This document shows, in pieces, positions 1 through 59,847 of a stretch of DNA of 59,847 nucleotides. Origin of the DNA: Patescibacteria group bacterium. GTDB taxonomy: Bacteria; Patescibacteriota; Minisyncoccia; Phycocordibacterales; JACZSL01. Made by a program: the position numbers and the translations under genes. The notes beneath the pieces were generated by a model. That model saw only the letters and a list, made by a program, of their open reading frames with translations. It was not told where the DNA came from and did no database searches. The stretch is taken from contig JADFRL010000001.1 in NCBI GenBank assembly GCA_022561335.1, forward strand, positions 1 through 59,847. Reading direction: 5' to 3'. Numbering within the stretch: position 1 is the stretch's first letter; every line of letters starts with the position of its first letter.

Positions 1-1526
1 TTATCAATCCGCTTCTGGCCATATCGAATGCCGATCGTGATCTTTCTTCGCTCATCTATTCAGGGCTTATGAGAGCACAACCTAATGGGACACTTATATA
101 CGATTTAGCAGAGAGCCACAGCGTATCGGAAGACGGGCTTACCTATACATTTAGGCTTCGAACTGACGGTAAATTCCATGATGGAGAACCGGTTACATCT
201 GATGATATTGTATTTACTATCAAAAGAGTCCAAGATACCTCATTAAAAAGCCCCAAGCGCGCAAGTTGGGAAGGTGTAACGATCGAATCTATAAGTGAAT
301 ACGAAGTTCGTTTTACGCTTGAGCAGCCCTATGCTCCTTTTTTAGAAAATACAACACTTGGTATTTTGCCAGAACATATTTGGAGTGATGCCGATTCCGA
401 GCAGTTTACGTTTAGTCAATTCAATATTGAACCCGTTGGATCAGGTCCATATCGCATATCAAAAATCAAAAAAGATGAGTCGGGAATACCAGTATCTTAT
501 GAACTTAAACCGTTTAGTCAGTATACTCTCGGCAGACCCAACATATCCAGTATTATTATGCGATTCTATTCTAATGAAAATCAACTTGTAGATGCATATC
601 TTAATAAGGAAATATCCGCTTTTAATAGTGTGACCTCAAAAAACCTTGCTCTTGTGGAACTTAATACAAAATCACTCCGCATAGAACGTGTATCGCTACC
701 GAGAATCTTTGCTGTATTCTTCAATCAAAATCAAGCACCCGTACTGGCAAATAAAGAGGTGCGCGAAGCCTTTAATATCACGCTTGATAGGAAGCGACTA
801 ATCAAAGAGGTACTGGGCGGCAATGGCATTCCTATTAATGGTCCTATTCCTCCAGGCATTATCAGACCATCTCATGTTTCAACCCAATCTGAAAGTGAGA
901 TCGCTCCCAGGAGCAGAGCCATCAAATTGCTTGAGAAAAATAAGTGGAGAGTCAATGAGGAATCAGGCATCTTCGAGCGAAAAACAAAGGGGGGAGTTGA
1001 AACGCTAACCTTCTCTCTTGCGACATCCGACGTGCCTGAACTAAAAGCTGCGGCTCAAATAATTGTGCAAGAATGGAATAGTATTGGGGCTGATGTAAAC
1101 TTAAAAATTTTTGAGATGGGTGATCTTAATCAAAACGTCATCCGGCCGCGCAAATATGACGCACTGTTCTTTGGAGAAATTGTGGGACGAGAACTTGATC
1201 TATTTGCATTTTGGCATTCATCACAGCGCAATGATCCAGGTCTAAATATCGCTCTCTACGCAAACATAACGGCAGATAAACTTCTTGAAGATGTCCGCAC
1301 TATTACGGATTACTCCAAACGTATGACAAAATACAGGGAGTTCGAGCAAGAGATTGCGAAAGATATACCGGCCATCTTTGTGTACTCGCCTGATTTTATC
1401 TATATCGTCCCCAAAAATATTAATGGGCTTAAACTTGGTTCTGTGACCACTCCAAACGAACGCTTTCTTAACGTCTATCAGTGGTATATAGAGACTGACA
1501 GTGTGTGGAGTTTCTTTGCGAGATAA
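1..1526 (+). CDS. ABC transporter substrate-binding protein, family 5 (peptide/nickel, OppA/DppA-like), 5' partial
   Basis: ORF 69..1526 stays open upstream to the window edge (..INPLLAISNADRDLSSLIYSGLMRA..). Length and sequence character are typical of SBP family 5. Confidence 0.8.
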   Translation, partial: INPLLAISNADRDLSSLIYSGLMRAQPNGTLIYDLAESHSVSEDGLTYTFRLRTDGKFHDGEPVTSDDIVFTIKRVQDTSLKSPKRASWEGVTIESISEYEVRFTLEQPYAPFLENTTLGILPEHIWSDADSEQFTFSQFNIEPVGSGPYRISKIKKDESGIPVSYELKPFSQYTLGRPNISSIIMRFYSNENQLVDAYLNKEISAFNSVTSKNLALVELNTKSLRIERVSLPRIFAVFFNQNQAPVLANKEVREAFNITLDRKRLIKEVLGGNGIPINGPIPPGIIRPSHVSTQSESEIAPRSRAIKLLEKNKWRVNEESGIFERKTKGGVETLTFSLATSDVPELKAAAQIIVQEWNSIGADVNLKIFEMGDLNQNVIRPRKYDALFFGEIVGRELDLFAFWHSSQRNDPGLNIALYANITADKLLEDVRTITDYSKRMTKYREFEQEIAKDIPAIFVYSPDFIYIVPKNINGLKLGSVTTPNERFLNVYQWYIETDSVWSFFAR

Positions 1527-1572
1527 CTTTAATTATTTACACAGGCAACCTCTTAAATTCTACAATTGACTT

Positions 1573-3480
1573 ATGATCAACAAATCAGATAAACCAGAAC
1601 AAAAATGGAGCTCTGGACAAAAACGTAAGCCTAAAATAGCCTTCAGTCGAAAGAAAAACAGAGCCGGAGTCGGCATCGAGAGGCACCAGAAAACTCGAAC
1701 AGTTCACCAAAACAGAAGGAAACAACCCAGGCGATTACCACATGCTCCTATTCTTCCTAAACTTAATGACAGAAAAGGTAAAAAGCAGGATGATGATATT
1801 CCAGCGCTTAATGACAGTATTCGTATCATTCCGCTTGGCGGTGTCGAGGAAATCGGGCGCAATATGTCACTTATCGAGTACGGCGGCGACATAATTATTA
1901 TCGACTGTGGATTCCAATTTAAAGAGGACTCAACTCCGGGAATCGATTATATCCTCCCCAATACCAAGTACCTTGAAGACAGAAAGAGCAAGATACGCGG
2001 CGTCTTTATAACACACGGACATCTTGATCATATAGGAGGTATCCCCTATCTTATTGACAGTATTGGCAATCCACCCATTTATTCACGCCGTCTCACAACG
2101 GTTATGATAAAAAAAAGACAGGAAGAATTCCCGCATCTTCCGCCGTTAGATATAAGAGAAGTAGAAAAAGATGATGTAATCAAAGTGGGAAGCTTAACCG
2201 TTAAGTTTTTTGCCGTTACACACACCATTCCTGATTCAATGGGAATAATAGTGGAAACTCCCTACGGAAGCATCGTACATACTGGAGACCTCAAACTTGA
2301 CCATGTTAATGAAGTCCCTACAAAAGCAGAAGAAGACGAGTTTAAAAAATTTGAAAAGGAAAATGTGCTCTTGTTAATGGCTGACTCAACCAATGTTGAA
2401 AAACCGGGATTCTCATTTCCTGAGGCCGAAGTGCACAAAAATATTGAAGAGTTTATACGAAACGTAAAAGGAAGAATGGTTATCGGGACATTCGCTTCTC
2501 AATTGGAGCGACTCGTAAAGATAATTGAAATAGCAGAGAGATACAAGAAAAAAATTGTTATTGAGGGACGAAGTATGAAAACGAATATTGAAATTGTTAA
2601 AGAGCTCGGTATGCTTAAGGTTAAAAAGGATGCTTTTATCGGCGTAGAGAGAATAAGTGATTATCCTGATGATAAAATTCTTGTGCTTGCAACCGGAGCG
2701 CAAGGAGATGAATATTCTGCACTCATGCGTATGGCCTCAGGTACCCATCGGCAATTCAAAATAAAGGAGGGCGACACTATTCTCCTTTCTTCTTCAATTA
2801 TCCCCGGCAATGAACGCGCTGTGCAAAAACTGAAGGACAATCTTTCGAGACGAGGTGCTAATATCATTCACTACCAAATTGCCGGGGTTCATTCAAGCGG
2901 ACACGCGAATAGGGAGGAGGCCGCATGGATACTTAAGAAAGTAAATCCAAAATTCTTTATGCCGCAGCACGGATACCACTACATGCTCCGCGTACACACC
3001 GACATCGCAATGTCATCCAATATACCCGAAAAGAACATAATCATTCCAGACAACGGTTCAATTATAGAAATTCAAGACAAAGGAGCAAAAATTGTAAAGC
3101 TTAAGGAAAAAGCTCCTTCGAGTCTCAGAATGGTTGACGGATTTTCAATTGGAGATATGCAGGAGGTGGTCATACGTGACCGAAAGATGCTCTCCCAAGA
3201 GGGTATATTTGTAATCATTGTAACCATTAATCTTAAAACAGGTAAACTCAGAAAATCACCTGATATTATTTCGCGCGGATTTGTGTATTTACGCGAATCT
3301 CAGGAGCTTCTCCAGCAAACCCGCCTTATTATCAAAAAGACAGTTGAAAAAACTACCGTAGGAATGAACCCCATTAATTTTGATTATGTAAAGACAAACA
3401 TAACTGATGACGTTAGTCGATTTCTCTTCCAGAAAACCAACAAGCGGCCTATTGTGATTCCCGTAGTACTCGGGATTTAA
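1573..3480 (+). CDS. rnj: Ribonuclease J (beta-CASP metallo-beta-lactamase RNase) with basic N-terminal extension
   Basis: HGHLDHIGG (HxHxDH) motif. The conserved core starts at IRIIPLGGVEEIGRNM. 635 aa, with the first ~85 aa Lys/Arg-rich. Confidence 0.85.
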   Translation: MINKSDKPEQKWSSGQKRKPKIAFSRKKNRAGVGIERHQKTRTVHQNRRKQPRRLPHAPILPKLNDRKGKKQDDDIPALNDSIRIIPLGGVEEIGRNMSLIEYGGDIIIIDCGFQFKEDSTPGIDYILPNTKYLEDRKSKIRGVFITHGHLDHIGGIPYLIDSIGNPPIYSRRLTTVMIKKRQEEFPHLPPLDIREVEKDDVIKVGSLTVKFFAVTHTIPDSMGIIVETPYGSIVHTGDLKLDHVNEVPTKAEEDEFKKFEKENVLLLMADSTNVEKPGFSFPEAEVHKNIEEFIRNVKGRMVIGTFASQLERLVKIIEIAERYKKKIVIEGRSMKTNIEIVKELGMLKVKKDAFIGVERISDYPDDKILVLATGAQGDEYSALMRMASGTHRQFKIKEGDTILLSSSIIPGNERAVQKLKDNLSRRGANIIHYQIAGVHSSGHANREEAAWILKKVNPKFFMPQHGYHYMLRVHTDIAMSSNIPEKNIIIPDNGSIIEIQDKGAKIVKLKEKAPSSLRMVDGFSIGDMQEVVIRDRKMLSQEGIFVIIVTINLKTGKLRKSPDIISRGFVYLRESQELLQQTRLIIKKTVEKTTVGMNPINFDYVKTNITDDVSRFLFQKTNKRPIVIPVVLGI

Positions 3481-3589
3481 AAAAGGAATAAGCCATACGA
3501 ATATCCTCTTCGCAGTCCAGCGCCGCTGAAGAAAATACTCCATTATATATTCGAGCATCACGGGCGGTGCTGTGATATAGTAGCCATAT

Positions 3590-4765
3590 ATGTACCATCC
3601 TTTCCAAAGGCTCCGCCGCATTGGCCACCTTGGGAATCTATATGTTGCTAACTTTCTGCTTTCTTTTCATCTCTTTTTTGTCGTTTACATAAATTCAAGC
3701 TTCTTAAATCAGTTTACTCCAGAGCGTTTTATTGGCGCCATTTACATCATCGCCTCACTGTTAGGTATCCTCTCCCTTTTTGCAATTGCATATTTACTCA
3801 CGCGGTTTGGAAATTACCGCCTCATGGTTTTTTTCACTGCGCTTCAGATAGCTTTCTTCCTTAGTTTTGCATTCCTTAAAAATACCTCTTTTATCATTCC
3901 TCTCTTCATTCTTTATTTAGTAAACTATCCACTCATTCTCTATACACTCGATATTTTTCTTGAAAGTTCGACCACGACAGAAAACACTACGGGAAGCATC
4001 CGAGGAACATACCTCACCATCACAAACACAGCGCTCATCTTAGCCCCTCTTGTCGCAGGCCTTATGATAGCCGATTCCGATTTTTGGAAAGTATATTTTG
4101 CCGCCTCACTATTCCTGATTCCTTTTCTTTTTATCATGCGGGACTTTAAAAATTTTGAAGATCCCCCGTACCATAAGCTCAAACTATGGAGTATACTCTC
4201 TTGTATTTTCCACAATAAAAATATTTACAACATTATGATGGCGCAGTTTGTGATGCGCATTTTTTTCTCATGGATGGTTATCTATATGCCAATCTATCTC
4301 ATAAGCCGCATCGGATTCTCCTGGGCCGAGTTTGGCATTATGACTTTTATTGTGCTTATTCCTTTTGCACTCTTTGAACTGCCGGCCGGAAAAATTGCGG
4401 ATCGTTATCTCGGAGAGAAGGAACTCCTGTCACTTGGCTTTTTCATTGCTGCACTCTTTACAGTATTTTTAAGTTTTATAGAAACTAATAACTTTGTTTT
4501 TTGGGCTGCCGTGCTCTTTACCATTCGTATCGGAGTAAGCCTTGTGGAAATCATGACAGAAAGCTATTTCTTCAAGCATGTTAGTAGTAATGACAATAAC
4601 ACCATAAGTTTCTTTAGAATGATGCGCCCGGCCGCTTACATTGCTGGCCCCATCATTGCAACCATCGCGCTTACCTTCCTCGACTTTAAATTTATTTGGA
4701 TTATCCTCGGCTTCATTCTTCTCTACGGTCTCCGCTTTAGTTTTGCGATTCAAGATACACGGTAG
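3590..4765 (+). CDS. MFS-type transporter
   Basis: 391 aa, hydrophobic throughout with about 12 helix-length segments. Family assignment is by overall character only. Confidence 0.65.
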   Translation: MYHPFQRLRRIGHLGNLYVANFLLSFHLFFVVYINSSFLNQFTPERFIGAIYIIASLLGILSLFAIAYLLTRFGNYRLMVFFTALQIAFFLSFAFLKNTSFIIPLFILYLVNYPLILYTLDIFLESSTTTENTTGSIRGTYLTITNTALILAPLVAGLMIADSDFWKVYFAASLFLIPFLFIMRDFKNFEDPPYHKLKLWSILSCIFHNKNIYNIMMAQFVMRIFFSWMVIYMPIYLISRIGFSWAEFGIMTFIVLIPFALFELPAGKIADRYLGEKELLSLGFFIAALFTVFLSFIETNNFVFWAAVLFTIRIGVSLVEIMTESYFFKHVSSNDNNTISFFRMMRPAAYIAGPIIATIALTFLDFKFIWIILGFILLYGLRFSFAIQDTR

Positions 4766-4855
4766 AGTTTATATTCTGCAACCTCAGAAGACACCATACT
4801 GTATATTGACGACATAGTGGTATCAAACAAAAAAATATAACTGGAGCTGAAGAAC

Positions 4856-4886
4856 AAAGAGGTTCTAACGTCGTTCATTAATCTCC
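4856..4886. repeat. 31-bp exact repeat, copy 1 (AAAGAGGTTCTAACGTCGTTCATTAATCTCC)
   Basis: Identical to 6715-6745. Confidence 0.9.
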
Positions 4887-4970
4887 GTCGTATATGGAAA
4901 TATGTGAGAAATATGGAAGTATCAAAAAAGCCCTCAAATACTATTTGAAAGGCTCTTTTTCCAATTAAAT

Positions 4971-5951
4971 CTAGCTTTTCTGTATATATTTCTTGTTAAT
5001 GGCAACAGAGGAATATCCAAGACCGATGAATATAAAACCAAGTATAACTAGAGAAATTGGCCAACCGATTGAATCTGCAAAGTATTCGCTGGTAATATAC
5101 GAAACATGTGCAATGAGAAATAGAGTACTCATAACTAAAATGCTCCGACTCTTCATGTAAATTGACAAAAAGAGACCTCCAATGACAATAAGGAAGTAGA
5201 GCATTTGCCATGGAACTGAATCAAATACCTGTGAGAATGCGGCGCCAAGAAAACCAGTAATGCCGAAGAAATAAAGAACGCCTACAAGTTCCTTATTCCA
5301 ACCCTCGCGGAAATGTTGCGCGAGCAGGAGGTAACTCGCACCAATTACCATTGTGAGATATGCATATAAATCTCCATGGTTATAAAATTGACCATCAACA
5401 ATTGATTCAACGAGGAGATAAATAAAAGCCGTGCCGTTTGCGATTGCAAAAAAAGTCAGAATGGCATTTTTATGAACAGAGTTCAAAAGTAAGTAAAAGA
5501 TAAAAATAATTCCAAAAGTAAATGTGACTGGCCACAAAGATACAACTTCTACGCTAAGTTCTGAAAGGGTCACCATAGCTCCCCCAGGAATTAACACACC
5601 ACCAATGACATGGAAAATTGGGCCAATTTTTTCCTCTGGTTTCTGCTTAAGTAATACTGACCCAATTGCAGTAGTAAGTAGACCAAGTCCCAATGTAACC
5701 ACTATGCGTCCAAACGATCCAATATCATCCCAGACTTGAGCAACAAAGAATGCAATGCCGATTATTACAATGACCACACCCAAAACATACAACATCTTTG
5801 TAATAGAAAAATGCGAAATCTTCTTTGTGCTTTCCTCATCTTCCCTTTGCATTGCTGGTTCAAGATTCAGCCGACTCATCACTTCTTCACGGCTTATCTC
5901 CCCCACACTCACCTTGGAAGATAATTCTTGTAATAATTCTTCTTTATTCAT
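4971..5951 (-). CDS. Polytopic membrane protein (DUF2157-like, tentative)
   Basis: ORF 4971..5987 begins with GTG. The ATG at 5951 (MNKEELLQEL..) avoids overlap with the upstream gene. Soluble N-terminal helix followed by about 9 hydrophobic segments. Confidence 0.45.
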   Translation of the reverse strand: MNKEELLQELSSKVSVGEISREEVMSRLNLEPAMQREDEESTKKISHFSITKMLYVLGVVIVIIGIAFFVAQVWDDIGSFGRIVVTLGLGLLTTAIGSVLLKQKPEEKIGPIFHVIGGVLIPGGAMVTLSELSVEVVSLWPVTFTFGIIFIFYLLLNSVHKNAILTFFAIANGTAFIYLLVESIVDGQFYNHGDLYAYLTMVIGASYLLLAQHFREGWNKELVGVLYFFGITGFLGAAFSQVFDSVPWQMLYFLIVIGGLFLSIYMKSRSILVMSTLFLIAHVSYITSEYFADSIGWPISLVILGFIFIGLGYSSVAINKKYIQKS

Positions 5952-5962
5952 AATAGTAATGT

Positions 5963-6547
5963 TTAATTTCTTCCTGGTAGAATCCACCCCATAAACTGAA
6001 AGTTATTTCGATAATAATACCGCTGATCAATATTTATCAAATTGAGCTTATCTTTATTTTTTCCTTTTGTAAGGTAATAACCATATGAAGAGCCACCATC
6101 AAAAATAAAGAAGAAGTCAGCTCCTCTATCATAACTACTTGAAACAGTAACACCGTCAGGTGATGTAAGAAGGCTGTTGAGTGTTAGGGTTTGTGCTTCC
6201 TGCAGAGTGATTTCTCTACTTTCATTCTTTTCGGTGTCGTGTAAGAAAATACGTGCAGTATAGTTTTCATTAATATCCAGTATGCCATCGTTATCTGAGT
6301 CTTGAGTTGGACTTATCGAGTTTACAACTATTTTATCATCTACAACCGAATGTCGTTTTTGGAGATAGTTGTCACAACGATACGAATAGTAATTTGCGCC
6401 GTTAGTACATGATGTATATATAAAATTGTAGTCAGTAGACAAGAAGAGTGACGGAAGATAAGTACTTAAGGCAACAATAACTATAAGTACAACTGGTAAT
6501 ATGAAAGCCAGTAATATAGCAAAATTTTTCTTAATAAATTCTTTCAT
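5963..6547 (-). CDS. Hypothetical membrane-anchored secreted protein
   Basis: 194 aa with an N-terminal TM helix (ILLAFILPVVLIVIVAL). No recognisable domain. Confidence 0.45.
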   Translation of the reverse strand: MKEFIKKNFAILLAFILPVVLIVIVALSTYLPSLFLSTDYNFIYTSCTNGANYYSYRCDNYLQKRHSVVDDKIVVNSISPTQDSDNDGILDINENYTARIFLHDTEKNESREITLQEAQTLTLNSLLTSPDGVTVSSSYDRGADFFFIFDGGSSYGYYLTKGKNKDKLNLINIDQRYYYRNNFQFMGWILPGRN

Positions 6548-6714
6548 ATTTTAAATAATAGTACATTTTTGGAATAAAACATACTAGTCATGTGCGTTGT
6601 CTAAAACCACAGGTTCTAACATAGTTCCGCAATCATCCCTCGACACCCACCTATTTACATGTTTTTGCAAACTCTGTCATACATTGCATATACTGCATAT
6701 TCTTCTGATCTAGA

Positions 6715-6745
6715 AAAGAGGTTCTAACGTCGTTCATTAATCTCC
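6715..6745. repeat. 31-bp exact repeat, copy 2
   Basis: Identical to 4856-4886. A looser third hit (AGGTTCTAAC) is at about 6611-6620. Confidence 0.9.
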
Positions 6746-6910
6746 TGCCAATTAATAGTCTGAAAATAGTTTCCCCCCTCGCTGTGATCAGGACCTGCGG
6801 TATTTTCTCTACGCTCTAAACCATTAATCGACTCACTCGGTGCTGATTCCTCAGGACAAACGCCTGAGATCCTTAGGCTCGAATGAGATCTATGGTATAG
6901 AGCGAGCTTG

Positions 6911-7732
6911 TCACGCTAATATAAAAGTATATTTATATCGAACCAGAAATCCTTCATTAGCTAAATCCTCAAGTAAACATGCGACACGTTGAGGTTTGGC
7001 TTTAAGCTCTTTTGCTATTCTTATTTGAGTTAATTTTTTCTCTACCAAAAATAATTTAAGAATCCGCCCCCGTAATTGTCTGTTTGAACCTTCAAATTTA
7101 CTTTGCTTCGAGTAGTGCTTACTTCTACGATTTTGATTCGGATATTTCCTCTTTAGCATTGCCCCATAATCCATAAGAGCTTGATACCACTGTCGTGGAT
7201 CAGTCCTTTGAAGTGTCCCATCAACAAGTTTTAAGATTTCCTCATCAGAAATTTTTCGCTTAGATTTATCAAAAAAGAAATGGATGAAAACCGTCCGGAT
7301 ATTGGTTTCTATAAAAACCGTCGGTTTATTATAGGCAAAGACGCAGATCGCTCCTGCCGTATAAGGACCAATGCCAGGAAGCTTTACGAGCTCCTCTTTA
7401 GTTCTCGGAAGAACTCCTCCATGATCATTTACCACAATCTTGGCAAGCTCTTTGAGCGATTTTGCGCGCCTGTTATAACCTAACCCCTGCCACTGCCAAA
7501 GAACGTCCCGAAGTGGGGCACTCTCAAGCTCTTTAAAATCGGGAAATCGTTTTATGAAAGCTTTATATTTCTCTTCTGTTCTCTTCGAAGCTTTCGTTTG
7601 CTGGAGCATTATTTCAGACACTAAAATATGATAGGGATTTCTTGTCCCTCGCCATGGAAAATCACGTTTGTGATTTTTGTAATACACGCAAACATTTTTT
7701 TTGAATGTTCCTAATTCTGCCTGTGTTGCCAT
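6911..7732 (-). CDS. HhH-GPD base-excision DNA glycosylase, MutY/A-G adenine glycosylase-like, no Fe-S Cys cluster, C-terminal wHTH-like tail
   Basis: SEIMLQQT.., LPGIGPYTAGAICVFAYN hairpin-helix-hairpin, ALMDYGA. The four-Cys motif expected after this point is absent. Confidence 0.7.
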   Translation of the reverse strand: MATQAELGTFKKNVCVYYKNHKRDFPWRGTRNPYHILVSEIMLQQTKASKRTEEKYKAFIKRFPDFKELESAPLRDVLWQWQGLGYNRRAKSLKELAKIVVNDHGGVLPRTKEELVKLPGIGPYTAGAICVFAYNKPTVFIETNIRTVFIHFFFDKSKRKISDEEILKLVDGTLQRTDPRQWYQALMDYGAMLKRKYPNQNRRSKHYSKQSKFEGSNRQLRGRILKLFLVEKKLTQIRIAKELKAKPQRVACLLEDLANEGFLVRYKYTFILA

Positions 7733-7751
7733 TTTGGTTAAAATATTCTAT

Positions 7752-9071
7752 TTAAATTTCTCCGGTATACGTCACTTTATAAATAACACCGGCTCTATCA
7801 TCTGAAATATACATATCGCCACCTGGTTCAACAAGTATATCAACAGGTCTCCCAAGTACTCGCCCGTCATCGGTGAGCCAGCCTGTGATAAAGTCTTTAC
7901 CTTTTTGAACATTTCCCTCATCATCTAGATCAAACCGTACGATTTTATAACCAGTTGGAACACTGCGATTCCATGAACCGTGGTAGGCTACCAGAAGACT
8001 GTTTTTGTATTCAACGGGCCATCCTAAAGGTGCAAACGAAAGCCCCAATGGGGAAGAATGCGCGGGTATATCAATATAAGAAGGCTCTTCAAATGGAGTT
8101 AAGCATGGTGCACGAATATATACATTGTCATCAAATTCAGTGTCGTGAATATTTTTTCCGTAGCAAACGGGCCAGCCGTAATTTTTGCCCTTTCGTATAA
8201 TATTTATTTCATCTGGCGGCAAATCATCACCTAAGAGATCGCGCCCCATCTCCGTTGCAAAAACTTCGCCCGTTTCAGGATGGATGGTCATAAACACAGT
8301 ATTGCGGAGTCCCGCCGCAAAGTATCCAACACCACTCCCATCCGCTTCTGATGATAAAATAACCGCACGACGGTCATCTTCCTCGTAGCAAACATTACAG
8401 GATGATCCAATAGACGTTAAGAGTTTTTCCCCGTCAGGTGTTTTGGCGAATATAATGGTTCTAGTAAAATGGTTTTTCCCACCGGGTAAATCAATGATCG
8501 TCTTTTTGTTTGATGCTTTAAGATTCTCATCATCGTAGTCATACATAGCCACTTGGTCAGTCTCAGCAATGTAAAGCTTGCATTCATACTCGATACCAAA
8601 CTCACCAAAGGGAAAGCACTTGAATGCAAGACCGTGGGGACGATCGAGTCCCTCAATGACAACGACGGTCTCATTAGCAACCCCGTCTTGATCATAATCC
8701 GGAAGAGCAACAACCTTCCCTTCCTTTGTGATACTCACAATTAGATTACCGGCTATGTCGAGTGTGAGAACCCGTGGTGCAGAAAGACCTTTGGCAAAAA
8801 TTGAAATTGAAAAACCAGGGGGCAGGGTAAGGGGAGATGAACTTTTTTCACGCAACAACTCTCCAATATCTTCTCCGGAACTTTTAATGAGAGGGATAAC
8901 ACCACTTAAGTTTTGAGACGCAAAGCGCCCCACCCCAATAACAACAAAAATAAGAAAGGTGAGAACTGTTAGTGTTACCAACTGTTTGATTACACGATCA
9001 CCTATCACAGTACTGTCACAACAATGCTCCCATTTTCTCCTCGTAATCAGGAAAATGGGAGTTGATTTCAC
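7752..9071 (-). CDS. PQQ-dependent sugar dehydrogenase (soluble glucose/sorbosone dehydrogenase family), membrane anchored
   Basis: 439 aa with N-terminal TM, NYGWP motif and beta-propeller-like repeat character. The start may be internal, because the ORF overlaps 9016..9309 by 56 nt. Confidence 0.7.
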   Translation of the reverse strand: MKSTPIFLITRRKWEHCCDSTVIGDRVIKQLVTLTVLTFLIFVVIGVGRFASQNLSGVIPLIKSSGEDIGELLREKSSSPLTLPPGFSISIFAKGLSAPRVLTLDIAGNLIVSITKEGKVVALPDYDQDGVANETVVVIEGLDRPHGLAFKCFPFGEFGIEYECKLYIAETDQVAMYDYDDENLKASNKKTIIDLPGGKNHFTRTIIFAKTPDGEKLLTSIGSSCNVCYEEDDRRAVILSSEADGSGVGYFAAGLRNTVFMTIHPETGEVFATEMGRDLLGDDLPPDEINIIRKGKNYGWPVCYGKNIHDTEFDDNVYIRAPCLTPFEEPSYIDIPAHSSPLGLSFAPLGWPVEYKNSLLVAYHGSWNRSVPTGYKIVRFDLDDEGNVQKGKDFITGWLTDDGRVLGRPVDILVEPGGDMYISDDRAGVIYKVTYTGEI

Positions 9072-9309
9072 TCAAGTTAAAAGATTCCAAGATAGATTCC
9101 GGAGATTCCTTATCAAGCAAAAACAAAAATGAACGCTCAACTAGTGATACTGGCGGTATTACTCCTTTCGTAAGCTGTTTGTAGTATTCCTTTTCAACCG
9201 TCACATCGTAGTTATGAATCCTGTCGCTGGCTGTACCTCCTAAAACCGTAACCTCAAAAGTCCACTCGCTAGGTGTCTCCTTATCCTTCACGACAGTGAC
9301 TCTCCACAT
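9016..9309 (-). CDS. Hypothetical protein
   Basis: 97-aa ORF with protein-like composition. No assignable domain. Confidence 0.4.
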   Translation of the reverse strand: MWRVTVVKDKETPSEWTFEVTVLGGTASDRIHNYDVTVEKEYYKQLTKGVIPPVSLVERSFLFLLDKESPESILESFNLSEINSHFPDYEEKMGALL

Positions 9310-9330
9310 GGTTTAAGTATACATAATTTA

Positions 9331-9975
9331 CTACATAAGATGGGCATCGTCATTCCATGAGATAAGATACCACCTCCTTGTGTCTCTTTCACCTTGTTTT
9401 AACAGGCCGTAATAGCACACGGTAAAACCAGCATTTTTGGCTGGAGCAAAAACACGGAATGCATTAAATAACAAAGAATCTACTTCTTTACCATGCTGCA
9501 TAATTGAAATTAACATCTTCAGAATATCGCCATGAGTGATAATAAGTATTTTTTCTTTGCTCATTTTTGTGAGATAGTCAAGCGCTCTTCTGCCTCGGTC
9601 TCGCAGTTCTACAAATGTTTCTTCATCTGAGTGGCGCCAACCATCCTTATACAAATTCGCACTTACCTGCTCTAGAATATTTTTGACCTCGGGATCATCC
9701 TTACTTTTGCCTTCAATTTCACTTTGCCGATTTGTCTCTTGAAACAAATCGGATACTGTAATTAATTTATTATGATGTAAATTTATTATATCGGCTGTTT
9801 CAAGTGCACGTTTAAAAGGACTTGAGATGAGAATATCAAAATCAAGGTTACTCAATCTGTTTGCTATCAGGTGTGACTGTTTTCTACCCTGCTCGGACAA
9901 AGGAGAGTCAGGAAATTGGTGCCTGTTTTCTTCCCCAAGAGTTGAGAGCCCATGGCGTACAAAATAGACGTACAT
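9331..9975 (-). CDS. Histidine phosphatase family protein (phosphoglycerate mutase-like)
   Basis: VYFVRHG (RHG catalytic motif) directly after the ATG at 9975. ITHGDIL motif later in the protein. Confidence 0.75.
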   Translation of the reverse strand: MYVYFVRHGLSTLGEENRHQFPDSPLSEQGRKQSHLIANRLSNLDFDILISSPFKRALETADIINLHHNKLITVSDLFQETNRQSEIEGKSKDDPEVKNILEQVSANLYKDGWRHSDEETFVELRDRGRRALDYLTKMSKEKILIITHGDILKMLISIMQHGKEVDSLLFNAFRVFAPAKNAGFTVCYYGLLKQGERDTRRWYLISWNDDAHLM

Positions 9976-9994
9976 CCGACAAGTGTACCATGCC

Positions 9995-10726
9995 CTAAAA
10001 TTCAAACGCACGCGCTCGAGCCGTCATGACTTCAGGGAGCGTCAGGGCAAATCCGTTTGACCCTCGATACATAAGTCTTCTTTTATCTGTCGAGATATGT
10101 CCGAGTCCTAAAACATGCCCCACTTCATGCGCAAGGACTCTAAAGTCAACGACTGTTGTAAAGTCAGCGACAAATACACTATGCATACCTCCAAATGCCA
10201 CTCCGTTTATTCCCTGAAGAGAACTGACTAAAAAAACATTGATACCCTTTTTATTATATTGGTCTGAAACGAAAGTAATGGTTCGAGGATAATCAAGAAG
10301 TGTTTGAATCTCACCGTCAGAAAGTACGATTTCAGTTATGCTTTCAATTTCAAGATCAATATCCGCCTGCTGCCAAATGACAGAAGCATTTGAAGTAAGC
10401 CTGTCCACGTCAGCACGCGTTCGGAGAGACCCCAGTATTTCATCGTTTCTAATTATAAATACAGTAAGCGGCACTGCCATTTTCTCAGCGGAGAGCAAGG
10501 TCTCTACCGGTTCTTGTTCAATTACTTGCGGAGTACGCTGATAGACAAAATATTGATATAAACCTGAAAGATGTACCATCCCAAGAATTGCAATAAGAGC
10601 AACCCCTGCTTTTAAAAGCGTGCGAATATGGTCCCACAGAGTTTCAGCTTGATCTTCTTCCGGTTCAAATAAATCTTGGTCTGGGAAATCAAAAAAATCT
10701 TTCCTATTATATTCACTGGATTTCAT
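9995..10726 (-). CDS. Membrane-anchored zinc metalloprotease (metzincin/matrixin-like)
   Basis: HEVGHVLGLGH (HExxHxxGxxH) followed by a Met-turn candidate (RRLMY). One TM helix. Confidence 0.6.
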   Translation of the reverse strand: MKSSEYNRKDFFDFPDQDLFEPEEDQAETLWDHIRTLLKAGVALIAILGMVHLSGLYQYFVYQRTPQVIEQEPVETLLSAEKMAVPLTVFIIRNDEILGSLRTRADVDRLTSNASVIWQQADIDLEIESITEIVLSDGEIQTLLDYPRTITFVSDQYNKKGINVFLVSSLQGINGVAFGGMHSVFVADFTTVVDFRVLAHEVGHVLGLGHISTDKRRLMYRGSNGFALTLPEVMTARARAFEF

Positions 10727-11429
10727 AAATCACGTCCTTCCGTTCAACAACAACCTTCCAACCCATTCGCTTCGCGTGCTTATAAAGAGCCGCATTGGGA
10801 TTAAAGCATATGGGAGTTTCAACAAGTTCAAGAAAAGGAACATCTACTTCGGTGTCACCTACACCTATTGAGCCTTTGAGTGTAAGGTTTTCTTTCTCCA
10901 CAGCGCGATGTACGATGTTGGCTTTATTGACAATAAGATGTAAGTCAATTATTTCACCTGTAAAGCGGTCCTCCGGACCGAGCTCATAGATACGTCCGTA
11001 CACCTTGTCAAATCCCAGGTTCTTACAAAAGCCCTCAAGAATTGTTTTGGGCGACTGAGATATCGCAAGTAAAAAGTAGCCCTTGCTTTTCAAATCATGA
11101 ATAAGATCCCTCGTATACCTATACACACGATGCTGCTGCTCTGCTATTACACTCTCTGCAACATCCGCAAAATCTCCATAATGCACTCCCTTAAGGTTTC
11201 TCATAAAAACCCGGACAAGTGCTTCTATGTAGTTTTCGTAGCTACCTCTCCTATCAAGCCACTCTAAATACTCCTTGTTATATTCCTTGACTATATTTTT
11301 TTCAAGAAAACCACCTTTAATGAGTTCATCTAAAAGCTCAGCAATGAGACTTGAGCGGAATATAGTCCCATCAACATCGAAAATAGCCACTTTGTGAGAT
11401 TGTCGATTATTGTCTGTATTATTTTTCAT
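10713..11429 (-). CDS. HAD-IB family hydrolase (phosphoserine phosphatase-like)
   Basis: VAIFDVDGTI (DxDGT motif I). GVGDTEVD late motif. 238 aa. Confidence 0.7.
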   Translation of the reverse strand: MKNNTDNNRQSHKVAIFDVDGTIFRSSLIAELLDELIKGGFLEKNIVKEYNKEYLEWLDRRGSYENYIEALVRVFMRNLKGVHYGDFADVAESVIAEQQHRVYRYTRDLIHDLKSKGYFLLAISQSPKTILEGFCKNLGFDKVYGRIYELGPEDRFTGEIIDLHLIVNKANIVHRAVEKENLTLKGSIGVGDTEVDVPFLELVETPICFNPNAALYKHAKRMGWKVVVERKDVIYEIQ

Positions 11430-11676
11430 ATATCCGCTTCCACCAATATACTCCCTGCCAAAAACCTACTAGGATTCCAAACACAAGAAAGGTCGCCGCG
11501 AATACAGTATGAATGGTAAACCATGTAGTAAATTCAAATCCCAATCCAAACACACCGTAATTTGTAAGGAGTAATTTAATATAGACTATTTCAACAACTG
11601 CATGAATTAAAAACTGAGCGAGTACCCCCAATAGCACAAAGAGGAATATATATACTACTTGTTTAGGAGAAATCAC
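11419..11676 (-). CDS. Small membrane protein
   Basis: 85 aa with two or three hydrophobic helices. 11-nt overlap with the downstream gene. Confidence 0.4.
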   Translation of the reverse strand: MISPKQVVYIFLFVLLGVLAQFLIHAVVEIVYIKLLLTNYGVFGLGFEFTTWFTIHTVFAATFLVFGILVGFWQGVYWWKRIYEK

Positions 11677-11883
11677 TTTAACATTTAAGACAAACTCTAC
11701 TTAACGTTCCTGACAGTATTCATTGCGGCGTCGTGCTTTGCTTTCATGACATTGCGGAATTCACCGTCAAGGATAACACCGGTAAAGAAAGTGACAATAT
11801 TAAGCTTCCAGAAAAAAAATAAGAAACTTTTTAATCATATGCCCCACTCTACTCCTCTTTTTTTGCGATGTAAAGAAAGAAAA

Positions 11884-12564
11884 CTACTTGGCTTTAGGCC
11901 ATAGGCGAGCGGCTTTGGGGTAGATTTTTGTGAGAGGATGGTCAATACAATCATGTTTGCGTGCTCCACACACTTGTCTGCCATATTCAATCATATAGTA
12001 GGTAAAGTTAAACCATTCTTTCTTTGGCAAGAGTCTCATTAAATCCTGCTCAATACGGACCGGATCAGTGTAGCCAGAAAGATCAAAGCGTATTGCAAAT
12101 CGCCGTACATGTGTATCAACAGCAATACCCAAAACTATGCCGTAAGCGTTGCCAAGCACCACGTTCGCAGTCTTTCGAGCTACTCCCGGAATAGTAAGCA
12201 TCTCCTCCATAGTTTCGGGGACCTTGCCGCTAAACTTTTCCTTTATTACCTTAGCGGCACCCAAGACATTTTTCGCTTTATTTTTATAGAACCCTGTTGA
12301 TTTAATCGCCTCTTCAAATTGAGCCACATCAGCATTTACATAACCATCAAGTGTCACATATTTTTTAAATAACTCTTCAGTAACACTATTCACCATTTTG
12401 TCTGTACATTGCGCCGAAAGTATTACGGCAACTAAAAGCTCAAAATTATTGGAATAGTTGAGTACCATGCTGGCATGGGGAAAGAGTTCTTTAAGTTTTG
12501 AAAGTAATTTCAAAATCCGCTTCTTCCGCTCCGCTATTTTTTTTTCTACCCTATTCATGTTCAC
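11884..12564 (-). CDS. nth: Endonuclease III-like HhH-GPD glycosylase/lyase
   Basis: VILSAQCTD, LTIPGVARKTANVVL, GIAVDTHV. Only two of the usual four C-terminal Cys are present (C-x6-C only). Confidence 0.8.
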   Translation of the reverse strand: MNMNRVEKKIAERKKRILKLLSKLKELFPHASMVLNYSNNFELLVAVILSAQCTDKMVNSVTEELFKKYVTLDGYVNADVAQFEEAIKSTGFYKNKAKNVLGAAKVIKEKFSGKVPETMEEMLTIPGVARKTANVVLGNAYGIVLGIAVDTHVRRFAIRFDLSGYTDPVRIEQDLMRLLPKKEWFNFTYYMIEYGRQVCGARKHDCIDHPLTKIYPKAARLWPKAK

Positions 12565-12593
12565 ACGCTTTTTGTTGTAGCATAACTATAGTA

Positions 12594-12625
12594 CCAAAAA
12601 CCACCCCGGCCGGGGTGGTTTTTGG
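12594..12625. terminator. Perfect 16+16 nt palindrome (CCAAAAACCACCCCGG/CCGGGGTGGTTTTTGG), bidirectional terminator-like
   Basis: Read directly. The arms contain A5/T5 tracts. It sits just upstream of nth on the minus strand. Confidence 0.6.
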
Positions 12626-13157
12626 TGTAGTTAGAAACACAGTCAAGAGCATGCTGGCAACGGAAACTAAAGATACACGAGCTAATACTCTTCTTCTTGT
12701 TTATGTGTGACTAATGCGACCCAGTCTTGTTAGTGTTGAGTATTTGGTTGGTGCTTATATGTGTGAGGTCTAATGCCGCCTACGGCAAATAAAAATACTG
12801 ATGTTAAATCAGTGCTTAACTGAGCCGCCACCGAAATCTTGTTAGTCACATCAGGAGAGCCAATATAGTTGAAAGTAATTGTGTGACTGCCTGAAAACTT
12901 AGAAACACGTACATAATTTTCAGTCAACGTAAATAGCCTATATTTTCTACGTTATCCTACTCTCAATTGGCAACTGTTTTCCCTACAGCTATTCCGATTT
13001 TGATAAGTGTCAAAAAACGGATGTTGATGCCCAAAATACACTACCAGGCCAAAGCATCAAACTAATCCAATTATACCGCTTATTTAAGCTATAAATTCTG
13101 CCTTATCCACAGATATAAACAGGTTAATAACTTACTATGAATATGGTTTCCACATAC

Positions 13158-13733
13158 TTACTGACTTAAGCGACGCAGCTTTTTATACCGAAAACAGCTT
13201 GCAACATGATCATTTGCAAGTCCTGACGCTTGCATGAAAGCATAGATTATAGTTGACCCCACAAAGCTAAACCTTCGTTTTTTAAGATCTATACTTAATG
13301 CATCAGATTCACTAGAGGTAGCCGGAATTTGTTCAAATGATTTCCAATTGCCTACCTTTGGTTTTCCTCCGACAAATTTCCATACATAACTATCAAAACT
13401 CCCGTATTCTTTTTGAATTTCTAAGAAAAGTCGCGCATTGCTTACAGCTGCGTTAACTTTAAGCCGATTACGAACTATACCTTCATCTGTAAGAAGACGT
13501 TTAATATCCACTCTCCTATATTTTGCAACTCTTTTTGGATTAAAGTTATCAAACGCTTTTCTAAAATGTTCACGTTTGTTTAAAATAGTTGACCAAGACA
13601 GTCCCGCTTGAAACGAATCAAGAAGTAAAAATTCAAATAATTTTCTATCATTATGCAGGGGTACACCCCACTCGGTATCGTGGTATCTCTCCATAAGCGT
13701 ATCCCCCTGGCTCCAACCACACCGCTTCTTCAT
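13158..13733 (-). CDS. tag: DNA-3-methyladenine glycosylase I
   Basis: RCGW.., YHDTEWGVP, FEFLLLDSFQAGLSWSTIL are Tag family hallmarks. The ATG at 13733 (MKKRCGW) is preferred over the one at 13748. Confidence 0.85.
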   Translation of the reverse strand: MKKRCGWSQGDTLMERYHDTEWGVPLHNDRKLFEFLLLDSFQAGLSWSTILNKREHFRKAFDNFNPKRVAKYRRVDIKRLLTDEGIVRNRLKVNAAVSNARLFLEIQKEYGSFDSYVWKFVGGKPKVGNWKSFEQIPATSSESDALSIDLKKRRFSFVGSTIIYAFMQASGLANDHVASCFRYKKLRRLSQ

Positions 13734-13793
13734 TACCACGATTATCACACAAATCCTAAAAAATGTGTACGAGCTTCAAGTCAGTATAGTGAG

Positions 13794-13836
13794 CAAAAAG
13801 CGGCCAGCATACAGATTTCTCTGATACGCTGACCGC
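13794..13836 (-). terminator. Intrinsic terminator (16-bp stem with G-U pairs and one bulge, GAAA loop, then UUUUUG) on the minus strand
   Basis: Minus strand reads GCGGUCAGCGUAUCAGA-GAAA-UCUGUAUGCUGGCCGC-UUUUUGCU. It lies 45 nt upstream of the tag start. Confidence 0.6.
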
Positions 13837-14100
13837 TTCTCTACAGGCTGCACCAAAACTTTCGAAAGGTAATTATGTCACATGGTCCTAATTGCGATCT
13901 CCTCCGAGACAGACCGCCCGCTTACGCGGATTCCCGGTCAACGTACATCGCAAAAGAGTTGCGCCCTTCTTAGATTCACGCTTTGGCTTGTCACCAGCCG
14001 GATCTGCCTGATGGCTGACCTCGACGATTGGACGATTCCATCGTCCTGCACATCTGCTGGTCCGTTCTATTTTCAGTATCCAACGATTTCAACAAGAAAT
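13837..14100 (-). ncRNA. Candidate structured RNA or long 5' leader of unknown class
   Basis: About 500 bp with no credible ORF on either strand and visibly GC-rich. Local hairpins at 14030-14046 (7 bp) and 13918-13929 (GNRA-closed), enclosed by 13912-16/13935-39. Terminators on both sides. Confidence 0.3.
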
Positions 14101-14105
14101 CAACA

Positions 14106-14134
14106 AGTTATCAACAGTTTATTAAAGCTGTCAA
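14106..14134 (-). promoter_or_regulatory. Possible sigma70-type promoter for the candidate RNA
   Basis: Minus-strand TTGACA (14129-14134), 17-nt spacer, weak -10 ATAACT (14106-14111). Confidence 0.2.
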
Positions 14135-14177
14135 ATTTACACAAACTACTAGTAAAATATAACTTAAAATAAAGATA

Positions 14178-14203
14178 GGCGGCCACATAAAACAGTGGCC
14201 GCC
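14178..14203 (-). terminator. Hairpin GGCGGCCAC-N8-GTGGCCGCC followed by a T-rich tract on the minus strand
   Basis: 9-bp GC stem, 50 nt downstream of the stop of ORF 14253..14450. Confidence 0.55.
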
Positions 14204-14252
14204 CTAAAAACATGAGTGAACTTGACCTTTTTATGACCTTGCCGGTATTAGA

Positions 14253-14450
14253 TTAACCAGCTTCACCGTCCTCACCTCCGGGGACCTTATCCAAGCCTGC
14301 AGCGTCCGGATGGGCAGTGCGGAAAGCACCTTCCGAATTGTACGGGGTGTGTTTCTCAACCCCACAACAGAACACAGCTTCCACTATTGACTCGTCTTCT
14401 GGCTTAGTTCCCATGGTATGGGTCTCCTCATCGAACAGTTCTATCCGCAT
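14253..14450 (-). CDS. Small acidic hypothetical protein (65 aa), GC-rich
   Basis: The ORF has its own downstream terminator and a composition unlike its neighbours. No homology is recognisable by eye. Confidence 0.35.
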   Translation of the reverse strand: MRIELFDEETHTMGTKPEDESIVEAVFCCGVEKHTPYNSEGAFRTAHPDAAGLDKVPGGEDGEAG

Positions 14451-14536
14451 TATTCAATAGAATAAGAGATAAAGCAACGGTTTATCCACATGTTTTTATT
14501 GAAATAAGTAATTTTTTGAAATTACCTTCACCTCCT

Positions 14537-14737
14537 TTAAAGCAAGCCATCGAGGGAGGTATAGGTATCGAGAAAAGAAGGTATTGCAAAAAACAATCCT
14601 ATTAAGGGCAGAACAAATACAACAACAGATACAATGAGTACCCACAAGAAATATCTTCTGGTCTTTTCCACTGACACATATATTTTGTTTAACAATTCCC
14701 TATTTTCTTTAAGTTTCTGAAATAGTTCGTTTTCCAT
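14537..14737 (-). CDS. Small single-pass membrane protein
   Basis: 66 aa with one TM helix (FLWVLIVSVVVFVLPLIGLFFAI). Confidence 0.4.
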   Translation of the reverse strand: MENELFQKLKENRELLNKIYVSVEKTRRYFLWVLIVSVVVFVLPLIGLFFAIPSFLDTYTSLDGLL

Positions 14738-15028
14738 ACTACTTATTAGTTTTTATTAACATTTCTTACTTTCTTGCCCCATTCAAAGCGCGGAGATTCC
14801 CCTCCCGCGTTGTGCTATGACAACAAGCCACCACTCTCCTATGCGGCAGGAGTCCGCTCCCAACCATACTGCTTTTTTCTGGACCAATACCGCTTTTGCC
14901 CTTTGCCTTGCATATTCATAACTATAACAAAATAAGTCTGCTAAAGAAATAAAGGACATAGCATACGCTCACTCGTTTATGAATACATAATTTAGAGCAT
15001 GGCTAAAATAAGACAACGTAGAAACTAA

Positions 15029-16336
15029 TTACATCTGCTCTATCCTTGGGTACTTTACCGCATCAATTTTCTTAAGCTGCTCCACTATTTCTAAGTTCTG
15101 GAGCGTTGCACTTATCTCACGATGTATTCTTTCAATGGTGCCAGAACCATCGATACCCTCTCCACTTATAAGAGGATTACCTAGATACCTGACTTTACCA
15201 CTGCCTTTGATAACAGCGTTAAGTTCTTCCTCCACATTGACAAAGACGTCACCTGAACCGGTGATGCGAACACCTGCCTCACGGCTAACCAAATTGGAAG
15301 CCTCGTAACTTCCCGAACCGTTTATATGGATGATTTGGCGTGTTGTGGTTCCCGAAAGTGTATATCTTCCTGAACCAAATAAAACGGCAATTACTTCATT
15401 TGCTCTAATATCATTCATTTCAACATTACCGGAACCTCTAATAGAGAGCTCAAGCTTATCGGCATTAATACCGGTACTTTGAACAGATCCTGAGCCAGTG
15501 AGATACACAGCCTCAAGATCAGTCACGGTCACAAGATATGTTGATACCGCTTTTCGATAAAGCAATATTTCTAGTAAAGAACGGGAGGCTGACAAATGCA
15601 ATTCTCCATCCAAAACTTCTGTCTTGATACTGTCAATAATACTGGCATCAGCTTTTACAGTAAGAGACACTTCCTTTCCTTGTTTAATAACAAGATTGCC
15701 GGCACCGAGAAATACGATACTGGTGAAAGGGGCCGCTTCGCGTTTCTCTTCAATTATATTTCCTGACAGTCGTCCGCCTATGATCCTTCCGTCTCCAAAC
15801 AACATGCTAAATACAATGACAACGACAAGGAGCGCCGACGCAACTCCTATTATTTTGCCCCATCCTTTCCAAAAATATACCACTACAAGTCCAAAGAAAA
15901 TTAAAATAAGCGGCCAAAACTTTAAAACATCAACGTTTACGGTATCAAAGAGTTCAAGATTTCTTCCGAGATACACCAGACCAACAAAAATAAATACTAC
16001 TCCCAAAAAGAAGCGGGGGGCAACGAATCGATGTCTTTTGCGGCCTTGATGGTGGTGGATTTCTTGACTTTCTACAGTAGGTGGTTCCCCGTAAAGACCC
16101 TGAGCAGACTCTTCTTTAAACAAATCCGGCAATACGTCTGATATGGACTGCATTGTATTCTCTTCTTCAGTATATGCCGGTCCCATTAATATAACGGACT
16201 CCTCATCGCGTTCTTTTTTCTTCTTATTTTTAGATTCTGCTCTCGATTGAACAGTTTCACTTTCTGTTTTTTTATCCTTCTCTTTTTTTCCTCCTTCACC
16301 AGGATGTTCATGTTTACCTCTGGGTTCTTTTGCCAT
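15029..16336 (-). CDS. LiaF-like membrane protein with C-terminal DUF2807/GIN-type beta-helix domain
   Basis: Lys/Glu-rich N-terminus, 3-4 TM helices, then a repeated GSGxV/GSGxY ladder (GSGSV, GSGNV, GSGRY, GSGSY, GSGDV, GSGKV). The ATG at 16336 (MAKEPRGK) avoids overlap. Confidence 0.6.
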   Translation of the reverse strand: MAKEPRGKHEHPGEGGKKEKDKKTESETVQSRAESKNKKKKERDEESVILMGPAYTEEENTMQSISDVLPDLFKEESAQGLYGEPPTVESQEIHHHQGRKRHRFVAPRFFLGVVFIFVGLVYLGRNLELFDTVNVDVLKFWPLILIFFGLVVVYFWKGWGKIIGVASALLVVVIVFSMLFGDGRIIGGRLSGNIIEEKREAAPFTSIVFLGAGNLVIKQGKEVSLTVKADASIIDSIKTEVLDGELHLSASRSLLEILLYRKAVSTYLVTVTDLEAVYLTGSGSVQSTGINADKLELSIRGSGNVEMNDIRANEVIAVLFGSGRYTLSGTTTRQIIHINGSGSYEASNLVSREAGVRITGSGDVFVNVEEELNAVIKGSGKVRYLGNPLISGEGIDGSGTIERIHREISATLQNLEIVEQLKKIDAVKYPRIEQM

Positions 16337-16346
16337 AAAAATAATA

Positions 16347-16940
16347 CTATTCCTTTTTGAAGATAAAATATAAACCAATAAAAATTAGAAACATTGGCCA
16401 TATAATTTCAAACCTAAGTAAATCAGCGGAAAAGAAATTTGAAAGCAGTGCGACTGTACCAATGAGAATGACTATAAGAGCAATGACAATTTCCCCTGCA
16501 CTTCTTTTTTTGAGAACTTCACCGACAGTCGTAAAAACATTTGAGGATGCACTTTTTGAACTGCCGCCTGCAGGTTCATGTGTGTGCACTGCGACCTTAT
16601 TTTCAGAAGAAGTCTCTCCGCGCCCAAGGGGGACAACGAACCATAAAATTATGTATAGAAGCAGACCAATTCCATTAACAAATGTCAATACAACAAACAG
16701 AACTCTAAAAATTACAGGATCAACATCAAAATAATCACCCAGACCGCCGCAAATGCCACCAATAATCTTATCCTTCTGTGAGCGATAGAGCCTTTGTTGC
16801 ATATGTTGAACAGTCATACCGATTGTGGCCATTATAGCTATGAAATTAAATCGTGCAACTGTAACACTCTGAACACTTTTTTTTGACAGAGGTCCTCGGC
16901 CCCGCCTGCCAGTCGTCCGATGCTCATTATATTGTCCCAT
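16347..16940 (-). CDS. PspC domain-containing membrane protein
   Basis: LYRSQKDKIIGGICGGLGDYFDVDPVIFRVLFVVL is a PspC-domain signature. The true start is possibly the internal Met near 16802. Confidence 0.7.
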   Translation of the reverse strand: MGQYNEHRTTGRRGRGPLSKKSVQSVTVARFNFIAIMATIGMTVQHMQQRLYRSQKDKIIGGICGGLGDYFDVDPVIFRVLFVVLTFVNGIGLLLYIILWFVVPLGRGETSSENKVAVHTHEPAGGSSKSASSNVFTTVGEVLKKRSAGEIVIALIVILIGTVALLSNFFSADLLRFEIIWPMFLIFIGLYFIFKKE

Positions 16941-17011
16941 ACAATATGTACAGAATGCTCCCCCTGCTTCCTTTGGCCCTATCAGCCGCTCTTACATTGC
17001 CGGACAGGTGA

Positions 17012-17038
17012 AAATGCAAAAGTAAAACTTTTGCATTT
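17012..17038. promoter_or_regulatory. Perfect 12-3-12 inverted repeat AAATGCAAAAGT-AAA-ACTTTTGCATTT in a divergent intergenic region
   Basis: Read directly. It lies between the divergent PspC-type gene and the metzincin gene, so it is an operator-like candidate. Confidence 0.4.
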
Positions 17039-17092
17039 CGCTCGCTCTGCGTCGCTCATAAGATAAGATAAAATATGTAGTATAGTAACAAA

Positions 17093-17989
17093 ATGCTAAG
17101 CAAAATTTTTACTTTCATTGCAGTCATAGGCTTATTGTTCTTCTTTATGTTCATAGGTCTAACACTTACCCAAACGGTATGTGACAACGTACTTCGTTAT
17201 ACTATTGGAAACTTTGACGATCGCTTTGAAATAAGCAAAGCAGATTTCAAAGCGACTCTCCTTGAAACTGAACGTATTTGGGAGAGTGCTTTTGCTTTCA
17301 ATTTATTTGAATATGACAGCGAAGCAGAATTTAAAATTAATCTTGTATTTGATGAAAGGCAACAATTTAGTCTTGAAGAAAAGATCTTTCGAGGAAAATT
17401 AGAAAGTTCTGAAACCGGTCGAGATTCATTTACCGAAGAATATAAAACATTAACAGAAAAGTATTCGAGTACGGCTCGAGAATATGAAATAGATTTCGCT
17501 CTTTATGAAAAGCACCTCCGTCAATATAATGTCACAGTAAGCAGGTGGAATGAAAGAGGTGGGTCGCCCCCGCAGGTTTATGAGCGGCTCGAGAGAGACA
17601 AAAGTATTTTAGAAAAAGAAGTGGGAAAGCTTGAGCAAAAACGTTTTAACTTAAATAGTCTCGCTGAAAAAATAAACAATGTCGCAAGAGAGAACAATCG
17701 ACTAATTGATGCCTATAATACAGATATATTAACCTACAACAATAAATTTGGAATGCAAAGAGAATTTGATCAGGGCGATTATCGTGGAAATGAAATCAAC
17801 ATTTATCAATTTGATACGCTAAATGATTTGCGTCTAACAATTGCACATGAATTGGGCCACGCGCTCAGACTCTCTCATGTCGATAACTCGTCATCAGTAA
17901 TGTATTACCTCATGGGCGAGCAAAATTTATTAGATCTTAAATTGACAGAAGAAGATATAGAGGCTTTGACACTAGAGTGCGGTCTTTAA
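17093..17989 (+). CDS. Membrane-anchored metzincin/matrixin-like zinc protease with coiled-coil spacer
   Basis: HELGHALRLSH (HExxHxxxxxH) followed by SSVMYY as a Met-turn candidate. N-terminal TM helix. Confidence 0.6.
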   Translation: MLSKIFTFIAVIGLLFFFMFIGLTLTQTVCDNVLRYTIGNFDDRFEISKADFKATLLETERIWESAFAFNLFEYDSEAEFKINLVFDERQQFSLEEKIFRGKLESSETGRDSFTEEYKTLTEKYSSTAREYEIDFALYEKHLRQYNVTVSRWNERGGSPPQVYERLERDKSILEKEVGKLEQKRFNLNSLAEKINNVARENNRLIDAYNTDILTYNNKFGMQREFDQGDYRGNEINIYQFDTLNDLRLTIAHELGHALRLSHVDNSSSVMYYLMGEQNLLDLKLTEEDIEALTLECGL

Positions 17990-18020
17990 AATCGAGTGCT
18001 CAAATCAATATAAGCTTCGT

Positions 18021-18188
18021 CTATACTTGTAACTTGTACAGCTCCTGAATATTTTCTGCGATTCTAATTATTTTGAGAGATGCTTCACTATAGCGCCTAA
18101 AACCAGGGGTAATAAAGACAACAGTAGACTCCCCCGTCTTTGACTTATCAGCCTCGCTTAGAGTATTCAAATGAGTAAAAAGTGACAT
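18021..18188 (-). CDS. Candidate small ORF (55 aa), below the ORF-track cutoff
   Basis: Hand translation gives MSLFTHLNTLSEADKSKTGESTVVFITPGFRRYSEASLKIIRIAENIQELYKLQV. It fills an otherwise empty 275-bp gap. Confidence 0.25.
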   Translation of the reverse strand: MSLFTHLNTLSEADKSKTGESTVVFITPGFRRYSEASLKIIRIAENIQELYKLQV

Positions 18189-18264
18189 GGCCTAATGTCG
18201 ATGTGTTTTCATAATATCATACTCAAAAAGTACCCTAAACAGCTCTGAAAAACTATATCATCTG

Positions 18265-18831
18265 CTAAAAAAACTTAAATAAACTAATCACACCAAATGA
18301 AGCAAGTATGGTAAATATAATGTTTCCAAGGAAAAGTGAAATAAAAACATGGGTAAAGCGATACCTTAGAAAGCCAAGGGGAATTACTAGTACTTCGTTT
18401 GGAAAGGGGGCAAAGGAAGCAAAAAAGAATAAAGCGACTATGGGTGCAAGATAATGTCTTGATTTCATTTTATCAAGACGTTTAAATATTTTTTTGTGAT
18501 GCCATGGCAAGACAAGTCTCCTGCTTGAACGGCCAATAGCATATCCCAACAGATCAGCAACGGTAAGTCCCAACACCATAACGATAACCACTGCCCAAAA
18601 ACTAAGTCCCGCTTCAAGAAAGAGCGGGACAAACGTAACAACGGGTATAGGAATAATGATATTGAATCCGCTTATGACAGATACAATAAATATGCCAACA
18701 TAACCGTATTGAAATATAATGTCGGCAATTATACTGCTACTTTCAGCAAGGTGGGCAAGCCAAAAAGCCAGCGCCAAAATTAATATTATGCCTATCAATT
18801 TTAAAATAGGGCTCAAAATCTTGTATGTCAT
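18265..18831 (-). CDS. DedA/VTT-domain membrane protein
   Basis: 188 aa, polytopic, with DedA-like length and helix pattern. Confidence 0.6.
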   Translation of the reverse strand: MTYKILSPILKLIGIILILALAFWLAHLAESSSIIADIIFQYGYVGIFIVSVISGFNIIIPIPVVTFVPLFLEAGLSFWAVVIVMVLGLTVADLLGYAIGRSSRRLVLPWHHKKIFKRLDKMKSRHYLAPIVALFFFASFAPFPNEVLVIPLGFLRYRFTHVFISLFLGNIIFTILASFGVISLFKFF

Positions 18832-18853
18832 CTATCTTTTTTATACTACGGAT

Positions 18854-20098
18854 TTATTCATACCCCAAGGCTTCGATAGGACTTTTCTTTGATGCCTTTC
18901 TTGCAGGGTAAAGGCCGAACACGACTCCCACAAGGGTTGAAACAGTTATCCCGAGGAGTGCTGCAGACACAGGAAATGTATACTCCCACTGCAGATTTGT
19001 ATACTGAGTAAGTGTAAACGCCACCGTAAAAGAAAGAAACGCTCCAAGTATAATGGCAATAACACCACCTAAGCCGGTGAGCATTGCCGCCTCAAGCAAG
19101 AACTGAAAAAGAATATCCCTATCAGTTGCTCCAACAGCTTTCCGAAGTCCCACTTCTTTAGTTCTCTCTGTTACAGAAACAAGCATGATGTTCATAACTC
19201 CAACACCAGCTACAACCAAAGCGATAGCAACCACCGAGGATAAAAATACAGTCAGAGCTCCAATAATTGACTTAATCTGCTCTACAGCCGCCTGTGAAGT
19301 AACGACAAAAAAATCATCCTTATCTGGGTCAGTTATGTTATGTGATTGTCTAAGTGTAGCCTCAATATCAACAACGGTCCGGGCAACATTTTCGGGATTG
19401 TCGACTTTGGTAATAATCTCGTTAAAATAATCGATGCCGAGTAAATATGCCTGCGCTGTTGTATAGGGAACAATTGCAAGGTCATTCAAATTAAAGAGTG
19501 AAACTTGCCCCTTTTCTGCAAGAACTCCAACCACTCGAAATTTTCTGCCTTTGATCTTAATAAATTTCCCAACCGCATCACTCTCTCCAAACAATTCTCT
19601 TCTCACTTTAGATCCTATGACAACAACGCTGGCGCGATCTTTAATATCCTGCTCATCAAAAAGTACTCCTTCACCAGGAAAAACATTAAAAGCTGACGAA
19701 ATAAATTCTGCCGAGCCGCCCATGGTCATGGGTCTGTAGGTTTCTCCTTGGTACGAAATACTTCCCGGAACTATGAGTACGGGCATAATATCAACCAGAT
19801 GGGGCACATTACTCTTTTTCTTTAGAAGTTCAACATCTCTTATTTTGAGTGAATCTGAAAAAAGGGTTTGCCCAATATCTGAAGGTCCTTTAGGCTCCTG
19901 TCCCGGCCTAATAGCAATCGTTTCAGCTCCAAAGCCGCTGATCTCATTTAGTATCAGGTTCTCAGCGCCTTGTCCGATAGACATCACCAGAATAATCGAT
20001 GTTATCCCTATAACAATCCCTAAGATGGTAAGACCGGAACGTGTCTTGTTTGTCTTGAGTCCGACAAAGGCAGTTTTTACACTATATTTTAAAGTCAT
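18854..20098 (-). CDS. ABC transporter permease, MacB/FtsX-like
   Basis: 414 aa with the N-terminal TM + large periplasmic domain + 3 C-terminal TM (FtsX fold) pattern. ERTKEVGLRKAVGA motif. Confidence 0.85.
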   Translation of the reverse strand: MTLKYSVKTAFVGLKTNKTRSGLTILGIVIGITSIILVMSIGQGAENLILNEISGFGAETIAIRPGQEPKGPSDIGQTLFSDSLKIRDVELLKKKSNVPHLVDIMPVLIVPGSISYQGETYRPMTMGGSAEFISSAFNVFPGEGVLFDEQDIKDRASVVVIGSKVRRELFGESDAVGKFIKIKGRKFRVVGVLAEKGQVSLFNLNDLAIVPYTTAQAYLLGIDYFNEIITKVDNPENVARTVVDIEATLRQSHNITDPDKDDFFVVTSQAAVEQIKSIIGALTVFLSSVVAIALVVAGVGVMNIMLVSVTERTKEVGLRKAVGATDRDILFQFLLEAAMLTGLGGVIAIILGAFLSFTVAFTLTQYTNLQWEYTFPVSAALLGITVSTLVGVVFGLYPARKASKKSPIEALGYE

Positions 20099-20118
20099 TG
20101 TTTCAATTACATTAAATA

Positions 20119-20811
20119 CTATACTTTGCGTCTGCTTTCCACCCTGTCATCTTTTTCCACCATTCCGTCTTTAATATAGATTATCCGCTGTGCAAATTCA
20201 CTTAAATACTGTTCATGAGTAATTAACACTATAGTGCGCCTTGCCGTATGGAGATCTGCCAGGATTTTGAGAATATCCATGCCAGATTTTGAGTCTAAAT
20301 TTCCCGTCGGCTCATCTGCAAAGATAACCGAAGGATTATTGACAAGCGCACGCGCTATTGCCACTCGCTGCTTCTCGCCTCCTGAAAGCTCCGCAGGATC
20401 ATGTTCAGTCCTATGAGAAAGACCGACTAAATCCAGCACATCTAGAGCCATGGTATTCCACTTTGATTCTTCAACACTCGAATACAAAAGTGGCAGCTTT
20501 ACGTTATCGAGCGCCGAAGTTCGGGGAAGCAAATTAAATGTCTGAAACACAAAACCCATTTTTTTATTCCGCACATGGGCGACTTCATCTTCCCTATAAT
20601 CGTCAATAGTATTGCCATCAAATGTATAGACACCACTGCTCTGGCGATCAAGAAAACCCAGAACGTGAAGCAGTGTGGATTTGCCGGAACCTGATGGTCC
20701 CATGATAGCCACAAACTCACCCTTTTCAATTGATAGCGAAACTCCGCGAAGAGCACGAGTCCCATCCGGGTATGTTTTTTCAATATCTTTTGCAAGAAGC
20801 AGGGGCTTCAT
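20119..20811 (-). CDS. ABC transporter ATP-binding protein (MacB/LolD-type)
   Basis: Walker [10 protein letters not shown], signature [15 protein letters not shown], Walker [12 protein letters not shown]. Confidence 0.9.
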
Positions 20812-20823
20812 GAAGACTGCAGT

Positions 20824-22386
20824 CTAGTCATTAATGAAAATAACCACTTTATCTCCTTCATTGATTCCTCTTATTATTTCTATGTTGCCGTCTGAACCTC
20901 TAAGTCCTACCTCAACTTCGACTTCCTCAATTTCTCCATCTACTAAAATTCTGACAATTTTTTTACCTTCTTTCCTGATGACAGCTCGCGATGGTATTGC
21001 AACGACATTCTTCCTAACTCCACTTTCAATATTAATATTGGCTGTCATACCTGATTTTATACGCTCGTCTTCTTTTAGAAATTGCAGTGTCGTTCCATAT
21101 GTTGCAAGCCCATCAATAATATTTTCAGCAGGATCAATATCTGAAATAAACACCTCAAAGGAGACGTCAGCACCATATGCATCAAGGGTTACTCGGGCCT
21201 CGTCATCGACCTGCACTTGCGCTATATCAGCTTCTGGAATCTGAGCCTTAATTTCAAATTGCGACTCCGAGATGAGAACAACAATTTTTTCATTTGCTGT
21301 AATAATTTCACCAACTTTTGCATTCTGTAATGTCACGACTCCAGAAATAGGTGCACGCATTACAGTTTTTGAAAGCTGAACGCTGTACCGCAGAACATTT
21401 GCCTCGGCCTCCTCAACTTTAGCTTTTTGAGCGACAATTTTATCCTCTACGGTTCCGGCAACTGCAAGTATAAGTTCTTGTTTGGAAAGAAACAAAGCTG
21501 ATTCAGCTTTTTTGAATTTTTCGCCGGCTGTCGAAATACTTGAAATAGCGCCATTAATATTCGTGCGTGCCGATGATACATCCACTTTATACGCGTCAAT
21601 AGTAGTTTGGGTTAGCTCTGTAGTCGATTGAGCCGCATTCACAGCAAGAGCAACATCATTTAGAAAAAATTTTATTATATTTAAATTACTCTTGGCTTCT
21701 CCCGTATAAAAAGATAAATCACCGACTTCGGCAAGGTCAATGAGTGATGCTTGCCAGCTCACAAGCGCAGACTCGGCATTCATCCGCCCCTTTTCAATAT
21801 CTAACTTCAACTGCTGGCTAACTATGAAAAAGTTAATTTCCGGATTTATTCCGCTTGGATTGCTTATGAATTGGTCCACTTTATTTCGGATAGCATCGTC
21901 TGATTTTGTCAGTGCATCTTGAATTGTATCCACCACATTGGTCCTTGATTCACCGAGTGATACTTCTGCGTTCAGCACTTTTGCTTCTTCCACCAAAATC
22001 TCCTCTTCACGTGAACCTCTTCTTAGATCATCAAGATTTGCCTGTTGAATTTTTACATTCGCTTCTGCTTGCATCATTTCCGCCACTATCTCGCCCTGTT
22101 CAAGTTGAACAAGAATTGCACCCTTATTTACGATATCCCCTACATCTACAAATACGGCTGCCACCTTACCCCCTTTCTCAAAAGCAAGCTCGACGCTTTG
22201 AATGGGTACGACCCTTCCCGTAACACTCACTTCAAAGACAATATCAGCTCGCTCTGCTATCACAAACTCAATATCAGACTGTTTCTCTCCGCGGAAAAAA
22301 GAAAAACCTATAAGTATAATAATCGCTGATACGCCCGCTGTGTAAACCAAAACTTTTTTTGTACTCATATAAAAAAGAAATGACAC
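20824..22386 (-). CDS. Efflux periplasmic adaptor (HlyD/MacA-type membrane fusion protein)
   Basis: N-terminal TM, long coiled-coil, barrel-sandwich motifs. Same operon as the MacB-like pair. Confidence 0.75.
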   Translation of the reverse strand: MSFLFYMSTKKVLVYTAGVSAIIILIGFSFFRGEKQSDIEFVIAERADIVFEVSVTGRVVPIQSVELAFEKGGKVAAVFVDVGDIVNKGAILVQLEQGEIVAEMMQAEANVKIQQANLDDLRRGSREEEILVEEAKVLNAEVSLGESRTNVVDTIQDALTKSDDAIRNKVDQFISNPSGINPEINFFIVSQQLKLDIEKGRMNAESALVSWQASLIDLAEVGDLSFYTGEAKSNLNIIKFFLNDVALAVNAAQSTTELTQTTIDAYKVDVSSARTNINGAISSISTAGEKFKKAESALFLSKQELILAVAGTVEDKIVAQKAKVEEAEANVLRYSVQLSKTVMRAPISGVVTLQNAKVGEIITANEKIVVLISESQFEIKAQIPEADIAQVQVDDEARVTLDAYGADVSFEVFISDIDPAENIIDGLATYGTTLQFLKEDERIKSGMTANINIESGVRKNVVAIPSRAVIRKEGKKIVRILVDGEIEEVEVEVGLRGSDGNIEIIRGINEGDKVVIFIND

Positions 22387-22467
22387 AATATATGCATTGT
22401 ATCATTTCTTTATGATAATTTTCAGGACAAGATATTAAATTAGACCCAACACCCTACCCACAGCACC

Positions 22468-22938
22468 TCAAGCAGAACAATTAAAGCTGTACCATTTACC
22501 AAAGTCTGGATTGAGAAAAGCCGACATTATGAGATTTATGATAAGCCACGCGGCAAGAATGACAAAAAGTCCGATAAACACAGTCCAGAAGATACTCTTG
22601 CCTTTTGATATCTGCCCTTCATTGGATCCTGCGGTAACCAAAAGAAAGCCGGCATATACAAACATCAACACTGCGACAATTATTGCGAAGAAAACGAGGA
22701 AGTTAATAATATTCTGAGCCGTTTCTAGTAGAGTACACAAATTGCAGCTGTTTCTGCCAGAAGCATCAAAACCGTCACATGCGACAATACGCCCATCAAA
22801 ACTGCTCGAGAGCTGCGCATAAGCAATTGGAGCTTGAGTGAGCAGTGCTACCCCAATAATTACAAAAAATGCTGCAATAGCTATCCAAAATAAAACATTA
22901 GTATCCGATTTTGCCTTTGCATTAAATAGATTAAACAT
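22468..22938 (-). CDS. TrbC/VirB2-like type IV secretion pilin-like protein (CPR-type)
   Basis: Signal/TM segment, Cys-containing segment (ACDG..SCNLCTLL), NIINFL, then two TM helices separated by a KGK-type loop. Matches my recollection of the T4SS_pilin family. Confidence 0.5.
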   Translation of the reverse strand: MFNLFNAKAKSDTNVLFWIAIAAFFVIIGVALLTQAPIAYAQLSSSFDGRIVACDGFDASGRNSCNLCTLLETAQNIINFLVFFAIIVAVLMFVYAGFLLVTAGSNEGQISKGKSIFWTVFIGLFVILAAWLIINLIMSAFLNPDFGKWYSFNCSA

Positions 22939-22987
22939 CTATCGTGAATTATTCAATAGTCATTTAATTATACAACAGAACTCCAGA

Positions 22988-23476
22988 CTATAGCCATCGT
23001 CTAACGCTCTTTTTGTATTTCAAATAGTCTTCGCCAAATTTTTGTTCCAAGTATGCCTCCTCCCGGAAAATGACACCCTTGTACATCATCCATAAAACAA
23101 ACGGAAGAAAAATAAACGGCCACCACGTATTTACGGCCACCGTGACGCCAATATAAATAACGGTGAACGCAAGATACATAGGATTACGAGAGTACTTAAA
23201 AGGGCCAGCAGTAACTACATTGGATGTTGATGTTCTCGGATCTGGCTCTTCACCAAACTTTTTGAACGCGCTCACTGCGGCAAACATTAAGAAAACACCA
23301 ACAAAAGTAAGCACCAGTCCAAAGGGGACATTGAATGAGCTGCCCGGTAACATGGGGAAATGCTTCCAAAACCGAAGTGCAATACCCAAAAAAAGCGGAA
23401 CAAGATAAATTATGGGAGGCAAGAGAATCACACCGGGATTATCTGTTTGCCCTTCTCTCGATTCTGCATCTCTCAT
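22988..23476 (-). CDS. Isoprenylcysteine carboxyl / phospholipid methyltransferase family membrane protein
   Basis: SRNPMYLAFTVIYIG and FREEAYLEQKFGEDYLKYKKSVRRW are characteristic of the family. Confidence 0.7.
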   Translation of the reverse strand: MRDAESREGQTDNPGVILLPPIIYLVPLFLGIALRFWKHFPMLPGSSFNVPFGLVLTFVGVFLMFAAVSAFKKFGEEPDPRTSTSNVVTAGPFKYSRNPMYLAFTVIYIGVTVAVNTWWPFIFLPFVLWMMYKGVIFREEAYLEQKFGEDYLKYKKSVRRWL

Positions 23477-23598
23477 AATATCAAAACTATACCAGAACTT
23501 CCGCTCTCAAAAAAGACTTTGTTTAAACTTAGATTGTACATAAATACACCACCAGATATGGCAAGCATAACAGCGCCTATGACTAAAAGCAGCTTCAT
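23473..23598 (-). CDS. Small membrane peptide (41 aa), stop overlaps the downstream start (ATGA)
   Basis: GGAG lies 6 nt upstream of the ATG at 23598. The longer 106-aa ORF-track version runs through a terminator-like hairpin. Confidence 0.3.
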   Translation of the reverse strand: MKLLLVIGAVMLAISGGVFMYNLSLNKVFFESGSSGIVLIL

Positions 23599-23940
23599 TT
23601 CTTCTCCCACTTTCTTTCTATAACGAGACCTTAGAAAATAAGGTTTTGATAAAGCAGCTGACCTGAAACATGAAGAACCAAAAAAAACGAAAAAGCCGCC
23701 TTGCAGCGGTTTCTCCGTTGTACCTGTTTCAACTAGCAAGCTAATCAAACCAGATACGCAGTCCATGATAAATACAGAGCCAACATTATGCAACCCGGAT
23801 AAAACCTTGAATCGTTAATAACCTATGGATAACCTCTGGAAAAATATTGAGATCCGCACAGTATATAGTCCAAAAATAGCGGTACTTATCCACTACTTTC
23901 TTTTTTATCAGTTACTAGGACATGCTATAGGGCAAAGAGC

Positions 23941-23968
23941 AACCCTAGGAGTACACCCTCCTAGGGTT
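23941..23968 (-). terminator. 11-bp hairpin AACCCTAGGAG-N6-CTCCTAGGGTT directly after the stop of ORF 23977..24348
   Basis: Read directly. The minus-strand tail is TTGCTCTTTGCC. Confidence 0.45.
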
Positions 23969-23976
23969 AAGGCCTC

Positions 23977-24348
23977 TCAAACACGCTTCCCGTTGTCCGT
24001 TGCAAGCCGTGGCCACAATCTTTTTGACAGTGGTCTTCTCCCAGATTCATCCAGAGGAAGGATGTCGCAGTAGTCGGTAAACACCAGCCACCGCCGACAC
24101 TCTCCCTGTAGGACAAACGGTTTGTTAGACCTCGTATCAGTCCACTGGCCATACTTATCAAGCCAGCGTACCTGCTGCCATGTGCCGTCCACGCACACCC
24201 TCCCCTGTGACTGCGCTGTAATAGTCGCACCACATTTACACTGAAGAGGTGCTGGCATGCACTCCATTAGCACTTCAGCAGGCAGTTTCAAATACTCGTT
24301 ACATCTCGGGCACTTGCCAATAGCCCCAATAAAAACCTCCTCCTCCAT
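23977..24348 (-). CDS. Hypothetical Cys-rich (zinc-ribbon-like) protein, GC-rich
   Basis: CPRC..(18)..CKC pattern, strong AAGGAGG 7 nt upstream of the ATG, own hairpin terminator. Composition is atypical for the window. Confidence 0.45.
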   Translation of the reverse strand: MEEEVFIGAIGKCPRCNEYLKLPAEVLMECMPAPLQCKCGATITAQSQGRVCVDGTWQQVRWLDKYGQWTDTRSNKPFVLQGECRRWLVFTDYCDILPLDESGRRPLSKRLWPRLATDNGKRV

Positions 24349-24590
24349 GGGAACCTCCTTGGAAATCTCTCTAGCTTTACCCTACTAAAAGCTACTGTAA
24401 AAGCAAGCTGTTTTTAATTGACTCCAGAATTTTTGAATGGCATTGCTTATAAGTTCAAATGTATACGTAAGTAAAAATTTACCGATTATAGAAAAAGCTG
24501 CTTTCTGCACCAACCGACAATGCTCAATCCTACAGACATAGACTCAAAATTGTTGCCGAAATGTAAAATTTTAGGCACAATACAATATAT

Positions 24591-24661
24591 TGCCGGATCG
24601 TCTAATGGTAGGACACATGCCTCTGGAGCATGGTATCTTGGTTCGAGTCCAAGTCCGGCAG
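24591..24661 (+). tRNA. tRNA-Gln (anticodon CUG)
   Basis: Hand-folded cloverleaf: acceptor UGCCGGA/UCCGGCA (U1-A72, as in bacterial tRNA-Gln), D stem GUCU/GGAC, anticodon arm CAUGC-CUCUGGA-GCAUG, T arm CUUGG-UUCGAGU-CCAAG. No encoded CCA. Confidence 0.9.
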
Positions 24662-24727
24662 CACTTCGACAAGCTCAGTGCAAACTGAGTGGAGAAGTGA
24701 GCTGAATTTATTGAAGCTCATGAGATA
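24644..24727 (+). repeat. Direct repeat R1 (84 nt). Its first 18 nt are the 3' end of tRNA-Gln
   Basis: 81/84 identical to 24982-25065. Contains hairpin CTCAGT-GCAA-ACTGAG. Confidence 0.9.
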
Positions 24728-24980
24728 TTTTGTATATATAATTTTGTGTGAAAACAAAGGTCTCTACACTGGTTTCAGTACCAATGTAGAGAAACGATTT
24801 GCTAAGCACAAAAGAGGTAAGGGTAGTTCGTATACGCAAGCAAATAAAGCATTGAAGATCGTATATACAGAAGAGTTTTCAACTAAAGGAGAAGCTTTGA
24901 GTCGAGAAGCTCAAATTAAAAGGTGGAGGAGAGAAAAGAAACTGAATCTCATACAATTCGGAAAACTAAAAATTTCATAA
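24720..24980 (+). CDS. GIY-YIG nuclease superfamily protein (small stand-alone UPF0213/COG2827-like)
   Basis: YFVYIILCENKGLYTGFSTNVEKRFAKH (GIY..YTG), later REAQIKRW. The ATG lies within the last 8 nt of R1 and the stop is 1 nt before R2. Confidence 0.8.
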   Translation: MRYFVYIILCENKGLYTGFSTNVEKRFAKHKRGKGSSYTQANKALKIVYTEEFSTKGEALSREAQIKRWRREKKLNLIQFGKLKIS

Positions 24981-24981
24981 C

Positions 24982-25065
24982 CGAGTCCAAGTCCGGCAGC
25001 ACTTCGACAAGCTCAGTGCAAGCTGAGTAGAGAAGTGAGCTGAATTTATTGAAGCTCTTGAGATA
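24982..25065 (+). repeat. Direct repeat R2 (84 nt), starts with a second copy of the tRNA-Gln 3' end
   Basis: See R1. The triplet matching the GIY-YIG ATG is TTG here, followed by TAG two codons later. Confidence 0.9.
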
Positions 25066-25142
25066 GGTTCGGAGTACGAAGAGCATCGAAACCTACGAGT
25101 TCTATTCCGAAATAGCATACCTGCTGAGTGCAGTACCAGAAA

Positions 25143-25175
25143 GAAAAATCACTAAAGTGGAGTGATTTTTCTTTT
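25143..25175 (+). terminator. Intrinsic terminator (11-bp stem GAAAAATCACT/AGTGATTTTTC + TTTT)
   Basis: Read directly. Downstream of tRNA-Gln/R2. Confidence 0.6.
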
Positions 25176-25207
25176 ACTCTCCTAAATTAATTTAGGAGAG
25201 TTTTATT
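25176..25207 (+). terminator. Perfect 26-nt palindrome ACTCTCCTAAATT/AATTTAGGAGAGT followed by TTTTATT (second terminator or operator)
   Basis: Read directly. Located 60 nt upstream of the ABC ATPase start. Confidence 0.45.
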
Positions 25208-25267
25208 GACCCAAAGACTATGTTGTACTTTTTGTTAAATTTCCCTTACTCACGTATACTTATAGAC

Positions 25268-25990
25268 ATGTTAGAAATCAAAAATCTTACAAAAACATTT
25301 GACGAACTAAAGGCGGTGGACGATGTGAGTGTTACCATCAAGAAAGGTGAAATTTTTTCCCTCATTGGTCCCAATGGTTCTGGAAAGACCACTATTATTA
25401 AAGTAATTGCAGGACTGCTTCAACCAACCGGAGGAGAGGTGGTAGTGTATGGATCAAATATCTCCGAAGACCCTATCAAATCGAAGTCCCAGATCGGGTA
25501 TATTCCTGATGAACCCACGGTGTGGTCATCAATGACAGGTGAAGAATTCCTTCATTTCACGGGCGCCTTGTTTGGTATTTCAAACGAAGCGCGGGCGAAA
25601 AAAATTTCAGAACTCCTATCACTTTTCAAGCTTGAAGGAATAGAGAAGAATTACTTTGAAAATTACTCACGAGGAAACAAGCAAAAATTTACTATCATTG
25701 CAGCTCTCCTTCACTCGCCTAAGATTCTTCTTATTGACGAACCGATTGTCGGACTTGATCCGCATAGCGCTGAAATAGCAAAAAATACGTTTCGAGAATT
25801 TGCAAACGATGGAGGGCTTATTCTTATGGCAACCCACACTCTCACTGTGGCAGAAGAAATTTCCGACCGCATAGGAGTACTCAAACAGGGAGTATTGATT
25901 GAGAGTGGAACTTTCGAGTATTTAAAGGGCGTTTCAAAACTTGAAGGAGGGGCAACGCTTGAGCAGGTTTACAACGCCCTTGTTGTCTAA
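25268..25990 (+). CDS. ABC transporter ATP-binding protein
   Basis: Walker A GPNGSGKTT, signature YSRGNKQKFTIIAALL (degenerate), Walker B LLIDEPIVGLD. The ATG at 25268 (MLEIKNL) is preferred. Confidence 0.85.
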   Translation: MLEIKNLTKTFDELKAVDDVSVTIKKGEIFSLIGPNGSGKTTIIKVIAGLLQPTGGEVVVYGSNISEDPIKSKSQIGYIPDEPTVWSSMTGEEFLHFTGALFGISNEARAKKISELLSLFKLEGIEKNYFENYSRGNKQKFTIIAALLHSPKILLIDEPIVGLDPHSAEIAKNTFREFANDGGLILMATHTLTVAEEISDRIGVLKQGVLIESGTFEYLKGVSKLEGGATLEQVYNALVV

Positions 25991-25994
25991 ATAT

Positions 25995-27680
25995 ATGACA
26001 GAGCTCCTTTTACAATATTATCGAAATAGATTTACTCGATATTTTCAAAATCAAAAACTCGCAAAACTTATAACAGTCTTTCTGTTTCTCTCAATTTTCG
26101 GCGCTCTTTCCGTCGGGATATATTTTTTTGTAAGAGGAGGACTTCTGTTCACTGTGAACACTCCTTATTTTAAAGATGTCCTCCCTTTATTTCTGTATGA
26201 AATGTTTCTCCTTATCATTGGGTTCCTTGTCATCTTGAGCGCAAGCATCACGGCATTGTATAGCCTTTTCAAACGTGAGAATAACGAATGGGTTATTGCA
26301 TCACCTCGGTTCCACACTGTCCCAACCTATACGGCTTACAGAGTATTTCTCTCTTCACTCTGGCCGTTTGTTCTCATTGCACTCCCTACTCTTTTAGCAA
26401 TGAATACGGTCTTTGGTATTGGGTTATGGAATATAATTGTCGCACTTGTCGCAATACTATTTTTTGTTGCATTTCTTGTATTCGGAACAATGTTCACGAT
26501 TATTATTATTGCATACATTCTCTCCAAAATTAAAATATCAAAAAAGAGTGTTCTTTCATTTTCTCGTCTTGCAGCCACCTGTCTTATTCTTGTTACATTA
26601 CTTGCCGCATTTAGCTGGAACCAAGCATTAGGGGGTGACATTATCGCACTTTTCCAAGCAGATGACCTAACTCAAGAGATAGCAACAATAGGCCCCATTG
26701 CTGAGAGATTTAAAGTCTTCCCGTCTGATCCGCTTGCAACCCTCCTTTTTCAAATACAAACAAAAAGTAACGAGAGCACCCTGGCGCTTCTTGGAGAGAT
26801 TGTTGCACTACTTATTATAAGTATGCTGCTCTTTACGTGGTCAAAAAAATTCTATTTGTCTCTCTGGCAGAAACTTCAGGAAAATAGTTTTGTTGCCAAA
26901 TCGCGAACGACGGGGAGAGTTCCTAAAAGCAGCTTTATACGATTTTTTAAAAGCCCTCTTTCGGCAATATATACGAAAGAGTGGCTTATAATGACGCGAA
27001 ACATTCGCAATGCGATGTGGCTCTTCTTTCTTATGATGCTTCTTTTCATTCAGACAGGATTAAACTTTGTGATGGGAAAAAACATCGCTGTGCATCAACT
27101 TAATATCGAATTATTCCCTAGTATTGTGCAAATTCTTCAGTATGCCACTATTGCTTACTTTATCAGCGCTTTTGTTATTCGTTTTGCACTCCCCTCATTT
27201 AGTACCGAACGCAAAACAGCCTGGATTCTCGCAAGTGCACCTATCGATATAGCAAAGATGTTCTGGTCAAAGTTTTGGTTTTTTAATATAATCTTTCTCG
27301 TTCTCGGCTTCGCCACTTTATTTGTAAACTTTTTTTTCCTTCATCTCAATATCGGCTCAGCCGGTTTTCTGTTTTTCCTCTCATCCATCTCAATTATTTT
27401 TATTACGACACTTGGTCTAAGCCTCGGCGCGATTTTCCCCAATTTCAACACCGATGACCCGCAGGTAATTGCCACGTCATTTCCGGGACTTATTTTTATT
27501 TCCCTCTCGCTTTCATACGGCGCGCTTGGTGCTTATCTTTTCAACGTCACTCTTATTAAAGGAGTATTGTTCCCTCTTTTCAGTTTTATGGTTATTTCAC
27601 TTCTTGTCATTGCTTTCATGCTCTACATTTCTCCGCGTTCCTTGCACCACACTGAGTTCGTTCGAAAATTTACTCGTTGA
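25995..27680 (+). CDS. Polytopic membrane protein, putative ABC exporter permease partner
   Basis: About 560 aa with 12 or more hydrophobic helices. The ATG at 25995 is 5 nt after the ATPase stop. Confidence 0.55.
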   Translation: MTELLLQYYRNRFTRYFQNQKLAKLITVFLFLSIFGALSVGIYFFVRGGLLFTVNTPYFKDVLPLFLYEMFLLIIGFLVILSASITALYSLFKRENNEWVIASPRFHTVPTYTAYRVFLSSLWPFVLIALPTLLAMNTVFGIGLWNIIVALVAILFFVAFLVFGTMFTIIIIAYILSKIKISKKSVLSFSRLAATCLILVTLLAAFSWNQALGGDIIALFQADDLTQEIATIGPIAERFKVFPSDPLATLLFQIQTKSNESTLALLGEIVALLIISMLLFTWSKKFYLSLWQKLQENSFVAKSRTTGRVPKSSFIRFFKSPLSAIYTKEWLIMTRNIRNAMWLFFLMMLLFIQTGLNFVMGKNIAVHQLNIELFPSIVQILQYATIAYFISAFVIRFALPSFSTERKTAWILASAPIDIAKMFWSKFWFFNIIFLVLGFATLFVNFFFLHLNIGSAGFLFFLSSISIIFITTLGLSLGAIFPNFNTDDPQVIATSFPGLIFISLSLSYGALGAYLFNVTLIKGVLFPLFSFMVISLLVIAFMLYISPRSLHHTEFVRKFTR

Positions 27681-27918
27681 AAATATAGAGATACAACTGT
27701 CTCAATTTGATATACTGAAATTACCTGAAATACCCCTCAACGGCTTGCCCAAGTTTGGTTGTAGACCGTGGGTGCCAGAGAGCTTGTGACAGTGACCGTG
27801 ATGAGTCAACACAGCGATATTTTTAATGAGTCAAGTAATCGAGTCCTTGTTCGAGCATGCTATTCAATCGCACGAAATGCGTCGTAATTACAACATCTCG
27901 CTGTAATACAATTAACTT

Positions 27919-29298
27919 ATGGATGAACAAGAGCAACAAAATGAAGCTCAAGAGGAACAGAATGTTCAGATGGAACCAGCTCCACTATCTCCACCCCCTT
28001 CACATACGAAGCTGATAGTCGGCATTGTATTTTTACTTATTGCAGGAATCGCTGGGGCATATTTATTGTTACAACCCAAATCAGAGCCAGTTGATGATAT
28101 TCAAGTGGAAGTATCAGACCAGAATAAACCACCAAAAGGGGAAGAAATTGCACCGACAGTAAATTTAGATATAAAAAATGTAGAAAACGAAATAGATCGA
28201 GTACTAGGACCCTTACTTACACGTTACTATCCTCCTGACGGTTCAACGATATATGTATTGAGATGGACGAATAAAGGAATTGATTTGTTTAACCTTACAA
28301 CTGGACAGGAAAAGATTATAGGTAAGTATGTTACAAAAGGGAGAGTCCCTATTTTTATTATTGAAAATAATGGGCTCTTCTCACCACCGTATATTGTTGT
28401 AAGAAATGAGGAGAACAATGGAATTTTTCGGTATGACATAAAGATGGAAGAGCTGGAGGAACTCATACCTCCTCCAGATGAAGATAAGGCCGAAAGATCT
28501 GTGTACAGTTTTTTAGACGATGACAATAAACTTCTGGTTTCAGAATATCTACCACTACTAGGCATGGAGCAGTCGCTTGATGTTTCTGATTATCTTATTA
28601 ACGTAGTCTCAGGTGTAGTAACAAAATATGAAAATGGGTTTTTCTCGGAAAGACCTCGATGTGGGTATGAGTACTATGACTCAAAACACCAACGTTTTTT
28701 CGATTTTCTTTGTGGTGAAGGAATAGGAAGTTTTGATTTTCCACTCATTGAAGTATCCACAATTGATGGAAGCGAATATATAGTATACGAAAGCTCTTTT
28801 GAGGATGGTGACTATATTGGTAAAAGAGATGGCCTGCTGTTTATTTTTGATTATGATAAGAGTTCTATAGTTATAGTAGACCCACGTAAACTTGAGTCAG
28901 AGATAACTATTTATGAAAATATTTACGATTTTGTTAAATTACCAAGGTGTGGCCAGAGACGTTGGTCTTCTGTACCACTGTTTCTACCTGAAGATAATAT
29001 AATGATTTTATCTGATTCCGATTCGATTTCTTTTCTTTCATTTGATAAAAATAATAGATTACAAAATCATAATTGCATTTTTATAGCCCCCGAAAAATAT
29101 AATATCAATGTAAGATCCTTGTTCTTGTATGACAATCATTTATATTTTCAAATAAGTTTGTCTACCCGAAGAGATGGACAGCGTGTGGGGTCCTATGGCG
29201 GTTATCGTTACCCAGCGGATCAGTGGAAAGAGTATATTACAATTCTTAATCTAGATACCTATAAAACAGTTGGCTCAATACTTATTCAAGAATATTAG
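27919..29298 (+). CDS. Hypothetical membrane-anchored protein (459 aa)
   Basis: Gln/Glu-rich N-terminus, one TM (LIVGIVFLLIAGIAGAYLLL), large Tyr/Asp/Phe-rich extracytoplasmic part. No recognisable domain. Confidence 0.5.
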   Translation: MDEQEQQNEAQEEQNVQMEPAPLSPPPSHTKLIVGIVFLLIAGIAGAYLLLQPKSEPVDDIQVEVSDQNKPPKGEEIAPTVNLDIKNVENEIDRVLGPLLTRYYPPDGSTIYVLRWTNKGIDLFNLTTGQEKIIGKYVTKGRVPIFIIENNGLFSPPYIVVRNEENNGIFRYDIKMEELEELIPPPDEDKAERSVYSFLDDDNKLLVSEYLPLLGMEQSLDVSDYLINVVSGVVTKYENGFFSERPRCGYEYYDSKHQRFFDFLCGEGIGSFDFPLIEVSTIDGSEYIVYESSFEDGDYIGKRDGLLFIFDYDKSSIVIVDPRKLESEITIYENIYDFVKLPRCGQRRWSSVPLFLPEDNIMILSDSDSISFLSFDKNNRLQNHNCIFIAPEKYNINVRSLFLYDNHLYFQISLSTRRDGQRVGSYGGYRYPADQWKEYITILNLDTYKTVGSILIQEY

Positions 29299-29489
29299 CT
29301 TTTTTTTGGAATCCAAAGGCTATTAATTTGGTAATTTAATATCTGGGAATCTAAGGTTAAATCTGTGAAGGAAAGTGGGATAGCTATTATTTATAATATG
29401 CTCGAAGAGCGTCGTTTTGATAAAATAAAATCATTGAAAATAACCTTACAGGACTTGACCGTCCACCGTTCTAGCTCGAGAAGGTCAGC

Positions 29490-29539
29490 ATCGTAATATG
29501 AAAAGCCTCAACGTTAATTGGGGTTTTTCATGTTACGAT
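29490..29539. repeat. 15-bp inverted repeat hairpin (ATCGTAATATGAAAA ... TTTTCATGTTACGAT, one G-U)
   Basis: Read directly. The loop is 20 nt. Confidence 0.7.
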
Positions 29540-29665
29540 AGTATGGTGGAGGGACTCGAACAAGCGGAGGTGCGCGCCTTGGAGGCGACAGAGCACCGAG
29601 CTGTGGCCAAGCGCACTTAGTTGAATTGGAGCGGAACGAACAATTATACTTAGTGACGGGTGACT

Positions 29666-29684
29666 CGAGTCCAAGTCCGGCAGC
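29666..29684 (+). repeat. Orphan copy of the tRNA-Gln 3' end (T-loop C to discriminator+1), not part of a foldable tRNA
   Basis: Exact 19-mer match to 24644-24662. The upstream sequence cannot form the T stem. Confidence 0.85.
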
Positions 29685-29739
29685 CAACTCGAGCTAGCAC
29701 GAGATCGTTACGCTCTTCGAGCGCACGAGAAATATATTT

Positions 29740-30174
29740 ATGAAAGGGAAAATTGATAAACAATTTATAGCAGTAAGAGCAGTCATCATTAAGAATGGTA
29801 AAATTCTCATTCTTAGAGAATCAAGTAATTACAAGGGTGGAACTAATCATGGTAAATACGATTTTCCAGGAGGTAAAGTTAAACTAGGTGAATCTATAAA
29901 AGATACAATAACTAGGGAAGTCAAAGAAGAAGCGGGTATAAAGGTTAAAATTGGAGAACCATTCCTTGTCAATGAGTGGTATCCTACCGTACACAACAAA
30001 AATCTTCAGATTATAGGAGTGTTCTTCTTTTGTAGCCCGCTGAGCACTGAAATAGTTTTAAGTGATGACCATGATGATTTCCAATGGATAAACCCGAAAG
30101 ATTATTTGAAATATAAACTCACTGATACCGTCCAGGAAGCCTTTACTAAAATCATTGGAAATAGAAAAAAATGA
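29740..30174 (+). CDS. NUDIX hydrolase
   Basis: Nudix box GGKVKLGESIKDTITREVKEEAGI. Ends with TGA. Confidence 0.85.
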   Translation: MKGKIDKQFIAVRAVIIKNGKILILRESSNYKGGTNHGKYDFPGGKVKLGESIKDTITREVKEEAGIKVKIGEPFLVNEWYPTVHNKNLQIIGVFFFCSPLSTEIVLSDDHDDFQWINPKDYLKYKLTDTVQEAFTKIIGNRKK

Positions 30175-30198
30175 ACGGCTCAACGCGTTGAGCCGTTC
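30173..30198. terminator. Perfect palindrome GAACGGCTCAACG/CGTTGAGCCGTTC between convergent genes
   Basis: Read directly. Confidence 0.6.
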
Positions 30199-30288
30199 AG
30201 ATTAAAGCTCTCATACGAAGAAAGAGGATATTTTTAATGGTGATGCTATAACGATTACACTTAAATTTTAGTCAAACATACCAGCCGT

Positions 30289-32001
30289 CTATTTTTTCCT
30301 CTTCTTTTTATGCGACCTCTTGTGTTTAACCGCCGCCTTAATAAACCCGGTAAAGAGCGGATGGGGATGTAAGGGGCGAGCCTTAAACTCGGGATGAAAT
30401 TGTGTACCCAAGAAAAAGGGGTGGATGTTTTGCGGAAGCTCGGCGATTTCCATCAATTTTCTATCGGGCGATACACCGGAAAATACCAAACCTCCTTTTT
30501 CAAATTTTTCAATGTAATTCAGATTTACCTCGTACCTATGGCGGTGCCGCTCGCTTATAACCTTTTCGTTGTACATACTACGGGCAAGAGTTCCACTCTT
30601 TAAATGCGCAGGATATGCTCCTAATCGCATAGTAGCACCGTACTTATTTTCTTCAACAAGCTTTTTTTGCTCGGGCATAATGTCTATAACCGGATTTTTG
30701 GTCTTCGGATTAATTTCAACGGTGTGAGCATCTTTTATATTAAGCACATTGCGTGCGTACTCAACAAGCGCTAATTGCATCCCATAGCATAGCCCCAAGT
30801 AAGGAACTTTGTTCTCGCGGGCAAAACGAATAACTTTAAGCTTCCCCTCAATACCCGTTTCACCGAAGCCGCCCGGAACGATAATACCGTCATACTTTTT
30901 AAGTGCTGAAATCTTTTTTCCCTGCCTGCCCTGACTGCCATCAGGAAAGCGGCGAGGCACGGCTCTCTCGAAATCTTTTGCATTAATCCAATAAATATTC
31001 GGATGAACTCCAAGTTTATAGCATGAAAATTTCACAGCTTCTATGACAGAAATATAGGCATCTGAGAGCATGAAGTCCCCTGTATCAAAATACTTTCCTA
31101 CTATGGCAATATCTACAGACTGTTTAATTTCTTTAAGCCTTTTTACAAACACACGCCACTTCTTCAGATCAGTTCCCCTCCGCGTTCTTTTAATCTTCAG
31201 AAGGTCAAGTAAAAGCTCACCGAGATGATCCTTTTCAAAATTTATCGGCACTTCATAGATGCTCTCAATATCAGGAGCTGAAATAACATGCTCGACTCTT
31301 ACATTGCACGAAATAGCAATTTTTTCCTTTCTTTTCTTATCAAGCGGTACCTCACTTCGCGCAATAATCATATCCGGCTGAATACCGTATGAATTAAGCT
31401 GACGCACGGCGTTCTGCGTGGGTCGTGTTTTCATTTCGCCAAGTTTAGCGGGAATGGGCAGGAAACTCACCATAATGAAAAGCACATCATCAGGATTCTT
31501 GACCTTAAGCACGCGAGCCGCCTCCATGAACATAACGTTTTGATAGTCACCAATAGTGCCTCCAATTTCAATGAGAGAAATATGTGAGCCGTTTAAATCA
31601 GCGGCACGAACTATGCGCCGCGTGATCTCGTCACGAATGTGCGGTATGGCTTCAACACATTTTCCTTTATAGCCGAGGTTCCGCTCCCTCTCAATAACAC
31701 GCTGATATACCATACCGCTTGTGATGTAATCTTCATCCTTAAGTTCATGGTCCATAAAGCGTTCGTAATTGCCCATATCCTGATCACACTCGAGACCTGA
31801 ATTTAAAACAAAAACCTCACCGTGCTCGGTGGGATTCATGGTGCCCGCGTCCACATTAAGATAGGGATCAATTTTGATAAGGTTTACGATAAAACCCTTT
31901 CCTTGCAGAATTTTTCCAATCGAAGAAGTAGCAACTCCTTTACCCACACCACTCATTACTCCCCCAACAATGAATATATATTTATGGCCTCTTTTCTTCA
32001 T
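30289..32001 (-). CDS. pyrG: CTP synthase
   Basis: KYIFIVGGVMSGVGKG N-terminus. GATase domain with GLCYGMQ and HRHRYEVN motifs. 570 aa. Confidence 0.95.
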   Translation of the reverse strand: MKKRGHKYIFIVGGVMSGVGKGVATSSIGKILQGKGFIVNLIKIDPYLNVDAGTMNPTEHGEVFVLNSGLECDQDMGNYERFMDHELKDEDYITSGMVYQRVIERERNLGYKGKCVEAIPHIRDEITRRIVRAADLNGSHISLIEIGGTIGDYQNVMFMEAARVLKVKNPDDVLFIMVSFLPIPAKLGEMKTRPTQNAVRQLNSYGIQPDMIIARSEVPLDKKRKEKIAISCNVRVEHVISAPDIESIYEVPINFEKDHLGELLLDLLKIKRTRRGTDLKKWRVFVKRLKEIKQSVDIAIVGKYFDTGDFMLSDAYISVIEAVKFSCYKLGVHPNIYWINAKDFERAVPRRFPDGSQGRQGKKISALKKYDGIIVPGGFGETGIEGKLKVIRFARENKVPYLGLCYGMQLALVEYARNVLNIKDAHTVEINPKTKNPVIDIMPEQKKLVEENKYGATMRLGAYPAHLKSGTLARSMYNEKVISERHRHRYEVNLNYIEKFEKGGLVFSGVSPDRKLMEIAELPQNIHPFFLGTQFHPEFKARPLHPHPLFTGFIKAAVKHKRSHKKKRKK

Positions 32002-32004
32002 GTG

Positions 32005-32946
32005 CTAGACTTTGAGATATTTTTTAACTGCAAGATAGCTCGATAAAGCCCCCAGAACAATTCCTGTCCCAAAGACGGCTATAAAAATTTCTGAAAAGTT
32101 ATTACTGTAATATATAAGCAGACTGGTACTTTCAATGGTCGAGAAAAAATTGAAAGGATAAAAGACAGGGCCAAACCACAGCGTCACTGGATAAAAGAGA
32201 GCAAGAGCCACTACGGCTGAAATAACGCCATACATTATCCCCGTTACAATGAAAGGTCCTTGTACATACCAATTACTCGCTCCGACAAGTTTCATTAATT
32301 TGATTTCTTCACGAGAATCGTAGATAGCAAGTCGAATAGTATTGAAGGTAATCAAAATTGAAACAATAATAAGAAGAATGGTTTTTAAGAGATTTGACTG
32401 CTCGGATGAACTTATAATCTCAGTAAGTTTATCTATAGCGGCTTTATTTTGAAAAAAGTTTACTTTTTCTATGATGGGTGTCTCTACTATAGAAAGGGCA
32501 TCATCACCTTCAAGAAAATTGGCAATACCTTCATATTGTGATGTCTCTTTCGCCTTGATGCTTAAACTTGCCCCCAGTGGATTTTCATCAAGCTCATCAA
32601 GCGCCTGAAGTGTCAGCTGATCATCTTCGTGACGCGCTCGAAAAATCACAAGCGCCTCTTCGCGTGATGTATACGTGACTTCTTTAACCTCCGGCAGTCC
32701 CTCAAGAACAGTTTTAAAGGCTAAAATATCGTCCTCGGGTGCCGTCGTCAGAAAATATACGTTCACATCCACTTTGTCTTTTAATTCATTGAGCGATTTT
32801 TCAAGCAAGGCTCCACTAAAGAGGAGAGAGCCAATAGCAAAAAGCGTAATCGTCATAACAAGCACAGCAGCAAGGGAGACAAAGCCATTTCTGAAGAAAC
32901 TGACAAATCCTGAACGTAAGATGCGTTTTGTATTGGTCCAGAACAT
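32005..32946 (-). CDS. ftsX: Cell division permease FtsX-like
   Basis: 313 aa with FtsX topology (TM, periplasmic domain, 3 TM). Downstream of ftsE. Confidence 0.8.
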   Translation of the reverse strand: MFWTNTKRILRSGFVSFFRNGFVSLAAVLVMTITLFAIGSLLFSGALLEKSLNELKDKVDVNVYFLTTAPEDDILAFKTVLEGLPEVKEVTYTSREEALVIFRARHEDDQLTLQALDELDENPLGASLSIKAKETSQYEGIANFLEGDDALSIVETPIIEKVNFFQNKAAIDKLTEIISSSEQSNLLKTILLIIVSILITFNTIRLAIYDSREEIKLMKLVGASNWYVQGPFIVTGIMYGVISAVVALALFYPVTLWFGPVFYPFNFFSTIESTSLLIYYSNNFSEIFIAVFGTGIVLGALSSYLAVKKYLKV

Positions 32947-33095
32947 GATAGAAAATATAAAATTTAAATCTTAAAAATAAAAAGCTGGGCAGAAATATTT
33001 ACAATAATAATTAAGATGAGAAACTATTTCCAGATTTTCTTTGTTGTATTAAGAATTTCTTTCATTTTGACTCCTGCATTTTGCATTTTACGTTT

Positions 33096-33776
33096 CTACA
33101 GAACGTATCTGCCGCGTTTATCGTCACGGATGACTCTACCCCTATCAAGAGTAACGACACGTTTACCTAGCGAATCAATGACTCCTTTGTTGTGTGTGGT
33201 TAAAATAACAGTCGTTCCAAGCTCATTGATTTTTTTTAAGATTTGCACAATATCGTACGTATTGATGGGATCAAGCATACCTGTTGGTTCATCCGCAATA
33301 ACGACATCGGGTTGATTTACAATGGCTCGCGCTATCGCAACACGCTGTTTCTCGCCACCAGACAATTCATGTGGAAAGTTCCACATCTTATCACCCAAAT
33401 CAACCAAATTAAGAACATGGGGCACATCAGATTCTATTTCCTCGTCGCTGCGACCTGCAACTTCCATTGCAAAAGCGATATTTTCAAACGCCGTTTTGCG
33501 CGGCAAAAGTCTAAAGTCCTGAAAAACAGTTCCTATTCTTCTTCTAAAGTTAGTGAGTTCAAACTTTGAAAGCTGATGAATATCAGTTGATTCAAAAAAA
33601 ACAGACCCGCTACTTGGCCTGTCCTCCACAAGAAGCATCCTCAGAAGGGTCGTCTTACCAGCTCCGGAATGTCCTACGATTGAAATAAATTCCTTAGGCT
33701 CAATTGACAAGCTGACATCATCAAGAGCTATGGAATCATCTTTATACACCTTCGATACCCTGTCGAAATAGATCAT
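33096..33776 (-). CDS. ftsE: Cell division ATP-binding protein FtsE
   Basis: [40 protein letters not shown]. Confidence 0.9.
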   Translation of the reverse strand: MIYFDRVSKVYKDDSIALDDVSLSIEPKEFISIVGHSGAGKTTLLRMLLVEDRPSSGSVFFESTDIHQLSKFELTNFRRRIGTVFQDFRLLPRKTAFENIAFAMEVAGRSDEEIESDVPHVLNLVDLGDKMWNFPHELSGGEKQRVAIARAIVNQPDVVIADEPTGMLDPINTYDIVQILKKINELGTTVILTTHNKGVIDSLGKRVVTLDRGRVIRDDKRGRYVL

Positions 33777-33797
33777 ACGGAATACAACTCTTTAATG

Positions 33798-34682
33798 TTA
33801 CTCCAATTTACGTTCTGCGTCTATGAAGGAATCCAGCTCTCCGTCATTTAAGACACTATTAACATCACGAATTTCAATGTTTGTACGATGATCCTTAACC
33901 ATTTTGTAAGGATGCAGCACATACGAACGAATTTGGCTACCCCACTCTATATCCGTGTGTGCTGAAACCGAAAGACCCCTGGCTTCACGCTTTCTATCCT
34001 CTTCTTTCTTTTTGTAGAGCTTGCCGTGCAGTATTGTAAGCGCTTTTTCTCTGTTTTGAACTTGACTGCGCTCCGAGTCAACGTGCACAGAAATACCGGA
34101 GGGAATGTGTGTCATACGTACTGCTGTCTCCCGCTTATTGACATTTTGACCTCCAGGCCCTGATGAGCGCGCGAAATGGATTTCAAGTTCATCATCGGGA
34201 ATGTTCAATTCCATCATTTCTTTAAACTTCGGCACAACTTCTACCAAGGAAAATGATGTATGCCGCTGCTTCTTAGCGTTGAAGGGAGAGAGACGAACGA
34301 GGCGATGTACACCGGATTCATTTTTGAGTGTGCCGTACGCTCTTTTCCCCTGAACTTCAAATGCAATATTCCGATACCCACCATGATCATTTGTGTGTTC
34401 ATGAAGTGCATACGAAGTCCACCCTTTTCTATCTATATATTTTTGATACATGTGATAGAGCATGCTTGTAAAATCTTCGGCGTCGTCACCACCCGCACCG
34501 GAAAGAATCGTTATAATAGCGTTTCCCTTATCGTATTTACTTCCTCCCTCTGCCTCTGTTTTAAGTCCTCGAAGTTCTCTAATAAGAGTTTGTGCTTTAT
34601 CCTTATCATTCCAAAAATCCTGCGCGATCATCAGCGTCTCAATTTCCCGTATACGGCTCTGTATTTTGCCTTTACCTTGCAT
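33798..34682 (-). CDS. prfB: Peptide chain release factor 2 (short form, no frameshift site)
   Basis: SPF tripeptide (RLSPFNAKK) and GGQ (SGPGGQNVNK). 294 aa. Confidence 0.85.
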   Translation of the reverse strand: MQGKGKIQSRIREIETLMIAQDFWNDKDKAQTLIRELRGLKTEAEGGSKYDKGNAIITILSGAGGDDAEDFTSMLYHMYQKYIDRKGWTSYALHEHTNDHGGYRNIAFEVQGKRAYGTLKNESGVHRLVRLSPFNAKKQRHTSFSLVEVVPKFKEMMELNIPDDELEIHFARSSGPGGQNVNKRETAVRMTHIPSGISVHVDSERSQVQNREKALTILHGKLYKKKEEDRKREARGLSVSAHTDIEWGSQIRSYVLHPYKMVKDHRTNIEIRDVNSVLNDGELDSFIDAERKLE

Positions 34683-34688
34683 CGATCA

Positions 34689-34697
34689 ATTATAACA
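34689..34697 (-). promoter_or_regulatory. Extended -10 promoter (TGTTATAAT) placed 6 nt upstream of the prfB ATG, implying a leaderless mRNA
   Basis: Minus strand reads ..TTTGTTATAATTGATCGATG. No SD is possible in the remaining space. Confidence 0.4.
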
Positions 34698-34765
34698 AAA
34701 AGAAAAGCCGCGAGGAGTAATAAGATCGGATCCACGCATTGCCTGCCCGCCAACGCCTGAGACTA

Positions 34766-34841
34766 TGGAGCCGAGAGGGGGATTCGAACCCCCGACCTAT
34801 CGCTTACGAAGCGATCGCTCTACCAACTGAGCTATCTCGGC
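34766..34841 (-). tRNA. tRNA-Thr (anticodon CGU), CCA encoded
   Basis: Cloverleaf folded by hand: GCCGAGA acceptor, anticodon arm AUCGC-UUCGUAA-GCGAU, T arm GGGGG-UUCGAAU-CCCCC. Confidence 0.9.
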
Positions 34842-34908
34842 AAAATTCAGGAAGGCGGGCTGAGCTCAGACGGCTCTAACGGGACAAGCTGATTTACGCT
34901 GGCACCTT

Positions 34909-34984
34909 TGGAGCCGAGACCGGGGATTGAACCCGGGACCTCATCCTTACCATGGATGCGCTCTACCAACTGAGCTATCTCGGC
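34909..34984 (-). tRNA. tRNA-Thr (anticodon GGU), CCA encoded
   Basis: GCCGAGA acceptor, anticodon arm CAUCC-AUGGUAA-GGAUG, T arm CCGGG-UUCAAUC-CCCGG. Confidence 0.9.
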
Positions 34985-35093
34985 AACGTAACTATAGTAT
35001 GGTATTTCAAACCCCTTTGCAAAAGATTATTGATAAAAATAAAAATTTACTATATAGTTTTTTAAACAGTCATAAAGACAAAATGAGGAGAAC

Positions 35094-35744
35094 ATGAAAA
35101 ACTTGCCACGACTCATTATCTTTGCATCCGGCACCAAAAACGGTGGCGGTTCAGGGTTTGGAGAACTTGTTCGAAACAGCAAAAAGGGAATGCTTAAAGC
35201 CAATATCATTGCAGTCGTTTCAGACCATACAAACGGCGGTGTACGTAGAATTGCTGACGAATACAACATACCGTTTGTCTGCTTTAAGGGTCCATGGACA
35301 GAAGATATGTATAAGAAAATCATCTTAGATAATAAAGCTGAGTGGATCGCACTGTCAGGATGGCTTAAGCTTGTGAAAGGGCTTGCCCCAAAGCAAACAG
35401 TCAACATCCACCCCGGACCACTGCCGCAGTTTGGCGGAGTCGGAATGTACGGCCGCTATGTACACGAAGCCGTAATGGAAGCATTCAGGAAAGGCAAGAT
35501 TACGGAGTCAGCAGTATCAATGCATTTTGTGACAGAAAAATATGACGAGGGACCCATTATTTTCAGAAAGCCGGTACCAATTGAAGAGATCGACACGCCA
35601 GAGACATTAGCCGCCCGTGTAAACAAAGTGGAGCATAAGTATCAAGCATTTGTAACAGATCTTGTGGTAAACAAACAAATAAAATGGGACGGCAAGGATC
35701 CGAAAACACTTGTGGTTCCAAAAGATTATCCTTTTCTCAACTAG
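35094..35744 (+). CDS. purN: Phosphoribosylglycinamide formyltransferase-like (formyl transferase family)
   Basis: RLIIFASG N-terminus, NIHPGPLP motif, GAGGAG SD. 216 aa. Confidence 0.75.
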   Translation: MKNLPRLIIFASGTKNGGGSGFGELVRNSKKGMLKANIIAVVSDHTNGGVRRIADEYNIPFVCFKGPWTEDMYKKIILDNKAEWIALSGWLKLVKGLAPKQTVNIHPGPLPQFGGVGMYGRYVHEAVMEAFRKGKITESAVSMHFVTEKYDEGPIIFRKPVPIEEIDTPETLAARVNKVEHKYQAFVTDLVVNKQIKWDGKDPKTLVVPKDYPFLN

Positions 35745-36002
35745 ATCGCGACCGTTCTATGTGAGTCTGGTGCTCTGATTGGAACGGGGATCAAAAACTC
35801 TTAATCTTCCCTATCTAAAACCAAATCAATAATTTGATCCTTAAGCTGACCCCTGGTCATCGCTAGATTTTAACACAAAACAATACCTATGGCGTTTGCA
35901 CAGCGGACCCAGAACACTCATTTCATAAGTGAACGGGCAAGCAGGACTCGGGGTCAAGTTTCTAAACTCGCTTTACTCGTCAAGACCCCCCCGGCCTCGC
36001 AG

Positions 36003-36755
36003 TCACAGAGCGACATCGCTCCGGCCTTTGAGTGTCGGCGCTCGTATCGAGCTTCCCTCAAGCGTAGGATGATTGAGCAATAGAGCTGCTCGATGACTTA
36101 CCCAGCCTTCAAAATCAATAAGCATAAGCTCAACTGAAGCGAGATTTGCACAAGATTCTATTCGCTTTAAATCACCAACAATTAATGCGACATTATTATA
36201 AGAACCAACCTTCCACGATGTACCTGTCATGTAGACACCTGCAATACTGTTTTTATTCCGATCCAAAAGAAGCAGAAAATATATCATCGGCTTATATTTT
36301 TCTGCACGATGCCACTCAATGTACGTGCCATCATAATGCATTACATTTTCAAGATCTATCGTCTCAGCTTTGACTGTAATATATGGTGAGGATATTTGAT
36401 TTAAAAAACTTCTTCCTTTATACGTCGCTAACACTTGCAGTGTCACCCCTTCCGCAACACTGGGTGAAAATGAATAAATAAGAGGGTTTTTGTATGGATG
36501 TAGATCAATCGGAGTTTTTTGTGCGTGTTCATTCTCTACCTTAGACGTTCCGATTGATTTGAGCCTATGGTATGCATGCTTATGGGAGGGAGTAAAAATA
36601 ATTTTGAGCGTACCGTCTGATTCATGCAGTCCACAGGCAATAACTTCATTGTTTGCATATATATTAATGAAGTATCGCGGCACGAAACCAAAAACACGCA
36701 CCATCCAGTCCATATTCCACACCAAAAACTTATAGAACGCCTTTCTCAGTTTCAT
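36003..36755 (-). CDS. Hypothetical protein (250 aa)
   Basis: Long ORF with no recognisable domain. The last ~27 codons run into a GC-rich stretch. Confidence 0.45.
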   Translation of the reverse strand: MKLRKAFYKFLVWNMDWMVRVFGFVPRYFINIYANNEVIACGLHESDGTLKIIFTPSHKHAYHRLKSIGTSKVENEHAQKTPIDLHPYKNPLIYSFSPSVAEGVTLQVLATYKGRSFLNQISSPYITVKAETIDLENVMHYDGTYIEWHRAEKYKPMIYFLLLLDRNKNSIAGVYMTGTSWKVGSYNNVALIVGDLKRIESCANLASVELMLIDFEGWVSHRAALLLNHPTLEGSSIRAPTLKGRSDVAL

Positions 36756-36773
36756 TTGGAGATCAAACAGAAT

Positions 36774-37133
36774 TCATGATAATTTATTTTTGATCAATGT
36801 AATCATTTCCGGTACTGACTTTACACCATCTATTTCAGTATGTGATATTAACAGCTCAACTGTTTCTTTTTTGAGCAAAAAGATTGCAGGCAATGCTGTG
36901 GTTTCATTAGGATATTTTTCCTTAAATTCATCACGGTGAAGAAATTGAACTGGTTGATCCAATGAATCGATAAATTGCTTCCACTCATTTTTCATAGTTC
37001 CAAACTTACCATAGGTCACCATGCAGAGATTGCATTGGTACTCGTCTGGTTTCAGAATCCGTCTAGCAAAATCACTGGCCGCAGCAAATAATGATGAGTC
37101 AGCGTTGTAGATAAATAAGAGTGTACTCTTCAT
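36774..37133 (-). CDS. Hypothetical thioredoxin-fold-like small protein
   Basis: LLFIYNADSSLF.., CNLC motif, ..PAIFLL. The ORF-track start is TTG, so the ATG at 37133 is preferred. Confidence 0.45.
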   Translation of the reverse strand: MKSTLLFIYNADSSLFAAASDFARRILKPDEYQCNLCMVTYGKFGTMKNEWKQFIDSLDQPVQFLHRDEFKEKYPNETTALPAIFLLKKETVELLISHTEIDGVKSVPEMITLIKNKLS

Positions 37134-37233
37134 ACATGCACAGTATAACAAAGTCTTTGATTTCAAAGTAGCAAATTTCTCAGCCTGCAAGAAACTAAAA
37201 ATAACCAGGAGATACCTGACTGCTTTCAGTTTT

Positions 37234-37432
37234 GCGCGGCGGACGGGACTCGGTCACGAGTCACTAAATATTCTACCGCGCTGTGCTTGTAGAATATTAA
37301 GTGCTCTCGACCCCGACTCAGCCCTCCCTCGTCCCCCGGACGCGGGCTTCTGTCTTTCGAGTCCCGTCTTCTACCACAATAGAAAGTAAAATCACCCAGA
37401 AAAATATCTGGGTAATTTTACTTCTGCGCGGC
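37234..37432 (-). repeat. Repeat X: tRNA-Asp 3'-end core (37234-37252) + ~173-nt element + 7-nt partial core
   Basis: Near-identical to 38812-39010. Differences are confined to one hairpin plus 2 nt. Confidence 0.9.
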
Positions 37433-37509
37433 ATCGTGGGCGATGTTAGAACTATTTTCATAAATAAAGGTGACGCTGTTGTGTACTTTCCAGAGATAGG
37501 GGTTATATA

Positions 37510-37561
37510 AAAAGGAAACCGCCCGACCAAGAGAGCCGAGGCGGTCTCTTTGGTGGGCGGT
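37510..37561 (-). terminator. Imperfect GC-rich hairpin followed by TTCCTTTTT on the minus strand, after the 361-aa gene
   Basis: ACCGCCC..AAGAGA / TCTCTT..GGGCGGT arms, 11 nt after the stop. Confidence 0.5.
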
Positions 37562-37571
37562 AGGTAAGCTG

Positions 37572-38657
37572 TTATGCCGCAGCACTTAGCTCGGCAATTC
37601 TTTGAAGGACCTCTGCACGATTGGAGACTCGGTAGAGCTTCTTGAGAGTACCCACCGTTGTAGCATTGGCGAGAGTCTTGGTATACGCACTCTTCCCAAC
37701 TGCGCTACCTAACTCCCCTAGGCGTCGAGCTGCGCTTAGCACATCCAGAAGTCGCTCAAAGGTGTCAGCTTGTTCAAGCTCCTTTGCGAGAAGTTCAAGC
37801 TCCTTTTCAAGGAAGCGGTGACGTATCTCTTTAGCGAGCTTTTGTTCCTCTTTGTCTCGCCATAGAGATTTGTAATCAAGGCGAGATGCTTCCTCCAAAG
37901 AGGAGACCAATTCGGCAAGCCTTTGGAAAAGTAGTTTTCCATCGATTTGCCCATCGAGCTTCTCTACATCATTGAAAGTCTGTGCTTGAGCAAGAGCTTG
38001 CTCGGAAAGTTCGCGGCGTTTCTGCGACAAAATCTCTGCAGCTTGTCCTTCGAGGTATGCTCCCAACAAAGTTTGAACGTCCTTGAGTGTTTCAATCTTG
38101 CTGCACCAACCAATGAGCCCCTCGCTACAGTCGCAAAACAATGGGGCGTATCGGTAATCGCTGTGAATGCGAAGTGCTTCTTTCAACGAAGGTGCGTTCC
38201 TCGTCGCCTCAATCGCCACCTTGTGCAAGTGGGCCCGCGCAGCTTCTTCCTCGATACTGCGATATTGGCAGTAGTCTCGGACCTTGCCCCACAAGTGCGT
38301 TGCATCATCCAAGGTTTTTGCAAGGGAAACAACTTTCTCTAGTGCTTCCTTACGTATACTTGCGTGTCCGAATGCCCACTCAATGATGAAGTGGGCGTCA
38401 GCGTACGTGCTGGCTAACCTCACTTTCTCCAAAATGATTTTGCGGAGTTTTGATTTGGCCGCTGCATACAACTCCTCATTTCTGGCTCGTTCAGAGTGCC
38501 CAGAAGCCCAGCCATGAATCGAGCTGACTTCCTCAATAGTCTCGACTACCCTGAGAAGCTCCAAATCAATAGGAATGCCAAGGTCCTCGGCTATGAGGTC
38601 GATGCGGGAATCCATTTCCCGCGACAGCTTCAAAGCCATTAGTGCGGATTTGCTCAT
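37572..38657 (-). CDS. Hypothetical all-alpha protein (361 aa), GC-rich
   Basis: GGAGGA SD, own promoter-like TATAAT (minus strand, about 38.73 kb) and own terminator. Ala/Leu/Glu-rich helical-repeat character. Confidence 0.55.
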   Translation of the reverse strand: MSKSALMALKLSREMDSRIDLIAEDLGIPIDLELLRVVETIEEVSSIHGWASGHSERARNEELYAAAKSKLRKIILEKVRLASTYADAHFIIEWAFGHASIRKEALEKVVSLAKTLDDATHLWGKVRDYCQYRSIEEEAARAHLHKVAIEATRNAPSLKEALRIHSDYRYAPLFCDCSEGLIGWCSKIETLKDVQTLLGAYLEGQAAEILSQKRRELSEQALAQAQTFNDVEKLDGQIDGKLLFQRLAELVSSLEEASRLDYKSLWRDKEEQKLAKEIRHRFLEKELELLAKELEQADTFERLLDVLSAARRLGELGSAVGKSAYTKTLANATTVGTLKKLYRVSNRAEVLQRIAELSAAA

Positions 38658-38775
38658 TTCATCCTCCGTGGTCTATATGACGTCTGGGACAATCATATAC
38701 TTTCACATAGGTTTTGTCATTTGAAAGCAAAAATTATTATACTAAAGTTTCAGTTCCAACGTCCCGTGAGTATAC

Positions 38776-38802
38776 ACAAAAGAACCTTACGTAGTAAGGC
38801 TC
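38776..38802 (-). terminator. Hairpin GAGCCUUAC-UAC-GUAAGGUUC + UUUUGU on the minus strand
   Basis: Immediately downstream (minus sense) of the second tRNA-Asp core copy. Confidence 0.5.
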
Positions 38803-38811
38803 TTTTCGCAA

Positions 38812-39010
38812 GCGCGGCGGACGGGACTCGGTCACGAGTCACTAAGTATTTTAGTTCGCTTTGCTTCTAAAATACTAAGTGCTCTCGACCCCGACTCAGC
38901 CCTCCCTCGTCCCCCGGACGCGGGCTTCTGTCTTTCGAGTCCCGTCTTCTACCACAATAGAAAGTAAAATCACCCAGAAAAATATCTGGGTGATTTTACT
39001 TTTGCGCGGC
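38812..39010 (-). repeat. Repeat Y: second tRNA-Asp 3'-end core (38812-38830) + ~173-nt element, abutting the real tRNA-Asp
   Basis: See repeat X. Confidence 0.9.
38961..39002 (-). terminator. Perfect 18-bp hairpin directly after tRNA-Asp (AAAGTAAAATCACCCAGA-N6-TCTGGGTGATTTTACTTT)
   Basis: Read directly. The copy in repeat X (37383-37424) has 2 mismatches. Confidence 0.5.
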
Positions 39011-39078
39011 GGACGGGACTCGAACCCGCAACTTCTGCCGTGACAGGGCAGTGCTCTATCCAATTGAACTACCGCCGC
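39005..39078 (-). tRNA. tRNA-Asp (anticodon GUC)
   Basis: GCGGCGG acceptor, anticodon arm CUGCC-CUGUCAC-GGCAG, T arm GCGGG-UUCGAGU-CCCGU. No encoded CCA. Confidence 0.9.
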
Positions 39079-39141
39079 ATTTTTATATTATACAGAAATA
39101 ACGTTATTAATCACGTAATTAATGACGTTATTTCAATCATG

Positions 39142-39215
39142 TGCCGGGAGTGAGAATTGAACTCACGACCTCAGGTTTATGAGTCCTGTGCTCTAACCAA
39201 CTGAGCTACCCCGGC
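39142..39215 (-). tRNA. tRNA with CAU anticodon (elongator Met, or Ile2 if lysidine-modified)
   Basis: GCCGGGG acceptor, GCUC/GAGC D stem, loop CUCAUAA, T arm GUGAG-UUCAAUU-CUCAC. A31-A39 mismatch noted. Confidence 0.8.
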
Positions 39216-39299
39216 GAAAGTAAAACTAAAAATAGCATTTCTACGGTGGTAATTCAACAACAAAGGAACACATGAAGCACCCCCTCGCCGCTTCGCTTA

Positions 39300-39340
39300 T
39301 TGCGGGGCCGGGAATTGAACCCAGGTCTGGAGGTTATGAG
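39300..39340 (-). pseudogene. Truncated initiator-tRNA copy (3' half only, anticodon loop to discriminator)
   Basis: 38/41 identical to 50234-50274 of the intact tRNA. Identity stops exactly at the 5' edge of the anticodon loop. Confidence 0.85.
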
Positions 39341-39677
39341 TCTGATTGAGGAGTAACAGAAAAGTAGTCAAAAGACATTGGGAAATAAGAACATGTGTAT
39401 CTACTGAGCCGCTGTTTGTTTTTTGAGAACTTTCCAGTTGTACTCAGCAGATGTCAGATTTAGTCACTTTTTATCACTTTTTGGGCAACCTGTGGGCGAC
39501 GCTTTAGGTTATGCTCGTCTAAATTATTATTGGAAAGAGCAATATAAGAAGAGTGATAAATTTAAGTGGATGTGATTTTATCCACAGAGTTGGCGAATCC
39601 TAGTTACAAACTACTCATATGCAAAAGGTGTAATGCAAAGCTATACTCCAAACTATATATAGGACTAGTTGTGCATT

Positions 39678-40244
39678 TTAACGAGAAATTGATATCTCCG
39701 TGGAATTCTCTGATTCACAAGCCCGTACGTGGAGAATTCCTGTGGTTTCGCGCTCCAATGTATAACCTGTACCTTCCTCACCTGCCGTATCTCCATCATC
39801 CCAAGTTACTGCACCAGTCGGGCTAATTGGTATAGAACCAAGGTATCCCTCGGTTATCATACCGGACAGGTTTACACAATCTGTGTCTCCCGTGACATTT
39901 GTATCACAACTTGCGTTATTGTCGTCACATCCAGCCACCATGCTTGCACCGTTTACAATCATATAGACATTTCCTGCTGTCATACTTGAGATTGTAGAGA
40001 GGTATGAGCCACCGTTATCTACTTGGTCAATTTTAATGGCAGAAAGAACAGCGGTAACATCAGACCAACGCGACGAGTCACGTGCATCTTGAAACCGCTT
40101 TAATGGGTCAAGGGCCACAAAAACAACAGACGCCAATATTGCTATAATAGCCATCACAATAAGAAGCTCAATGAGTGTAAACCCAGCCCTTCTCTTCTTC
40201 ACATCAAAAGAAACGCTGGGTAAGCTGCCCCACCTTTTTCCCAT
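39678..40244 (-). CDS. Type IV pilin-like protein
   Basis: Prepilin motif AGFTLIELLIVMAIIAILASVV. Paralogue of the next gene. Confidence 0.75.
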   Translation of the reverse strand: MGKRWGSLPSVSFDVKKRRAGFTLIELLIVMAIIAILASVVFVALDPLKRFQDARDSSRWSDVTAVLSAIKIDQVDNGGSYLSTISSMTAGNVYMIVNGASMVAGCDDNNASCDTNVTGDTDCVNLSGMITEGYLGSIPISPTGAVTWDDGDTAGEEGTGYTLERETTGILHVRACESENSTEISISR

Positions 40245-40272
40245 AATAACGTTACTAGTTAATTACAGAACT

Positions 40273-40764
40273 CTACCTGGTGATAAATATAGCTCCGCTC
40301 CCTTCCGCATCACAAGCGCCTACTTCAACAAAACCATCACTTGATTTGTAAAGATAATAGTCGGTTTCCGCAGCTGTTCCTGTACTAGGATCGACTGGAA
40401 TGCTCCCTATATAACCTTCTGTCACTAAGCCGGAGAGATCCAAGCAAGCCGCAAGAGTTGTTGTGGCCGTGCAACCAGAATCACACCCAGATACAGCAGT
40501 ACCAAGCTGATGGGTTCCGTCGGCAGCACCGTTAAGAGCAGAAATATAGGTTCCACCATTATCTACTTGATCAACTATAATTGCTCCAACCATCGATGAA
40601 ACGTCTTGCCAACGAGTTGCGTCCCTTGCATCTTGAAAGCGTGTTAATGGATCAAGGGCCACAAAGACAACGGCTGCCAAAATGGCAATAATAGCAATAA
40701 CAATCAAAAGCTCGATCAGGGTAAACCCTCTGTTCGTATTATTCTTTATTTTGTCAAGATTCAT
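40273..40764 (-). CDS. Type IV pilin (probable major subunit of set A)
   Basis: RGFTLIELLIVIAIIAILAAVVFVALDP. 163 aa. Confidence 0.8.
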   Translation of the reverse strand: MNLDKIKNNTNRGFTLIELLIVIAIIAILAAVVFVALDPLTRFQDARDATRWQDVSSMVGAIIVDQVDNGGTYISALNGAADGTHQLGTAVSGCDSGCTATTTLAACLDLSGLVTEGYIGSIPVDPSTGTAAETDYYLYKSSDGFVEVGACDAEGSGAIFITR

Positions 40765-41029
40765 AATGCTTAATATTTAAAATACTTTCAGCCTTATAAT
40801 TTTTATATTATATCATTCATCAAGCTCCTATAATAGAGAATAGATACCTCCCACAGGGGATAGCGCTGCCATCTTAAAATTGTCCACATCTGGACCATTT
40901 CTAAAAATAAATCAACTTCGGAGGTACACGGCTCGTATTTAGTTTTATTAAGATTAGGTTTTCGCTAGAGCCACTGCTGATTTTAACTATTCACGCTGAG
41001 AATGAATCTTTGCTTTATATCTGGCTCGC

Positions 41030-42259
41030 TTATTGCTCATATATTATGGGTTTATCGTACCAAAATGAGACAGAAAGTATTAAAGTTATCACTAAGAGTA
41101 GAGCCGTCAAAACAATTTCTTTACGATAAGTTTTTATCCAATTTTGAACCTTAAAAGGAGGCCTTACTTTTCCATCTTGCACAACGCTCGTGAGGGGCTC
41201 TGCCCGAGAAGTGCTCGAGAATCCGAGAGAAAAGGTCGGTTGATCGTTCCATCTACTTTCAAGATTCCGGAGTGCAAGGCCTATCGACTCAAGGTAAAGC
41301 AGCCCATCATCCTCAGACATTATTATGACTGGTTTTCCGAGACGTGCAGGAATATTTAGATTGACATTAAAATACTCTGGGAGTCCAGAAAGGAGACTCG
41401 AACCACCTACAAGAATGAGCTCCTTTACACTACTTTCTGTTTGGGACTTCAAATATGAAAAGGCAGTATTGCTCTCCATAACAATTATCTCTAAAACTTT
41501 AACTAAGGCATTGCAAACTTTCTCTCCTGGTTTCGTAAGTCCTTCCTTCCTTTTCTCCTCCTCTGCCTTATTTAGATCCTTAACAGAAAGTGCTCGTGCA
41601 ACTTCCGCCGTCATAGCATCACCTCCAATATTAAGCGTGTGCGAATATCGTATACCCGCTTCATCAAAAATATTTATATTTGTTGTAACGGATCCCAAAT
41701 CTATGATGCAGACTGGCAACTTGACTTGCTTGCTAAATATCCCTCTGTAAATAGCCAACGCTTCAATATCAAATGCGTCTATTTTTATATTGGCAGTTCT
41801 AAAAAAATCTTGCCAGGTAACAAAGGCTTTCCTGCTAATGGCAACAAGAAAAATTTCTGCTTTATCCCCATTCTCACTTATTATCTGGTATGAATAAATC
41901 AGGTCATCCGAGGGTAGTGGAATATGGCTTTGGGCTTCTTCAGATATGAGACCCAATCTCTTTTCTTTTTCATGCGGACCTATTGAAAAGACGTGCGTAT
42001 AGACCAAGGACCCTGGTAATCCAAAGATTACCCCGGCAGGTTTAATGGGTTGAGGTTGGGCGTTTTCAAATAAAGACTTCAGAACTTCTGTGAGCCTGTC
42101 TGCATTTTTAATCTCCCCACGCTCAACCACACCAGGTGCCAATTGAGTTCTGCCAGTGCTTGTAACATTTATTTTAGTGCCCTCTTTAGTCAGTTCAACA
42201 ACCTCAATGGTGTGATCAGCTATATCAAGACCTATCGCTTTTTTGTTAAAAATTTTCAT
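41030..42259 (-). CDS. pilM: Type IV pilus assembly protein PilM with C-terminal TM segment (PilN-like tail)
   Basis: Actin-like ATPase fold signature start IGLDIADHTIEVVEL. TM helix near the C-terminus. Confidence 0.75.
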   Translation of the reverse strand: MKIFNKKAIGLDIADHTIEVVELTKEGTKINVTSTGRTQLAPGVVERGEIKNADRLTEVLKSLFENAQPQPIKPAGVIFGLPGSLVYTHVFSIGPHEKEKRLGLISEEAQSHIPLPSDDLIYSYQIISENGDKAEIFLVAISRKAFVTWQDFFRTANIKIDAFDIEALAIYRGIFSKQVKLPVCIIDLGSVTTNINIFDEAGIRYSHTLNIGGDAMTAEVARALSVKDLNKAEEEKRKEGLTKPGEKVCNALVKVLEIIVMESNTAFSYLKSQTESSVKELILVGGSSLLSGLPEYFNVNLNIPARLGKPVIIMSEDDGLLYLESIGLALRNLESRWNDQPTFSLGFSSTSRAEPLTSVVQDGKVRPPFKVQNWIKTYRKEIVLTALLLVITLILSVSFWYDKPIIYEQ

Positions 42260-42265
42260 AAATAT

Positions 42266-42670
42266 TTAATCGCTTTTTTCCTCCCATGAAATAAGCGTGA
42301 TGTCATTTCCAGAAAGTGTAATGTTCGTCTCAATCTTTCCATAATAATTGTCTGTCGTGCTTGCTGTCACAGTTATTTCTCTATTGCTGCCACTAGGTAC
42401 AACACTTATTATACATGACCCATTTTCTGTTGTTACATTACCCCCACTGTAATTAGTGTCCAGAATAATTCTACGCAAAGCTTCATCAGTACAACCATCA
42501 GCTATTGAAAAAGCTTCCTCTCCACGAGATTCCACATATCCTTGGTCAAGCTCTCCCAAGCCCAAAATAGAGCTCGACAAGGCCATAATTAAAGCCGCAG
42601 CTCCTACTATTACGATGGTCAATAGAGCCACAATACCTCTATTGTCTGAGACTAATCGATGTTTGGGCAT
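42266..42670 (-). CDS. Pilus-associated membrane-anchored protein (PilX-like, no cleavage motif)
   Basis: N-terminal TM (IVALLTIVIVGAAALIMAL) and position inside the minor-pilin block. Confidence 0.4.
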   Translation of the reverse strand: MPKHRLVSDNRGIVALLTIVIVGAAALIMALSSSILGLGELDQGYVESRGEEAFSIADGCTDEALRRIILDTNYSGGNVTTENGSCIISVVPSGSNREITVTASTTDNYYGKIETNITLSGNDITLISWEEKSD

Positions 42671-43169
42671 TTTGTTCATAATTATAAACTGAACTAGCAC
42701 TTATATTATTATATTCAACCGTAATCTCTAATCGTATATTTTCTCTAGAGGTAAAATACGTTAAATCAGTGAACACAAGATTGACTACATTCACTCGATC
42801 AGATGTTACTGAAGACGTAGCATACGATCCTTCTTTTATTACAAGAGTTCCATTATCTTCATCAAGACTTATAGTTGTAGGATTTAAGGTACTTGAGGCC
42901 ATCGCAAGAGACAAAAACCCTGGATCTGTGTCAAAAATTGAGCTTCCTATGTTAATATCCTGAGCTGCTCTAATTCTTCGACGAATCATATCAAGAGCCA
43001 CCCTTGTATTAGCTTGGACTTCTTGAACAACATACGTCTTACCACGAGAATCAGATATGGAAATGCTGAAACTGATAAAACTTGAAACTACAATACCGAT
43101 AATTGAAATGTAAATAAGAGTTTCAATTAACGTAAACCCCTCACTGTTTCTTTGTGAAGATATTTTCAT
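42639..43169 (-). CDS. Minor pilin (PilW/PulJ-like)
   Basis: EGFTLIETLIYISIIGIVV prepilin motif. Confidence 0.65.
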   Translation of the reverse strand: MKISSQRNSEGFTLIETLIYISIIGIVVSSFISFSISISDSRGKTYVVQEVQANTRVALDMIRRRIRAAQDINIGSSIFDTDPGFLSLAMASSTLNPTTISLDEDNGTLVIKEGSYATSSVTSDRVNVVNLVFTDLTYFTSRENIRLEITVEYNNISASSVYNYEQNAQTSISLRQ

Positions 43170-43171
43170 AC

Positions 43172-44722
43172 TTATTGATAATTTATCCTTATTTCCTCCA
43201 TTATTGGCGTATCAGTACCATTTCCATCAATAGTCAATCTATAACGAATCCACTGGTCTCCATTGTGATCTGTGTGTATAAGTTCTCCAGAAGGATCAAT
43301 AAAATAATCAGTCACATCTCCATCTTTTCCTTCGGGGCCAGACCATTCAGCACTACTAAGCCCCGCTTGAGTAGCAGCAGTCCGAATCTGAACTCTTACA
43401 TCACAAGAGGCACCACATGCAACGTTAGTTACGCTTTCTGTCCATTCTACAATATTAAATACACTTGCGGTGCCCGTATCAAAGTCTGATGAGATATAAA
43501 ATCCGGAGGAAGCATACCCAGGAGATGCAGTAGATGGATGCACGACTATTGTACGGGTTTCCCAAGGAGCACTTTTGCTAAGTGTGAAAGCTCCAGGATC
43601 TTCACTTGAAGAAGTTGTATGAATATATGCATGCCCGCCAGTAGCACCAGCCCCTCCACCACCGGTTCTAAATTTAACTACAGTTGAATAGCCACCTGGA
43701 CCAGATCTGACAGTTCTTCTACCATCGGTATTACCATCAACAGCGATAAAAAGATAATCCTTTGGACCTCCTGTGGGCGTTATTGAGTCTGGATCAGGAG
43801 CATTACTGTCGCCTGTTGCGCCACTTGATACTTCAGGTGCTTGAATCGAAGGATTTTCGTGCCCTGTAATCTTAAGGTAGGTAGATCCAGAGCGCGAGCC
43901 AGAGGAAGAGGTAAAAGATGGAGTCTCACTCCCCACGAGCTGTTTATAGTACACGGCGCCACCACTTGAATCATACAATTCTATCCAACCTGTTGTGCCT
44001 GAGGTTTGTGTCCATGTAGATGCAATATCTCCACTTTGAAGAAAAACAATATATAAATCTCCCGATACCGGAGTCCCTGAAAGTGAAATACTAAATGCTC
44101 CTCCATTATTATCGGTTTCTGAACCTTCTGATACTACTGTCAGAGATAATTCTTGTAAGATTATTGCACCATCGGAATCACCGAGCGTAGTGGAATTTTC
44201 ACTGCTGCTAAAAGTTCCGTCAGTAAAATCGGAATTGGTGTCCTCTACCCAATATTGTGAGTCCCAGTTTGTTATATAAGCAACACGCTTTACAGTGTTA
44301 GAAATCCCCACACGCGTATTCCAGATAACTGTTACGGTTGTTTGTTTGCTATTTAAATCTGTATAACTGCCCGGGCAAATAGTTATATTGTCTGACCCAT
44401 CTCTACAAACATCATCAAAAGAAATTGTACGAGTGTATTGACCAATTGTTTCTGTAGTATCCTCTCCATTAAATATCCACCTGCCGCTGCTTGATGAAAC
44501 ACTACTCGTGCTAAATATATTTTCGTTCCACGCTCCATCGCGAATAGCACGGACCGCTTCAGTTCCCTCCTCAGCAAGTGCTGTCGCTTCGATGTATTCA
44601 CCACCCTGCTGCAACGCCACAAATCCACCTGTGGCTAGAGATGTCATAGCAGCACCGATAAGTGCAAAAATAGCTAAAGCCACTATGACTTCAAGAATTG
44701 ATTGTCCGCTGTTGTAATTCAT
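43172..44722 (-). CDS. Large pilin-like protein (516 aa), candidate tip/adhesin subunit
   Basis: N-terminus GQSILEVIVALAIFALIGAA (pilin-type helix with Glu at +5), followed by a large Ser/Thr/Gly-rich domain. Confidence 0.55.
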   Translation of the reverse strand: MNYNSGQSILEVIVALAIFALIGAAMTSLATGGFVALQQGGEYIEATALAEEGTEAVRAIRDGAWNENIFSTSSVSSSSGRWIFNGEDTTETIGQYTRTISFDDVCRDGSDNITICPGSYTDLNSKQTTVTVIWNTRVGISNTVKRVAYITNWDSQYWVEDTNSDFTDGTFSSSENSTTLGDSDGAIILQELSLTVVSEGSETDNNGGAFSISLSGTPVSGDLYIVFLQSGDIASTWTQTSGTTGWIELYDSSGGAVYYKQLVGSETPSFTSSSGSRSGSTYLKITGHENPSIQAPEVSSGATGDSNAPDPDSITPTGGPKDYLFIAVDGNTDGRRTVRSGPGGYSTVVKFRTGGGGAGATGGHAYIHTTSSSEDPGAFTLSKSAPWETRTIVVHPSTASPGYASSGFYISSDFDTGTASVFNIVEWTESVTNVACGASCDVRVQIRTAATQAGLSSAEWSGPEGKDGDVTDYFIDPSGELIHTDHNGDQWIRYRLTIDGNGTDTPIMEEIRINYQ

Positions 44723-45201
44723 TGTCCAAAAATACTACCAATTCTTGTAATGGTAACCGTGCGCGCACCCTGTGCATCGTGCGTCAGAATTACTGTACCT
44801 GTAGCATTTGGACCGCCAAAACTTTTTGAAAAAGAGACTTCATCACCTGAGAGTGTCGTCGAAAGCATTATGCTCGAACTCAATGTCAGAGCTCGATCAT
44901 AGTTTGAATCTCGTGTAGCAAACGAGTCTCCTTGATAGAGAATGAAACGGTCATCTCCAGGAGCATTTATCTCAAAATATACGCCGTGCATTGAATCATT
45001 TCTACGAGCTATACTACGCTCGCGAGCTGTTCGCAGCGTTTGCACAATTTGATCCATAGAGTCATTAAGTTGGCTTGAGACTTGTAAATTACCATAGATA
45101 GGAATGGCTACAACTACCAGAGCAAGAGTAATTCCAATGACGATCAAAAGCTCAATTAATGTAAAACCACACTTACCTTTGGATATTGCCGGTAATGTCA
45201 T
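44719..45201 (-). CDS. Minor pilin (GspH/FimT-like)
   Basis: CGFTLIELLIVIGITLALVVV. Confidence 0.65.
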   Translation of the reverse strand: MTLPAISKGKCGFTLIELLIVIGITLALVVVAIPIYGNLQVSSQLNDSMDQIVQTLRTARERSIARRNDSMHGVYFEINAPGDDRFILYQGDSFATRDSNYDRALTLSSSIMLSTTLSGDEVSFSKSFGGPNATGTVILTHDAQGARTVTITRIGSIFGQ

Positions 45202-46255
45202 AAATTGGAGTTATTATGGAAAGAGCCAGAAAACCCACCACCAATCCTATGAAAAGAAGTAGTAGTGGTTCTATGGCAGTAGATAAGGCTTTGGTAGCAG
45301 TATCCACCTCATCTTCATAATATGAGGCCAAATAAAACAAGGTCTTTTCAAACTGACCCGATTCTTCCCCAACTTGAATCATTCTTGTTGCAAGTACAGG
45401 GAAAAGATTATTAAAAGTAGCTAAGTTGTCAGAGAGTTTAGAACCCGATCTGATATTACGACTCACACGTTTTAGAGCTCGAGCATAATAGAAATTACCC
45501 ACAGTATTCTCCGTAATTTCTAATGATTCATCAATACGTAAACCGCTCTTTAAAAGCATCCCCAGTGTGCGAGAAAATCGGGCTAAGTTTGCATTCATTG
45601 TAATACGTCCAATGATAGGTGTGTGCAGAAGAAACCAGTGAGTAAAGGGTTTCGTGAAGGACTGTCGTACTAACCAAATTGTAAAAGTAAAAAAGACAAT
45701 AATACTCAGGAAAAATATCAGTCCATTATTTTCTATAAAATGAGAGAATGCAATAAGGGCTTTTGTGGTTGTGGGTAACTCCACTCGCAAACCTTCAAAA
45801 AGTGGAGTGATCTTCGGTAAGATTACAAAAGAAAGAATCATACCAAGAATAAATGTCGCTATCAGTATCACAACAGGATAGACCAGTGCCCCCTTCACTT
45901 TTGCGATAAGATCTTTTTCTTTTTCCAACTGAACAGAAATGTTTTCAAGATTTCCCACCAACGTACCTGATAATTCTCCAGCTCTCGTGGCACTTACAAA
46001 TAGGCCAGAAAATATTTTAGGATATCGAGAAAAGGAGTCAGCCAAGGTGTGGCCAGACATTACAGACTCTGAAACACCTCTTAAAACACCGGAAAGTTTA
46101 CTACGTGAAGACTGTGACGCAATATCGAGCGCTTCGATTAATGGCAAACCACTGTGAAGCATAACCGATAGTTGTTTAGCAAATAGTGCCTTGTCCACCA
46201 AAGAAACTCCTCCTAATTGGATGTCTAACACACTCTTTTTCTTATATTTAAGCAT
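45173..46255 (-). CDS. pilC: Type IV pilus platform protein PilC (GspF family)
   Basis: Two GspF-type repeats. QVGEESGQFEKTL and C-terminal PIYDITGNI. Confidence 0.85.
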   Translation of the reverse strand: MLKYKKKSVLDIQLGGVSLVDKALFAKQLSVMLHSGLPLIEALDIASQSSRSKLSGVLRGVSESVMSGHTLADSFSRYPKIFSGLFVSATRAGELSGTLVGNLENISVQLEKEKDLIAKVKGALVYPVVILIATFILGMILSFVILPKITPLFEGLRVELPTTTKALIAFSHFIENNGLIFFLSIIVFFTFTIWLVRQSFTKPFTHWFLLHTPIIGRITMNANLARFSRTLGMLLKSGLRIDESLEITENTVGNFYYARALKRVSRNIRSGSKLSDNLATFNNLFPVLATRMIQVGEESGQFEKTLFYLASYYEDEVDTATKALSTAIEPLLLLFIGLVVGFLALSIITPIYDITGNIQR

Positions 46256-47949
46256 TATCCTTTTGTAACCCTTAACACTTCTTCAATTGTCGTAACTCCA
46301 TTCAACACTTTCCCAATTCCATCTTCGACCATGGTTGTCATTCCGTTTTCTTTGGCTATTTTTAATATCTCGTCGCTACTAGCTCTATCGATTACTAATT
46401 GCTTAATATTTCCTCTCATAAGTAATACTTCAAAGACACCAATACGACCAATATATCCAGTACTTCCACATATTTTACAACCAGATCCCTTGAAAATCAC
46501 TAATTTATCTAGATTTCCGGCTCCTTTTGCAAGCAGTAGATTCATTGCAACGTCATTTCGTTTTACCATTTCTATCTCCTCTGAACTAAGATTGGCTGAT
46601 TTTCGACAACCCTGACAAATCTTTCTTACTAATCGCTGAGCAATTATCACATTTATAGTTGATGCTATTAAAAATGGCTCAATATCCATATCAAGTAACC
46701 TTGGCAAAGATGTGGCAGCATCATTTGCGTGTAGTGTGGAGAGAACTAGATGGCCAGTCATAGCTGAATTAGTTGCAATATCGGCCGTTTCCTTGTCACG
46801 AATCTCGCCAACCATAATAATGTCAGGGTCTTGACGAACAATGGCACGAAGTCCGTCAGCAAACATGAGATTAGTTTTCTTGTCTACCTGAATCTGGCTA
46901 ATACCCTCAATGTCATACTCGACCGGATCTTCAATTGTTGATATATGGACTTCTCTAGTGTTAAGGATTCTCAACACTGCATAGATTGTGGTTGTCTTGC
47001 CACTTCCCGTTGGACCGGTGACAAGAATCATGCCATGTGGATTATCTATGGCTTCCTGTACCTTCGATAGATCAGAGTCATTTAAACCAATATCACTTAA
47101 ATTAAACTGACGATTAGCAGCACTTAATAGCCTCAAGACAATATTTTCTCCCTCAACCACTGGTACAACAGAAACTCTAACATCGACACTACCACTACTG
47201 TCAACCTCAAAACGAAACTTACCGTCTTGTGCTGCTCGGTGTTCATCAGTGCGCATGCGCGACATAATTTTTATTCGAGTAAGAATCAGATCAAGAAGAT
47301 TATTTGGGATCTCAAGAACATCGTGCATAATTCCATCAATCCTGAAACGTATCAGTATTTTCCCCCGATGCGGTTCAATGTGTATATCAGAAGCTTTATT
47401 CTGGTAGCCATACGCAAGGAGCGTATCCACCACTTTGATAGTCATCTTGTCTCTCTCCTCTTGTGGTAAGGAAGGGTTCTTTAGCTCTTCAAGTATCTTT
47501 TCAAACTCTTCATACAAACTTGCCTTATATCTCGAGAGAACACCCTTCAAATCACGCTTCGTAATAAAATACGGAACAATATTCTCGCCCATACGTTTTT
47601 CGATGGCGTGGCGAGTCTCTATATCACCCGGCTCAATCATACCAACCTTCACACCATCTTCACTTCGACCAAATGCAACAACACCCATACGGCGCGCCAC
47701 AAGTTCTGGAATCATTTCAAAATGTGCCTCATCAAAAGCTTCGTTCCGCAAATTAACAAACGGGAAGCCTGTAATTTGTGCCAACAACTGTCCTAACTGC
47801 TCGTCTTTTATAAGATCTTCAGAAACCAAAATTTCCTCTATAGAAACACCATGTTCCTTTGCCTCATTGAGAGCCTCATTAAAATGTTCAATAGAAATGT
47901 GACCAGGACTCACCAAAATGTCTTTCAGTTTTTTCTCGTCAAAATACAT
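46255..47949 (-). CDS. pilB: Type IV pilus assembly ATPase PilB (GspE family)
   Basis: Walker A GPTGSGKTT, Asp box, CxxC..CxxC tetracysteine (CQGC...CKIC). Confidence 0.9.
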   Translation of the reverse strand: MYFDEKKLKDILVSPGHISIEHFNEALNEAKEHGVSIEEILVSEDLIKDEQLGQLLAQITGFPFVNLRNEAFDEAHFEMIPELVARRMGVVAFGRSEDGVKVGMIEPGDIETRHAIEKRMGENIVPYFITKRDLKGVLSRYKASLYEEFEKILEELKNPSLPQEERDKMTIKVVDTLLAYGYQNKASDIHIEPHRGKILIRFRIDGIMHDVLEIPNNLLDLILTRIKIMSRMRTDEHRAAQDGKFRFEVDSSGSVDVRVSVVPVVEGENIVLRLLSAANRQFNLSDIGLNDSDLSKVQEAIDNPHGMILVTGPTGSGKTTTIYAVLRILNTREVHISTIEDPVEYDIEGISQIQVDKKTNLMFADGLRAIVRQDPDIIMVGEIRDKETADIATNSAMTGHLVLSTLHANDAATSLPRLLDMDIEPFLIASTINVIIAQRLVRKICQGCRKSANLSSEEIEMVKRNDVAMNLLLAKGAGNLDKLVIFKGSGCKICGSTGYIGRIGVFEVLLMRGNIKQLVIDRASSDEILKIAKENGMTTMVEDGIGKVLNGVTTIEEVLRVTKG

Positions 47950-48030
47950 ACCTTATATAAAGTATAAACCAAAATACCCCACATGGGGATACACCAAAAA
48001 AATATAATCACGTGACTCCAATGATGGAGC

Positions 48031-48423
48031 TTATGTGTTAGATTTAGCGATGTAAAACTTTACTTTCTCGATTACCTGCTTCATTGATAAATTTGATTTG
48101 ATAAGGTAATCTACAGCTCCCAGCTCCTTAGCTTTTTTAACATCTGATTCTTGACCAAGATTTGATAGCACTATAATTGGTATTTTCTTGAAAATACTAC
48201 TTAGATTTATTTCCTCAAGAACCTCAAAACCATTCATTATTGGCATAACAAGATCAAGAAGAAGCAACTGAGGAGGCTCATTAGACATCTTCTCTAGAGC
48301 TTCCTTTCCATTCGTCGCAATCGTGACTTCAAAACCAGCACGTTTTAAACCGTCCCCATAGGCACGGCTAATAAACTTATCATCTTCTACTAATAATATT
48401 TTCCGTCTAGAACTTTCTTTCAT
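48031..48423 (-). CDS. Stand-alone response regulator receiver (CheY-like)
   Basis: ILLVEDD, LLLLDLVMP (phospho-Asp), LSNLG, K near the C-terminus. No output domain. Confidence 0.85.
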   Translation of the reverse strand: MKESSRRKILLVEDDKFISRAYGDGLKRAGFEVTIATNGKEALEKMSNEPPQLLLLDLVMPIMNGFEVLEEINLSSIFKKIPIIVLSNLGQESDVKKAKELGAVDYLIKSNLSMKQVIEKVKFYIAKSNT

Positions 48424-48817
48424 ACGTTACTTTTTGTGGAAAGAAAATACCATTAATCCAACCGGTCAAGTATGCAAGCGAAGTATCCGCCTTTACAAAG
48501 TAGATCATGGCCCCTGCTTGTGCCGCTTCTTTTACTTTTTCTCCTCCTCCTACATTCGTCAGCATAATAACAGGTATTTCTTTTGTCTCTATATCATCCT
48601 TTAATTTAATTAAAACAGATATGCCATCCAATTTTGGCATCAATATATCCAATAAAATTAAATCGGGATGAAATATCTTCACTTTTTCTAACGCATCTTC
48701 ACCATCAAGTGAGATACCCACATCATAACCGGCTCTCATGAAATGATCTTTGTATGCCCGTACAAGTGTTTCGTCATCTTCGATGAGTAGAATTTTTAGT
48801 TTATTATTTTCAGACAT
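48407..48817 (-). CDS. Stand-alone response regulator receiver (CheY-like)
   Basis: ILLIEDD, LILLDILMP, MLTNVGG. The ATG at 48817 (MSENNKLK) is preferred. Confidence 0.8.
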   Translation of the reverse strand: MSENNKLKILLIEDDETLVRAYKDHFMRAGYDVGISLDGEDALEKVKIFHPDLILLDILMPKLDGISVLIKLKDDIETKEIPVIMLTNVGGGEKVKEAAQAGAMIYFVKADTSLAYLTGWINGIFFPQKVTYERKF

Positions 48818-48942
48818 AGGGATGATCGTTGAGCATAAAGCAAACTGCAATGTATATGCTTCTTTTGCTAGATCTTGCTTAGCATTATAATCATCTCGAC
48901 CTCTTCCATTGCAATTAGTATATTATATATATAGTCAAACAA

Positions 48943-50058
48943 TCAAGCCAAACCTTGTTCACCACTCCTTTTTTTCATCCCTTTCAAAGGAATCTCAACG
49001 TAAAAAGTAGTTCCTTTTCCAATACCTTCAGATTCAAACCAAACCTTACCACCGAACGCATCTGTGATCATTTTTACTAAATACAAACCTAGTCCCGTTC
49101 CTTTGGTTACAGATTTAACCGCATTATCCGTCCTATAAAATCTTTCGAATATTCTTTTCTGATCTTTTTTTGCAATACCAGTCCCAAAGTCTTTAACACT
49201 AACAATAAAATTGTTATTTTTTTGTTCTAGTCGCACAATAATATCGCACCGTTTTCCCTCGGAGTACTGAATAGCATTGTCTAACAAGTTGCCAACTATC
49301 TCACCAAAGAGGACTGGGTCGAGAAAGGTGTCGCTTGAATGCAGATCTCCTACCTCAAATTTGATATTACATTTTTTATCTTCCGCTAAATACTTATGTT
49401 CTTTAACGATTTTGTCAATGAGTTTTACGATGTTGTTTATCACCGGTTCAATACGCAGCCTCCCCTCCTCGAGACGGGATACGTTCAAAAGATCATTGAC
49501 CAAAGCTGCCATTCTATCAGTTGAATCATGTATATTTTGTAAATACTCTTTTTGTTTACCTTGAAGATTACCTACTTCTCCACTTAAAAGCATCTCCGAA
49601 AATAATTTTATTGCAGTGAGCGGAGTTCTTAACTGATGCGATGCTAACGACACAAATTCGGTTTTCATGCGATCGACTGCCTGGAGTTGAGTAATATCGT
49701 AAAAAATGAAAGCGCCGCCACTAATAGCATACTTATCATTCCGTATAGGTGTGACAACTAATTCAAACACTTTTTCTCCAAGCAGAACCTGTTTGAAAAA
49801 AACCGCCTTACCTCCTTGGTGCAACACCTTTTCCATTACAAACGAGAGGTCTAATATTATTGTTGTGTGCATTTTTGTATCCCTTTCTTTTCGAAAAAGA
49901 TTGATAAAATCTTTCAGCACAGCATCTCCACGGTAAACGCCTGTCATACTTCGTATAAAAGGATTCGCGAGGATAAGATTGCTCTCATTGTCAAACATCA
50001 ACACCCCCACGGTCATTGTCCGGAGGAGATCAAAAATGAGTTGTCTACTTGTATCCAT
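48943..50058 (-). CDS. Cytoplasmic sensor histidine kinase (PAS-like + HisKA + HATPase_c)
   Basis: H box SHQLRTPLTAI, N box LLDNAIQYS, G boxes DFGTGI and GTGLGLYLV. No TM helix. Confidence 0.85.
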   Translation of the reverse strand: MDTSRQLIFDLLRTMTVGVLMFDNESNLILANPFIRSMTGVYRGDAVLKDFINLFRKERDTKMHTTIILDLSFVMEKVLHQGGKAVFFKQVLLGEKVFELVVTPIRNDKYAISGGAFIFYDITQLQAVDRMKTEFVSLASHQLRTPLTAIKLFSEMLLSGEVGNLQGKQKEYLQNIHDSTDRMAALVNDLLNVSRLEEGRLRIEPVINNIVKLIDKIVKEHKYLAEDKKCNIKFEVGDLHSSDTFLDPVLFGEIVGNLLDNAIQYSEGKRCDIIVRLEQKNNNFIVSVKDFGTGIAKKDQKRIFERFYRTDNAVKSVTKGTGLGLYLVKMITDAFGGKVWFESEGIGKGTTFYVEIPLKGMKKRSGEQGLA

Positions 50059-50233
50059 ACTATTTAATTACTTAAATATTCTTTCGTTGTCGTCAAGGTC
50101 TACCTAATCATTCTGGTAATATTTGGTATTTTTATTTATCCATACAACAATTGTATCACTCACCAAACCAATAACCACACGAAGGTTGTGGTTTTCGGTG
50201 CTAAGTACGTCCTGTAAACTATACCTTAATTTG

Positions 50234-50304
50234 TTGCGGGGCCGGGAATTGCACCCGGGCCTGGAGGTTATGAGCCTCCCGAGGTACTACTCCTCCACCC
50301 CGCT
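50234..50304 (-). tRNA. Initiator tRNA-fMet (anticodon CAU)
   Basis: Aligns to the E. coli tRNA-fMet pattern (xGCGGGGUGGAG...CUCAUAA...CCCCGCAA) with a 1:72 mismatch (A-A). The T loop reads UGCAAUU. No encoded CCA. Confidence 0.8.
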
Positions 50305-50516
50305 ATGTTTAATACTTATTCTGGAATACTGCTTTAACTCTCGGTATATCAACAAGTCGGCTACGCCTTCCGGTTATAAGTCCGAGGGATTTATAACCCA
50401 CTCCCCTGCCCGCAATGCTTCGCTTTGCTTGCATAGCGTTGCAGGCGGGTCCACCACGTCGTGAGTACAATAATGTTTTCTTATTGTACTCGGGAAAAAA
50501 GAAAAAGCAAATACAA

Positions 50517-51872
50517 TTAAATAATATGAAATTCAGCAAACACCTGCCGATACAGATCGATGACTCGCCGTGTCTCACGCTGCGTCAAAATATAATCACT
50601 CCCCTCATGCGCAATGACATTGCGAATTTTATGCGCCTCCCAAGCCTGATTCAGTGTCAAGAAGTCACTCTGTTCAATCCCTTTGAGCTTCTCACCTAAG
50701 TTTTCTCCGTGATATCCTATTTTTGTAACAAGCTCGTTTAACAACACATCTCCTTCAAGAATAGCCAGACGCCACTCATGGGGACTGCTGGACTCGGCAT
50801 AGTCTACTACTTTTTCCCACCGTGGATTTTTGCCCTCTTCTCCATCGTGGGGTAATACAGAAAGAGGGCCAAACATTTCATATTCTTTTGCATTGACCTT
50901 GTAAAGGCGAACGACGACATAGATGATTCCCGCCAGCAGAATAAGAGATACGATTGTCGATATGGTAGAAAATGTGGTGCCTACCAGGATAATTAAATTG
51001 ACAACGGGTGTTTTCCTCTCGAGTGCGTCTTCAGACACAAAGCCAATTACGCCGTCTTTAAATTCAACTTCCCAAAACCTCTTTCCTTCTACGGCAACAG
51101 GACCTCCGATAATAACACCTTCGACGCCTGCCAATTGTTCTCCGATAATCGTACCATAAATGGGATGGCTTAGTATTGATGCAGTCTCTGTAATTTGGAC
51201 ACGGACACCAAGAGGAGTATTTTCTTTGATGGCTTTTACGTCGGCAGTGGTGTCTATCTCAAGTTCACTTTCAAGAATCCACCCCGCATCTCCATTTCCG
51301 TAGCGAACACGCCACCACCGCTTCCCGAAAGAATATGAAGGGCCCCCTATTACAGTTCCCAATGCATCACTTTCTTGTTTGGAAATCACTCTTCCGCCTG
51401 GACGATCTCTCACCTGGGTTAACGCTATACTTTTTATTTTAGTGCCAAGCGGCGTATTTTCTTTAAGAGTCTTCCGGTCTCTTGCAATGTCAATTCTAAT
51501 ATCATCCTCAGAGACCCAGCCGCTTACGCCGTCTTCGTATTTCACCTCAAACCACAGCTCGCCGAGGATGAGTACGGGCCCTCCTACCACTTCCCCACGC
51601 TTGCCAGCGCGAATCTCTCTTTGTAATTCTCCCCCGCCTGGCTTGCTCCACAGTTCTGCCCCCAAAGTATTTTTTATTTTTGTATTAAGGGGCGTTTCTG
51701 CTGAAAGTGCCCTCGTAGTTTGAAACGTTTCTGAAAAAAAAGTTGTGTCTATGCCAAACTTCTGCTCCAGCCCCTCTCCCAGGCCAGAAAGGGCCCGAAT
51801 CAACAAAAGAAAAAGGATGAGCCCTATGACCAGCCCTGCAAAGTCGACTCTTTTGCTTTCGTTTCCCGCCAT
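50517..51872 (-). CDS. Two-TM protein with three SH3b-like repeats outside and a C-terminal domain carrying an R-x4-H motif
   Basis: Three ~62-aa repeats (..G.VIGGP....G..WW.V.Y..G..GW..E..L). A second TM, then ..AHKIRNVIAHEG.. Confidence 0.55.
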   Translation of the reverse strand: MAGNESKRVDFAGLVIGLILFLLLIRALSGLGEGLEQKFGIDTTFFSETFQTTRALSAETPLNTKIKNTLGAELWSKPGGGELQREIRAGKRGEVVGGPVLILGELWFEVKYEDGVSGWVSEDDIRIDIARDRKTLKENTPLGTKIKSIALTQVRDRPGGRVISKQESDALGTVIGGPSYSFGKRWWRVRYGNGDAGWILESELEIDTTADVKAIKENTPLGVRVQITETASILSHPIYGTIIGEQLAGVEGVIIGGPVAVEGKRFWEVEFKDGVIGFVSEDALERKTPVVNLIILVGTTFSTISTIVSLILLAGIIYVVVRLYKVNAKEYEMFGPLSVLPHDGEEGKNPRWEKVVDYAESSSPHEWRLAILEGDVLLNELVTKIGYHGENLGEKLKGIEQSDFLTLNQAWEAHKIRNVIAHEGSDYILTQRETRRVIDLYRQVFAEFHII

Positions 51873-51878
51873 GTCAAT

Positions 51879-53318
51879 TTAGTGTATTTGCTCAATGCTT
51901 TTCCCAATTGCAAATAATCGATCCTCGCAAAGTATTGGTGCTGTAATCTGAAATCCTACGGGCAACGTTGCTCCTTTATCCAGAACAGTCCCCATGGGCA
52001 CCGACAAAGCCGGCAGTCCTGTAATATTTGCAGGAACTGTAAAAATATCTGATAGATACATCGAAAGAGGGTCACTCTTTTCACCAATTCCAAATGCAGG
52101 TGTTGGTGTGGTAGGAGTCGCAATCACATCGACGCCGTCCCCGGACACATCAAAAGCTTGATTAAAATCATCCTTAATCAATCTTCTCACCGCATTGGCT
52201 TTTCCATAATACGTATCATAATACCCTGCTGAGAGTATATAGGTGCCTAAGAGAATGCGTCTGCGTACTTCTTTACCAAATCCTCTACCTCGGCTTTTCA
52301 CATAATCATCAAATAAATTTTCCCCTTCTACGTGCAGTCCGTATCGAACACCGTCAAACCTCGCGAGATTTGTTGAAGCCTCAGCGGGCATGATAATGTA
52401 ATAGGCTGAAAGACAGTACTTCACATTTGGAAGCTCTATATCTTTAATAGTATGCCCTTTCGATTCTAATTCCTTTAGTGTTTTATCAAACTGCAAGAGA
52501 ACTTCTCTGTCAACACCTCTCTCAAAAAAGCCGCGCGGCACACCTATGGTGTACGTAGTATCTTGGGAAACCTCTCGGGGATACCGATCGTTAGGAATTG
52601 ATGTGCTGTCTAAAGGATCTTCTCCTCTTATTACATTAAATACCAACTCCACATCCGAAACAGTCCGCCCTATAGGGCCAATCTGATCAAGAGACGAACC
52701 TAGAGCAATGAGCCCATGCCGCGACACGGTTCCATAGGTTGATTTAAGACCCACACAACCGCAGAAACTCGCCGGCTGTCTGATAGAGCCGCCCGTGTCA
52801 GATCCAAGTGCTACCGGCGCCATTCCGGAGGCAACCGCTGCTGCTGATCCCCCCGAAGAGCCCCCTGGTACACGCGTCATGTCATGCGGGTTTTTCGTAA
52901 TAGTAAACGCAGAGTGTTCCGTCGACGAACCCATGGCAAACTCATCCATATTAGTTCTCCCGAGAAATACTGCGCCGGCATCTTTAAGCTTGCGTATAAC
53001 CGTCGCACTGTAGGCAGCCTTATACTTTTCAAGTATTTTAGAGCCCGCACTCACGTGCTTTCCCTCAATAAGAATATTGTCCTTAAGCGCAATGGGAATA
53101 CCCGTAAGGGTAGACCCCTCTCCTCTCTTTAGACGTTTGTCGGCTTTATCAGCCTGCCTCAGCACGTCATCAAATACTTCCAGATACGCATCTACATCAG
53201 AATTTTTATCATCAATTATTTTTAAATACCCCTCGGAAAGCTCCCGCGCCGAAAAATCTTTGGAAGAGAGACCCTCCACGAGTTCTGCAAGGGATAACGT
53301 GGTGAATTCGATTGACAT
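51879..53318 (-). CDS. gatA: Asp/Glu-tRNA amidotransferase subunit A
   Basis: Amidase signature GGSSGGSAAAVA and GSDTGGSIRQPA. Confidence 0.95.
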   Translation of the reverse strand: MSIEFTTLSLAELVEGLSSKDFSARELSEGYLKIIDDKNSDVDAYLEVFDDVLRQADKADKRLKRGEGSTLTGIPIALKDNILIEGKHVSAGSKILEKYKAAYSATVIRKLKDAGAVFLGRTNMDEFAMGSSTEHSAFTITKNPHDMTRVPGGSSGGSAAAVASGMAPVALGSDTGGSIRQPASFCGCVGLKSTYGTVSRHGLIALGSSLDQIGPIGRTVSDVELVFNVIRGEDPLDSTSIPNDRYPREVSQDTTYTIGVPRGFFERGVDREVLLQFDKTLKELESKGHTIKDIELPNVKYCLSAYYIIMPAEASTNLARFDGVRYGLHVEGENLFDDYVKSRGRGFGKEVRRRILLGTYILSAGYYDTYYGKANAVRRLIKDDFNQAFDVSGDGVDVIATPTTPTPAFGIGEKSDPLSMYLSDIFTVPANITGLPALSVPMGTVLDKGATLPVGFQITAPILCEDRLFAIGKSIEQIH

Positions 53319-53320
53319 AG

Positions 53321-53611
53321 TTATTCTTGATTTAAGATTTTTTTCACTTTAAGAAATCCTTTCTCCTCTTTCGGCATCGCCTCAAGAAGCACGTCCGTAA
53401 ATACCCCACTCTCATGGGGATCTTTGTCCTCCCGCATAACATTAGTGAGAAGTTGACCATCGCTTGCCAAAATGTCAGATGACACTTTTTGGATCTCAGA
53501 AATATAGGCAAGGATGGACTCTATCTCTTTTGTGAGCGTTTCTTTTTCCGCATAACTAATTTCAATACGGCTAAGCTCTGCCAATTTCTCTACTTCTTTT
53601 TTCTTAATCAT
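53321..53611 (-). CDS. gatC: Asp/Glu-tRNA amidotransferase subunit C
   Basis: 96 aa. VEKLAELSRIEIS.. pattern. Immediately upstream of gatA. Confidence 0.85.
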   Translation of the reverse strand: MIKKKEVEKLAELSRIEISYAEKETLTKEIESILAYISEIQKVSSDILASDGQLLTNVMREDKDPHESGVFTDVLLEAMPKEEKGFLKVKKILNQE

Positions 53612-53623
53612 TAGACTAGAGTA

Positions 53624-55681
53624 CTAATTTGATATCATCTTTGCAAACTCTTCTTCACCTACTATGGCAACTCGAAGCGCCTGTGCTTTATTAAATTTAG
53701 AACCCGGACTATCACCCGCTATAACATAGTCTACTTTTTTTGAAACAGAACTCGTTACGCTTCCGCCCCGAGCACGAATTTTTTCTTTTGCTTCTTCCCT
53801 CGTAAAAGTTTTCAACGTGCCCGTTAAAACAAATACCTTTCCAGCAAAAGTCTTTTTGGGAAACTCCCTCCCATGTGTCTCCTGGACGGTTACCTGTTTA
53901 AGCAAGTGTTTGAGCATTTTCTTATTATGACTTTGCCTAAACCAAGAATAGATTGAACCCGCAACAACTTCGCCAACACCCTCAATTGCTTCAAGGTCCC
54001 CCCTTGATGCCTCCTCTAGATTCCTGAGCATACCAAAGTGGAGCGCTAAGTCATGCGCCGTTTCTTCTCCTACTTGAGCAATGGAGAGGCCTATGAGAAG
54101 ACGCGATAGAGAGACGGTGCGTGCTTGATCAATTGCACGCAATAAATTGTCTGCTAACTTGTCAGCGAAACCAGGAAGTCCGTCAAAATCTCCTTTTTCA
54201 AGCGTAAAGATATCAGCATACGTCGCTATCAGATTATTCTCAAGCAATGCATCGATAATGCGCGGTCCCAGACCGTCAATGGCCAGAGCTTTTTTTGAAA
54301 CAAAGTAGTAAAATTTTTGCTTTTGTTGTGCAAATGAATCCCTATTAACACATCGATAGGCCGCTTGCCCAGGAACACGCTCGATACGGCCATCGCTCCC
54401 GCAAGAAGATACTCTTTTAGGAAAGATAAACCTCTTTTCTCTGCCTGTACGCAGTTTCTTTACCACTTCTACAATATCAGGAATAACGTCACCTGCTTTT
54501 TGAAGTATTACCGTGTCACCTATGCGTACATCGAGCCGTTTTATTTCATCTTCATTATGAAGTGTTGCCCTCCTAACTACCGAGCCTGCAACGTGAACGG
54601 GGCGAAGATGAGCTACGGGTGTCAGCACACCTGTCCTCCCCACTTGAAGAACAATGTCTATTACCTTGGTTGTTACCTGCTCCGCAGGGAATTTATATGC
54701 TACGGCGAAACGAGGGGCTTTCCCGGTATACCCAAGCCGTGCTTGAAACTCCTTAGAATTTACCTTCACCACAATGCCGTCAACACCAAAATCAACGTTC
54801 TTCCTCTTAGAAACCCACAAAGTATAAAATTGCTCAACTGCCAAAAGACGCCCCCTTAATGTATAATGTTTCTCAATCTTAAAACCAAGCATGGAGAGAA
54901 GTTCAAGTTCTTCAATCTGTGTTTTGGGTGCAACAACACTATCTTTCCCTGAGAGTAATATAGTTATATCGTACATAAATGTATCGAGCCGCCGTTTTGC
55001 AGTGACGTTAGGGTCAAGCTGACGCAGTGTGCCGGCAGCGGCATTTCGCGGATTAGCAAACAATGGTTCGTTACCTTTTTTACGCTCCTTATTGATACGC
55101 TTAAACTCAGTACCGGGAAGCCACACTTCTCCTTCGACTACAATGTCAATTTGCTTTTCGAGCTTAAGGGGAATACTGCCGATTGTCCTGAGATTGTGTG
55201 TTATGTCCTCTCCTACAGTGCCGTCACCGCGAGTCGCACCACGAACAAAAACACCATTCTTGTACACAAGCACAATCTTGAGTCCGTCAATTTTAAGTTC
55301 ACAACAGTAACTAAGATCAGATGCGTCTACTTGAGAATCTTTTTTGAGTATGCGCAGTATTTTCTCCTCCCACTGAGCAAGCTCGGTAGCGTCAAAAACA
55401 TTATCAAGCGACCACTGACGAACCTCGTGCTTTACTTTCATAAACGTCTCGAGCGGCTTACCTCCTATTCGAACGGTGGGACTCGACTCGACTCTAAGTT
55501 TTGGATACTGTTCCTCAAGACCATGCAGTTCACGCATGAGTGAGTCATACGCCTCGTCAGTTATCTCAGGTTTATCAAGTACGTAGTAGAGATGTCCGTG
55601 ATAATTTAAGATTTCTCGCAGTTGTTCAATTCTTTTTTGTACTTTAACAGGTACGTGAAAATCATTGCTCATAGAAATCAA
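53624..55681 (-). CDS. ligA: NAD-dependent DNA ligase
   Basis: Adenylation motif CELKIDG, zinc finger, HhH and BRCT regions. 685 aa. Confidence 0.95.
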   Translation of the reverse strand: MISMSNDFHVPVKVQKRIEQLREILNYHGHLYYVLDKPEITDEAYDSLMRELHGLEEQYPKLRVESSPTVRIGGKPLETFMKVKHEVRQWSLDNVFDATELAQWEEKILRILKKDSQVDASDLSYCCELKIDGLKIVLVYKNGVFVRGATRGDGTVGEDITHNLRTIGSIPLKLEKQIDIVVEGEVWLPGTEFKRINKERKKGNEPLFANPRNAAAGTLRQLDPNVTAKRRLDTFMYDITILLSGKDSVVAPKTQIEELELLSMLGFKIEKHYTLRGRLLAVEQFYTLWVSKRKNVDFGVDGIVVKVNSKEFQARLGYTGKAPRFAVAYKFPAEQVTTKVIDIVLQVGRTGVLTPVAHLRPVHVAGSVVRRATLHNEDEIKRLDVRIGDTVILQKAGDVIPDIVEVVKKLRTGREKRFIFPKRVSSCGSDGRIERVPGQAAYRCVNRDSFAQQKQKFYYFVSKKALAIDGLGPRIIDALLENNLIATYADIFTLEKGDFDGLPGFADKLADNLLRAIDQARTVSLSRLLIGLSIAQVGEETAHDLALHFGMLRNLEEASRGDLEAIEGVGEVVAGSIYSWFRQSHNKKMLKHLLKQVTVQETHGREFPKKTFAGKVFVLTGTLKTFTREEAKEKIRARGGSVTSSVSKKVDYVIAGDSPGSKFNKAQALRVAIVGEEEFAKMISN

Positions 55682-56160
55682 TACGATACAAATATAGCTC
55701 GCTCAACACGGCGTGGGTTATCGGTATCACACGTGTTGTGTCCTCGAGATTCGATTCGCGTCTGTGAAGGAAATCCGAATTTAGCCACTTCGACGTCCAC
55801 ACATCCATCCCCCACGATGAGCTCAAATGTAGTTGTGGCAGCGTTTGCATCATTGGTTATGCTCCACGTTGTTGCAATGTCTTCACCAACACAATCAACG
55901 CCGTCCCCCGGAGGTATTGAGTCAGTACTTGTGGCAAATGCAGAATCGGTTCCATTGTAATTAAAATCCCAGTTGAGTGCACATTCGATACCCGTATCGG
56001 CCGCATAAAAAGCAAACTGAGACTCTCTGGCCGCAGAACTCAGAAGGACTTCTTTTATGGTTATGTTAAAAATGGCAAGGGCCACGACTAACAGTAGTGA
56101 GCTTATAAGTGAGCCTAGAAGCAATGCAAATCCCCCTTTTGTGTTATTTCCATATCGCAT
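55678..56160 (-). CDS. Pilin-like membrane-anchored protein (PilX-like, lacks Glu+5)
   Basis: KGGFALLLGSLISSLLLVVALAIF. Its stop overlaps the ligA start by 4 nt. Confidence 0.5.
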   Translation of the reverse strand: MRYGNNTKGGFALLLGSLISSLLLVVALAIFNITIKEVLLSSAARESQFAFYAADTGIECALNWDFNYNGTDSAFATSTDSIPPGDGVDCVGEDIATTWSITNDANAATTTFELIVGDGCVDVEVAKFGFPSQTRIESRGHNTCDTDNPRRVERAIFVSY

Positions 56161-56162
56161 AT

Positions 56163-56693
56163 CTAAAAATTTCGCGCCCAGTTAAACATGTTTTCTCGAA
56201 TGGTAAAGCTTCGATCGAGTCCCCCTGTTTTCCACGTTACGACCACGTCGATGACCGCCTCTACATCTGCCACTGTCTCAGTTACTTTCACGGTTCGGAC
56301 AAACGTCGTGTCATTCCCGTTTTTGTAGTTGTAAAAATTATCTATGGGATCATATTTAAGCGGAGCGCACGTCTCGTCACATTCCTTTACTTTCGGAGGC
56401 ACTCTTGACATATCAATAGTACAGCCGTCACCCTCCATGCATTCTTCTATATCTTCATCAAGCCAATCCTCGTTGTCTAGAATATTACTGTCGCGCAAAT
56501 TTTTAATGTATTCGACAGCCTCAACCGTTAAATAAAATGCGGTTACCTGATCTTTAGCCACGAAAGCGGCAGAGAGTCCTCGAGACACTAGCGAAAGTGC
56601 TCCTACTATAGCCACCATAAGAATTGCCACCGCTACCAATGTTTCAAGTAACGTGAAGCCTTTGTTATATCTTATAAGCATGTATGCTTTCAT
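56163..56693 (-). CDS. Minor pilin (PilV-like)
   Basis: KGFTLLETLVAVAILMVAIVGAL. Confidence 0.65.
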   Translation of the reverse strand: MKAYMLIRYNKGFTLLETLVAVAILMVAIVGALSLVSRGLSAAFVAKDQVTAFYLTVEAVEYIKNLRDSNILDNEDWLDEDIEECMEGDGCTIDMSRVPPKVKECDETCAPLKYDPIDNFYNYKNGNDTTFVRTVKVTETVADVEAVIDVVVTWKTGGLDRSFTIRENMFNWARNF

Positions 56694-56697
56694 AAAG

Positions 56698-57342
56698 CTA
56701 AAAATCTATTATCCGCTGTGATACTGTGGTTTGAATTTGAAATTCCGAGGACTCCTTTGGATCTACACCTACAGCACCCCTCAGCGTCATGATTACGTAC
56801 GGCTGCTTATTGTCACCTCGCTTAGCTCCCTGAACGTAGAATCGAAAATCGTCAATAACCACGTTCGGTGCGGTAATGGAAATATAATCACCCCCTAAAC
56901 CCTTCGCGCAGTTCAACTCGCATTTCTCAATGCGGCCGTTAGTGAAGCGGTACACGATTTGATCAGTGGTATCAGACGGATCCCCGTCATTCGCTTCAAA
57001 TGCGAACAACTCTCCTCCGTTTTTACAATCCTTGGGAGCACCAATCTGACCTATCCCCTTACCACCGTCTGGCGGTAAGTTGGGAGAACCAGTTTTACAG
57101 TGATACACAGTCCCGACTCGAATGTTGCGAGCCATACTTTCAAGAGCAAAATTTAAATTGTTCATGACTGATTGTATTGATCGTGCCTTTCGATTTGCAG
57201 AAATAACTGAGGTGAGTGCACCTATGGCAGTAACCATAATAAGGGAAAAGATTGTAAAAGCTACTAGGAGTTCTACAATTGAAAATCCCCGTTCCGCTTT
57301 AACAATATGCCTGTATATTTTGCTGTCTTTTAATATGTACAT
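56698..57342 (-). CDS. Minor pilin (PilW/PulJ-like)
   Basis: RGFSIVELLVAFTIFSLIMVTAIG. Confidence 0.65.
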   Translation of the reverse strand: MYILKDSKIYRHIVKAERGFSIVELLVAFTIFSLIMVTAIGALTSVISANRKARSIQSVMNNLNFALESMARNIRVGTVYHCKTGSPNLPPDGGKGIGQIGAPKDCKNGGELFAFEANDGDPSDTTDQIVYRFTNGRIEKCELNCAKGLGGDYISITAPNVVIDDFRFYVQGAKRGDNKQPYVIMTLRGAVGVDPKESSEFQIQTTVSQRIIDF

Positions 57343-57381
57343 TTCATTAAACAGTGAGAGTCCCCTACTGCGTACTAAATA

Positions 57382-58008
57382 CTATGGTGATTCTACGGTA
57401 ATTTGACCCGTACTAAACACGCGTATAACTCGTTCATTACCCTGCGGTGAACTCACTACAATACGAACACTCCCATACACCTCAGGTGGAACATAATCAG
57501 TTTTAATGATTGCTTCAGGATCGGGCCGGCCAAAAACAATATCGAGTTTTGTTATGTCCGCTGTCGATGCACATCGCTCGACATCACTGCTATTTGTTGT
57601 ACAGAACTCTGAAATAAAATTACCGCGTCCTATGGTAAACACATCAATATCTCCGTCCAGAAGCGCATTGTAATTAAAATCGCGGTCAGTATCGGCAAAT
57701 AAAATGTAGCTTTTTGTGGGCAGTGGAGCCTCAAAATGAACCCCATAGCCGGTATCGAAGGTGGCAGGACCTGATCCCCCTTTATATGCCCGCACTGACA
57801 AACCGAATACTTGTGCTTGCCGTATGGATAGGGCTATGTCATAAGCCAGACTGCCAAGGATAATACTGCTATTGAAACTGGAGTAATTCACCAGCATAGT
57901 ACCCGTAATCATAACTAAAATGCCAGCCACGATGACAAGTTCAACCAGACTGAATCCGCTTGATTTGTCAGAGCTGACTTCAACTTTGAAAGTATGTTTA
58001 ATGTCCAT
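57382..58008 (-). CDS. Minor pilin (GspH/FimT-like)
   Basis: SGFSLVELVIVAGILVMITG. Confidence 0.65.
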   Translation of the reverse strand: MDIKHTFKVEVSSDKSSGFSLVELVIVAGILVMITGTMLVNYSSFNSSIILGSLAYDIALSIRQAQVFGLSVRAYKGGSGPATFDTGYGVHFEAPLPTKSYILFADTDRDFNYNALLDGDIDVFTIGRGNFISEFCTTNSSDVERCASTADITKLDIVFGRPDPEAIIKTDYVPPEVYGSVRIVVSSPQGNERVIRVFSTGQITVESP

Positions 58009-58019
58009 AAGCTGCCTTC

Positions 58020-58820
58020 TTATAAGGTAATGAGCGAAATAATATCTATATCGAAGAAAAACACTATGAAAAAGCCTAGTATGAGAAACGGGGCAAAAGG
58101 CATTTCACTCTTAATTGTAAACACTTTGCGCGTTCCGGACAATTGATATCTTGTACGTATATATGAAAGAGCTAAGAGAAAGACACTTACAGCTGCGCCG
58201 ATCCAAAATGCAAACATGATGGCTGACAGCCCGCCTGCAATACCAAAAAACCACCCTATACCAAGGGCTAATTTCCCGTCACCAAGTCCCATCCATGCTC
58301 CGCTCGAGACAAACCACAAAAAGTAAAACGGTAAAAAAAGCAGCGGACCCGAGGCAAGCACGGAAAATGCGGGTATGTGCACTTGGAGCGTGCCCGGTTC
58401 TACCACCGTAGAGAAGAGTGCTAAAAGTATAAAGGCATATACAAGGCCGTTAGGTATTATTTTATGACGCATATCATAAACAAGGATTGCCACAAGCAGA
58501 CTTGCGATAATTAGCATATAAAAGGTATAGGGCACAGATAACTGTTTAAGAAAAATAGAGACATACAGCAATCCCGTCAATGCTTCAACAAGAGGATATT
58601 GGGGTGAGATGCTGCTCCCACACGTTCTACAGCGCCCCCTGTATAGAAAAAACGACAGCAGAGGAATGAGTTCAAACCATGACAGTTTCTCCCCGCATGA
58701 CAGGCATGCTGACCTCCCTCGAATCGAGAGACCTGTGTTGTATCTGAGCACTACGACATTTAAAAAACTTCCCGCAATGGCACCAAAGGTAAAATAAAAT
58801 ATACCCAGCAAAAAAACCAT
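58020..58820 (-). CDS. pilD: Prepilin peptidase (A24 family)
   Basis: N-terminal CxxC..CxxC (CLSC..CRTC), polytopic, GLGDGKL aspartyl motif. Confidence 0.85.
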   Translation of the reverse strand: MVFLLGIFYFTFGAIAGSFLNVVVLRYNTGLSIRGRSACLSCGEKLSWFELIPLLSFFLYRGRCRTCGSSISPQYPLVEALTGLLYVSIFLKQLSVPYTFYMLIIASLLVAILVYDMRHKIIPNGLVYAFILLALFSTVVEPGTLQVHIPAFSVLASGPLLFLPFYFLWFVSSGAWMGLGDGKLALGIGWFFGIAGGLSAIMFAFWIGAAVSVFLLALSYIRTRYQLSGTRKVFTIKSEMPFAPFLILGFFIVFFFDIDIISLITL

Positions 58821-58915
58821 ACCTCATTATGGCATTTTTTAGGTCAAAATATAGGGTCAGTCCCCACAGGACAAGCACCGAATCCACTTGAGAGGATTGT
58901 GTACCAAGCGCCTAA

Positions 58916-58946
58916 AAACAAACCCCTTGTTTGGAGGGGTTTGTTT
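58916..58946 (-). terminator. Intrinsic terminator after the major pilin gene (12-bp stem AAACAAACCCCT/AGGGGTTTGTTT + TTTTT on minus)
   Basis: Read directly. Confidence 0.65.
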
Positions 58947-58980
58947 AATGCACTTTATATCGCTAACCATCACACACTCG

Positions 58981-59469
58981 TTACGGAGTAAGGTCATAGA
59001 CAGGATCAGCTCCTGATACAAATCCGTCACTTCCAGTACATAGTGGAGTTGGTGCCACTGTCGTGTCCGCATCAGATCCAAGAACAGTGTGACCGCCATC
59101 TTCCATCGTCGCTCCAAGATGGTAATCGAGACATACTGCAGCTGCGGCACTGCCCACTGCATAGTAATAGAAGACAACGTCAGTTACAGGATCAGTAGGC
59201 ATTGGAGATAGAAAATCACCTAAACTCGTACCACCGGAGCATCCGACTGCTGTCGCTGTTGTAAGAGTATTGGGATATTGTCCACAAGAATCAAAATAGA
59301 GCTCAAGAGCAAGTTGAATTTGAGCAATATCAGAAACACGGCGTGCATCTCGAGATTTCTGCCGCGCGCTATTCAAGCTTGCAAGCACAACAGACGATAA
59401 AATACCAATAATGGCGATAACCACCAACAATTCAATAAGTGTAAAACCTTTTTTACTATTAATGTTCAT
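58981..59469 (-). CDS. Type IV major pilin (set B)
   Basis: KKGFTLIELLVVIAIIGILSSVVLASLNSARQKSRDA. Confidence 0.8.
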   Translation of the reverse strand: MNINSKKGFTLIELLVVIAIIGILSSVVLASLNSARQKSRDARRVSDIAQIQLALELYFDSCGQYPNTLTTATAVGCSGGTSLGDFLSPMPTDPVTDVVFYYYAVGSAAAAVCLDYHLGATMEDGGHTVLGSDADTTVAPTPLCTGSDGFVSGADPVYDLTP

Positions 59470-59616
59470 ACTAATTATAATTACTATTATATAATGTCGA
59501 CCGCTCTCAGCTCTTATAAATCCCGCTAAGTAGTGGTAATAGCGTTCTTGCCTTCATTATACTCTCTCAAGAATATGGCTAAACTGCGTTATGTGGATAA
59601 CTTCTACTAATGACTG

Positions 59617-59847
59617 CTAAAAAGAACCGGCTATATTGTAAATGGGAATCAACACTGAAGCCAAGAGAGTGCCAACTCCGAGTCCCAGAACTACAATCAT
59701 AATGGGCTCAATCAAATCAACAAGTGTATCAACGGCATTATTGACTTCCCGCCTGTAGAACTTTGCAAGTGTCCTTAGGATTTTGCTGAGCTCGCCCGTT
59801 TCCTCCCCCACTTTCATCATCTGAACCATGATTCCCGGAATTTGTTT
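59617..59847 (-). CDS. pilC: PilC/GspF-family platform protein, C-terminal part (N-terminus beyond window)
   Basis: ..MVQMMKVGEETGELSKIL...LIPIYNIAGSF. The frame is open to the window edge. Confidence 0.8.
   Translation of the reverse strand, partial: KQIPGIMVQMMKVGEETGELSKILRTLAKFYRREVNNAVDTLVDLIEPIMIVVLGLGVGTLLASVLIPIYNIAGSF

Follow-up and report, generated by a model that had tools for sequence, protein, structure and literature searches.

A solo GIY-YIG nuclease gene between direct repeats of a tRNA-Gln 3' end in a Patescibacteria genome: a candidate one-gene cassette

Direct repeats of the 3' end of a tRNA gene are a hallmark of integrase att sites. Endonuclease genes have also been described beside tRNA genes and between a gene and a second copy of the gene's own 3' end. 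One such enzyme is the free-standing GIY-YIG homing endonuclease SegB of phage T4, which recognises a site that includes the TψC stem-loop motif found in tRNA genes (PMC2330249). The motif at which it cleaves, RAWTSGAAC, corresponds on the opposite strand to the T-loop sequence GTTCSAWTY; SegB is tRNA-associated without isotype preference and drives tandem amplification of tRNA and segB by break and recombination (PMC13096335). In fungal mitochondria, a target gene (atp6 or cob) is followed by one or more endonuclease ORFs and then by a duplicate of its 3' end (PMC6279837). In rRNA genes of CPR bacteria, GIY-YIG ORFs occur in non-intron insertions (PMC11270868). An earlier note on the DNA analysed here had stated that no described mechanism fits its layout, a statement that the SegB and fungal mitochondrial precedents contradict.

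We analysed a 59,847-nt stretch of DNA from a Patescibacteria group bacterium (contig JADFRL010000001.1 of assembly GCA_022561335.1), hereafter the window. A tRNA-Gln gene is followed in it by a small GIY-YIG gene enclosed between two repeat copies, R1 and R2, each of which contains a pair of hairpin units, H' and H. The features are as follows.

24591-24661, + strand: tRNA-Gln (anticodon CTG), U1 to discriminator G73; CCA is not encoded; C56-G73 are part of R1.
24644-24727, + strand: R1, upstream repeat copy, made of 18 nt of tRNA 3' end, 58 nt of leader and the 8 nt that open the ORF.
24661-24681, - strand: H' unit, a tandem-G·A hairpin in reverse orientation (bottom strand GCACTGAGCTTGTCGAAGTGC) that includes the discriminator G; from the motif scan.
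24674-24689, + strand: GCAA-capped hairpin CTCAGT-GCAA-ACTGAG in the variable middle of the leader; from the sequence and the minimum-free-energy fold.
24699-24719, + strand: H unit, GAGCTGAA-TTTAT-TGAAGCTC, a tandem-G·A hairpin that abuts the ATG.
24720-24980, + strand: GIY-YIG gene, 86 aa, UPF0213/YhbQ-like; from Pfam PF01541 and PDB similarity.
24982-25065, + strand: R2, downstream repeat copy, with tRNA positions C56-G73 as the displaced 3' end, a leader that lacks an ORF, and then TTGAGATA.
24999-25019 and 25037-25057: H' and H, respectively, inside R2; from the motif scan.
25059-25139, + strand: flank TTGAGATAGGTTCGGAGT...TCTATTCCGAAATAGCATACCTGCTGAG, also found 3' of cassette-less tRNA-Gln genes in other CPR contigs.
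25140-25201, + strand: two terminator-like hairpins, each followed by a T run; from the inverted-repeat search and the terminator scan.

The tRNA-Gln(CTG) gene was found by ARAGORN (24591-24662) and by the Rfam tRNA model (24591-24661, 59.8 bits). A repeat search and a blastn-short comparison of upstream against downstream sequence showed R1 and R2 to be a single 84-nt direct repeat, identical at 81/84 positions (96%) with a period of 338 nt. The 43-nt repeat core occurs at just these two sites in the window, with 0 expected from 100 shuffles. The left edge of R1 coincides with the T-loop C56 (GGTT/CGAGTCC, slash at the edge), and its first 18 nt are C56 to G73. The ATG of the ORF lies within the last 8 nt of R1, the R2 counterpart triplet being TTG, and the TAA stop ends 1 nt ahead of R2; the 254-nt insert between the repeats is exactly filled by the ORF. 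No other ORF in this interval has a family match, the remaining listed ones being short, overlapping frames. An A-to-G change in R2 converts a U-A pair of the GCAA hairpin into U-G. The earlier note had described the tRNA, the repeats and their start within the T-loop, the GNRA hairpin with its pair-changing substitution, the sole GIY-YIG gene and the placement of its start and stop codons, all of which we confirmed. It had described the 66 nt beyond the tRNA as trailer; they are not generic trailer but hold the family-specific pair of hairpin units. The cassette is present in one copy only; no second was found in the window.

The flank beyond R2 was seen at the second tRNA-Gln gene of L011 and at L046, L083, L119 and L189. 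Because it also lies behind tRNA-Gln genes without a cassette, it is probably the native downstream neighbour. The terminator scan detected none ahead of R2, and the hairpins at 25140-25201 are the first terminators past the tRNA, from which we infer a transcription unit of tRNA, R1, GIY-YIG gene and R2.

The encoded protein matched the Pfam GIY-YIG profile (PF01541, E=1.7e-19) over positions 2-78 of 78. It shows the features of the superfamily, namely a ~80-aa alpha/beta domain in which conserved Arg, His/Tyr and Glu come after the GIY and YIG motifs, and the catalytic-type residues Y6, Y16, G18, R26, H30 and E63 are unchanged across 10 homologues. A phmmer search of the PDB returned the UPF0213 structures 1zg2 (E=1.2e-14) and 1ywl (E=1.4e-12), aligned to residues 1-79. 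With UPF0213/YhbQ-like proteins defined as ~85-110 aa long, consisting of the catalytic domain alone and similar to BH0048 and EF2693, the 86-aa protein is, as judged from its sequence, a member of this uncharacterised family. UPF0213 is broadly distributed. IMG/VR viral contigs gave 5 distant homologues only, and the family is therefore not phage-centred. A literature search found nothing on UPF0213, YhbQ or GIY-YIG proteins in connection with CPR tRNAs or hairpin repeats.

Like SegB, the gene belongs to a group of GIY-YIG genes located among or next to tRNA genes of many isotypes and outside introns. It is free-standing: the tRNA is uninterrupted, with the ORF in its trailer, and Rfam detected no intron. 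Most repeat edges of the cassettes fall in the T-loop, and the TψC motif is part of the SegB site. The two systems differ in their enzymes: SegB has ~220 aa with a DNA-binding part, whereas the window protein is the ~80-aa catalytic domain only, lacks a SegB- or I-TevI-like DNA-binding domain and scored 18.9 bits against TIGR01453, the group-I-intron endonuclease model (cut-off 56.05). In these two features it departs from the SegB/I-TevI type, and for these reasons its sequence-specific cleavage is only putative. SegB is furthermore encoded by a phage, while the cassette is in a cellular CPR genome and brings along a conserved leader of hairpins and a tRNA 3' end that replaces the resident one. 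The fungal mitochondrial arrangement shares the order of functional 3' end, endonuclease ORF and displaced 3'-end duplicate; it differs in its protein-coding target, full-length endonucleases and organellar setting, with no tRNA, hairpin units or UPF0213 protein. Allomyces atp6 is a further example of an endonuclease ORF between a gene and its 3'-end duplicate. The CPR rRNA-gene insertions resemble the window in host group, in their association with stable-RNA genes and in the lack of intron features, but there the rRNA genes are interrupted, and tRNA loci, 3'-end duplication and a hairpin leader are not described.

The first homologues, with 80%, 58% and 56% identity, are all located directly 3' of a tRNA-Gln gene. 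Among 80 GTDB species-level homologues, 34 have a same-strand tRNA gene at most 320 nt upstream (~1.4 expected), with the isotypes Gln (20), Pro (5), Met (3), Phe (2), Leu (2), Tyr (1) and Thr (1). The same order of elements (tRNA, leader, a GIY-YIG gene standing alone, displaced tRNA 3' end) is repeated in many CPR genomes and at several isotypes; the earlier note had asked whether it recurs at other tRNA genes of related genomes. Nucleotide homology between species spans the tRNA 5' end to the stop codon, and the 2.8-kb flanks had nothing in common by tblastx in 10/12 pairs.

A second copy of the tRNA 3' end was detected in 9 of ~41 tRNA-linked copies (the window, L001, L009, L011, L012, L016, L030, L036 and L048), starting -5 to +22 nt from the stop codon. 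The left edge mostly falls within positions 56-61, either inside the T-loop or on the base that opens the 3' strand of the T stem. It is C56 in the window, L001 and L012, the last with 20 nt of tRNA-Met, and a few nucleotides further 3', in the T stem, in L030 and L048. Repeats at the other loci measure 11-28 nt (e.g. 11, 13, 13, 14, 16, 18 and 20) versus 84 nt in the window, so that 84 bp, as given in the earlier note, is not a fixed target duplication; a transposon with a short target-site duplication of fixed length, made by staggered cuts, was ruled out by the same variation between loci. No repeat was seen in L002 and L006, and the leaders of L027, L050 and L065 have older tRNA 3'-end remnants nested inside. 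In the closest relative, L001, the junction between stop codon and remnant is the same as in the window at a dS of ~1.6, which indicates an old arrangement that was vertically kept here. The L001 remnant is closer to the window tRNA type than to L001's own tRNA; the resident 3' half has therefore been replaced in L001.

The distribution of the cassette is patchy. Of ~120 metagenomic tRNA-Gln genes, at non-orthologous loci, with an identical 25-nt T-arm plus acceptor, ~8 have a GIY gene at most 900 nt away, and 3 have an ORF-less leader. The earlier note had called for empty sites. Matching tRNA-Gln genes are mostly without the cassette; following synteny via the downstream ABC ATPase gene revealed no orthologous empty site. 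Two relatives of this ATPase (L088 and L089, 87-88% identity) lose synteny just upstream of the promoter and have no tRNA there; L090 starts too near the ATPase gene to be informative.

In most cassette loci, a CACTTCGAC..CTCAGTG module follows the tRNA. The RNAalifold consensus of 10 leaders paired GCUCAG with CUGAGC, and this pairing led to the recognition of the 5' module as H reversed. The H hairpin is present in 34/40 leaders versus 3.3 in shuffles. Its outer stem covaries, o4 being paired in 34/34 and o5 in 29/34 hairpins with several pair types each; these are register-aware counts made in Python, as the MAFFT alignment of the 10 leaders misregistered the H 3' strand. H density is 2.03/kb at most 200 nt from the ORFs versus 0.08/kb elsewhere, and the leader motif is scarce behind other tRNAs (2-3/47). 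Within the window, H is confined to R1 and R2, three further matches being at shuffle level. A long-range P1 stem (CACTTCG/CGAAGTG) with isotype-linked covariation is an automatic consequence of the H'/H inverted repeat and is retained only as an alternative RNA fold. Ribozyme, riboswitch and group I intron were ruled out by the shortness of the leader, the lack of Rfam support and the mismatch to the hammerhead core; Rfam searches at E<=10 in the window region, L001 and L005 and at E<=0.1 in six non-CPR loci returned no non-tRNA match near the gathering score.

With a probability of about 0.55, we interpret the locus as a one-gene selfish or formerly selfish cassette that is lodged in the tRNA-Gln 3' end and spread in the manner of SegB. 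The unit would consist of the tRNA 3' end (C56-G73), the ~58-nt leader with H' and then H, and the 86-aa nuclease gene, ending at the stop codon. The cassette would supply the working tRNA 3' end, and the earlier 3' end with its older ORF-less leader would be displaced just behind the stop codon as R2. As no terminator precedes the cassette, it is probably transcribed together with the tRNA, by read-through from that gene's promoter, and set free when the tRNA 3' end is processed. Installation and copying would most likely proceed as for free-standing GIY-YIG homing endonucleases such as T4 SegB. A tRNA gene would be broken in the DNA that codes for its TψC loop, and repair would copy a cassette-bearing template, pairing on the left in the tRNA body or R1 and on the right in the displaced 3' end or R2, by which the repeat-gene-repeat layout would be regenerated; the element may still be mobile. 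In this genome, gene conversion or a recent re-copying best accounts for R1 and R2 being almost identical. Several points count against the cassette interpretation. The filled allele regenerates the T-loop target, so there is no obvious self-immunity; the protein is a catalytic domain only, the search for an orthologous empty site found none, the window has a single copy with H confined to R1 and R2, repeat lengths vary (11-84 nt), and similar 3'-end duplications occur around inserts that lack a GIY-YIG gene.

The earlier note had likewise proposed a one-gene cassette that regenerates the tRNA 3' end, with the GIY-YIG enzyme as its only candidate mobility function. The GIY-YIG gene is indeed the only candidate for this function, because no recombinase is nearby, the layout is recurrent and the cassette is mostly absent from matching tRNA-Gln genes. 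The proposal is qualified by the old, vertically kept junction with L001, which together with purifying selection suggests long vertical retention and possibly a host function. Acting as a selfish, tRNA-gene-directed nuclease would be a testable role for the widespread, functionless UPF0213/YhbQ family, and the tandem-G·A hairpin would be a concrete candidate recognition element. The cassette would represent SegB-like TψC targeting in cellular CPR genomes, reduced to ~340 bp. It may be the smallest protein-coding mobile unit described, and it would account for the duplicated tRNA 3'-end fragments that litter these streamlined genomes.

A resident host gene is a rather doubtful alternative, though one with several observations in its favour. 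UPF0213 would be a cellular nuclease kept in CPR tRNA operons, the hairpins would act in cis on its mRNA as regulatory or processing signals, and the 84-nt repeat would stem from local duplication or gene conversion, with the gene itself immobile. Strongly purifying selection (dN/dS 0.07 between the window and L001) and the junction common to both fit a resident gene, but the replaced tRNA 3' half of L001 does not. The broad distribution of UPF0213, the single copy in the window and the lack of a repeat in L002 and L006 are also as expected, as is the position of H, 3-25 nt ahead of the ATG in most loci, for a translational element. Against residence stand the rarity of the gene at tRNA-Gln genes with the same 3' half, the seven tRNA isotypes, the tRNA 3'-end remnants adjoining the stop codon in nine loci, the unrelated flanks and the non-CPR homologues located between repeat copies without a tRNA. 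Were this explanation correct, the locus would still be a clean case of a new operon and a new leader motif among CPR tRNA genes.

We consider it unlikely that the locus is an integration scar, in which a tyrosine or serine integrase, encoded elsewhere or lost, left attL and attR as the repeats, with the GIY-YIG gene as a passenger that survived decay. As in tyrosine-integrase islands and prophages, the tRNA 3' end is part of the direct repeats, and the tRNA is made whole by the element. Inserts with the C56 edge and without a GIY-YIG gene are also common: about a quarter (27/112) of tRNA-Gln loci with the same 3' half have such 3'-end duplications, as has the tRNA-Asp in the window, which implies that similar repeats can form without the nuclease gene in cis; Rfam found only tRNAs in these inserts. 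One GIY-less insert of the window is at 38812-39003, and such inserts may be non-autonomous relatives. However, in agreement with the earlier note, no integrase lies between the window repeats, and no recombinase Pfam match was recorded within ±5 kb in L007 (the same locus), L002 or L006. The insert measures just 254 nt, repeat length varies (11-84 nt), and the window repeat reaches 66 nt past the tRNA. The same ORF family and leader make up the whole insert in many lineages, where the remnant lies at most ~22 nt from the stop codon; random decay would not repeatedly leave these two alone with a remnant so placed.

An assembly artefact or a collapsed or expanded repeat, a concern raised in the earlier note and known from mis-joins at short repeats in metagenome assemblies, can be dismissed, since an independent assembly from another sample (L007, a 9.7-kb contig, 99.6% identical) has the identical R1-GIY-R2 layout, down to the three R1/R2 differences, the identical protein is found in seven cluster members that come from several samples, and L001 has the same junction. 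The match to L007 was obtained with the 89-aa gene call (P0001) of the GIY-YIG gene; an exact look-up of the 86-aa product returned no record.

Returning to the cassette interpretation, a wider version of it is possible and is offered tentatively. UPF0213 nucleases with tandem-G·A hairpin units could constitute a previously unrecognised class of minimal nuclease/repeat mobile elements present across phyla, equivalent to REP-RAYT or homing cassettes but with a GIY-YIG enzyme; its CPR branch would land in the TψC-loop DNA of tRNA genes, bring its own spare tRNA 3' end and be expressed via tRNA transcription. A family listed as uncharacterised since the structural-genomics era would in this way gain its first function. 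Like REP/RAYT systems, these loci have a single small nuclease-type gene flanked by family-specific imperfect hairpins in either orientation across phyla. They differ in that the enzyme is GIY-YIG and not an HUH Y1 transposase, and in that the hairpins are not dispersed over the window, whereas REPs are dispersed genome-wide. The tandem-G·A hairpin also flanks UPF0213 genes in unrelated phyla, in either orientation. In the non-CPR homologues the ORF lies between repeat copies with no tRNA, and repeat arrays are present.

The tRNA-Gln locus of the window is, by comparison with other genomes, one case of a recurrent, discrete, tRNA-linked one-gene cassette. Its parts are as follows (H and H', the forward and reverse orientations of a hairpin unit described below).

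24591-24661: tRNA-Gln(CTG), called by ARAGORN (one base longer) and Rfam (59.8 bits)
24644-24727: R1, upstream repeat copy (direct-repeat search)
24661-24681: H' in R1
24699-24719: H in R1
24720-24980: GIY-YIG ORF, 86 aa (Pfam GIY-YIG, E = 1.7e-19)
24982-25065: R2, downstream repeat copy (direct-repeat search)
24999-25019: H' in R2
25037-25057: H in R2
25140-25201: two terminator-like sites just 3' of R2 (repeat search and terminator scan)

R1 and R2 constitute one 84-nt direct repeat with a 338-nt period, identical at 81 of 84 positions; the repeat core has no further copy in the window (0 expected in shuffles). The left edge of R1 is C56 of the tRNA-Gln T-loop (GGTT/CGAGTCC, cut at the slash), and its first 18 nt reach the discriminator G73; CCA is not encoded in this tRNA-Gln. 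A single ORF fills the interval, with its ATG within the last 8 nt of R1 (TTG at the R2 counterpart) and its TAA ending 1 nt ahead of R2. The R1-gene-R2 layout described in the earlier note is thereby confirmed: the tRNA-Gln call, the repeat with its length, identity, period and C56 start, the boundaries of the solo 86-aa gene and the GCAA-capped hairpin with a U-A to U-G change were all reproduced. An assembly artefact, which that note had allowed for, is countered by L007, the same locus from an independent sample (99.6% identity over 9 kb), which carries this structure and in which R1 and R2 differ at the same three positions; the repeat is hence genuine, and at least two strains have it fixed. 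No terminator-like site was found between the tRNA-Gln and the ORF in a terminator scan, and we infer that the gene is co-transcribed with tRNA-Gln and freed by 3' processing after G73.

The encoded protein is a catalytic domain alone, with no recognisable DNA-binding domain in its 86 residues; homologues show no variation at the GIY, YIG, Arg, His and Glu positions. The sole phmmer matches in the PDB were two structural-genomics UPF0213 proteins, BH0048 and EF2693, and the protein scored far under the cut-off of the NCBIfam group-I-intron endonuclease model. Comparison with the homologue at L001, in another genome, gave a dN/dS of 0.07 at a dS of ~1.6, indicating that the gene is functional and long resident at this locus.

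Each of the three closest homologues from the protein search (80%, 58% and 56% identity) lies directly 3' of a tRNA-Gln. A survey of one genome per GTDB species yielded 80 homologue loci, of which 34 have a same-strand tRNA ending ≤320 nt upstream of the ORF, against 1.4 expected from how densely the 47 remaining tRNAs of those loci are spaced. The linked tRNAs cover seven isotypes (Gln 20, Pro 5, Met 3, Phe 2, Leu 2, Tyr 1 and Thr 1); three additional loci (L009, L010 and L030) have a tRNA-like 3' end that ARAGORN missed. The tRNA-linked copies bear a CPR/Patescibacteria label almost without exception; no tRNA lies near the homologues of Acidobacteriota, Planctomycetota and other phyla. In a rough NJ tree, which is suggestive only because the proteins are short, tRNA-Pro-linked proteins cluster together across different CPR classes and tRNA-Met-linked members are intermixed in one tRNA-Gln clade. 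At four homologue loci in tRNA clusters (L055, L056, L061 and L078, ~2900-3350), the ORF lies between an H' module and a 3' piece complementary to H' that immediately precedes the next tRNA; this gives tRNA, H', ORF, 3' piece, tRNA instead of the order tRNA, H', H, ORF.

At nine independent loci the 3' end of the upstream tRNA is duplicated, the additional copy starting -5 to +22 nt from the stop codon.

Displaced tRNA 3' ends downstream of GIY-YIG genes (locus; upstream tRNA; repeat)
Window; Gln; 84 nt
L001; Gln; diverged copy
L009; Met-like; 18 nt
L011; Gln; 14 nt
L012; Met; 20 nt
L016; Gln; 13 nt
L030; Met-like; 13 nt
L036; Gln; 16 nt
L048; Gln; 28 nt at 89%, exact core 11 nt

The left edge in most of the nine lies within the T-loop or on the opening base of the T-stem 3' strand (positions 56-61), being exactly C56 in the window, L012 and L001; the exact repeats of L030 and L048 begin in the T stem, a few nt more to the 3' side. 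Behind the L048 copy stands a separate leader, different in type, and older remnants are nested within the leaders of L027, L050 and L065. Since repeat length varies between loci, a fixed target-site duplication is ruled out; the reading proposed in the earlier note holds in part. Each repeat seems to span as far as incoming and resident DNA resembled one another. The junction 'stop codon, C, remnant from C56' is common to the window and L001, as is the flank TTGAGATA(G/A)GTT. The L001 remnant, CCAAATCCAAGTCCGGCAGC, is closer to the window tRNA type (T stem CCAAG) than to L001's own tRNA (CCCTG), implying that the resident tRNA 3' half was replaced there. The downstream copy has decayed in L001, and R2 of the window is 96% identical to R1; we infer gene conversion between the two window copies, or recent re-copying, in the window lineage. 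L011 (2806-4189) holds two near-identical tRNA-Gln(CTG) genes 1.2 kb apart with a NUDIX-like ORF between them, the first with cassette and remnant and without CCA, the second with encoded CCA and native flank; this looks like a segmental duplication including the tRNA.

The cassette is patchily distributed. Scanning metagenome contigs for the exact T-arm and acceptor 25-mer of the window tRNA gave ~120 tRNA-Gln genes, only ~8 of which have a GIY-YIG homologue within 900 nt (5 directly adjacent); three have an ORF-less leader, and the remainder are followed by unrelated sequence, often starting with CCA. Between species, nucleotide similarity runs from the tRNA 5' end to the stop codon or just before; of 12 pairs with modules 65-83% identical, 10 showed no tblastx similarity between their 2.8-kb flanks. 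As to the empty sites raised in the earlier note, cassette-less tRNA-Gln genes with the same 3' half are common, but no orthologous empty site was found; relatives that are 87-88% identical in the ABC ATPase next to the locus have no tRNA at that position. A flank motif, TTGAGnnAGGTTCGGAGTCC ... TCTATTCCGAAAnnGCATACCTGCTGAG, recurs downstream of tRNA-Gln in several CPR lineages (window 25059-25139; L011 4190-4225, directly after the CCA of the cassette-less tRNA-Gln; L046, L083, L119 and L189), and it includes the final 8 nt (TGAGATA) of the 84-nt repeat.

Duplicated tRNA 3' ends also surround 85-260-nt inserts without a GIY-YIG gene, at 27 of 112 metagenomic tRNA-Gln loci that share the T-arm of the window tRNA, versus 2 in a reverse-complement control; none lies within a full tRNA and many share the C56 edge. 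Such duplications can therefore arise or persist without the nuclease gene in cis, and the inserts may be non-autonomous relatives, products of a trans-acting nuclease, or something unrelated. They start with the reverse complement of acceptor and T stem, continue for ~100 nt and close with positions 56-73 in direct orientation, behind which CCA and native flank often follow (metagenomic contigs L099, L138, L172, L199, L124, L139, L094, L140 and others, and L208 with two tandem units); each may represent a structured RNA with a tRNA minihelix as its cap, or else the scar of a fold-back repair. A comparable insert (38812-39003) lies downstream of the window's tRNA-Asp (39004-39078, minus strand), where a terminator hairpin precedes a ~150-nt strongly folding element (MFE -70 kcal/mol). 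In its 5' part the element carries the tRNA 3' end in reverse complement, and this part pairs with a second copy of the tRNA-Asp 3' end, 19 nt long and starting at C56 (38812-38830); the insert has no GIY-YIG ORF and no Rfam match. In L132, L141, L102 and L091, a longer remnant, from the anticodon stem onward, lies within 25-100 nt after tRNA-Gln. That of L132 and L102 belongs to a different tRNA-Gln allele (T stem CTAGG/CCTAG), so whole 3' halves have been replaced without an intervening GIY-YIG gene.

The earlier note knew of no mechanism that fits, but clear precedents exist for the cassette's logic. Among known systems, T4/T6 SegB comes closest: it is a free-standing GIY-YIG homing endonuclease within a phage tRNA cluster, and the conserved TψC stem-loop motif makes up 11 bp of its 27-bp site (PMC2330249). 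The motif to which its cleavage was mapped, RAWTSGAAC, reads as the T-loop in reverse complement; across phages SegB is associated with tRNAs of all isotypes and makes tandem tRNA+segB repeats via break-induced recombination at microhomology (PMC13096335). Fungal mitochondria provide known cases of a gene followed by an endonuclease ORF and then by a repeat of the gene's own 3' end (PMC6279837), and GIY-YIG ORFs occur in non-intron insertions of CPR rRNA genes, with no mention of tRNAs (PMC11270868). Sequence and domain architecture place the window protein outside the SegB/I-TevI family; the cassette would work like SegB without being one. In the favoured model, a minimal UPF0213 nuclease carrying out SegB-like logic would break the T-loop DNA of a tRNA gene, and repair would copy a cassette-bearing template, with pairing to the tRNA or R1 on the left and to the displaced 3' end or R2 on the right, so that R-gene-R would be reproduced and tRNA function kept. 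Several points weaken this model: the protein has no DNA-binding domain of a recognisable kind, the filled allele again contains the T-loop target, purifying selection is strong and the locus is kept by vertical descent, an orthologous empty site was not found, and 3'-end duplications occur without the gene. Present-day mobility of the cassette is putative.

The leader between tRNA and ORF contains a tandem-G·A hairpin, H (nnnC-Y-GA-R...Y-GA-R-Gnnn), 3-25 nt ahead of the ATG; it is present in 34 of 40 leaders versus 3.3 in shuffles. Covariation is seen in its outer stem, where pair o4 forms in 34/34, using six pair types, and pair o5 in 29/34; sliding the register by one leaves 2/34. The module after the discriminator (CACTTCGACAAGCTCAGTG and variants) is H', and an apparent long-range stem, CACTTCG/CGAAGTG, is an automatic consequence of the H'/H inverted repeat. 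No other credible copy of H or H' occurs in the 59.8-kb window, and in the 80 loci taken together H occurs at 2.03/kb up to 200 nt from the ORF versus 0.08/kb elsewhere; only 2-3 of 47 tRNAs without a GIY-YIG gene are followed by the leader motif. The trailer is a family-specific hairpin pair. H also flanks UPF0213 genes in phyla without tRNA involvement, often as direct or inverted repeats: L072 (Acidobacteriaceae) has a 62-nt H-containing repeat at -78..-17 and +21..+82, a second R-gene-R layout, and L084, L085, L087, L069 and L064 have H-repeat arrays. A phylum-spanning class of minimal nuclease/repeat elements, made of UPF0213 nucleases and H hairpins, is a tentative and rather doubtful extension. 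Homologues of Acidobacteriota, Planctomycetota and others are flanked by 40-60-nt hairpin repeats of type TGTCATYCCGA...GAGGRATC, direct or inverted and sometimes in arrays (L072 2900-3450; the five array loci; L075); these repeats contain the tandem-G·A unit of the CPR leaders. Rfam scans of the window leader, L001, L005 and six non-CPR loci gave no family for H-type leaders or repeats. For the leaders of 10 loci, RNAalifold prefers the conserved GCUCAG of the 5' module paired with CUGAGC of the H 5' strand, a fold mutually exclusive with the H hairpin that could act as an mRNA-leader switch.

Follow-up and report, generated by a model that had tools for sequence, protein, structure and literature searches.

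How the 3' end of one tRNA gene comes to stand three times in the same short region, with an orphan gene between two of the copies, is the question raised by the 59,847-nt stretch of patescibacterial DNA analysed here (called the window below). On the minus strand, the last 19 nt of tRNA-Asp (core 1, 39004-39022) have the sequence CGAGTCCCGTCCGCCGCGC, which recurs at 38812-38830 and 37234-37252 and nowhere else in the window; by chance no occurrence would be expected. No CCA is encoded at the 3' end of the gene. Two of the 19-mers belong to a 199-nt direct repeat (37234-37432 and 38812-39010), whose copies are 94% identical and lie 1578 nt apart, and a 7-nt partial core, GCCGCGC, stands ahead of the second copy. 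The three 19-mers, the flanking repeats, the partial core, and the perfect 18-bp hairpin abutting the tRNA gene (arms 38961-38978 and 38985-39002), had been described in the original prediction and were found as given there. Read outward from the tRNA gene, the array consists of tRNA-Asp, a first non-coding unit (E1), the ORF361 cassette, a second unit (E2), two orphan ORFs, and a decayed unit (E4; Table 1).

Table 1. Features of the tRNA-Asp array and related units in the window.
Feature	Coordinates	Strand	Evidence or remark
tRNA-Asp (GTC)	39004..39078	-	ARAGORN; Rfam tRNA 66 bits; pattern search
E1, 192-nt unit	38812..39003	-	Starts directly after the tRNA 3' end; family model 89.5 bits
H1, perfect 18-bp hairpin	38961..39002	-	Counterpart in every family member
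Three-way junction of E1	38820..38946	-	Fold and covariation
ORF361 cassette unit, 1386 nt	37426..38811	-	Missing in L046; other sequence there in L039
ORF361, 361-aa all-helical orphan protein	37572..38657	-	
E2, second 192-nt unit	37234..37425	-	Family model 85.9 bits
Two orphan ORFs (119/138 aa; 250 aa)	36003..37190	-	Lie between E2 and decayed E4
E4, decayed E-family copy	35941..36039	-	Model 19.6 bits, E 0.022; weak call
E3, E-family unit	29490..29687	+	Model 35 bits, E 4e-6

A repeat of this kind may be produced by the assembler through collapse or duplication of a region, and several short contigs of related strains do break within E, as expected of a repeat. However, the same cassette with E at its ends is present at 98.3% identity in two independent Logan assemblies (L043 and L044; SRR28296001 and SRR28285075). 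In addition, the two E copies differ from each other at 11 positions that include compensatory pairs, and copies of the E family occur in unrelated assemblies. An assembly artefact, a possibility already raised with the original prediction, is thus highly improbable.

Comparison with strains 98-99% identical to the window revealed gain and loss of parts of the array. In a strain of 98.4% identity (L046; ERZ23499381), tRNA-Asp is followed by a single E and the flank, and exactly the 1578-bp unit made up of the cassette and the second E is missing, which bears out the suspected polymorphism for presence or absence. The sole E of this strain is of the E1 type at all 11 diagnostic positions. In principle L046 could represent a mis-join of the assembler through the repeat. 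This is disfavoured by the ENA assemblies with ORF250, none of which contains ORF361; ORF250 occurs in 11 sequence variants across the ENA and Logan assemblies, and ORF361 only in the window and the two Logan runs. In another strain (L039; ERZ23486734), the left boundary of E2 is joined straight to the right flank of E2, so that the second E is absent, and the cassette found there is another one, which shares the 28-nt right end and is not followed by an E. The cassette and E2 are thus separate units rather than parts of one self-contained cassette between repeats, as had been assumed. Moreover, the empty site of L039 and the filled site have only the last 7 nt in common (GCCGCGC/GGCGCGC). The other 12 nt of the core, CGAGTCCCGTCC, therefore belong to the element, where they provide one strand of its closing helix, and a crossover at the T-loop position where the cores begin becomes improbable. 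A 19-nt target-site duplication from staggered cuts was rejected because the left and right copies at E2 have only 7 nt in common, and a TaqI-like cut-and-ligate event at T|CGA because the T is missing from the junctions. The allele differences could also stem from homologous recombination or microhomology deletion, acting on the 199-nt repeats in L046 and on the 7-nt repeats in L039.

The cassette carries its own putative expression signals, as predicted. A terminator-like hairpin (38785-38799) is followed by a promoter-like site (38692-38720), a GGAGGA Shine-Dalgarno sequence, the ORF, another terminator-like hairpin (37522-37540), and the 28-nt right end AGTTCTAACATCGCCCACGATGCCGCGC, whose final 7 nt are identical to the tRNA end. 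The higher GC content of the ORF (about 0.49-0.53 versus 0.34-0.46 in its neighbours) was likewise reproduced, and the protein still has no domain that can be named: Pfam, PADLOC, and PHROG assign it to no family. Word-indexed and exhaustive HMMER searches of protein libraries with 5.8 billion and 1.8 billion entries retrieved no homologue better than E about 1e-4, and the proteins behind these marginal matches contain no informative domains. The single-sequence AF2 model is poor (pLDDT 55), and the Foldseek matches obtained with it (best E 0.04, TM 0.24) are generic helical repeats.

E1 consists of AAAAG, the hairpin H1, a spacer, an inverted copy of the T-arm, the stems P2 and P3, and core 2, which is composed of CGAGTCCCGTCC plus GCCGCGC. 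H1 is preceded by an A-run and followed by a T-run, so that it resembles a terminator on both strands, and it is carried by the element. The inverted 13-mer, TTCGAGTCCCGTC, is found on the plus strand at 38934-38946 as originally reported; its second copy lies at 37356-37368, since the position first given (37366-37378) was off by 10 nt. Core sequences in both orientations are indeed present in each unit, but they are better termed the closing stem of a three-way junction that mimics the tRNA T-arm. In this stem, P1, the inverted copy of the T-loop/T-stem (T54-C66) is paired with the direct copy of C56-C66 (38936-38946 with 38820-38830 in E1). P2 of E1 occupies about 38893-38932, and P3 spans 38831-38890 with a variable hairpin inside (38840-38881). 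The terminus of the unit equals the acceptor 3' strand of the tRNA, and hence each insertion provides the next with a new tRNA-like tail. The same parts recur in E2 (H1 at 37384-37423, three-way junction at 37242-37368, core 3 at 37234-37252), and nine of the 11 positions that differ from E1 fall within the P3 hairpin (37262-37303). Since adenine is not singled out among these differences and a reverse transcriptase is lacking, a diversity-generating retroelement was rejected as their source.

The three-way junction is supported by covariation. On the tRNA-sense strand, E folds with a z-score of about -9 (-9.1). In an alignment of 11 sequences, 90% of the cells are paired and 22 of the 33 pairs show compensatory changes; none of 500 shuffles scored as high, and slid controls reached about 35% paired cells. 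Both P2 and P3 show covariation, and P1 changes to fit each tRNA, with the qualification that the 11 pattern-derived members contain the P1 sequence by construction, so that independent support for P1 comes from three or four hits of the family model. Among these hits outside the pattern selection, P1 fits tRNA-Gln in the window, tRNA-iMet in L024 (2220-2327), and tRNA-Met in L025 (7034-7141). The tRNA-sense strand is the more stable one in 10 of the 11 members, and the G.U pairs are located on it (the one at the base of P3 is kept in 9/11), as are purine-rich internal loops, tandem G.A pairs, and GNRA-like apexes. A hammerhead or other small ribozyme, a tmRNA, and a plus-strand tRNA-like gene were rejected, as no model matched and the sense strand folds better.

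The 173-nt element singled out in the original prediction also exists elsewhere, and the common layout in other genomes defines a family. This layout comprises a terminator hairpin, an inverted T-loop/T-stem copy, two hairpins, and a copy of the last 19-21 nt of the local tRNA, and it was found on CPR-like, Coriobacteriales, and Oscillospiraceae contigs at tRNA-Asp, -Gly, -Leu, -Met, -iMet, and -Val. Including tRNA-Gln, E-family units are associated with at least seven tRNA types in several phyla. A unit starts immediately after the tRNA 3' end or after a short sequence resembling one, and 91-113 nt separate the inverted from the direct copy. Several regularities were not imposed by the search pattern: all tRNA-linked members that were inspected have AA after the inverted 11-mer, the direct copy begins at C56 and never has TT before it, the acceptor tail is that of the local tRNA in all members except L017 and L001, and H1 occurs in all members. 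L036 contains units in tandem, and additional decayed copies were seen in L024, L025, and L004. For this T-arm and gap range, only 5 tRNA-linked matches were obtained in 185,579 species genomes. The 21 hits that lacked a tRNA were discarded as long perfect palindromes or chance matches unrelated to the family. Viral contigs gave 0 matches to the exact E segment or to the gapped inverted/direct pattern, and blastn against plasmids and phages retrieved no match to an E member, so a free or vectored form has not been seen. At threshold, Rfam 15 recognizes only tRNAs, with irrelevant matches below threshold up to E 10, and a search of the published literature gave no description of such an element. 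E thus belongs to an apparently undescribed family of non-coding, orientation-specific insertion units of about 170-190 nt behind tRNA genes.

The conserved fold raises the possibility that E functions first and foremost as a structured RNA transcribed from the tRNA strand: a tRNA-trailer RNA, or a small RNA of its own with a terminator on either side. The helix of E would then mimic or pair with the T-arm, and the spread of E and the tail copies would be secondary. Such an RNA would explain the covariation and the motifs of the tRNA-sense strand (purine-rich loops, tandem G.A pairs, GNRA-like apexes, the conserved G.U) as well as the terminator-like hairpins that bound E on both sides. It would also be in line with the tRNA-Asp site of three related genomes (L006, L024, and L025), which is filled by a highly diverged sequence of the same fold. 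However, inspection by eye revealed no common promoter-like site between H1 and the junction, and H1, seemingly an efficient terminator, lies upstream of the junction. The sporadic and rare occurrence across the species surveyed, the several copies per genome at different tRNAs with tandem and decayed ones among them, the precise gain and loss among near-identical strains, and the lack of an Rfam family even at E up to 10 also argue against a primary role as RNA, which we consider rather doubtful. An RNA function and mobility are compatible and not mutually exclusive.

If the units are mobile, the enzyme that moves them would be encoded outside the window. Consistent with the original prediction, no recombination system was seen in the window: no recombinase was detected among its ORFs (Pfam on a subset, the rest by eye), and the 59.8-kb contig contains no Y1 transposase. 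Reading a subset of the ORFs next to E by eye also revealed no recombinase in L002, L004, L006, L007, L017, and L025. The array could nevertheless be made of remnants of classical tyrosine-integrase islands, in which case the cores would be attL and attR, E would be the joined remains of attP arms, and the cassette polymorphism would result from homologous recombination of the 199-nt repeats. Integrase islands are well known for att cores drawn from tRNA 3' segments, for leaving the tRNA restored, and for tandem arrays. Williams (2002, Nucleic Acids Res 30:866) is reported to have treated sublocations in tRNA genes. A tRNA-iMet 3' fragment at 39300-39343 and a GIY-YIG unit at tRNA-Gln mark tRNA genes as insertion hot spots here, and L024 contains a large serine recombinase 2.8 kb from E. 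Arm sites bound as duplex, however, would show no stem covariation, strand asymmetry, or conserved three-way junction, and it would be difficult to see why a unit of about 190 nt recurs without an integrase at all inspected loci and across phyla, or why its inverted copy and closing helix are re-matched to each tRNA. Furthermore, the E1-type sequence of L046 at 11/11 sites would confine the crossover to the last 34 of the 199 nt and not to a long identical stretch. Integrase-island remnants are thus an unlikely source of the array.

On balance, we lean towards the view that the units behind tRNA-Asp form an array in which each is gained and lost independently, and that an enzyme encoded outside the window moves them by acting on a single strand in folded form. 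This enzyme would work in trans and might be a recombinase or a HUH-type transposase encoded elsewhere. Its substrate would be the tRNA-sense strand in single-stranded, folded form (ssDNA or perhaps RNA), in which a helix plus an 8-9-nt tail, the mimic of the T-arm and acceptor tail of the tRNA gene, would be recognized. Joining would take place within the last 7 nt or fewer of the tRNA-like tail and not in the T-loop. The ORF361 cassette would be cargo in the array and could enter or leave jointly with E2 through an exchange at the 19-nt cores. A bolder and rather speculative version, which we doubt in this form, regards E as a retargetable, self-guided mobile nucleic acid. Here the inverted 13-mer would serve as a guide that pairs with T54-C66 of the tRNA gene or the tRNA, a nuclease, recombinase, or reverse transcriptase acting in trans would join the unit 8-9 nt further on, at the tRNA 3' end, and P1 would be a mimic in cis of the guide-target duplex. 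Replacement of 13 nt would then give the element a new target tRNA, as seen in the family for Asp, Gly, Leu, Gln, Met, iMet, and Val.

The proposed array of folded units moved in trans shares features with several known systems. Like integron cassettes, the units are independently gained and lost beside a fixed entry point, the cargo often consists of orphan genes, and the enzyme acts in trans (presumably so in the case of E). As in attC, the site is set by its fold, a helix of inverse core and core around a variable and sometimes branched top, and one strand is favoured. Unlike in integrons, the entry point is a tRNA 3' end and not attI, no Pc or attI lies beside the array, which abuts tRNA-Asp, and no tyrosine recombinase that could be an IntI is encoded in the window. 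E also lacks the RYYYAAC/GTTRRRY boxes; its inverted and direct copies derive from the T-arm, and its helix copies the T-arm of the target. Most E-family units are empty, consisting of E alone, and the ORF361 cassette ends in the 28-nt sequence, not in E. In CTX-phi, the attP is a folded (+)ssDNA recombined by the host XerCD at dif. The right junction of E, composed of an inverted site, about 100 nt, and a direct site, resembles the order attP2-spacer-attP1/dif, and the two inverted sites of attP, which pair in one strand, are about 90 nt apart (91-113 nt in the E family). CTX-phi also carries no integrase and forms tandem arrays. However, the target of E is the tail of a tRNA gene rather than dif, and E has 192 nt, no phage genes, and no matches on viral contigs.

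Islands and satellites at tRNA genes, among them tyrosine-integrase islands and tycheposon-like arrays, are also inserted between copies of a tRNA 3' segment with the tRNA left intact, and successive insertions behind the tRNA place older, decayed units farther off. In contrast, no integrase was found in the E unit, the cassette, or the 59.8-kb window, E is a folded non-coding unit of about 190 nt, and the empty/filled comparison at the secondary site gives a common segment of 7 nt at the very end of the tRNA. The palindrome-associated elements (PATEs) derived from IS200/IS605, moved by single-strand 'peel and paste' of a Y1 HUH transposase, are strand-specific and rich in hairpins, insert immediately 3' of a short defined sequence, and leave by precise excision that restores the empty site. 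The empty and filled sites seen with L039 would be compatible with this mode, and the hairpin loop that holds E3 would be single-stranded. The identity of 7-19 nt between target and element end would be atypical, however; the end of E repeats 19-21 nt of the target, and no TnpA or TnpB was seen with E. To our knowledge, PATEs do not mimic a tRNA T-arm helix. Finally, the msr-msd region of retrons also has a closing inverted-repeat duplex, one or more short hairpins, and a long variable hairpin at the 3' strand of the duplex within about 110-135 nt. In contrast to retrons, E is linked to the tail of a tRNA, and a branching-G context could not be made out. A retron was rejected, as no reverse transcriptase lies downstream; terminators and orphan ORFs come after E.

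If E units move as proposed, tRNA genes would be docking points of a cassette-like system in candidate-phyla bacteria with small genomes and in some gut Firmicutes and Actinobacteria. The cis element of this system would be a folded mimic of the tRNA T-arm and tail of ~190 nt, not a protein-coding mobile element. Besides integron attC and CTX-type attP, it would be the third case in which recombination sites are read in the form of a folded single strand, here with a site identity that is visibly reprogrammed between tRNAs, and it would help account for the entry and exit of orphan genes in reduced genomes. The covariance model and the defined empty and filled sites offer a handle for finding the enzyme via co-occurrence. 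Should E be an RNA instead, it would represent a class of structured RNAs tied to tRNA 3' ends for which we found no described family.

The model built from the family also detected two additional copies in the window. One of them, E3, has a closing helix and tail of the tRNA-Gln type (P1 within 29551-29676, core at 29666-29684) and thereby backs the early suggestion of a single system for tRNA-Asp and tRNA-Gln. A 10-bp hairpin holds E3 in its loop, and the tRNA-Gln gene lies 5 kb away. E3 is also present in the related strains L047 and L048, and the tRNA-Gln/E3 region showed no polymorphism in the two related strains examined, where E3 is fixed. E3 may have been inserted at a secondary site in the hairpin loop, which is the simpler reading, or it may bound a unit at tRNA-Gln that has the ABC-transporter genes as cargo. 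The two orphan ORFs of the tRNA-Asp array have no Pfam match, and their homologues are confined to near-identical strains; they may be an older cargo unit. The other additional copy, E4, is a weak call whose P2 starts with GGCCGGAGCGATGTCGC and whose P3 apex reads GAGTAAAGCGAGT. There follows CGAGTCCTGCTTGCCCG, with the Asp core matched at 11/19 positions.

On the minus strand behind tRNA-Asp(GTC), the tRNA is followed by a 173-nt element (E) that forms, with a copy of the tRNA tail, a unit of 192 nt. The last 19 nt of the tRNA (CGAGTCCCGTCCGCCGCGC, the core) occur at 39004, 38812 and 37234, where chance would give none. A direct repeat of 199 nt (38812-39010 and 37234-37432; 94% identity, spacing 1578 nt) brackets a 361-aa ORF (ORF361), which comes with a promoter-like site, a Shine-Dalgarno sequence and terminator-like hairpins of its own and is richer in GC than the neighbouring genes. 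The three tRNA ends, the flanking repeats and the GC-rich gene had been recognised in the original prediction, whose layout is correct except for a slipped coordinate of the second inverted 13-mer, which lies at 37356-37368. E1, the ORF361 cassette and E2 all start right after ...GCCGCGC and end with ...G(C/G)CGCGC.

Features of the window and copies of E matched by the covariance model R1 in other contigs
Feature	Contig	Position	Size	Remarks
tRNA-Asp(GTC)	window	39004-39078		minus strand; ARAGORN and Rfam
E1	window		192 nt	unit behind tRNA-Asp
ORF361 cassette	window		1386 nt	unit between E1 and E2
ORF361	window	37572-38657	361 aa	between the 199-nt repeat copies
E2	window		192 nt	unit after the ORF361 cassette
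E4	window	35941-36039		overlaps 3' end of a 250-aa orphan ORF (ORF250); weak R1 match, decayed copy
E3 unit	window	29490-29687		tRNA-Gln tail, 5 kb from tRNA-Gln
E3	window	29551-29676		tRNA-Gln type; R1 match
GIY-YIG ORF	window	24720-24980	86 aa	Pfam E 1.7e-19
E-family copy	L024	2220-2327		behind tRNA-iMet; R1 match
E-family copy	L025	7034-7141		behind tRNA-Met; R1 match

Contigs of related strains revealed the presence/absence polymorphism of the cassette to which the original prediction had pointed. In ENA and Logan assemblies, ORF250, which lies next to the locus, is represented by 11 near-identical variants, and ORF361 is confined to the record of the window and two Logan runs. The fetched contigs with these ORFs represent three alleles. 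The first (the window, L043 and L044; 98.3% identity) has tRNA-Asp, E1, the cassette, E2 and the flank. In the second (L046, 98.4% identity), tRNA-Met and tRNA-Asp are followed by a single E and then the flank with the orphan ORF138. The two BLAST segments of L046 overlap by exactly the 199-nt repeat, and therefore exactly 1578 bp are missing. Its E is of the E1 type at all 11 diagnostic positions, so that any crossover from an ancestor with the first allele would be confined to the last 34 nt, core included; contig L038 also carries an E1-type hairpin beside the flank. L046 could be a mis-join across the repeat. The absence of ORF361 from every ENA assembly with ORF250 argues, however, that the gene is truly missing there. 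An assembly artefact as the origin of the repeats themselves is highly improbable. In the third allele (L039, 99.1% identity), ...AGTTCCAACATCGTCCACGAGGGCGCGC is fused directly to AAAAATGAAAGCAG..., which joins the left boundary of E2 to its right flank without E. Further upstream than these 28 nt, L039 and the window do not match, and L039 thus has another cassette that shares the right end. The empty site of E2 and the element have only the 7 nt at the unit boundary in common, which assigns the 12 nt before them (CGAGTCCCGTCC) to E, as the 3' strand of the element's closing helix. The T55|C56 boundary (tRNA numbering) is hence probably the edge of a tRNA-mimicking helix rather than a crossover point, and joining probably takes place at the extreme 3' end of the tRNA or pseudo-tRNA tail.

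The fold of E on the tRNA strand has two parts (-101 kcal/mol, z = -9.1). One, H1, is the perfect 18-bp hairpin noticed in the original prediction and is terminator-like; the other is a three-way junction of ~125 nt closed by an 11-bp helix (P1; GACGGGACTCG/CGAGTCCCGTC). Of the 11 positions that distinguish E1 from E2, nine lie in one junction hairpin and include three compensatory pairs. The search for E elsewhere, suggested earlier, uncovered a family. A pattern of inverted 11-mer, 90-120 nt and direct 11-mer matched 10 times in a set of one genome per species and 27 times in metagenomes, and 11 of these 37 matches lie directly behind a tRNA gene (L001, L002, L004, L006, L007, L017, L021, L024, L025, L031 and L036, including two duplicate pairs). 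The other matches were long, unrelated palindromes and were rejected. All 11 members share one layout: the tRNA, an A-run/T-run hairpin, an inverted copy of the T-loop/T-stem, two or three GC-rich hairpins, a direct copy of the tail of that tRNA (including CCA if the tRNA gene encodes it) and the locus's own terminator. Outside the search pattern, AA always follows the inverted copy, which hence takes in T54-T55; C56 is always the first base of the direct copy; and only in L017 and L001 does the tail differ from the local acceptor strand. The tRNA is tRNA-Asp in CPR-like bacteria, tRNA-Gly in a Coriobacteriales genome and tRNA-Leu in an Oscillospiraceae genome; in one metagenome contig at least two 191-nt units stand in tandem behind tRNA-Gly. 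In a general screen of every tRNA in the fetched loci, duplicated tails also turned up behind tRNA-Val (L004) and tRNA-Met (L006); the tRNA-Val unit has the GCGAAGC-topped hairpin typical of the family.

Several loci deviate from the simple arrangement. Tandem or nested units with extra, decayed tail copies behind tRNA-Gly (L036, 1238-1572), tRNA-iMet (L024, 2200-2330), tRNA-Asp (L025, 4840-4880) and tRNA-Val (L004, 5724-6050) indicate that the same sites were hit repeatedly by insertion. In the CPR contig L017 (1394-1490), the inverted copy extends over all 21 nt of the tRNA-Asp tail and forms with H1 a ~45-bp hairpin taking in the tRNA 3' end, and the downstream direct copy has only 11 nt. 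In the Saccharibacteria contig L001 (7255-7952), the 3' part of a tRNA is recognisable upstream of E and ARAGORN calls no tRNA; a LAGLIDADG-like ORF (7581-7952) lies just upstream, and the tRNA may therefore contain an intron. L024 also encodes, 2.8 kb from E, a 522-aa ORF (6015-7583) whose C-terminal coding sequence enters tRNA-like sequence and which, judged by eye from its N-terminal motifs, looks like a large serine recombinase; no tie to E was established.

RNAalifold predicted a common three-way junction for eight members, with 19 of 33 pairs compensatory. In a model-based alignment of 11 sequences, pairing extends to 90% of cells and both sides have changed in 22 of the 33 pairs, a level equalled by none of 500 shuffles; sliding the partners by 1-3 columns lowered pairing to ~35%. 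In 10 of 11 members the tRNA-sense strand folds more stably than its complement; it also bears the G.U pairs, of which the one at the base of helix P3 is conserved in 9 of 11. The tip of P3 is a GC(N3-4)GC mini-hairpin, often over tandem G.A pairs. Covariance modelling, another step proposed at the outset, yielded R1, which detected copies beyond the reach of the search pattern in L024, L025 and the window. In the clear copies, P2 and P3 are recognisably those of the family and the closing helix is rebuilt from the local T-arm. E3 has a closing helix built from tRNA-Gln, whose 19-nt tail is thus present for a third time (29666-29684). E is a structured, strand-specific, multi-copy family that is matched to its tRNA and polymorphic for presence. 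Covariation, strand bias and retargeting speak against decayed att arms of ordinary integrase islands, an origin we consider quite unlikely. A cellular or selfish structured RNA would be compatible with mobility and is an unlikely, slightly less remote, explanation.

E has no enzyme of its own, and none for its movement was found among the ORFs of the 59.8-kb window, in agreement with the earlier impression that no recombination system is encoded there. We lean, with little more than even confidence, towards a trans-acting enzyme working on a folded strand, of an attC-like, CTX-type attP-like or HUH-like kind. Such an enzyme would recognise a helix followed by an 8-9-nt tail on the folded tRNA-sense strand, be it ssDNA or RNA, and would exchange or join strands in, at most, the final 7 nt. 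In having a helix and such a tail, the T-arm and acceptor tail of a tRNA gene look like P1 and the tail of E. Integron attC sites, the folded attP of CTX-type phages and single-strand HUH transposition follow the same logic. There are precedents both for site-specific insertion at tRNA genes and for recombination sites that are read as folded strands. E has no counterpart in Rfam 15, and no description of a similar element was found in the literature searched; what appears to be new is a gene-less unit of ~190 nt with a re-programmable mimic of the T-arm and tail of its target tRNA. If the inverted 13-mer were a true guide, which we doubt, E would be a new kind of programmable element.

The cargo gave few clues. 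As originally described, the ORF361 protein is an all-helical orphan without a nameable domain: it belongs to no family in Pfam, PADLOC or PHROGs, and two very large protein libraries contained no homologues beyond E ~1e-4. Structure prediction, also suggested earlier, gave a poor single-sequence model with non-significant fold matches. Past two orphan ORFs, the decayed E4 points to an older unit at a greater distance from the tRNA, and it may be a trace of the former distal end of the tRNA-Asp array. E3, whose neighbours are a 459-aa orphan ORF and a NUDIX gene, occupies the loop of a 10-bp hairpin (CTAGCTCGAG...CTCGAGCTAG), where it follows GGTCAGC, a sequence similar to CGGCAGC at the end of tRNA-Gln. 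At 24982-25000 (region 24591-25065) there is another repeat of the last 19 nt of tRNA-Gln(CTG); with ~65 nt of trailer, this tail forms 84-nt direct repeats around the GIY-YIG ORF. This unit contains no E module and is also present in the related strain L047. The ABC-transporter genes at 25220-29298 are either cargo of a large unit or native. Just upstream of tRNA-Met (39141-39215), a 44-nt 3' fragment of tRNA-iMet (39300-39343), from anticodon stem to 3' end and identical to tRNA-Met 50233-50304 at 40 of 44 positions, looks like the scar of a separate insertion event of an anticodon-loop type. Between tRNA-Met and tRNA-Asp lies an AT-rich palindrome (39095-39134; 20+20 nt, 90% complementary, no spacer), which gives rise to spurious sub-threshold Rfam matches.

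Follow-up and report, generated by a model that had tools for sequence, protein, structure and literature searches.

Two direct repeats of 199 nt each, X (37234-37432) and Y (38812-39010), lie in the window, by which we mean the whole 59,847-nt stretch of DNA analysed here. They are 94% identical, and nine of the 11 nucleotides that differ between them fall inside one hairpin (Table 1), which raises the question of what this hairpin does and what kind of repeat carries it. The original prediction was that the helix is under selection for its structure while its sequence diverges, as would be expected of a specificity determinant. The clustering of the differences exceeds chance: the binomial probability of finding at least nine of 11 differences in the 42-nt hairpin is 3e-5, and for the 34-nt variable part it is 5e-6. 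On the plus strand the arms read AATATTCTAC/GTAGAATATT in X and AGTATTTTAG/CTAAAATACT in Y, giving a stem of 10 bp and a loop of 12 nt. Comparison of the arms confirmed that their six differences make up three compensatory pairs, that the other three hairpin differences sit in the 12-nt loop, and that both copies retain the outer CACT/AGTG pairs as well as the A.A mismatch, which on the minus strand is U.U. The count of nine also stood, while the placing of the other two differences together in a terminal hairpin did not: one is in the stem of an upstream hairpin, P0, and the other just outside it. The reported hairpin is not a stand-alone structure but the distal part of a stem, P3, in a three-way-junction element that we call E.

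E reads on the minus strand, in the same sense as the neighbouring tRNA-Asp gene. Taken in that sense, each repeat consists of P0, the strand GUGGUAG, a guide GACGGGACUCG, a branched body and a 19-nt segment S, CGAGUCCCGUCCGCCGCGC, which equals the last 19 nt of tRNA-Asp, beginning at T-loop position 56. S is the pairing partner of the guide. ARAGORN reported no tRNA or tmRNA in X or Y, and the 19-nt 3' segment is all that they have in common with the tRNA. Both repeats are predicted to fold at -99 kcal/mol with z about -9, far below shuffled sequences. When tRNA-Asp, Y and the second copy of S (S2) were folded together, the body of the tRNA paired with the distal copy, leaving the 3' part of the tRNA to pair with the guide, so that the unit resembles an insertion of ~190 nt in the T-loop; two near-equivalent folds were obtained. 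Copy X and the orphan gene ORF361 lie downstream of the resident copy Y, and the G+C content of the cargo between the copies is 0.49-0.53, against about 0.40. ORF361 belongs to no Pfam, PADLOC or PHROG family, has no match to PF01548 or PF02371 at E <= 0.1, and has no relatives in a word search of 5.8 billion proteins or a full HMMER search; no further contigs encoding it were found. Its single-sequence AlphaFold model is all-helical with a pLDDT of 55, too poor for a fold search.

Table 1. Positions of E, its parts and associated features in the window
Feature	Position	Strand	Remark
tRNA-Asp(GTC), host gene	39004-39078	-	ARAGORN; Rfam tRNA 66 bits
S copy 1, within tRNA-Asp	39004-39022	-	
P0 of copy Y	38962-39001	-	long AU-rich hairpin directly after tRNA; folds
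E, copy Y	38831-38955	-	CM R1 106.6 bits; fold z = -9.2
Acceptor-like strand GUGGUAG, copy Y	38949-38955	-	
Guide GACGGGACUCG, copy Y	38936-38946	-	
P2, copy Y	38890-38932	-	
P3 5' base GUCGAGAGCACU, copy Y	38878-38889	-	
Variable P3 tip, copy Y	38844-38877	-	
Reported hairpin, equivalent in copy Y	38840-38881	-	
P3 3' base AGUGACUCGUGAC, copy Y	38831-38843	-	
S copy 2 (S2)	38812-38830	-	19 nt; tRNA-Asp 3' end duplicate right behind ...GUGAC of Y
Strain-specific cargo	37433-38811	-	1379 nt (~1.4 kb); bounded by 7-nt GCCGCGC
Promoter-like site in cargo	38720->38692	-	
Orphan ORF361	37572-38657	-	361 aa, co-oriented; in cargo
Terminator in cargo	37540->37522	-	
P0 of copy X	37384-37423	-	one U/C difference from Y in stem
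E, copy X	37253-37377	-	CM R1 101.4 bits; fold z = -9.1; matches Y except variable P3 tip
Reported hairpin, copy X	37262-37303	-	CACU/AGUG pairs, U.U mismatch, variable P3 tip 37266-37299
X/Y differing sites (X numbering)	37268, 37273, 37276, 37277, 37278, 37283, 37289, 37292, 37297, 37414, 37424		
S copy 3, behind copy X	37234-37252	-	
Native-looking terminator after S copy 3	37221->37203	-	
E4, degenerate fourth copy	35942-36034	-	CM 17 bits, E-value 0.026; weak; P2 intact, P3 short
E3, third family member	29551-29684	+	CM 66.8 bits (match 29554-29673); variant P3 base
TCGAGTCCAAGTCCGGCAGC after E3	29665-29684	+	20 nt; identical to tRNA-Gln 3' end (24643-24662)
Small GIY-YIG protein in tRNA-Gln block	24711-24980	+	
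tRNA-Gln(CTG)	24591-24662	+	4.9 kb upstream of E3

E is a conserved three-way junction of ~120 nt with P1, the guide paired with the sequence following GUGAC, as its closing helix. P2 contains an internal loop of the form GNC / GGAG...CGA / GNC; it runs through GNC, GGAG/GCAG, a variable hairpin, CGA/UGA and GNC, and is followed by a GGG junction; P3 has an invariant base and runs from GUC-GAG-AG-CACU-U through the variable tip to U-AGUG-A-CUC-GU-GAC. In 58 distinct metagenome copies, 91.8% of the cells were paired against 74% in shuffles, double-sided changes numbered 321 against 115, and the covariation score was 0.43 against 0.13, a value of 0.43 being reached by 0 of 500 shuffles. Slid controls scored 0.05-0.10, 4-10 times lower than observed. 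An independent set of 87 genome copies gave 0.465 against 0.136, and its divergent members carry compensatory changes even in the 'invariant' base of P3. Double-sided changes occur at most pairs of the variable P3 stem as well (for example UA 33 and AU 22 at one pair). Covariation thus strongly supports every helix of E. Further copies were thus gathered, as had been proposed, and with covariation measured against shuffles the claim that the hairpin helix is selected for pairing rather than sequence held in both sets.

The isolated non-Watson-Crick pairs in 132 distinct tips are distributed asymmetrically. Read on the tRNA-sense strand, they comprise 36 GA, 16 GG and 24 GU, against 11 AC/CA and 2 UC. 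Since G.A, G.G and G.U outnumber A.C and pyrimidine pairs on the tRNA-sense strand, that strand is the one that folds. The option of a DNA cruciform, which would be symmetric, is disfavoured by this asymmetry, which indicates a single-stranded fold and fits either RNA or a single-stranded lagging-strand template. The loop of P0 is a conserved CUGC in 53 of 128 distinct copies; that of the copies in the window is different.

To find further members we scanned for the invariant hairpin flanks, GTCGAGAGCACT and AGTGACTCGTGAC separated by N25-50, as exact matches. The pattern occurred in at least 75 metagenome loci and in at least 75 loci of species-representative genomes, often several per genome, and a covariance model (R1) built from the metagenome copies retrieved 87 copies from the genome loci at E <= 1e-8. 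Every named genome locus belongs to a Patescibacteria/CPR MAG, the hosts including Paceibacteria/Parcubacteria, Kaiser-, Lloyd- and Campbellbacteria, 'Saccharibacteria' and Peribacteria. A genome scan demanding the tRNA-Asp-specific closing helix gave 0 matches. Rfam 15 returned tRNAs and no E family at gathering score, and at E <= 10 over 37150-39150 only chance matches to the P0 hairpin overlapped the element. Pattern scans of IMG/VR gave 0 matches, blastn of the repeat against phage and plasmid records gave none, and literature searches by sequence strings and by topic turned up nothing on the motif. The family is probably broader than exact-pattern scans reveal. If E is undescribed, as these searches suggest, it is a widespread, strongly covarying CPR element missing from Rfam. 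Two further modules were seen beside or within such loci: a CUGUAAG-loop hairpin that precedes a tRNA 3' fragment, downstream of E (L051, L053 and L048/L086), and an E-like copy (L042, 5939-6204) that has the same P0, guide and P2 and a longer, unrelated P3 domain.

E is closely linked to the 3' ends of genes. A co-oriented tRNA or tmRNA lies at most 300 nt upstream in 52 of the 75 metagenome loci and within 90 nt for about 60 of 94 covariance-model matches in the genome loci, and the spacing behind it is 30-130 nt in about two-thirds of copies. The tRNAs are of essentially any isotype, and the protein genes rplK and rpsI also serve as hosts. The junction is always GUGAC followed directly by S, and S2 is a copy of the host gene's 3' end. 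In tRNA hosts, S starts at position 56 (class B) or at position 74 (class A); in a class A example (L084) ...GAGAGCA followed by CAAAAGCGU in one place compares with GUGAC followed by CAAAAGCGU in the other. In class B copies, P0 lies between the acceptor-like and the T-stem-like strands. Reverse complementarity between the guide and the gene-proximal copy extends for up to 24 nt and takes in bases past the tRNA end, and the match of the distal copy, S2, often ends abruptly after 6-11 nt. Behind rplK (L090), each of two tandem units is followed by another copy of the last ~55 nt of the gene, terminator included, and the end of rpsI is duplicated in two loci (L078 and L095). The two rpsI ends of L095, UCAAAACGCUAA and UCGAAAAGAUAA, both encode S-K-R-stop, by UCA AAA CGC UAA in one and UCG AAA AGA UAA in the other. 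Because they differ by synonymous codons, one copy is a diverged homologue, and one of the two was probably derived from another genome.

The locus is polymorphic among related strains. Three contigs that span it entirely (L008, L012 and L168) have one Y-type copy and lack the cargo and X, and in three that cover it in part (L169, L171 and L174) a Y-type copy is joined directly to the flank that follows X. Five related strains have only the Y-type copy. Since the Y copy of related strains runs straight into the flank of X, the cargo and X are a strain-specific indel. Across the family, cargo between host gene and E ranges from zero to about 5 kb; it always shares the orientation of E, and its proteins are heterogeneous. 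A co-oriented Fic-domain gene, for instance, lies between two copies of E in L127. Whole units also occur in tandem, three of 143 nt in L083 (AACY023299194, 346-691) and two of 200 nt after rplK in L090 (3430-3744), and these units include the repeated host-gene end. The direct 3'-end repeats expected of a tRNA island are present in the window, as three 19-nt copies for tRNA-Asp and two 20-nt copies, 4.9 kb apart, for tRNA-Gln; no tyrosine or serine recombinase was recognised in the element. The 570 neighbour ORFs of E loci fell into 391 clusters, the largest of which look like housekeeping genes, and neither clustering nor a crude motif search revealed a recombinase, transposase, reverse transcriptase or nuclease that recurs near E. 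Pfam analysis of the 148 nearest cluster representatives placed no such enzyme among the 25 most populous families listed. Neither excised or circular forms nor an empty tRNA site was seen, and no allele without any E was found.

These observations are best accounted for, with a probability that we put at about 0.45, by an insertion element that is non-autonomous, is directed at the 3' ends of genes and needs an enzyme acting in trans, with E as its cis-acting, folded recognition module. E would then be a site-specific 'miniature cassette' without a recombinase of its own; like a tRNA-integrating island, it would displace the 3' end of its target gene and put another in its place. Its fold could form in read-through RNA or in the single-stranded DNA of a lagging-strand template; the guide:S helix (P1) would stack beside the invariant base of P3 at the exact junction between GUGAC and S, and the stacked fold would be the recognition or attachment structure for the trans-acting enzyme. 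The tip of P3 would be a peripheral stem in which only pairing matters. Several findings count against an insertion element: no recombinase, transposase, reverse transcriptase or nuclease was seen to recur next to E, no circles and no empty tRNA site were seen, searches of viral contigs and of phage and plasmid records gave no match, and terminator-like hairpins often stand between the host gene and E. A classical integrase, moreover, does not explain one family with an invariant core and more than 20 different targets, and the recurrence of certain host tRNAs (Lys-CUU, Arg-GCG, Phe and tmRNA) could equally mean that the copies are old, vertically inherited functional RNAs. If E is undescribed, it also shows a recurrent route by which these reduced genomes gain single accessory genes (Fic, orphan ORFs) behind tRNA genes with no visible integrase.

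Among the known systems close to E are tRNA-integrating elements, which leave partial tRNAs at their flanks and stack in tandem (10.1101/2020.12.28.424599). Like tRNA/tmRNA-integrating islands of the T-loop and 3'-end sublocation classes, such as the tycheposons of Prochlorococcus (10.1101/2020.12.28.424599), E would insert in the 3' part of tRNA and tmRNA genes. As in those islands, a replacement 3' end would be supplied, a partial tRNA copy marks the distal border, units stack in tandem, and the accessory cargo is co-oriented or island-like. Unlike them, E has no integrase inside or adjoining it, most copies are gene-free, and what forms the distal end is a single-strand fold, conserved and covarying, that includes a target-complementary strand; and whereas each tycheposon integrase is specific for a tRNA, the E family uses more than 20 targets, protein genes included.

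Integron attC sites and CALIN arrays, with co-oriented single-gene cassettes, and the attP of phage CTX, a folded single-stranded DNA site, offer another comparison. E resembles them in that its structure is conserved while the terminal part of a hairpin varies, in having bulged bases near the crossover point and a stem that mimics a duplex target, and, as in CALINs, in arrays without an adjacent integrase whose co-oriented cassettes lie between structured sites. However, E lacks the R''/R' boxes of attC (RYYYAAC / GTTRRRY, with crossover between G and TT), has GUGAC followed by C at the junction in all copies, and differs from attC in its highly conserved core sequence, its three-way junction and an outer helix specific to the target gene; nor was a link to IntI or Xer, or any integrase among its neighbours, found. 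The bridge (seek) RNAs of IS110/IS1111 and the omega RNAs of TnpB/IscB are encoded beside their own recombinase or nuclease gene. Like these, E is a structured, non-coding end module with a sequence matched to the flanking target, a feature suggestive of programmable targeting; unlike them, it has no recombinase or nuclease gene beside it, its guide pairs in cis with the target copy, and the target 3' end is duplicated. The adjacent DEDD/Tnp ORF of about 330-460 aa that would mark an IS110 element was not found, most copies of E being without an ORF.

REP/BIME, Correia, RUP, ERIC and MITEs are structured, multi-copy intergenic repeats. E shares with them that it is non-coding, multi-copy, hairpin-forming and located at gene 3' ends, and that its presence differs by strain. 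In contrast to them, it is a complex covarying three-way junction with invariant loops, strictly co-oriented with the host gene; its closing helix is target-specific rather than a fixed terminal inverted repeat, and it duplicates a gene end rather than a short fixed target site. R2, with its 5' ribozyme, is a site-specific retroelement in 28S rDNA that is co-transcribed with the host RNA gene. E may be similar in depending on read-through from a highly expressed RNA gene and in having RNA ends that putatively pair with host-gene sequence, and its stretch complementary to a tRNA 3' end recalls a retroviral primer-binding site. In contrast to R2 and retroviruses, no reverse transcriptase was found near E, and unlike a primer-binding site its complement covers gene and flank instead of the mature CCA-tRNA.

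An alternative that we regard as possible, if unlikely, is that E is a non-mobile non-coding RNA gene of tRNA operons, which would be cut out of the read-through transcript by tRNA-processing enzymes because P1, with its acceptor-like and T-stem-like strands and the copy of the tRNA 3' end, mimics a tRNA minihelix. E would act on the 3' ends of tRNAs, or on another partner, either in cis or in trans, with the P3 tip variable and peripheral. Such a role would suit the extreme conservation of unpaired nucleotides across CPR lineages, the sense of E, which is always that of the upstream, highly expressed gene, and the recurrence of the same tRNA types as hosts. It is also consistent with the class B P0 being located at the acceptor/T-stem junction, as in a tRNA, with the position of E between tRNA-Asp and the terminator in the ancestral single-copy allele, and with the predicted fold linking the tRNA body to the distal 3' copy. 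However, it leaves unexplained the synonymously diverged duplicates of rpsI/rplK 3' ends, the cargo genes between copies, and the second copy at strain level, the tandem arrays and the abrupt truncation of S2; and the guide matches the gene flank, not the mature CCA end.

More speculatively, and on balance rather unlikely, E could be the RNA or folded single-stranded DNA part of an undescribed programmable insertion system of CPR bacteria. Base pairing by the guide would then pick out the 3' end of whichever gene is the target, and the invariant P2/P3 core would recruit a trans-encoded enzyme or itself cut or join between GUGAC and C. By re-supplying the displaced gene end, the element could spread harmlessly, together with its single-gene cargos, behind tRNA, tmRNA and ribosomal-protein genes. 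With a target-complementary strand next to an invariant junction, guide-directed insertion or cleavage is directly testable.

Whichever of these readings of E applies, the variable tip of P3 can be considered on its own. Throughout the family it follows one plan: the stem is AU-rich, there is a U.U mismatch, and the loop region is rich in purines and contains GA. In close pairs it diverges ~2.3 times faster than the upstream 70 nt (0.141 vs 0.062), and near-identical elements can have very different tips (17/36 for L016/L082, 15/34 for L101/L159 and 9/33 for L048/L062). Given this fast divergence and the unrelated P3 domain of L042, P3 is the most plastic module of E. We consider it quite unlikely, all the same, that the tip is a specificity or incompatibility determinant under diversifying selection, with X and Y seen by different partners, a proposal that concerns the hairpin alone and is compatible with the other readings of E. 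The concentration of nine of 11 differences in the hairpin, with every stem change compensatory, would agree with it, as would the like pattern in close pairs from other loci, the faster tip and the entirely different P3 domain of the E-like copy. Yet five strains share one Y-type tip while SNPs occur elsewhere, even in the core, and within each of L127, L090 and L083 the hairpins of co-resident or tandem copies do not differ. The tips form a continuum with no link to tRNA isotype or junction class, a search of the window for complements of the hairpin arms and loops gave only 10-12-mers at chance level, and P1, P2b and P0 are equally free to vary. By itself the hairpin matters less than the element around it: it is a peripheral stem, and its compensatory changes are good evidence of folding, not of a recognition code.

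The nearest to the tip of X among the 132 distinct tips is that of Y (25/34). Together with the identity among five strains and the tips shared by co-resident copies, this argues against a specificity code and marks the X/Y cluster as a single burst confined to one lineage, with little resemblance to general hypermutation or to a difference that neighbours are obliged to have. It could plausibly have come from short-patch conversion between paralogues with the same invariant flanks, or from a mutation in one arm after which intrastrand templated correction altered the other. Under the insertion-element reading, too, the X/Y difference would most simply be a patch in which sequence was exchanged or became fixed rapidly, rather than a specificity code by design. 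A wholesale swap of the tip from an unrelated copy was rejected, the closest tip to X being that of Y, and so was DGR-type mutagenesis, as the substitutions hit all four bases and no reverse transcriptase is nearby.

We also weighed E as a new self-cleaving or self-ligating ribozyme, which we hold to be improbable. P1 would be the substrate helix and the cut would fall between GUGAC and C, freeing unit-length RNAs from read-through or tandem transcripts in the manner of retrozyme or satellite RNAs. The invariant junction and 25 invariant nucleotides point in this direction (this block being the pattern that the scans searched for), as do the conserved purines of junction and internal loop, which resemble ribozyme cores, the programmable helix that starts right at the junction, and the tandem arrays of 143- and 200-nt units. 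On the other hand, there is no similarity to an Rfam ribozyme even at E <= 10, a cut at guide:S1 would destroy the host tRNA, and the cargo and diverged gene-end copies need an extra mechanism.

We think it most improbable that an artefact of assembly or collapse produced the X/Y difference, or that the hairpin is only an intrinsic terminator or a palindrome arisen by chance: contigs of related strains (L170, L172 and L173) do end inside the repeat, as assemblies do at repeats, but both copies sit in unique flanks of one contig, in five independent samples a Y-type tip runs on without a break into the distal flank, the family recurs in at least 150 loci, and the AU-rich hairpin has no U-tract, is absent from the terminator scan calls and lies inside a larger covarying fold, so that the covariation sets and strain contigs contradict both ideas.

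Two more copies of E are present in the window. E3 closes a 4.9-kb block that starts at tRNA-Gln and encodes the GIY-YIG protein, an ABC ATPase, a 579-aa permease-like ORF and a 459-aa ORF. This block (24591-29684) resembles an island, with borders of the same kind as those of the X/Y cassette; a related strain (L165) has the same cargo, and no polymorphism was seen there. E4 overlaps the 3' end of a 250-aa ORF; the tRNA-like fragment in which it ends, CGAGUCCUGCUUGCCCG, has no match among the window's six tRNAs, and older cargo may be represented by ORF138/119 and ORF250.

Two features on the other side of tRNA-Asp were recorded as well. A near-perfect 40-bp palindrome, GAAATAACGTTATTAATCAC/GTAATTAATGACGTTATTTC (39095-39134), lies exactly between tRNA-Met and tRNA-Asp, and its match in Rfam, to a plastid 3'UTR hairpin, is at chance level. 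Upstream of the tRNA pair (39678-40764, minus strand) are two adjoining type IV pilin-like paralogues of 188 and 163 aa, whose DNA is 74% identical over 189 nt; contig L006 has the same pilin gene, followed by different genes.

Follow-up and report, generated by a model that had tools for sequence, protein, structure and literature searches.

The locus examined here raises the question of how a pilus operon came to stand inside a tRNA cluster. In the window, by which we mean the whole 59.8-kb stretch of DNA that was analysed, from an ultra-small marine-sediment bacterium of the Patescibacteria, a 10.9-kb operon for a type IV pilus and two-component regulators lies between the gene of the initiator tRNA (tRNA-fMet) and a leftover copy of the 3' half of that gene (Table 1).

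Table 1. Features of the pilus block and of the tRNA genes at its ends, in the order in which they are read on the minus strand.
Feature	Position	Strand	Basis
Initiator tRNA, intact, anticodon CAT, 72 nt	50233..50304	-	ARAGORN; Rfam tRNA (53.4 bits); relatives' initiator tRNAs
Repeat copy 1, attL-like: from anticodon loop through 3' end of intact tRNA, with 2-3 flanking nt	50231..50277	-	Repeat finder
Leader following the intact tRNA, 95 nt	50138..50232	-	Comparison with L169; motif reading
Histidine kinase (HisKA + HATPase_c), first gene of block	48943..50058	-	Pfam
Two CheY-like receivers (48407-48850 and 48031-48423)	48031..48850	-	Pfam
PilB assembly ATPase (MshEN + T2SSE)	46255..47949	-	Pfam
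PilC platform protein (T2SSF)	45173..46255	-	Pfam
Minor-pilin genes of 160, 516 and 176 aa (N_methyl) and 144-aa ORF without Pfam match	42266..45201	-	Pfam; same positions in L164 and L166 operons
PilM (PilM_2/FtsA-like)	41030..42259	-	Pfam
Two paralogous pilin genes (N_methyl) with 189-nt internal repeat D2	39678..40764	-	Pfam; repeat finder
Terminator-like hairpin behind last pilin	39566..39585	-	Fold; overlaps 'DnaA box' 39578-39586
Distal spacer, non-coding	39344..39565	-	Sequence, fold and locus comparison
Repeat copy 2, attR-like: displaced 3' part of tRNA-fMet	39297..39343	-	Repeat finder
Rest of ancestral tRNA cluster: 81-nt spacer, tRNA-Met (39141-39215), tRNA-Asp (39004-39078)	39004..39296	-	ARAGORN; relatives

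The intact tRNA is of the initiator type, combining the CAU anticodon with a mismatch at position 1:72 (A1xA72); its T-loop reads TGCAATT and its CCA end is not encoded. Either A1xA72 or C1xA72, together with the ...GCAAC end, is kept across 28 related loci. The anticodon stem, at whose base bacterial initiator tRNAs have three successive G:C pairs, was read directly as GGAGG/CCTCC, with G:C pairs at 30:40 and 31:39 and A:U at 29:41, and it varies among relatives. The 3' end of the intact tRNA points toward the block. Ungapped comparison of 39300-39340 with 50234-50274 reproduced the 38 of 41 identities of the original prediction, with both copies on the minus strand, and the repeat finder extended the match, in direct orientation, to 42 of 47 positions (39297-39343 and 50231-50277), for which we estimate a chance probability of about 1e-15 within 60 kb. 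The displaced copy, which differs by 4-5 substitutions, retains the anticodon loop, variable loop, whole T-arm and 3' acceptor strand; the block of identity extends 2-3 nt beyond the anticodon loop (CTCATAA) on the 5' side and 3-4 nt past the discriminator on the other. The sequence beyond the loop edge had been called unrelated, and indeed local alignment of the tRNA 5' half with the 334 nt upstream of the fragment was no better than with shuffles (188 of 500 scored as high) and reveals no remnant of a 5' half. The geometry proposed for the repeat, that of an integrase target in the anticodon loop, matches the class to which Islander assigns about half of tRNA islands (2083 of 3919 with an anticodon-centred site; PMC4383910). 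By our own estimate, only about 7% of random truncations would land within 2 nt of the loop edge. The junction of the fragment is at the identical position in other strains (loose end at 50274). The same arrangement is found in the independent assemblies L161 and L162, at 99.85-99.89% identity, and is therefore not an assembly artefact; it is carried by three independent assemblies and four metagenome runs. Split tRNA genes of the Nanoarchaeum type consist of separate halves, split after position 37, with complementary leaders and no intact gene. Such a gene was considered and rejected here: an intact gene is present, the fragment begins before the anticodon loop and is accompanied by neither a 5'-half partner nor a complementary leader, and the gene content is bacterial.

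Comparison with relatives bears out the expectation that tRNA-fMet would directly adjoin tRNA-Met and tRNA-Asp, with pilus genes absent. The distance from tRNA-fMet to tRNA-Met is 42-474 nt in 17 of the 19 related Patescibacterial loci holding both genes, against 11 kb in the window, and the genes of the block (set A) lie between the two tRNAs in none of 57 Patescibacterial loci. Given this difference in spacing, the pilus and two-component block is a lineage-specific insertion in a normally compact tRNA cluster. No second initiator tRNA copy was found among 28 related loci. Other cargo occupies the same junction elsewhere, namely a MacAB-type cluster of 5.8 kb (L172), an insert of 4.5 kb (L106), 1.06 kb with a 20-nt tRNA repeat on its flanks (L017) and GIY-YIG genes (L012 and L015), and the junction between tRNA-fMet and tRNA-Met is a hot spot in these relatives. 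Within the window, tRNA-Gln and tRNA-Asp also have cargo blocks, each delimited by copies of the 3' end of its tRNA, and there too a recombinase is absent; recombinase-less, tRNA-bounded blocks are thus the rule in this genome.

Turning to the cargo, the Pfam scans agree with the predicted content of two pilins, PilM, four N_methyl minor pilins and one ORF without match (nor was anything found for it in PHROGs), PilC, PilB, two receivers and a histidine kinase, PilD (Peptidase_A24) being absent from the block and present at 58020-58820. The block thereby holds every element of a type IV pilus operon: PilB with MshEN and T2SSE domains, PilC with T2SSF, PilM, and prepilins that bear an N-terminal methylation motif. 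Its gene order (HK-RR-RR-PilB-PilC-minor pilins-PilM-pilins) is the same in L164, L166, L176 and L177. Two type IV pilus loci are described in Patescibacteria/Saccharibacteria, one with PilT, PilD, PilC and pilins, the other with PilB, PilC, PilM and pilins and lacking PilT and PilD (PMC11623550; PMC9894109). The window resembles these systems: set B, from 55.7 kb to beyond the window end, comprises PilT, PilD, PilC and pilins in conserved synteny with LigA and represents the PilT/PilD locus, while set A represents the PilB/PilM locus and is thus a normal second locus, not an extra one. Unlike in those systems, HK-RR-RR heads the operon here and in L166, and the position within the tRNA cluster is specific to the lineage of the window.

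PilB is 60-70% identical across the phylum; its identity to that of relatives (84, 70 and 66%) and that of the histidine kinase (77%) are in step with the values for the flanking GatA (86, 68 and 64%), with 84% and 77% as the figures for the nearest relatives, and the cargo therefore appears vertically inherited. Orthologous operons occupy four other genomic contexts; in L175, the nearest relative with data, the operon adjoins rplU. The compositional analysis proposed as a check for foreign origin gave no indication of one. In tetranucleotide composition the block correlates at 0.93 with the rest of the window, compared with 0.80-0.86 in 4-kb windows of the conserved flank at 50-58 kb, which places the block within the range of conserved flanks, and its GC content is 0.396 versus 0.414. 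As judged from gene order, divergence and composition, the block is the canonical Patescibacterial type IV pilus operon and not foreign. Of the idea that it arrived as mobile DNA, there remain the insertion absent in relatives and the att-like geometry, whereas native composition, vertical-like divergence and the lack of a recombinase among the scanned ORFs and of an excision product in the contigs speak against it.

The statement that the interval lacks a recombinase holds: Pfam scans detected no integrase, transposase or other recombinase in the 12 ORFs of the block, nor was a recombinase found among the scanned ORFs across the window. A pattern scan of IMG/VR yielded no attP-like match. In the metagenome runs depth is even across block and flanks, and the contigs of four runs contain no credible empty-site or circular junction, although contigs cannot prove absence. 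The block is now fixed, without sign of mobility. DnaA-like 9-mers had further been pointed out near both ends. Both exist, 39578-39586 being a perfect TTATCCACA and 50136-50144 deviating by one mismatch, but the 23 such sites in the window are not above the 17.3 +/- 3.8 of shuffles and the former falls within the terminator hairpin; a DnaA-box role is unsupported and the 9-mers at the block ends are chance occurrences. The distal spacer does not fold significantly and lacks a homologue in the loci compared, and in other strains it shows deletions of 78 and 100 nt.

At the other end, a terminator hairpin (50173-50193) lies in the leader, as does an extended -10-like TGATACAAT (50150-50158) identified by direct reading of the letters. 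The leader is 86-87% identical to the sequence behind tRNA-fMet in L169, where it comes after a small inserted element and is followed by a PLD-like gene instead of the histidine kinase. Homology to L169 stops at 50138 and homology to the operon of L175 begins at about 50082, so that the operon's own boundary lies 55-95 nt from the tRNA. Since the leader is common to a locus with a different gene behind it, the moved DNA may have its proximal boundary outside the tRNA altogether.

The account that we favour, while stopping short of calling it probable, sees the locus as a fossil scar left by att-type recombination at a tRNA hot spot and its content as a native operon that has moved. The ancestral order in this group is LigA-GatC-GatA-o451-tRNA(fMet)-tRNA(Met)-tRNA(Asp)-tRNA(Thr)x2-PrfB-FtsE-FtsX, and in the lineage of the window 10.9 kb were inserted between tRNA-fMet and tRNA-Met, by a recombination that would have had one breakpoint within tRNA-fMet, at the 5' border of the anticodon loop. 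A second copy of the 3' part (50231-50277) would have restored the gene, and the original 3' part would have stayed beside tRNA-Met as a dead fragment (39297-39343), which yields the attL/attR pattern seen when tyrosine-integrase islands use the anticodon-loop site. We infer site-specific recombination by an enzyme whose gene is not in the block and which either acted in trans or has been lost since, and a single event as the source of both cargo and scar; the cargo is the lineage's own operon, which would have either moved inside the genome or come back from a close relative.

An anticodon-loop ('A') sublocation is reported for islands that tyrosine integrases insert into tRNA genes (Williams 2002; Islander, PMC4383910). 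The locus resembles such islands: its intact tRNA is turned with the 3' end toward the insert, the cognate 3' fragment sits displaced beyond the insert in the same orientation, identity extends from the anticodon loop through the 3' end, and relatives lack the insert and show varied cargo at what is a hot spot. Among the features used by Islander, the block shows a cognate fragment on the same replicon and in the same orientation, a recognised sublocation (the classes of PMC4383910 reach to the 3' end from either the anticodon loop or the T-loop/acceptor junction), and relatives with the site free of set A. It differs in having no integrase gene inside the interval, which the Islander filter requires (PMC4383910), and in that its cargo is a core, native-looking operon; foreign cargo, a typical but not a defining trait of such islands, is indicated neither by deviant composition nor by discordant identities. 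Moreover, the 95 nt at the rebuilt tRNA end are common to a relative with other content, and evidence of excision is absent here. CIMEs and decayed islands are att-flanked segments without recombination genes (reviewed in PMC5704250). The block, lying between att-like direct repeats and devoid of integrase and transfer genes, is similar and would rely on a recombinase in trans; CIMEs, however, are defined by att kinship to a known mobilising ICE or IME, and no such partner is known for the block, none having been found in IMG/VR. A crossover inside the tRNA would make the leader part of the element, and the leader in common with L169 therefore counts against the favoured account. Further points against it are that no recombinase, attP-like match or excision junction was found and that the cargo looks vertical and native in composition.

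An origin independent of any recombinase, with the 47-nt copy as remnant of a resident or duplicate gene and the anticodon-loop breakpoint as coincidence, seems to us unlikely, though to be taken seriously. In one version, DNA taken up from a close relative and carrying tRNA-fMet, leader and operon would have been anchored by homology in o451 or in the tRNA 5' half and joined illegitimately, at its other end, inside the resident tRNA gene; in a second, a tandem tRNA-fMet duplicate would have lost its 5' half upon insertion of the operon or rearrangement. The first corresponds to homology-facilitated illegitimate recombination after natural transformation, in which one end is anchored in conserved sequence and the other is joined without homology. 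It would share with that process an anchor in the tRNA or a neighbouring gene, a relative as donor and independence of a site-specific recombinase, in keeping with the failure to find one among the scanned ORFs, and DNA uptake by type IV pili is established in many bacteria. Such an origin accounts for the leader shared with L169 without added assumptions and for a cargo of native composition and relative-like divergence; it is also favoured by the intact tRNA, identical to its L168 counterpart at 76 of 76 positions where the adjoining DNA is 78% identical, and by a fragment copy in run X4 that matches the intact 3' half at at least 95%, compatible with gene conversion between homologous copies. 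On the other hand, the mechanism predicts neither a breakpoint at the loop edge, which is a classical integrase sublocation reached by chance in few truncations, nor a hot spot with tRNA-end repeats; two initiator tRNA copies occur in none of the 28 related loci, the 5' half leaves no trace, and the donor would need the operon already behind tRNA-fMet, while in the sole close relative with data (L175) the operon lies next to rplU.

Somewhat less likely, in our judgement, are two separate events, in which the fragment would be the scar of an earlier integrative element at this hot spot, since deleted or replaced, and the operon would have come later, through an unrelated rearrangement immediately downstream of the conserved terminator-promoter leader. 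The hypervariable junction, with different cargo in each relative, the operon boundary set off from the tRNA by 55-95 nt, and the 222 nt of the distal spacer, which are unstructured, without homologue and indel-rich between strains like decaying leftover DNA, are consistent with this sequence of events. It requires, however, two events at a single place, remnants of other element genes are absent, and the fragment, about 10% diverged from the tRNA, is young if neutral, whereas the leader is older than the split from L169.

A structured repeat family, 'U', of about 190 nt mimics tRNA 3' ends and closes the cargo blocks at tRNA-Asp and tRNA-Gln; it combines conserved core helices with two stretches copied from the host tRNA, the T-arm in inverted and the last 18-19 nt in direct orientation. 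The fMet fragment was rejected as a member: no inverted T-arm copy was found nearby, the covariance model of 'U' had no match at 39.3-39.7 kb, and the region folds no better than shuffles (z = -0.8). Less likely than the accounts above is that the tRNA genes of this lineage are anchors of a cassette-capture system without a recombinase in cis, with the pilus operon at tRNA-fMet as a further product of trans-acting, tRNA-directed recombination. Cargo would then end in a 'U' module of about 130 nt, whose closing helix would rebuild, in one folded strand, a double-stranded copy of the target T-arm and acceptor end, and the insertion of such cassettes at tRNA 3' ends would fall to a host recombinase; integron attC sites and the folded CTX-phage attP on which XerCD acts would be analogues of this module. 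If this were true, even core operons would be shuffled through tRNA hot spots in these reduced genomes. The structured tRNA-tail repeats are possibly the more original lead.

That the arrangement is ancestral, the operon having been lost from the site in relatives, or that the repeat is a chance or assembly artefact, has in its favour only that the compared relatives are all fairly distant (GatA at most 86% identical) and is effectively refuted by the compact cluster in 17 of 19 loci across many lineages, the orthologous operons in four other contexts, the minute probability of a chance match, and the independent assemblies and runs.

Patescibacteria rely on type IV pili for host attachment, motility and probably DNA uptake, and to our knowledge little is known of how their small genomes are rearranged. 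For the search for genomic islands the locus is a caution, as a tRNA with a displaced fragment is by itself no proof of foreign content between them. Here a whole core operon for pilus and regulators stands in one piece inside a tRNA cluster, accompanied by the scar of a tRNA half but by no recombinase. This placement in one piece, together with the different cargo at the same junction in relatives, points to tRNA clusters as recombination hot spots, at which native operons as well as foreign genes may be shuffled by a putative enzyme supplied in trans.

Comparison of the intact initiator tRNA gene with the region beyond the type IV pilus block reveals 38 identities in the 41 positions of the ungapped pair 39300–39340/50234–50274, and the repeat finder extends this to a longer pair (39297–39343 vs. 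50231–50277, 42/47). On the minus strand the intact copy reads AGG CTCATAA CCTCC AGGC CCGGG TGCAATT CCCGG CCCCGCA ACAA and the displaced fragment AGA CTCATAA CCTCC AGAC CTGGG TTCAATT CCCGG CCCCGCA ATAA. Their alignment shows that the fragment comprises the anticodon loop, the 3' strand of the anticodon stem, the variable loop, the whole T-arm and the 3' acceptor strand, together with a few flanking bases; the repeat of the tRNA-fMet 3' half claimed in the original prediction, with identity starting at the anticodon loop and reaching the 3' end, thus holds and is slightly longer. 5' of the anticodon loop the two copies are unrelated, no remnant of a tRNA 5' half is present in the 334 nt upstream of the fragment, and a split-tRNA reading was rejected. 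Chance or an assembly artefact is ruled out by the extended match and by two independent assemblies (L161 and L162) with the identical arrangement at 99.85–99.89% identity. The window contains six tRNA genes. In the intact tRNA(CAT) A1 lies opposite A72; relatives have A1×A72 or, in some cases, C1×A72, and share its ...GCAAC end, which identifies the gene at 50233–50304 as the initiator tRNA of the group. Several relatives share its T-loop TGCAATT; in the initiator tRNAs of this group T-loop position 55 is often G, the usual D-loop GG is missing and CCA is not encoded, and the anticodon stem of the window copy has just two of the three canonical G:C pairs.

We analyzed the genomic setting of this tRNA in related organisms. 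In GTDB genomes and JGI metagenomes, all matches to GatA, the product of the gene adjoining the tRNA, were Patescibacteria, labelled Paceibacterota, Nomurabacteria or the like, with best identities of 61–64%; closer relatives (GatA 86% and 68%) were found via a protein index, as 2–5-kb contigs too short to span both junctions. The source environment is marine sediment. tRNA scans and tblastn maps of 57 Patescibacteria loci reveal the kept order [PilB/PilT-RR-PilB-PilC-pilin-PilD-four small prepilin-like genes]-LigA-GatC-GatA-o451-tRNA(fMet)-tRNA(Met)-tRNA(Asp)-tRNA(Thr)x2-PrfB-FtsE-FtsX-CTP synthase, where RR is a receiver and o451 an ORF. The initiator tRNA was found in 28 loci, 19 of which also carry the elongator tRNA(CAT); in 17 of these 19 the two genes are 42–474 nt apart, vs. 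11 kb in the window. The check suggested with the original prediction is thus positive: in relatives tRNA-fMet adjoins tRNA-Met without pilus genes, and none of the relatives examined has the genes of the block (set A) between them. The block is therefore a real and lineage-specific insertion into an ancestral tRNA cluster. The same junction is a hot spot in relatives, being occupied by 5.8 kb of MacAB-type genes in L172, by 4.5 kb in L106, by 1.06 kb between two copies of a 20-nt repeat in L017, and by GIY-YIG genes in L012 and L015. A MacA/MacB-type efflux cluster like the cargo of L172 is found in the window at 18854–22938, with a small ORF containing a T4SS_pilin domain at 22468–22938. L003, L084 and similar relatives have 8–68 nt between tRNA-Asp and the tRNA-Thr pair; the approximately 4 kb found there in the window (34985–39003) therefore constitutes a second break of the cluster, containing a formyltransferase-like gene, three ORFs without hits and an array of U elements (see below) with the ORF o361. 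The contig of another relative, L170 (GatA 65%), stops at 6342, exactly in the anticodon loop of tRNA-fMet (...GGCTCATA); a de Bruijn assembly would be interrupted at this point by a repeat beginning there, and this genome may contain another displaced tRNA-fMet 3' half.

The predicted gene list of the block was confirmed by Pfam, its minor-pilin stretch consisting of three N_methyl minor pilins and one ORF without a hit. Neither the block, as originally noted, nor the scanned ORFs of the rest of the 59.8-kb window encode a recombinase of any kind. The last pilin is followed by a terminator-like hairpin and a non-coding spacer of 222 nt (39344–39565) extending to the fragment; it folds no better than shuffled sequences and has no homologue among the fetched loci. 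The spacer is polymorphic in the population, with deletions of 78 nt (39351–39428) and 100 nt (39355–39454), both present in contigs of the metagenome run X4 at full genome depth. The near-DnaA-box 9-mers just inside both ends were discarded as meaningful end markers, 23 such sites in the window being within chance (17.3 ± 3.8 expected).

The second pilus locus, set B (55678–59847 and beyond; 1–6195 of L161), belongs to the conserved synteny block with LigA-GatCA and encodes a PilT-like 353-aa ATPase, PilC, a pilin, PilD and four small prepilin-like proteins, with PilT just past the window end. Set B is the other of the two type IV pilus loci typical of Patescibacteria; the pair resembles that of cultivated Saccharibacteria, one locus with and one without PilT/PilD (PMC11623550). 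Orthologues of set-A PilB occur throughout Patescibacteria at 60–70% identity, and the order HK-(RR)-RR-PilB-PilC-minor pilins-PilM-pilins (HK, histidine kinase) is common to L164, L166, L176 and L177, in four different neighbourhoods, none of them adjoining tRNA-fMet. DNA identity reaches 83.7% for PilB-PilC (L167) and 80% for HK-RR (L175; 77% for the HK protein), and 77.8% and 69.5% for GatA-o451 in L168 and L169, two closer relatives found through o451; in the nearest relatives the set-A genes are thus as close as the housekeeping genes. In L175, which stems from the same JGI sample as L169, the operon is placed after ribosomal protein L21, and homology to the window begins 24 nt before the HK start codon. 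The proposed check of composition against the flanks gave no sign of foreign DNA: the tetranucleotide correlation of the block with the rest of the window is 0.93, its GC content is 0.396 vs. 0.414, and its deviation does not exceed that of the syntenic flank at 50–58 kb. Orthologue identities, common operon order and composition together indicate that the cargo is native to the clade; it has either been moved or been acquired anew from a close relative, in each case as a single operon.

The proximal boundary was compared with L168 and L169, whose tRNA-fMet is, respectively, identical to the intact window copy over 76 nt and 89% identical. In both, an element of about 205 nt lies 3' of the tRNA, and in L169 the end of the tRNA is then repeated over 19 nt; next come 95 nt that are 86–87% identical to window 50138–50232, and then a PLD-like gene, not HK. 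The DNA directly after the intact tRNA, a leader with a terminator hairpin and an extended -10-like TGATATAAT, is therefore shared with a relative of other content. One possibility is that the leader is ancestral flank, which would place the operon boundary at about 50082–50138 and leave the fragment needing a separate or other explanation; another is that it represents a conserved arm of an element family integrating at tRNA-fMet.

3' of two further tRNAs of the window, tRNA-Gln and tRNA-Asp, lie blocks that are delimited by copies of the respective tRNA 3' end and contain no recombinase. Between copies 1 and 2 of the tRNA-Gln 3' end a small GIY-YIG gene lies within an 84-nt direct repeat (24644–24727/24982–25065), and the segment from copy 2 to copy 3 contains two ABC-transporter genes and a 459-aa ORF (27919–29298) on the strand opposite to most of the region; the ORF has no hits and, by eye, an N-terminal membrane anchor and a beta-rich body. 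No recombinase was found in 24591–29684. The o361 ORF is enclosed by two U copies of 94% identity and by copies of the tRNA-Asp 3' end; as a hidden recombinase it was rejected, being without Pfam, PHROGs or PDB sequence hits, and its AlphaFold model (pLDDT 55) is too poor for a fold search. The U unit is a non-coding element of about 175–215 nt (about 190 in the window) found directly 3' of tRNA genes. It consists of a long hairpin, conserved inner helices with compensatory changes, and a closing helix, in which the inverted T-loop/T-stem/acceptor of the host tRNA pairs with a direct copy of its last 18–19 nt (a minihelix mimic). Copies with ends matched to Asp, Met, fMet, Thr, Gly and Gln tRNAs exist, the first five kinds occurring in relatives. 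The U1 fold has -97 kcal/mol (z = -10); in a model-based alignment of 14 copies, fitted to the model itself, 91.8% of cells pair vs. 68.7% in shuffles and 27–41% in slid controls, with double changes in 20 of 21 pairs. No Rfam family matches U, and around the tRNA cluster and in L168/L169 searches for known RNA families returned tRNAs and nothing else. Cargo closed by a U module comprises o361 at tRNA-Asp, the ABC-transporter block of 4.7 kb at tRNA-Gln, and HIT in L017; the displaced Asp and Gln tRNA ends are more than simple scars. The fMet fragment is not of U type, searches and folding arguing against this and any other structured RNA. In run X23, a library labelled metatranscriptomic in which genes flanking U1 have a depth of 0–2, one 173-nt contig joins the U1 end to its start (back 192, 19 nt shared), which may reflect two U units in tandem in another strain, or a circle of 192 nt; the DNA runs X4 and X6 contain no such joint. 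The U elements 3' of tRNA-fMet in L168 and L169 agree at every one of their first 58 nt (1958–2015 and 2547–2604, respectively), whereas the neighbouring DNA is just 72% identical, and the following hairpin differs by compensatory changes, suggesting strong constraint or a recent exchange of the element.

Features of the window and U copies in related loci
Feature	Coordinates	Strand	Remark
tRNA(CAT), initiator, intact	50233–50304	-	
Set A		-	Pfam-based order: HK, two receivers, PilB, PilC, minor pilins, PilM, two paralogous pilins
tRNA-Met	39141–39215	-	
tRNA-Asp	39004–39078	-	
U1	38812–39003	-	directly 3' of tRNA-Asp
o361	37572–38657	-	361 aa, all-helical; GC 0.47–0.49, background about 0.40
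U copy	37234–37432	-	after the 361-aa ORF
U relic	~35935–36050	-	
U copy	29539–29684	+	ends exactly on third tRNA-Gln 3'-end copy
tRNA-Gln	24591–24662	+	two more copies of last 20 nt: 24981–25000, 29665–29684
U, related loci			L012, L025, L089, L094, L102, L106, L169, L172, L173, L176, L017

Concerning mobility, depth is even across block and flanks (e.g. 37–38 vs. 36.5 in X4), and no credible excision, empty-site or circle junction was found in assembler contigs of four sediment metagenome runs, in which rare forms could be missed; the few joints seen have sides of 20–29 nt and probably come from tRNAs of other organisms. The fragment junction does not differ in position between the window and other strains; in one of these the tRNA-like part of the fragment matches the intact 3' half at ≥95% (loose end at 50274). 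Scanned by pattern for a copy resembling attP, IMG/VR gave 0 matches. A self-contained island is disfavored by the lack of an integrase, by the native character of the cargo, by the leader common to a relative and by the missing mobility signal, and the predicted arrival of the pilus module as foreign or mobile DNA is not supported. On the other hand, the locus resembles the tRNA islands described in PMC4383910: its repeat is direct, the tRNA 3' end points towards the insert, and identity extends from anticodon loop to 3' end, the classical att geometry of the anticodon-loop type, where a random truncation would be expected just about 7% of the time. It differs from them in lacking an integrase. 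How the insertion took place is inferential. We tentatively favor, at somewhat under an even chance, an att-type recombination scar whose enzyme would have acted in trans or been lost since, the content being a native operon moved to this site. Recombinase-independent routes, namely homology-anchored illegitimate recombination after DNA uptake or decay of a duplicate, are rather less likely. Two separate events at the hot spot seem less probable still. An ancestral arrangement or an artefact, in view of the compact cluster of the relatives and the independent assemblies, is hardly credible. The locus represents a variant, without an integrase, of the established tRNA-island pattern.
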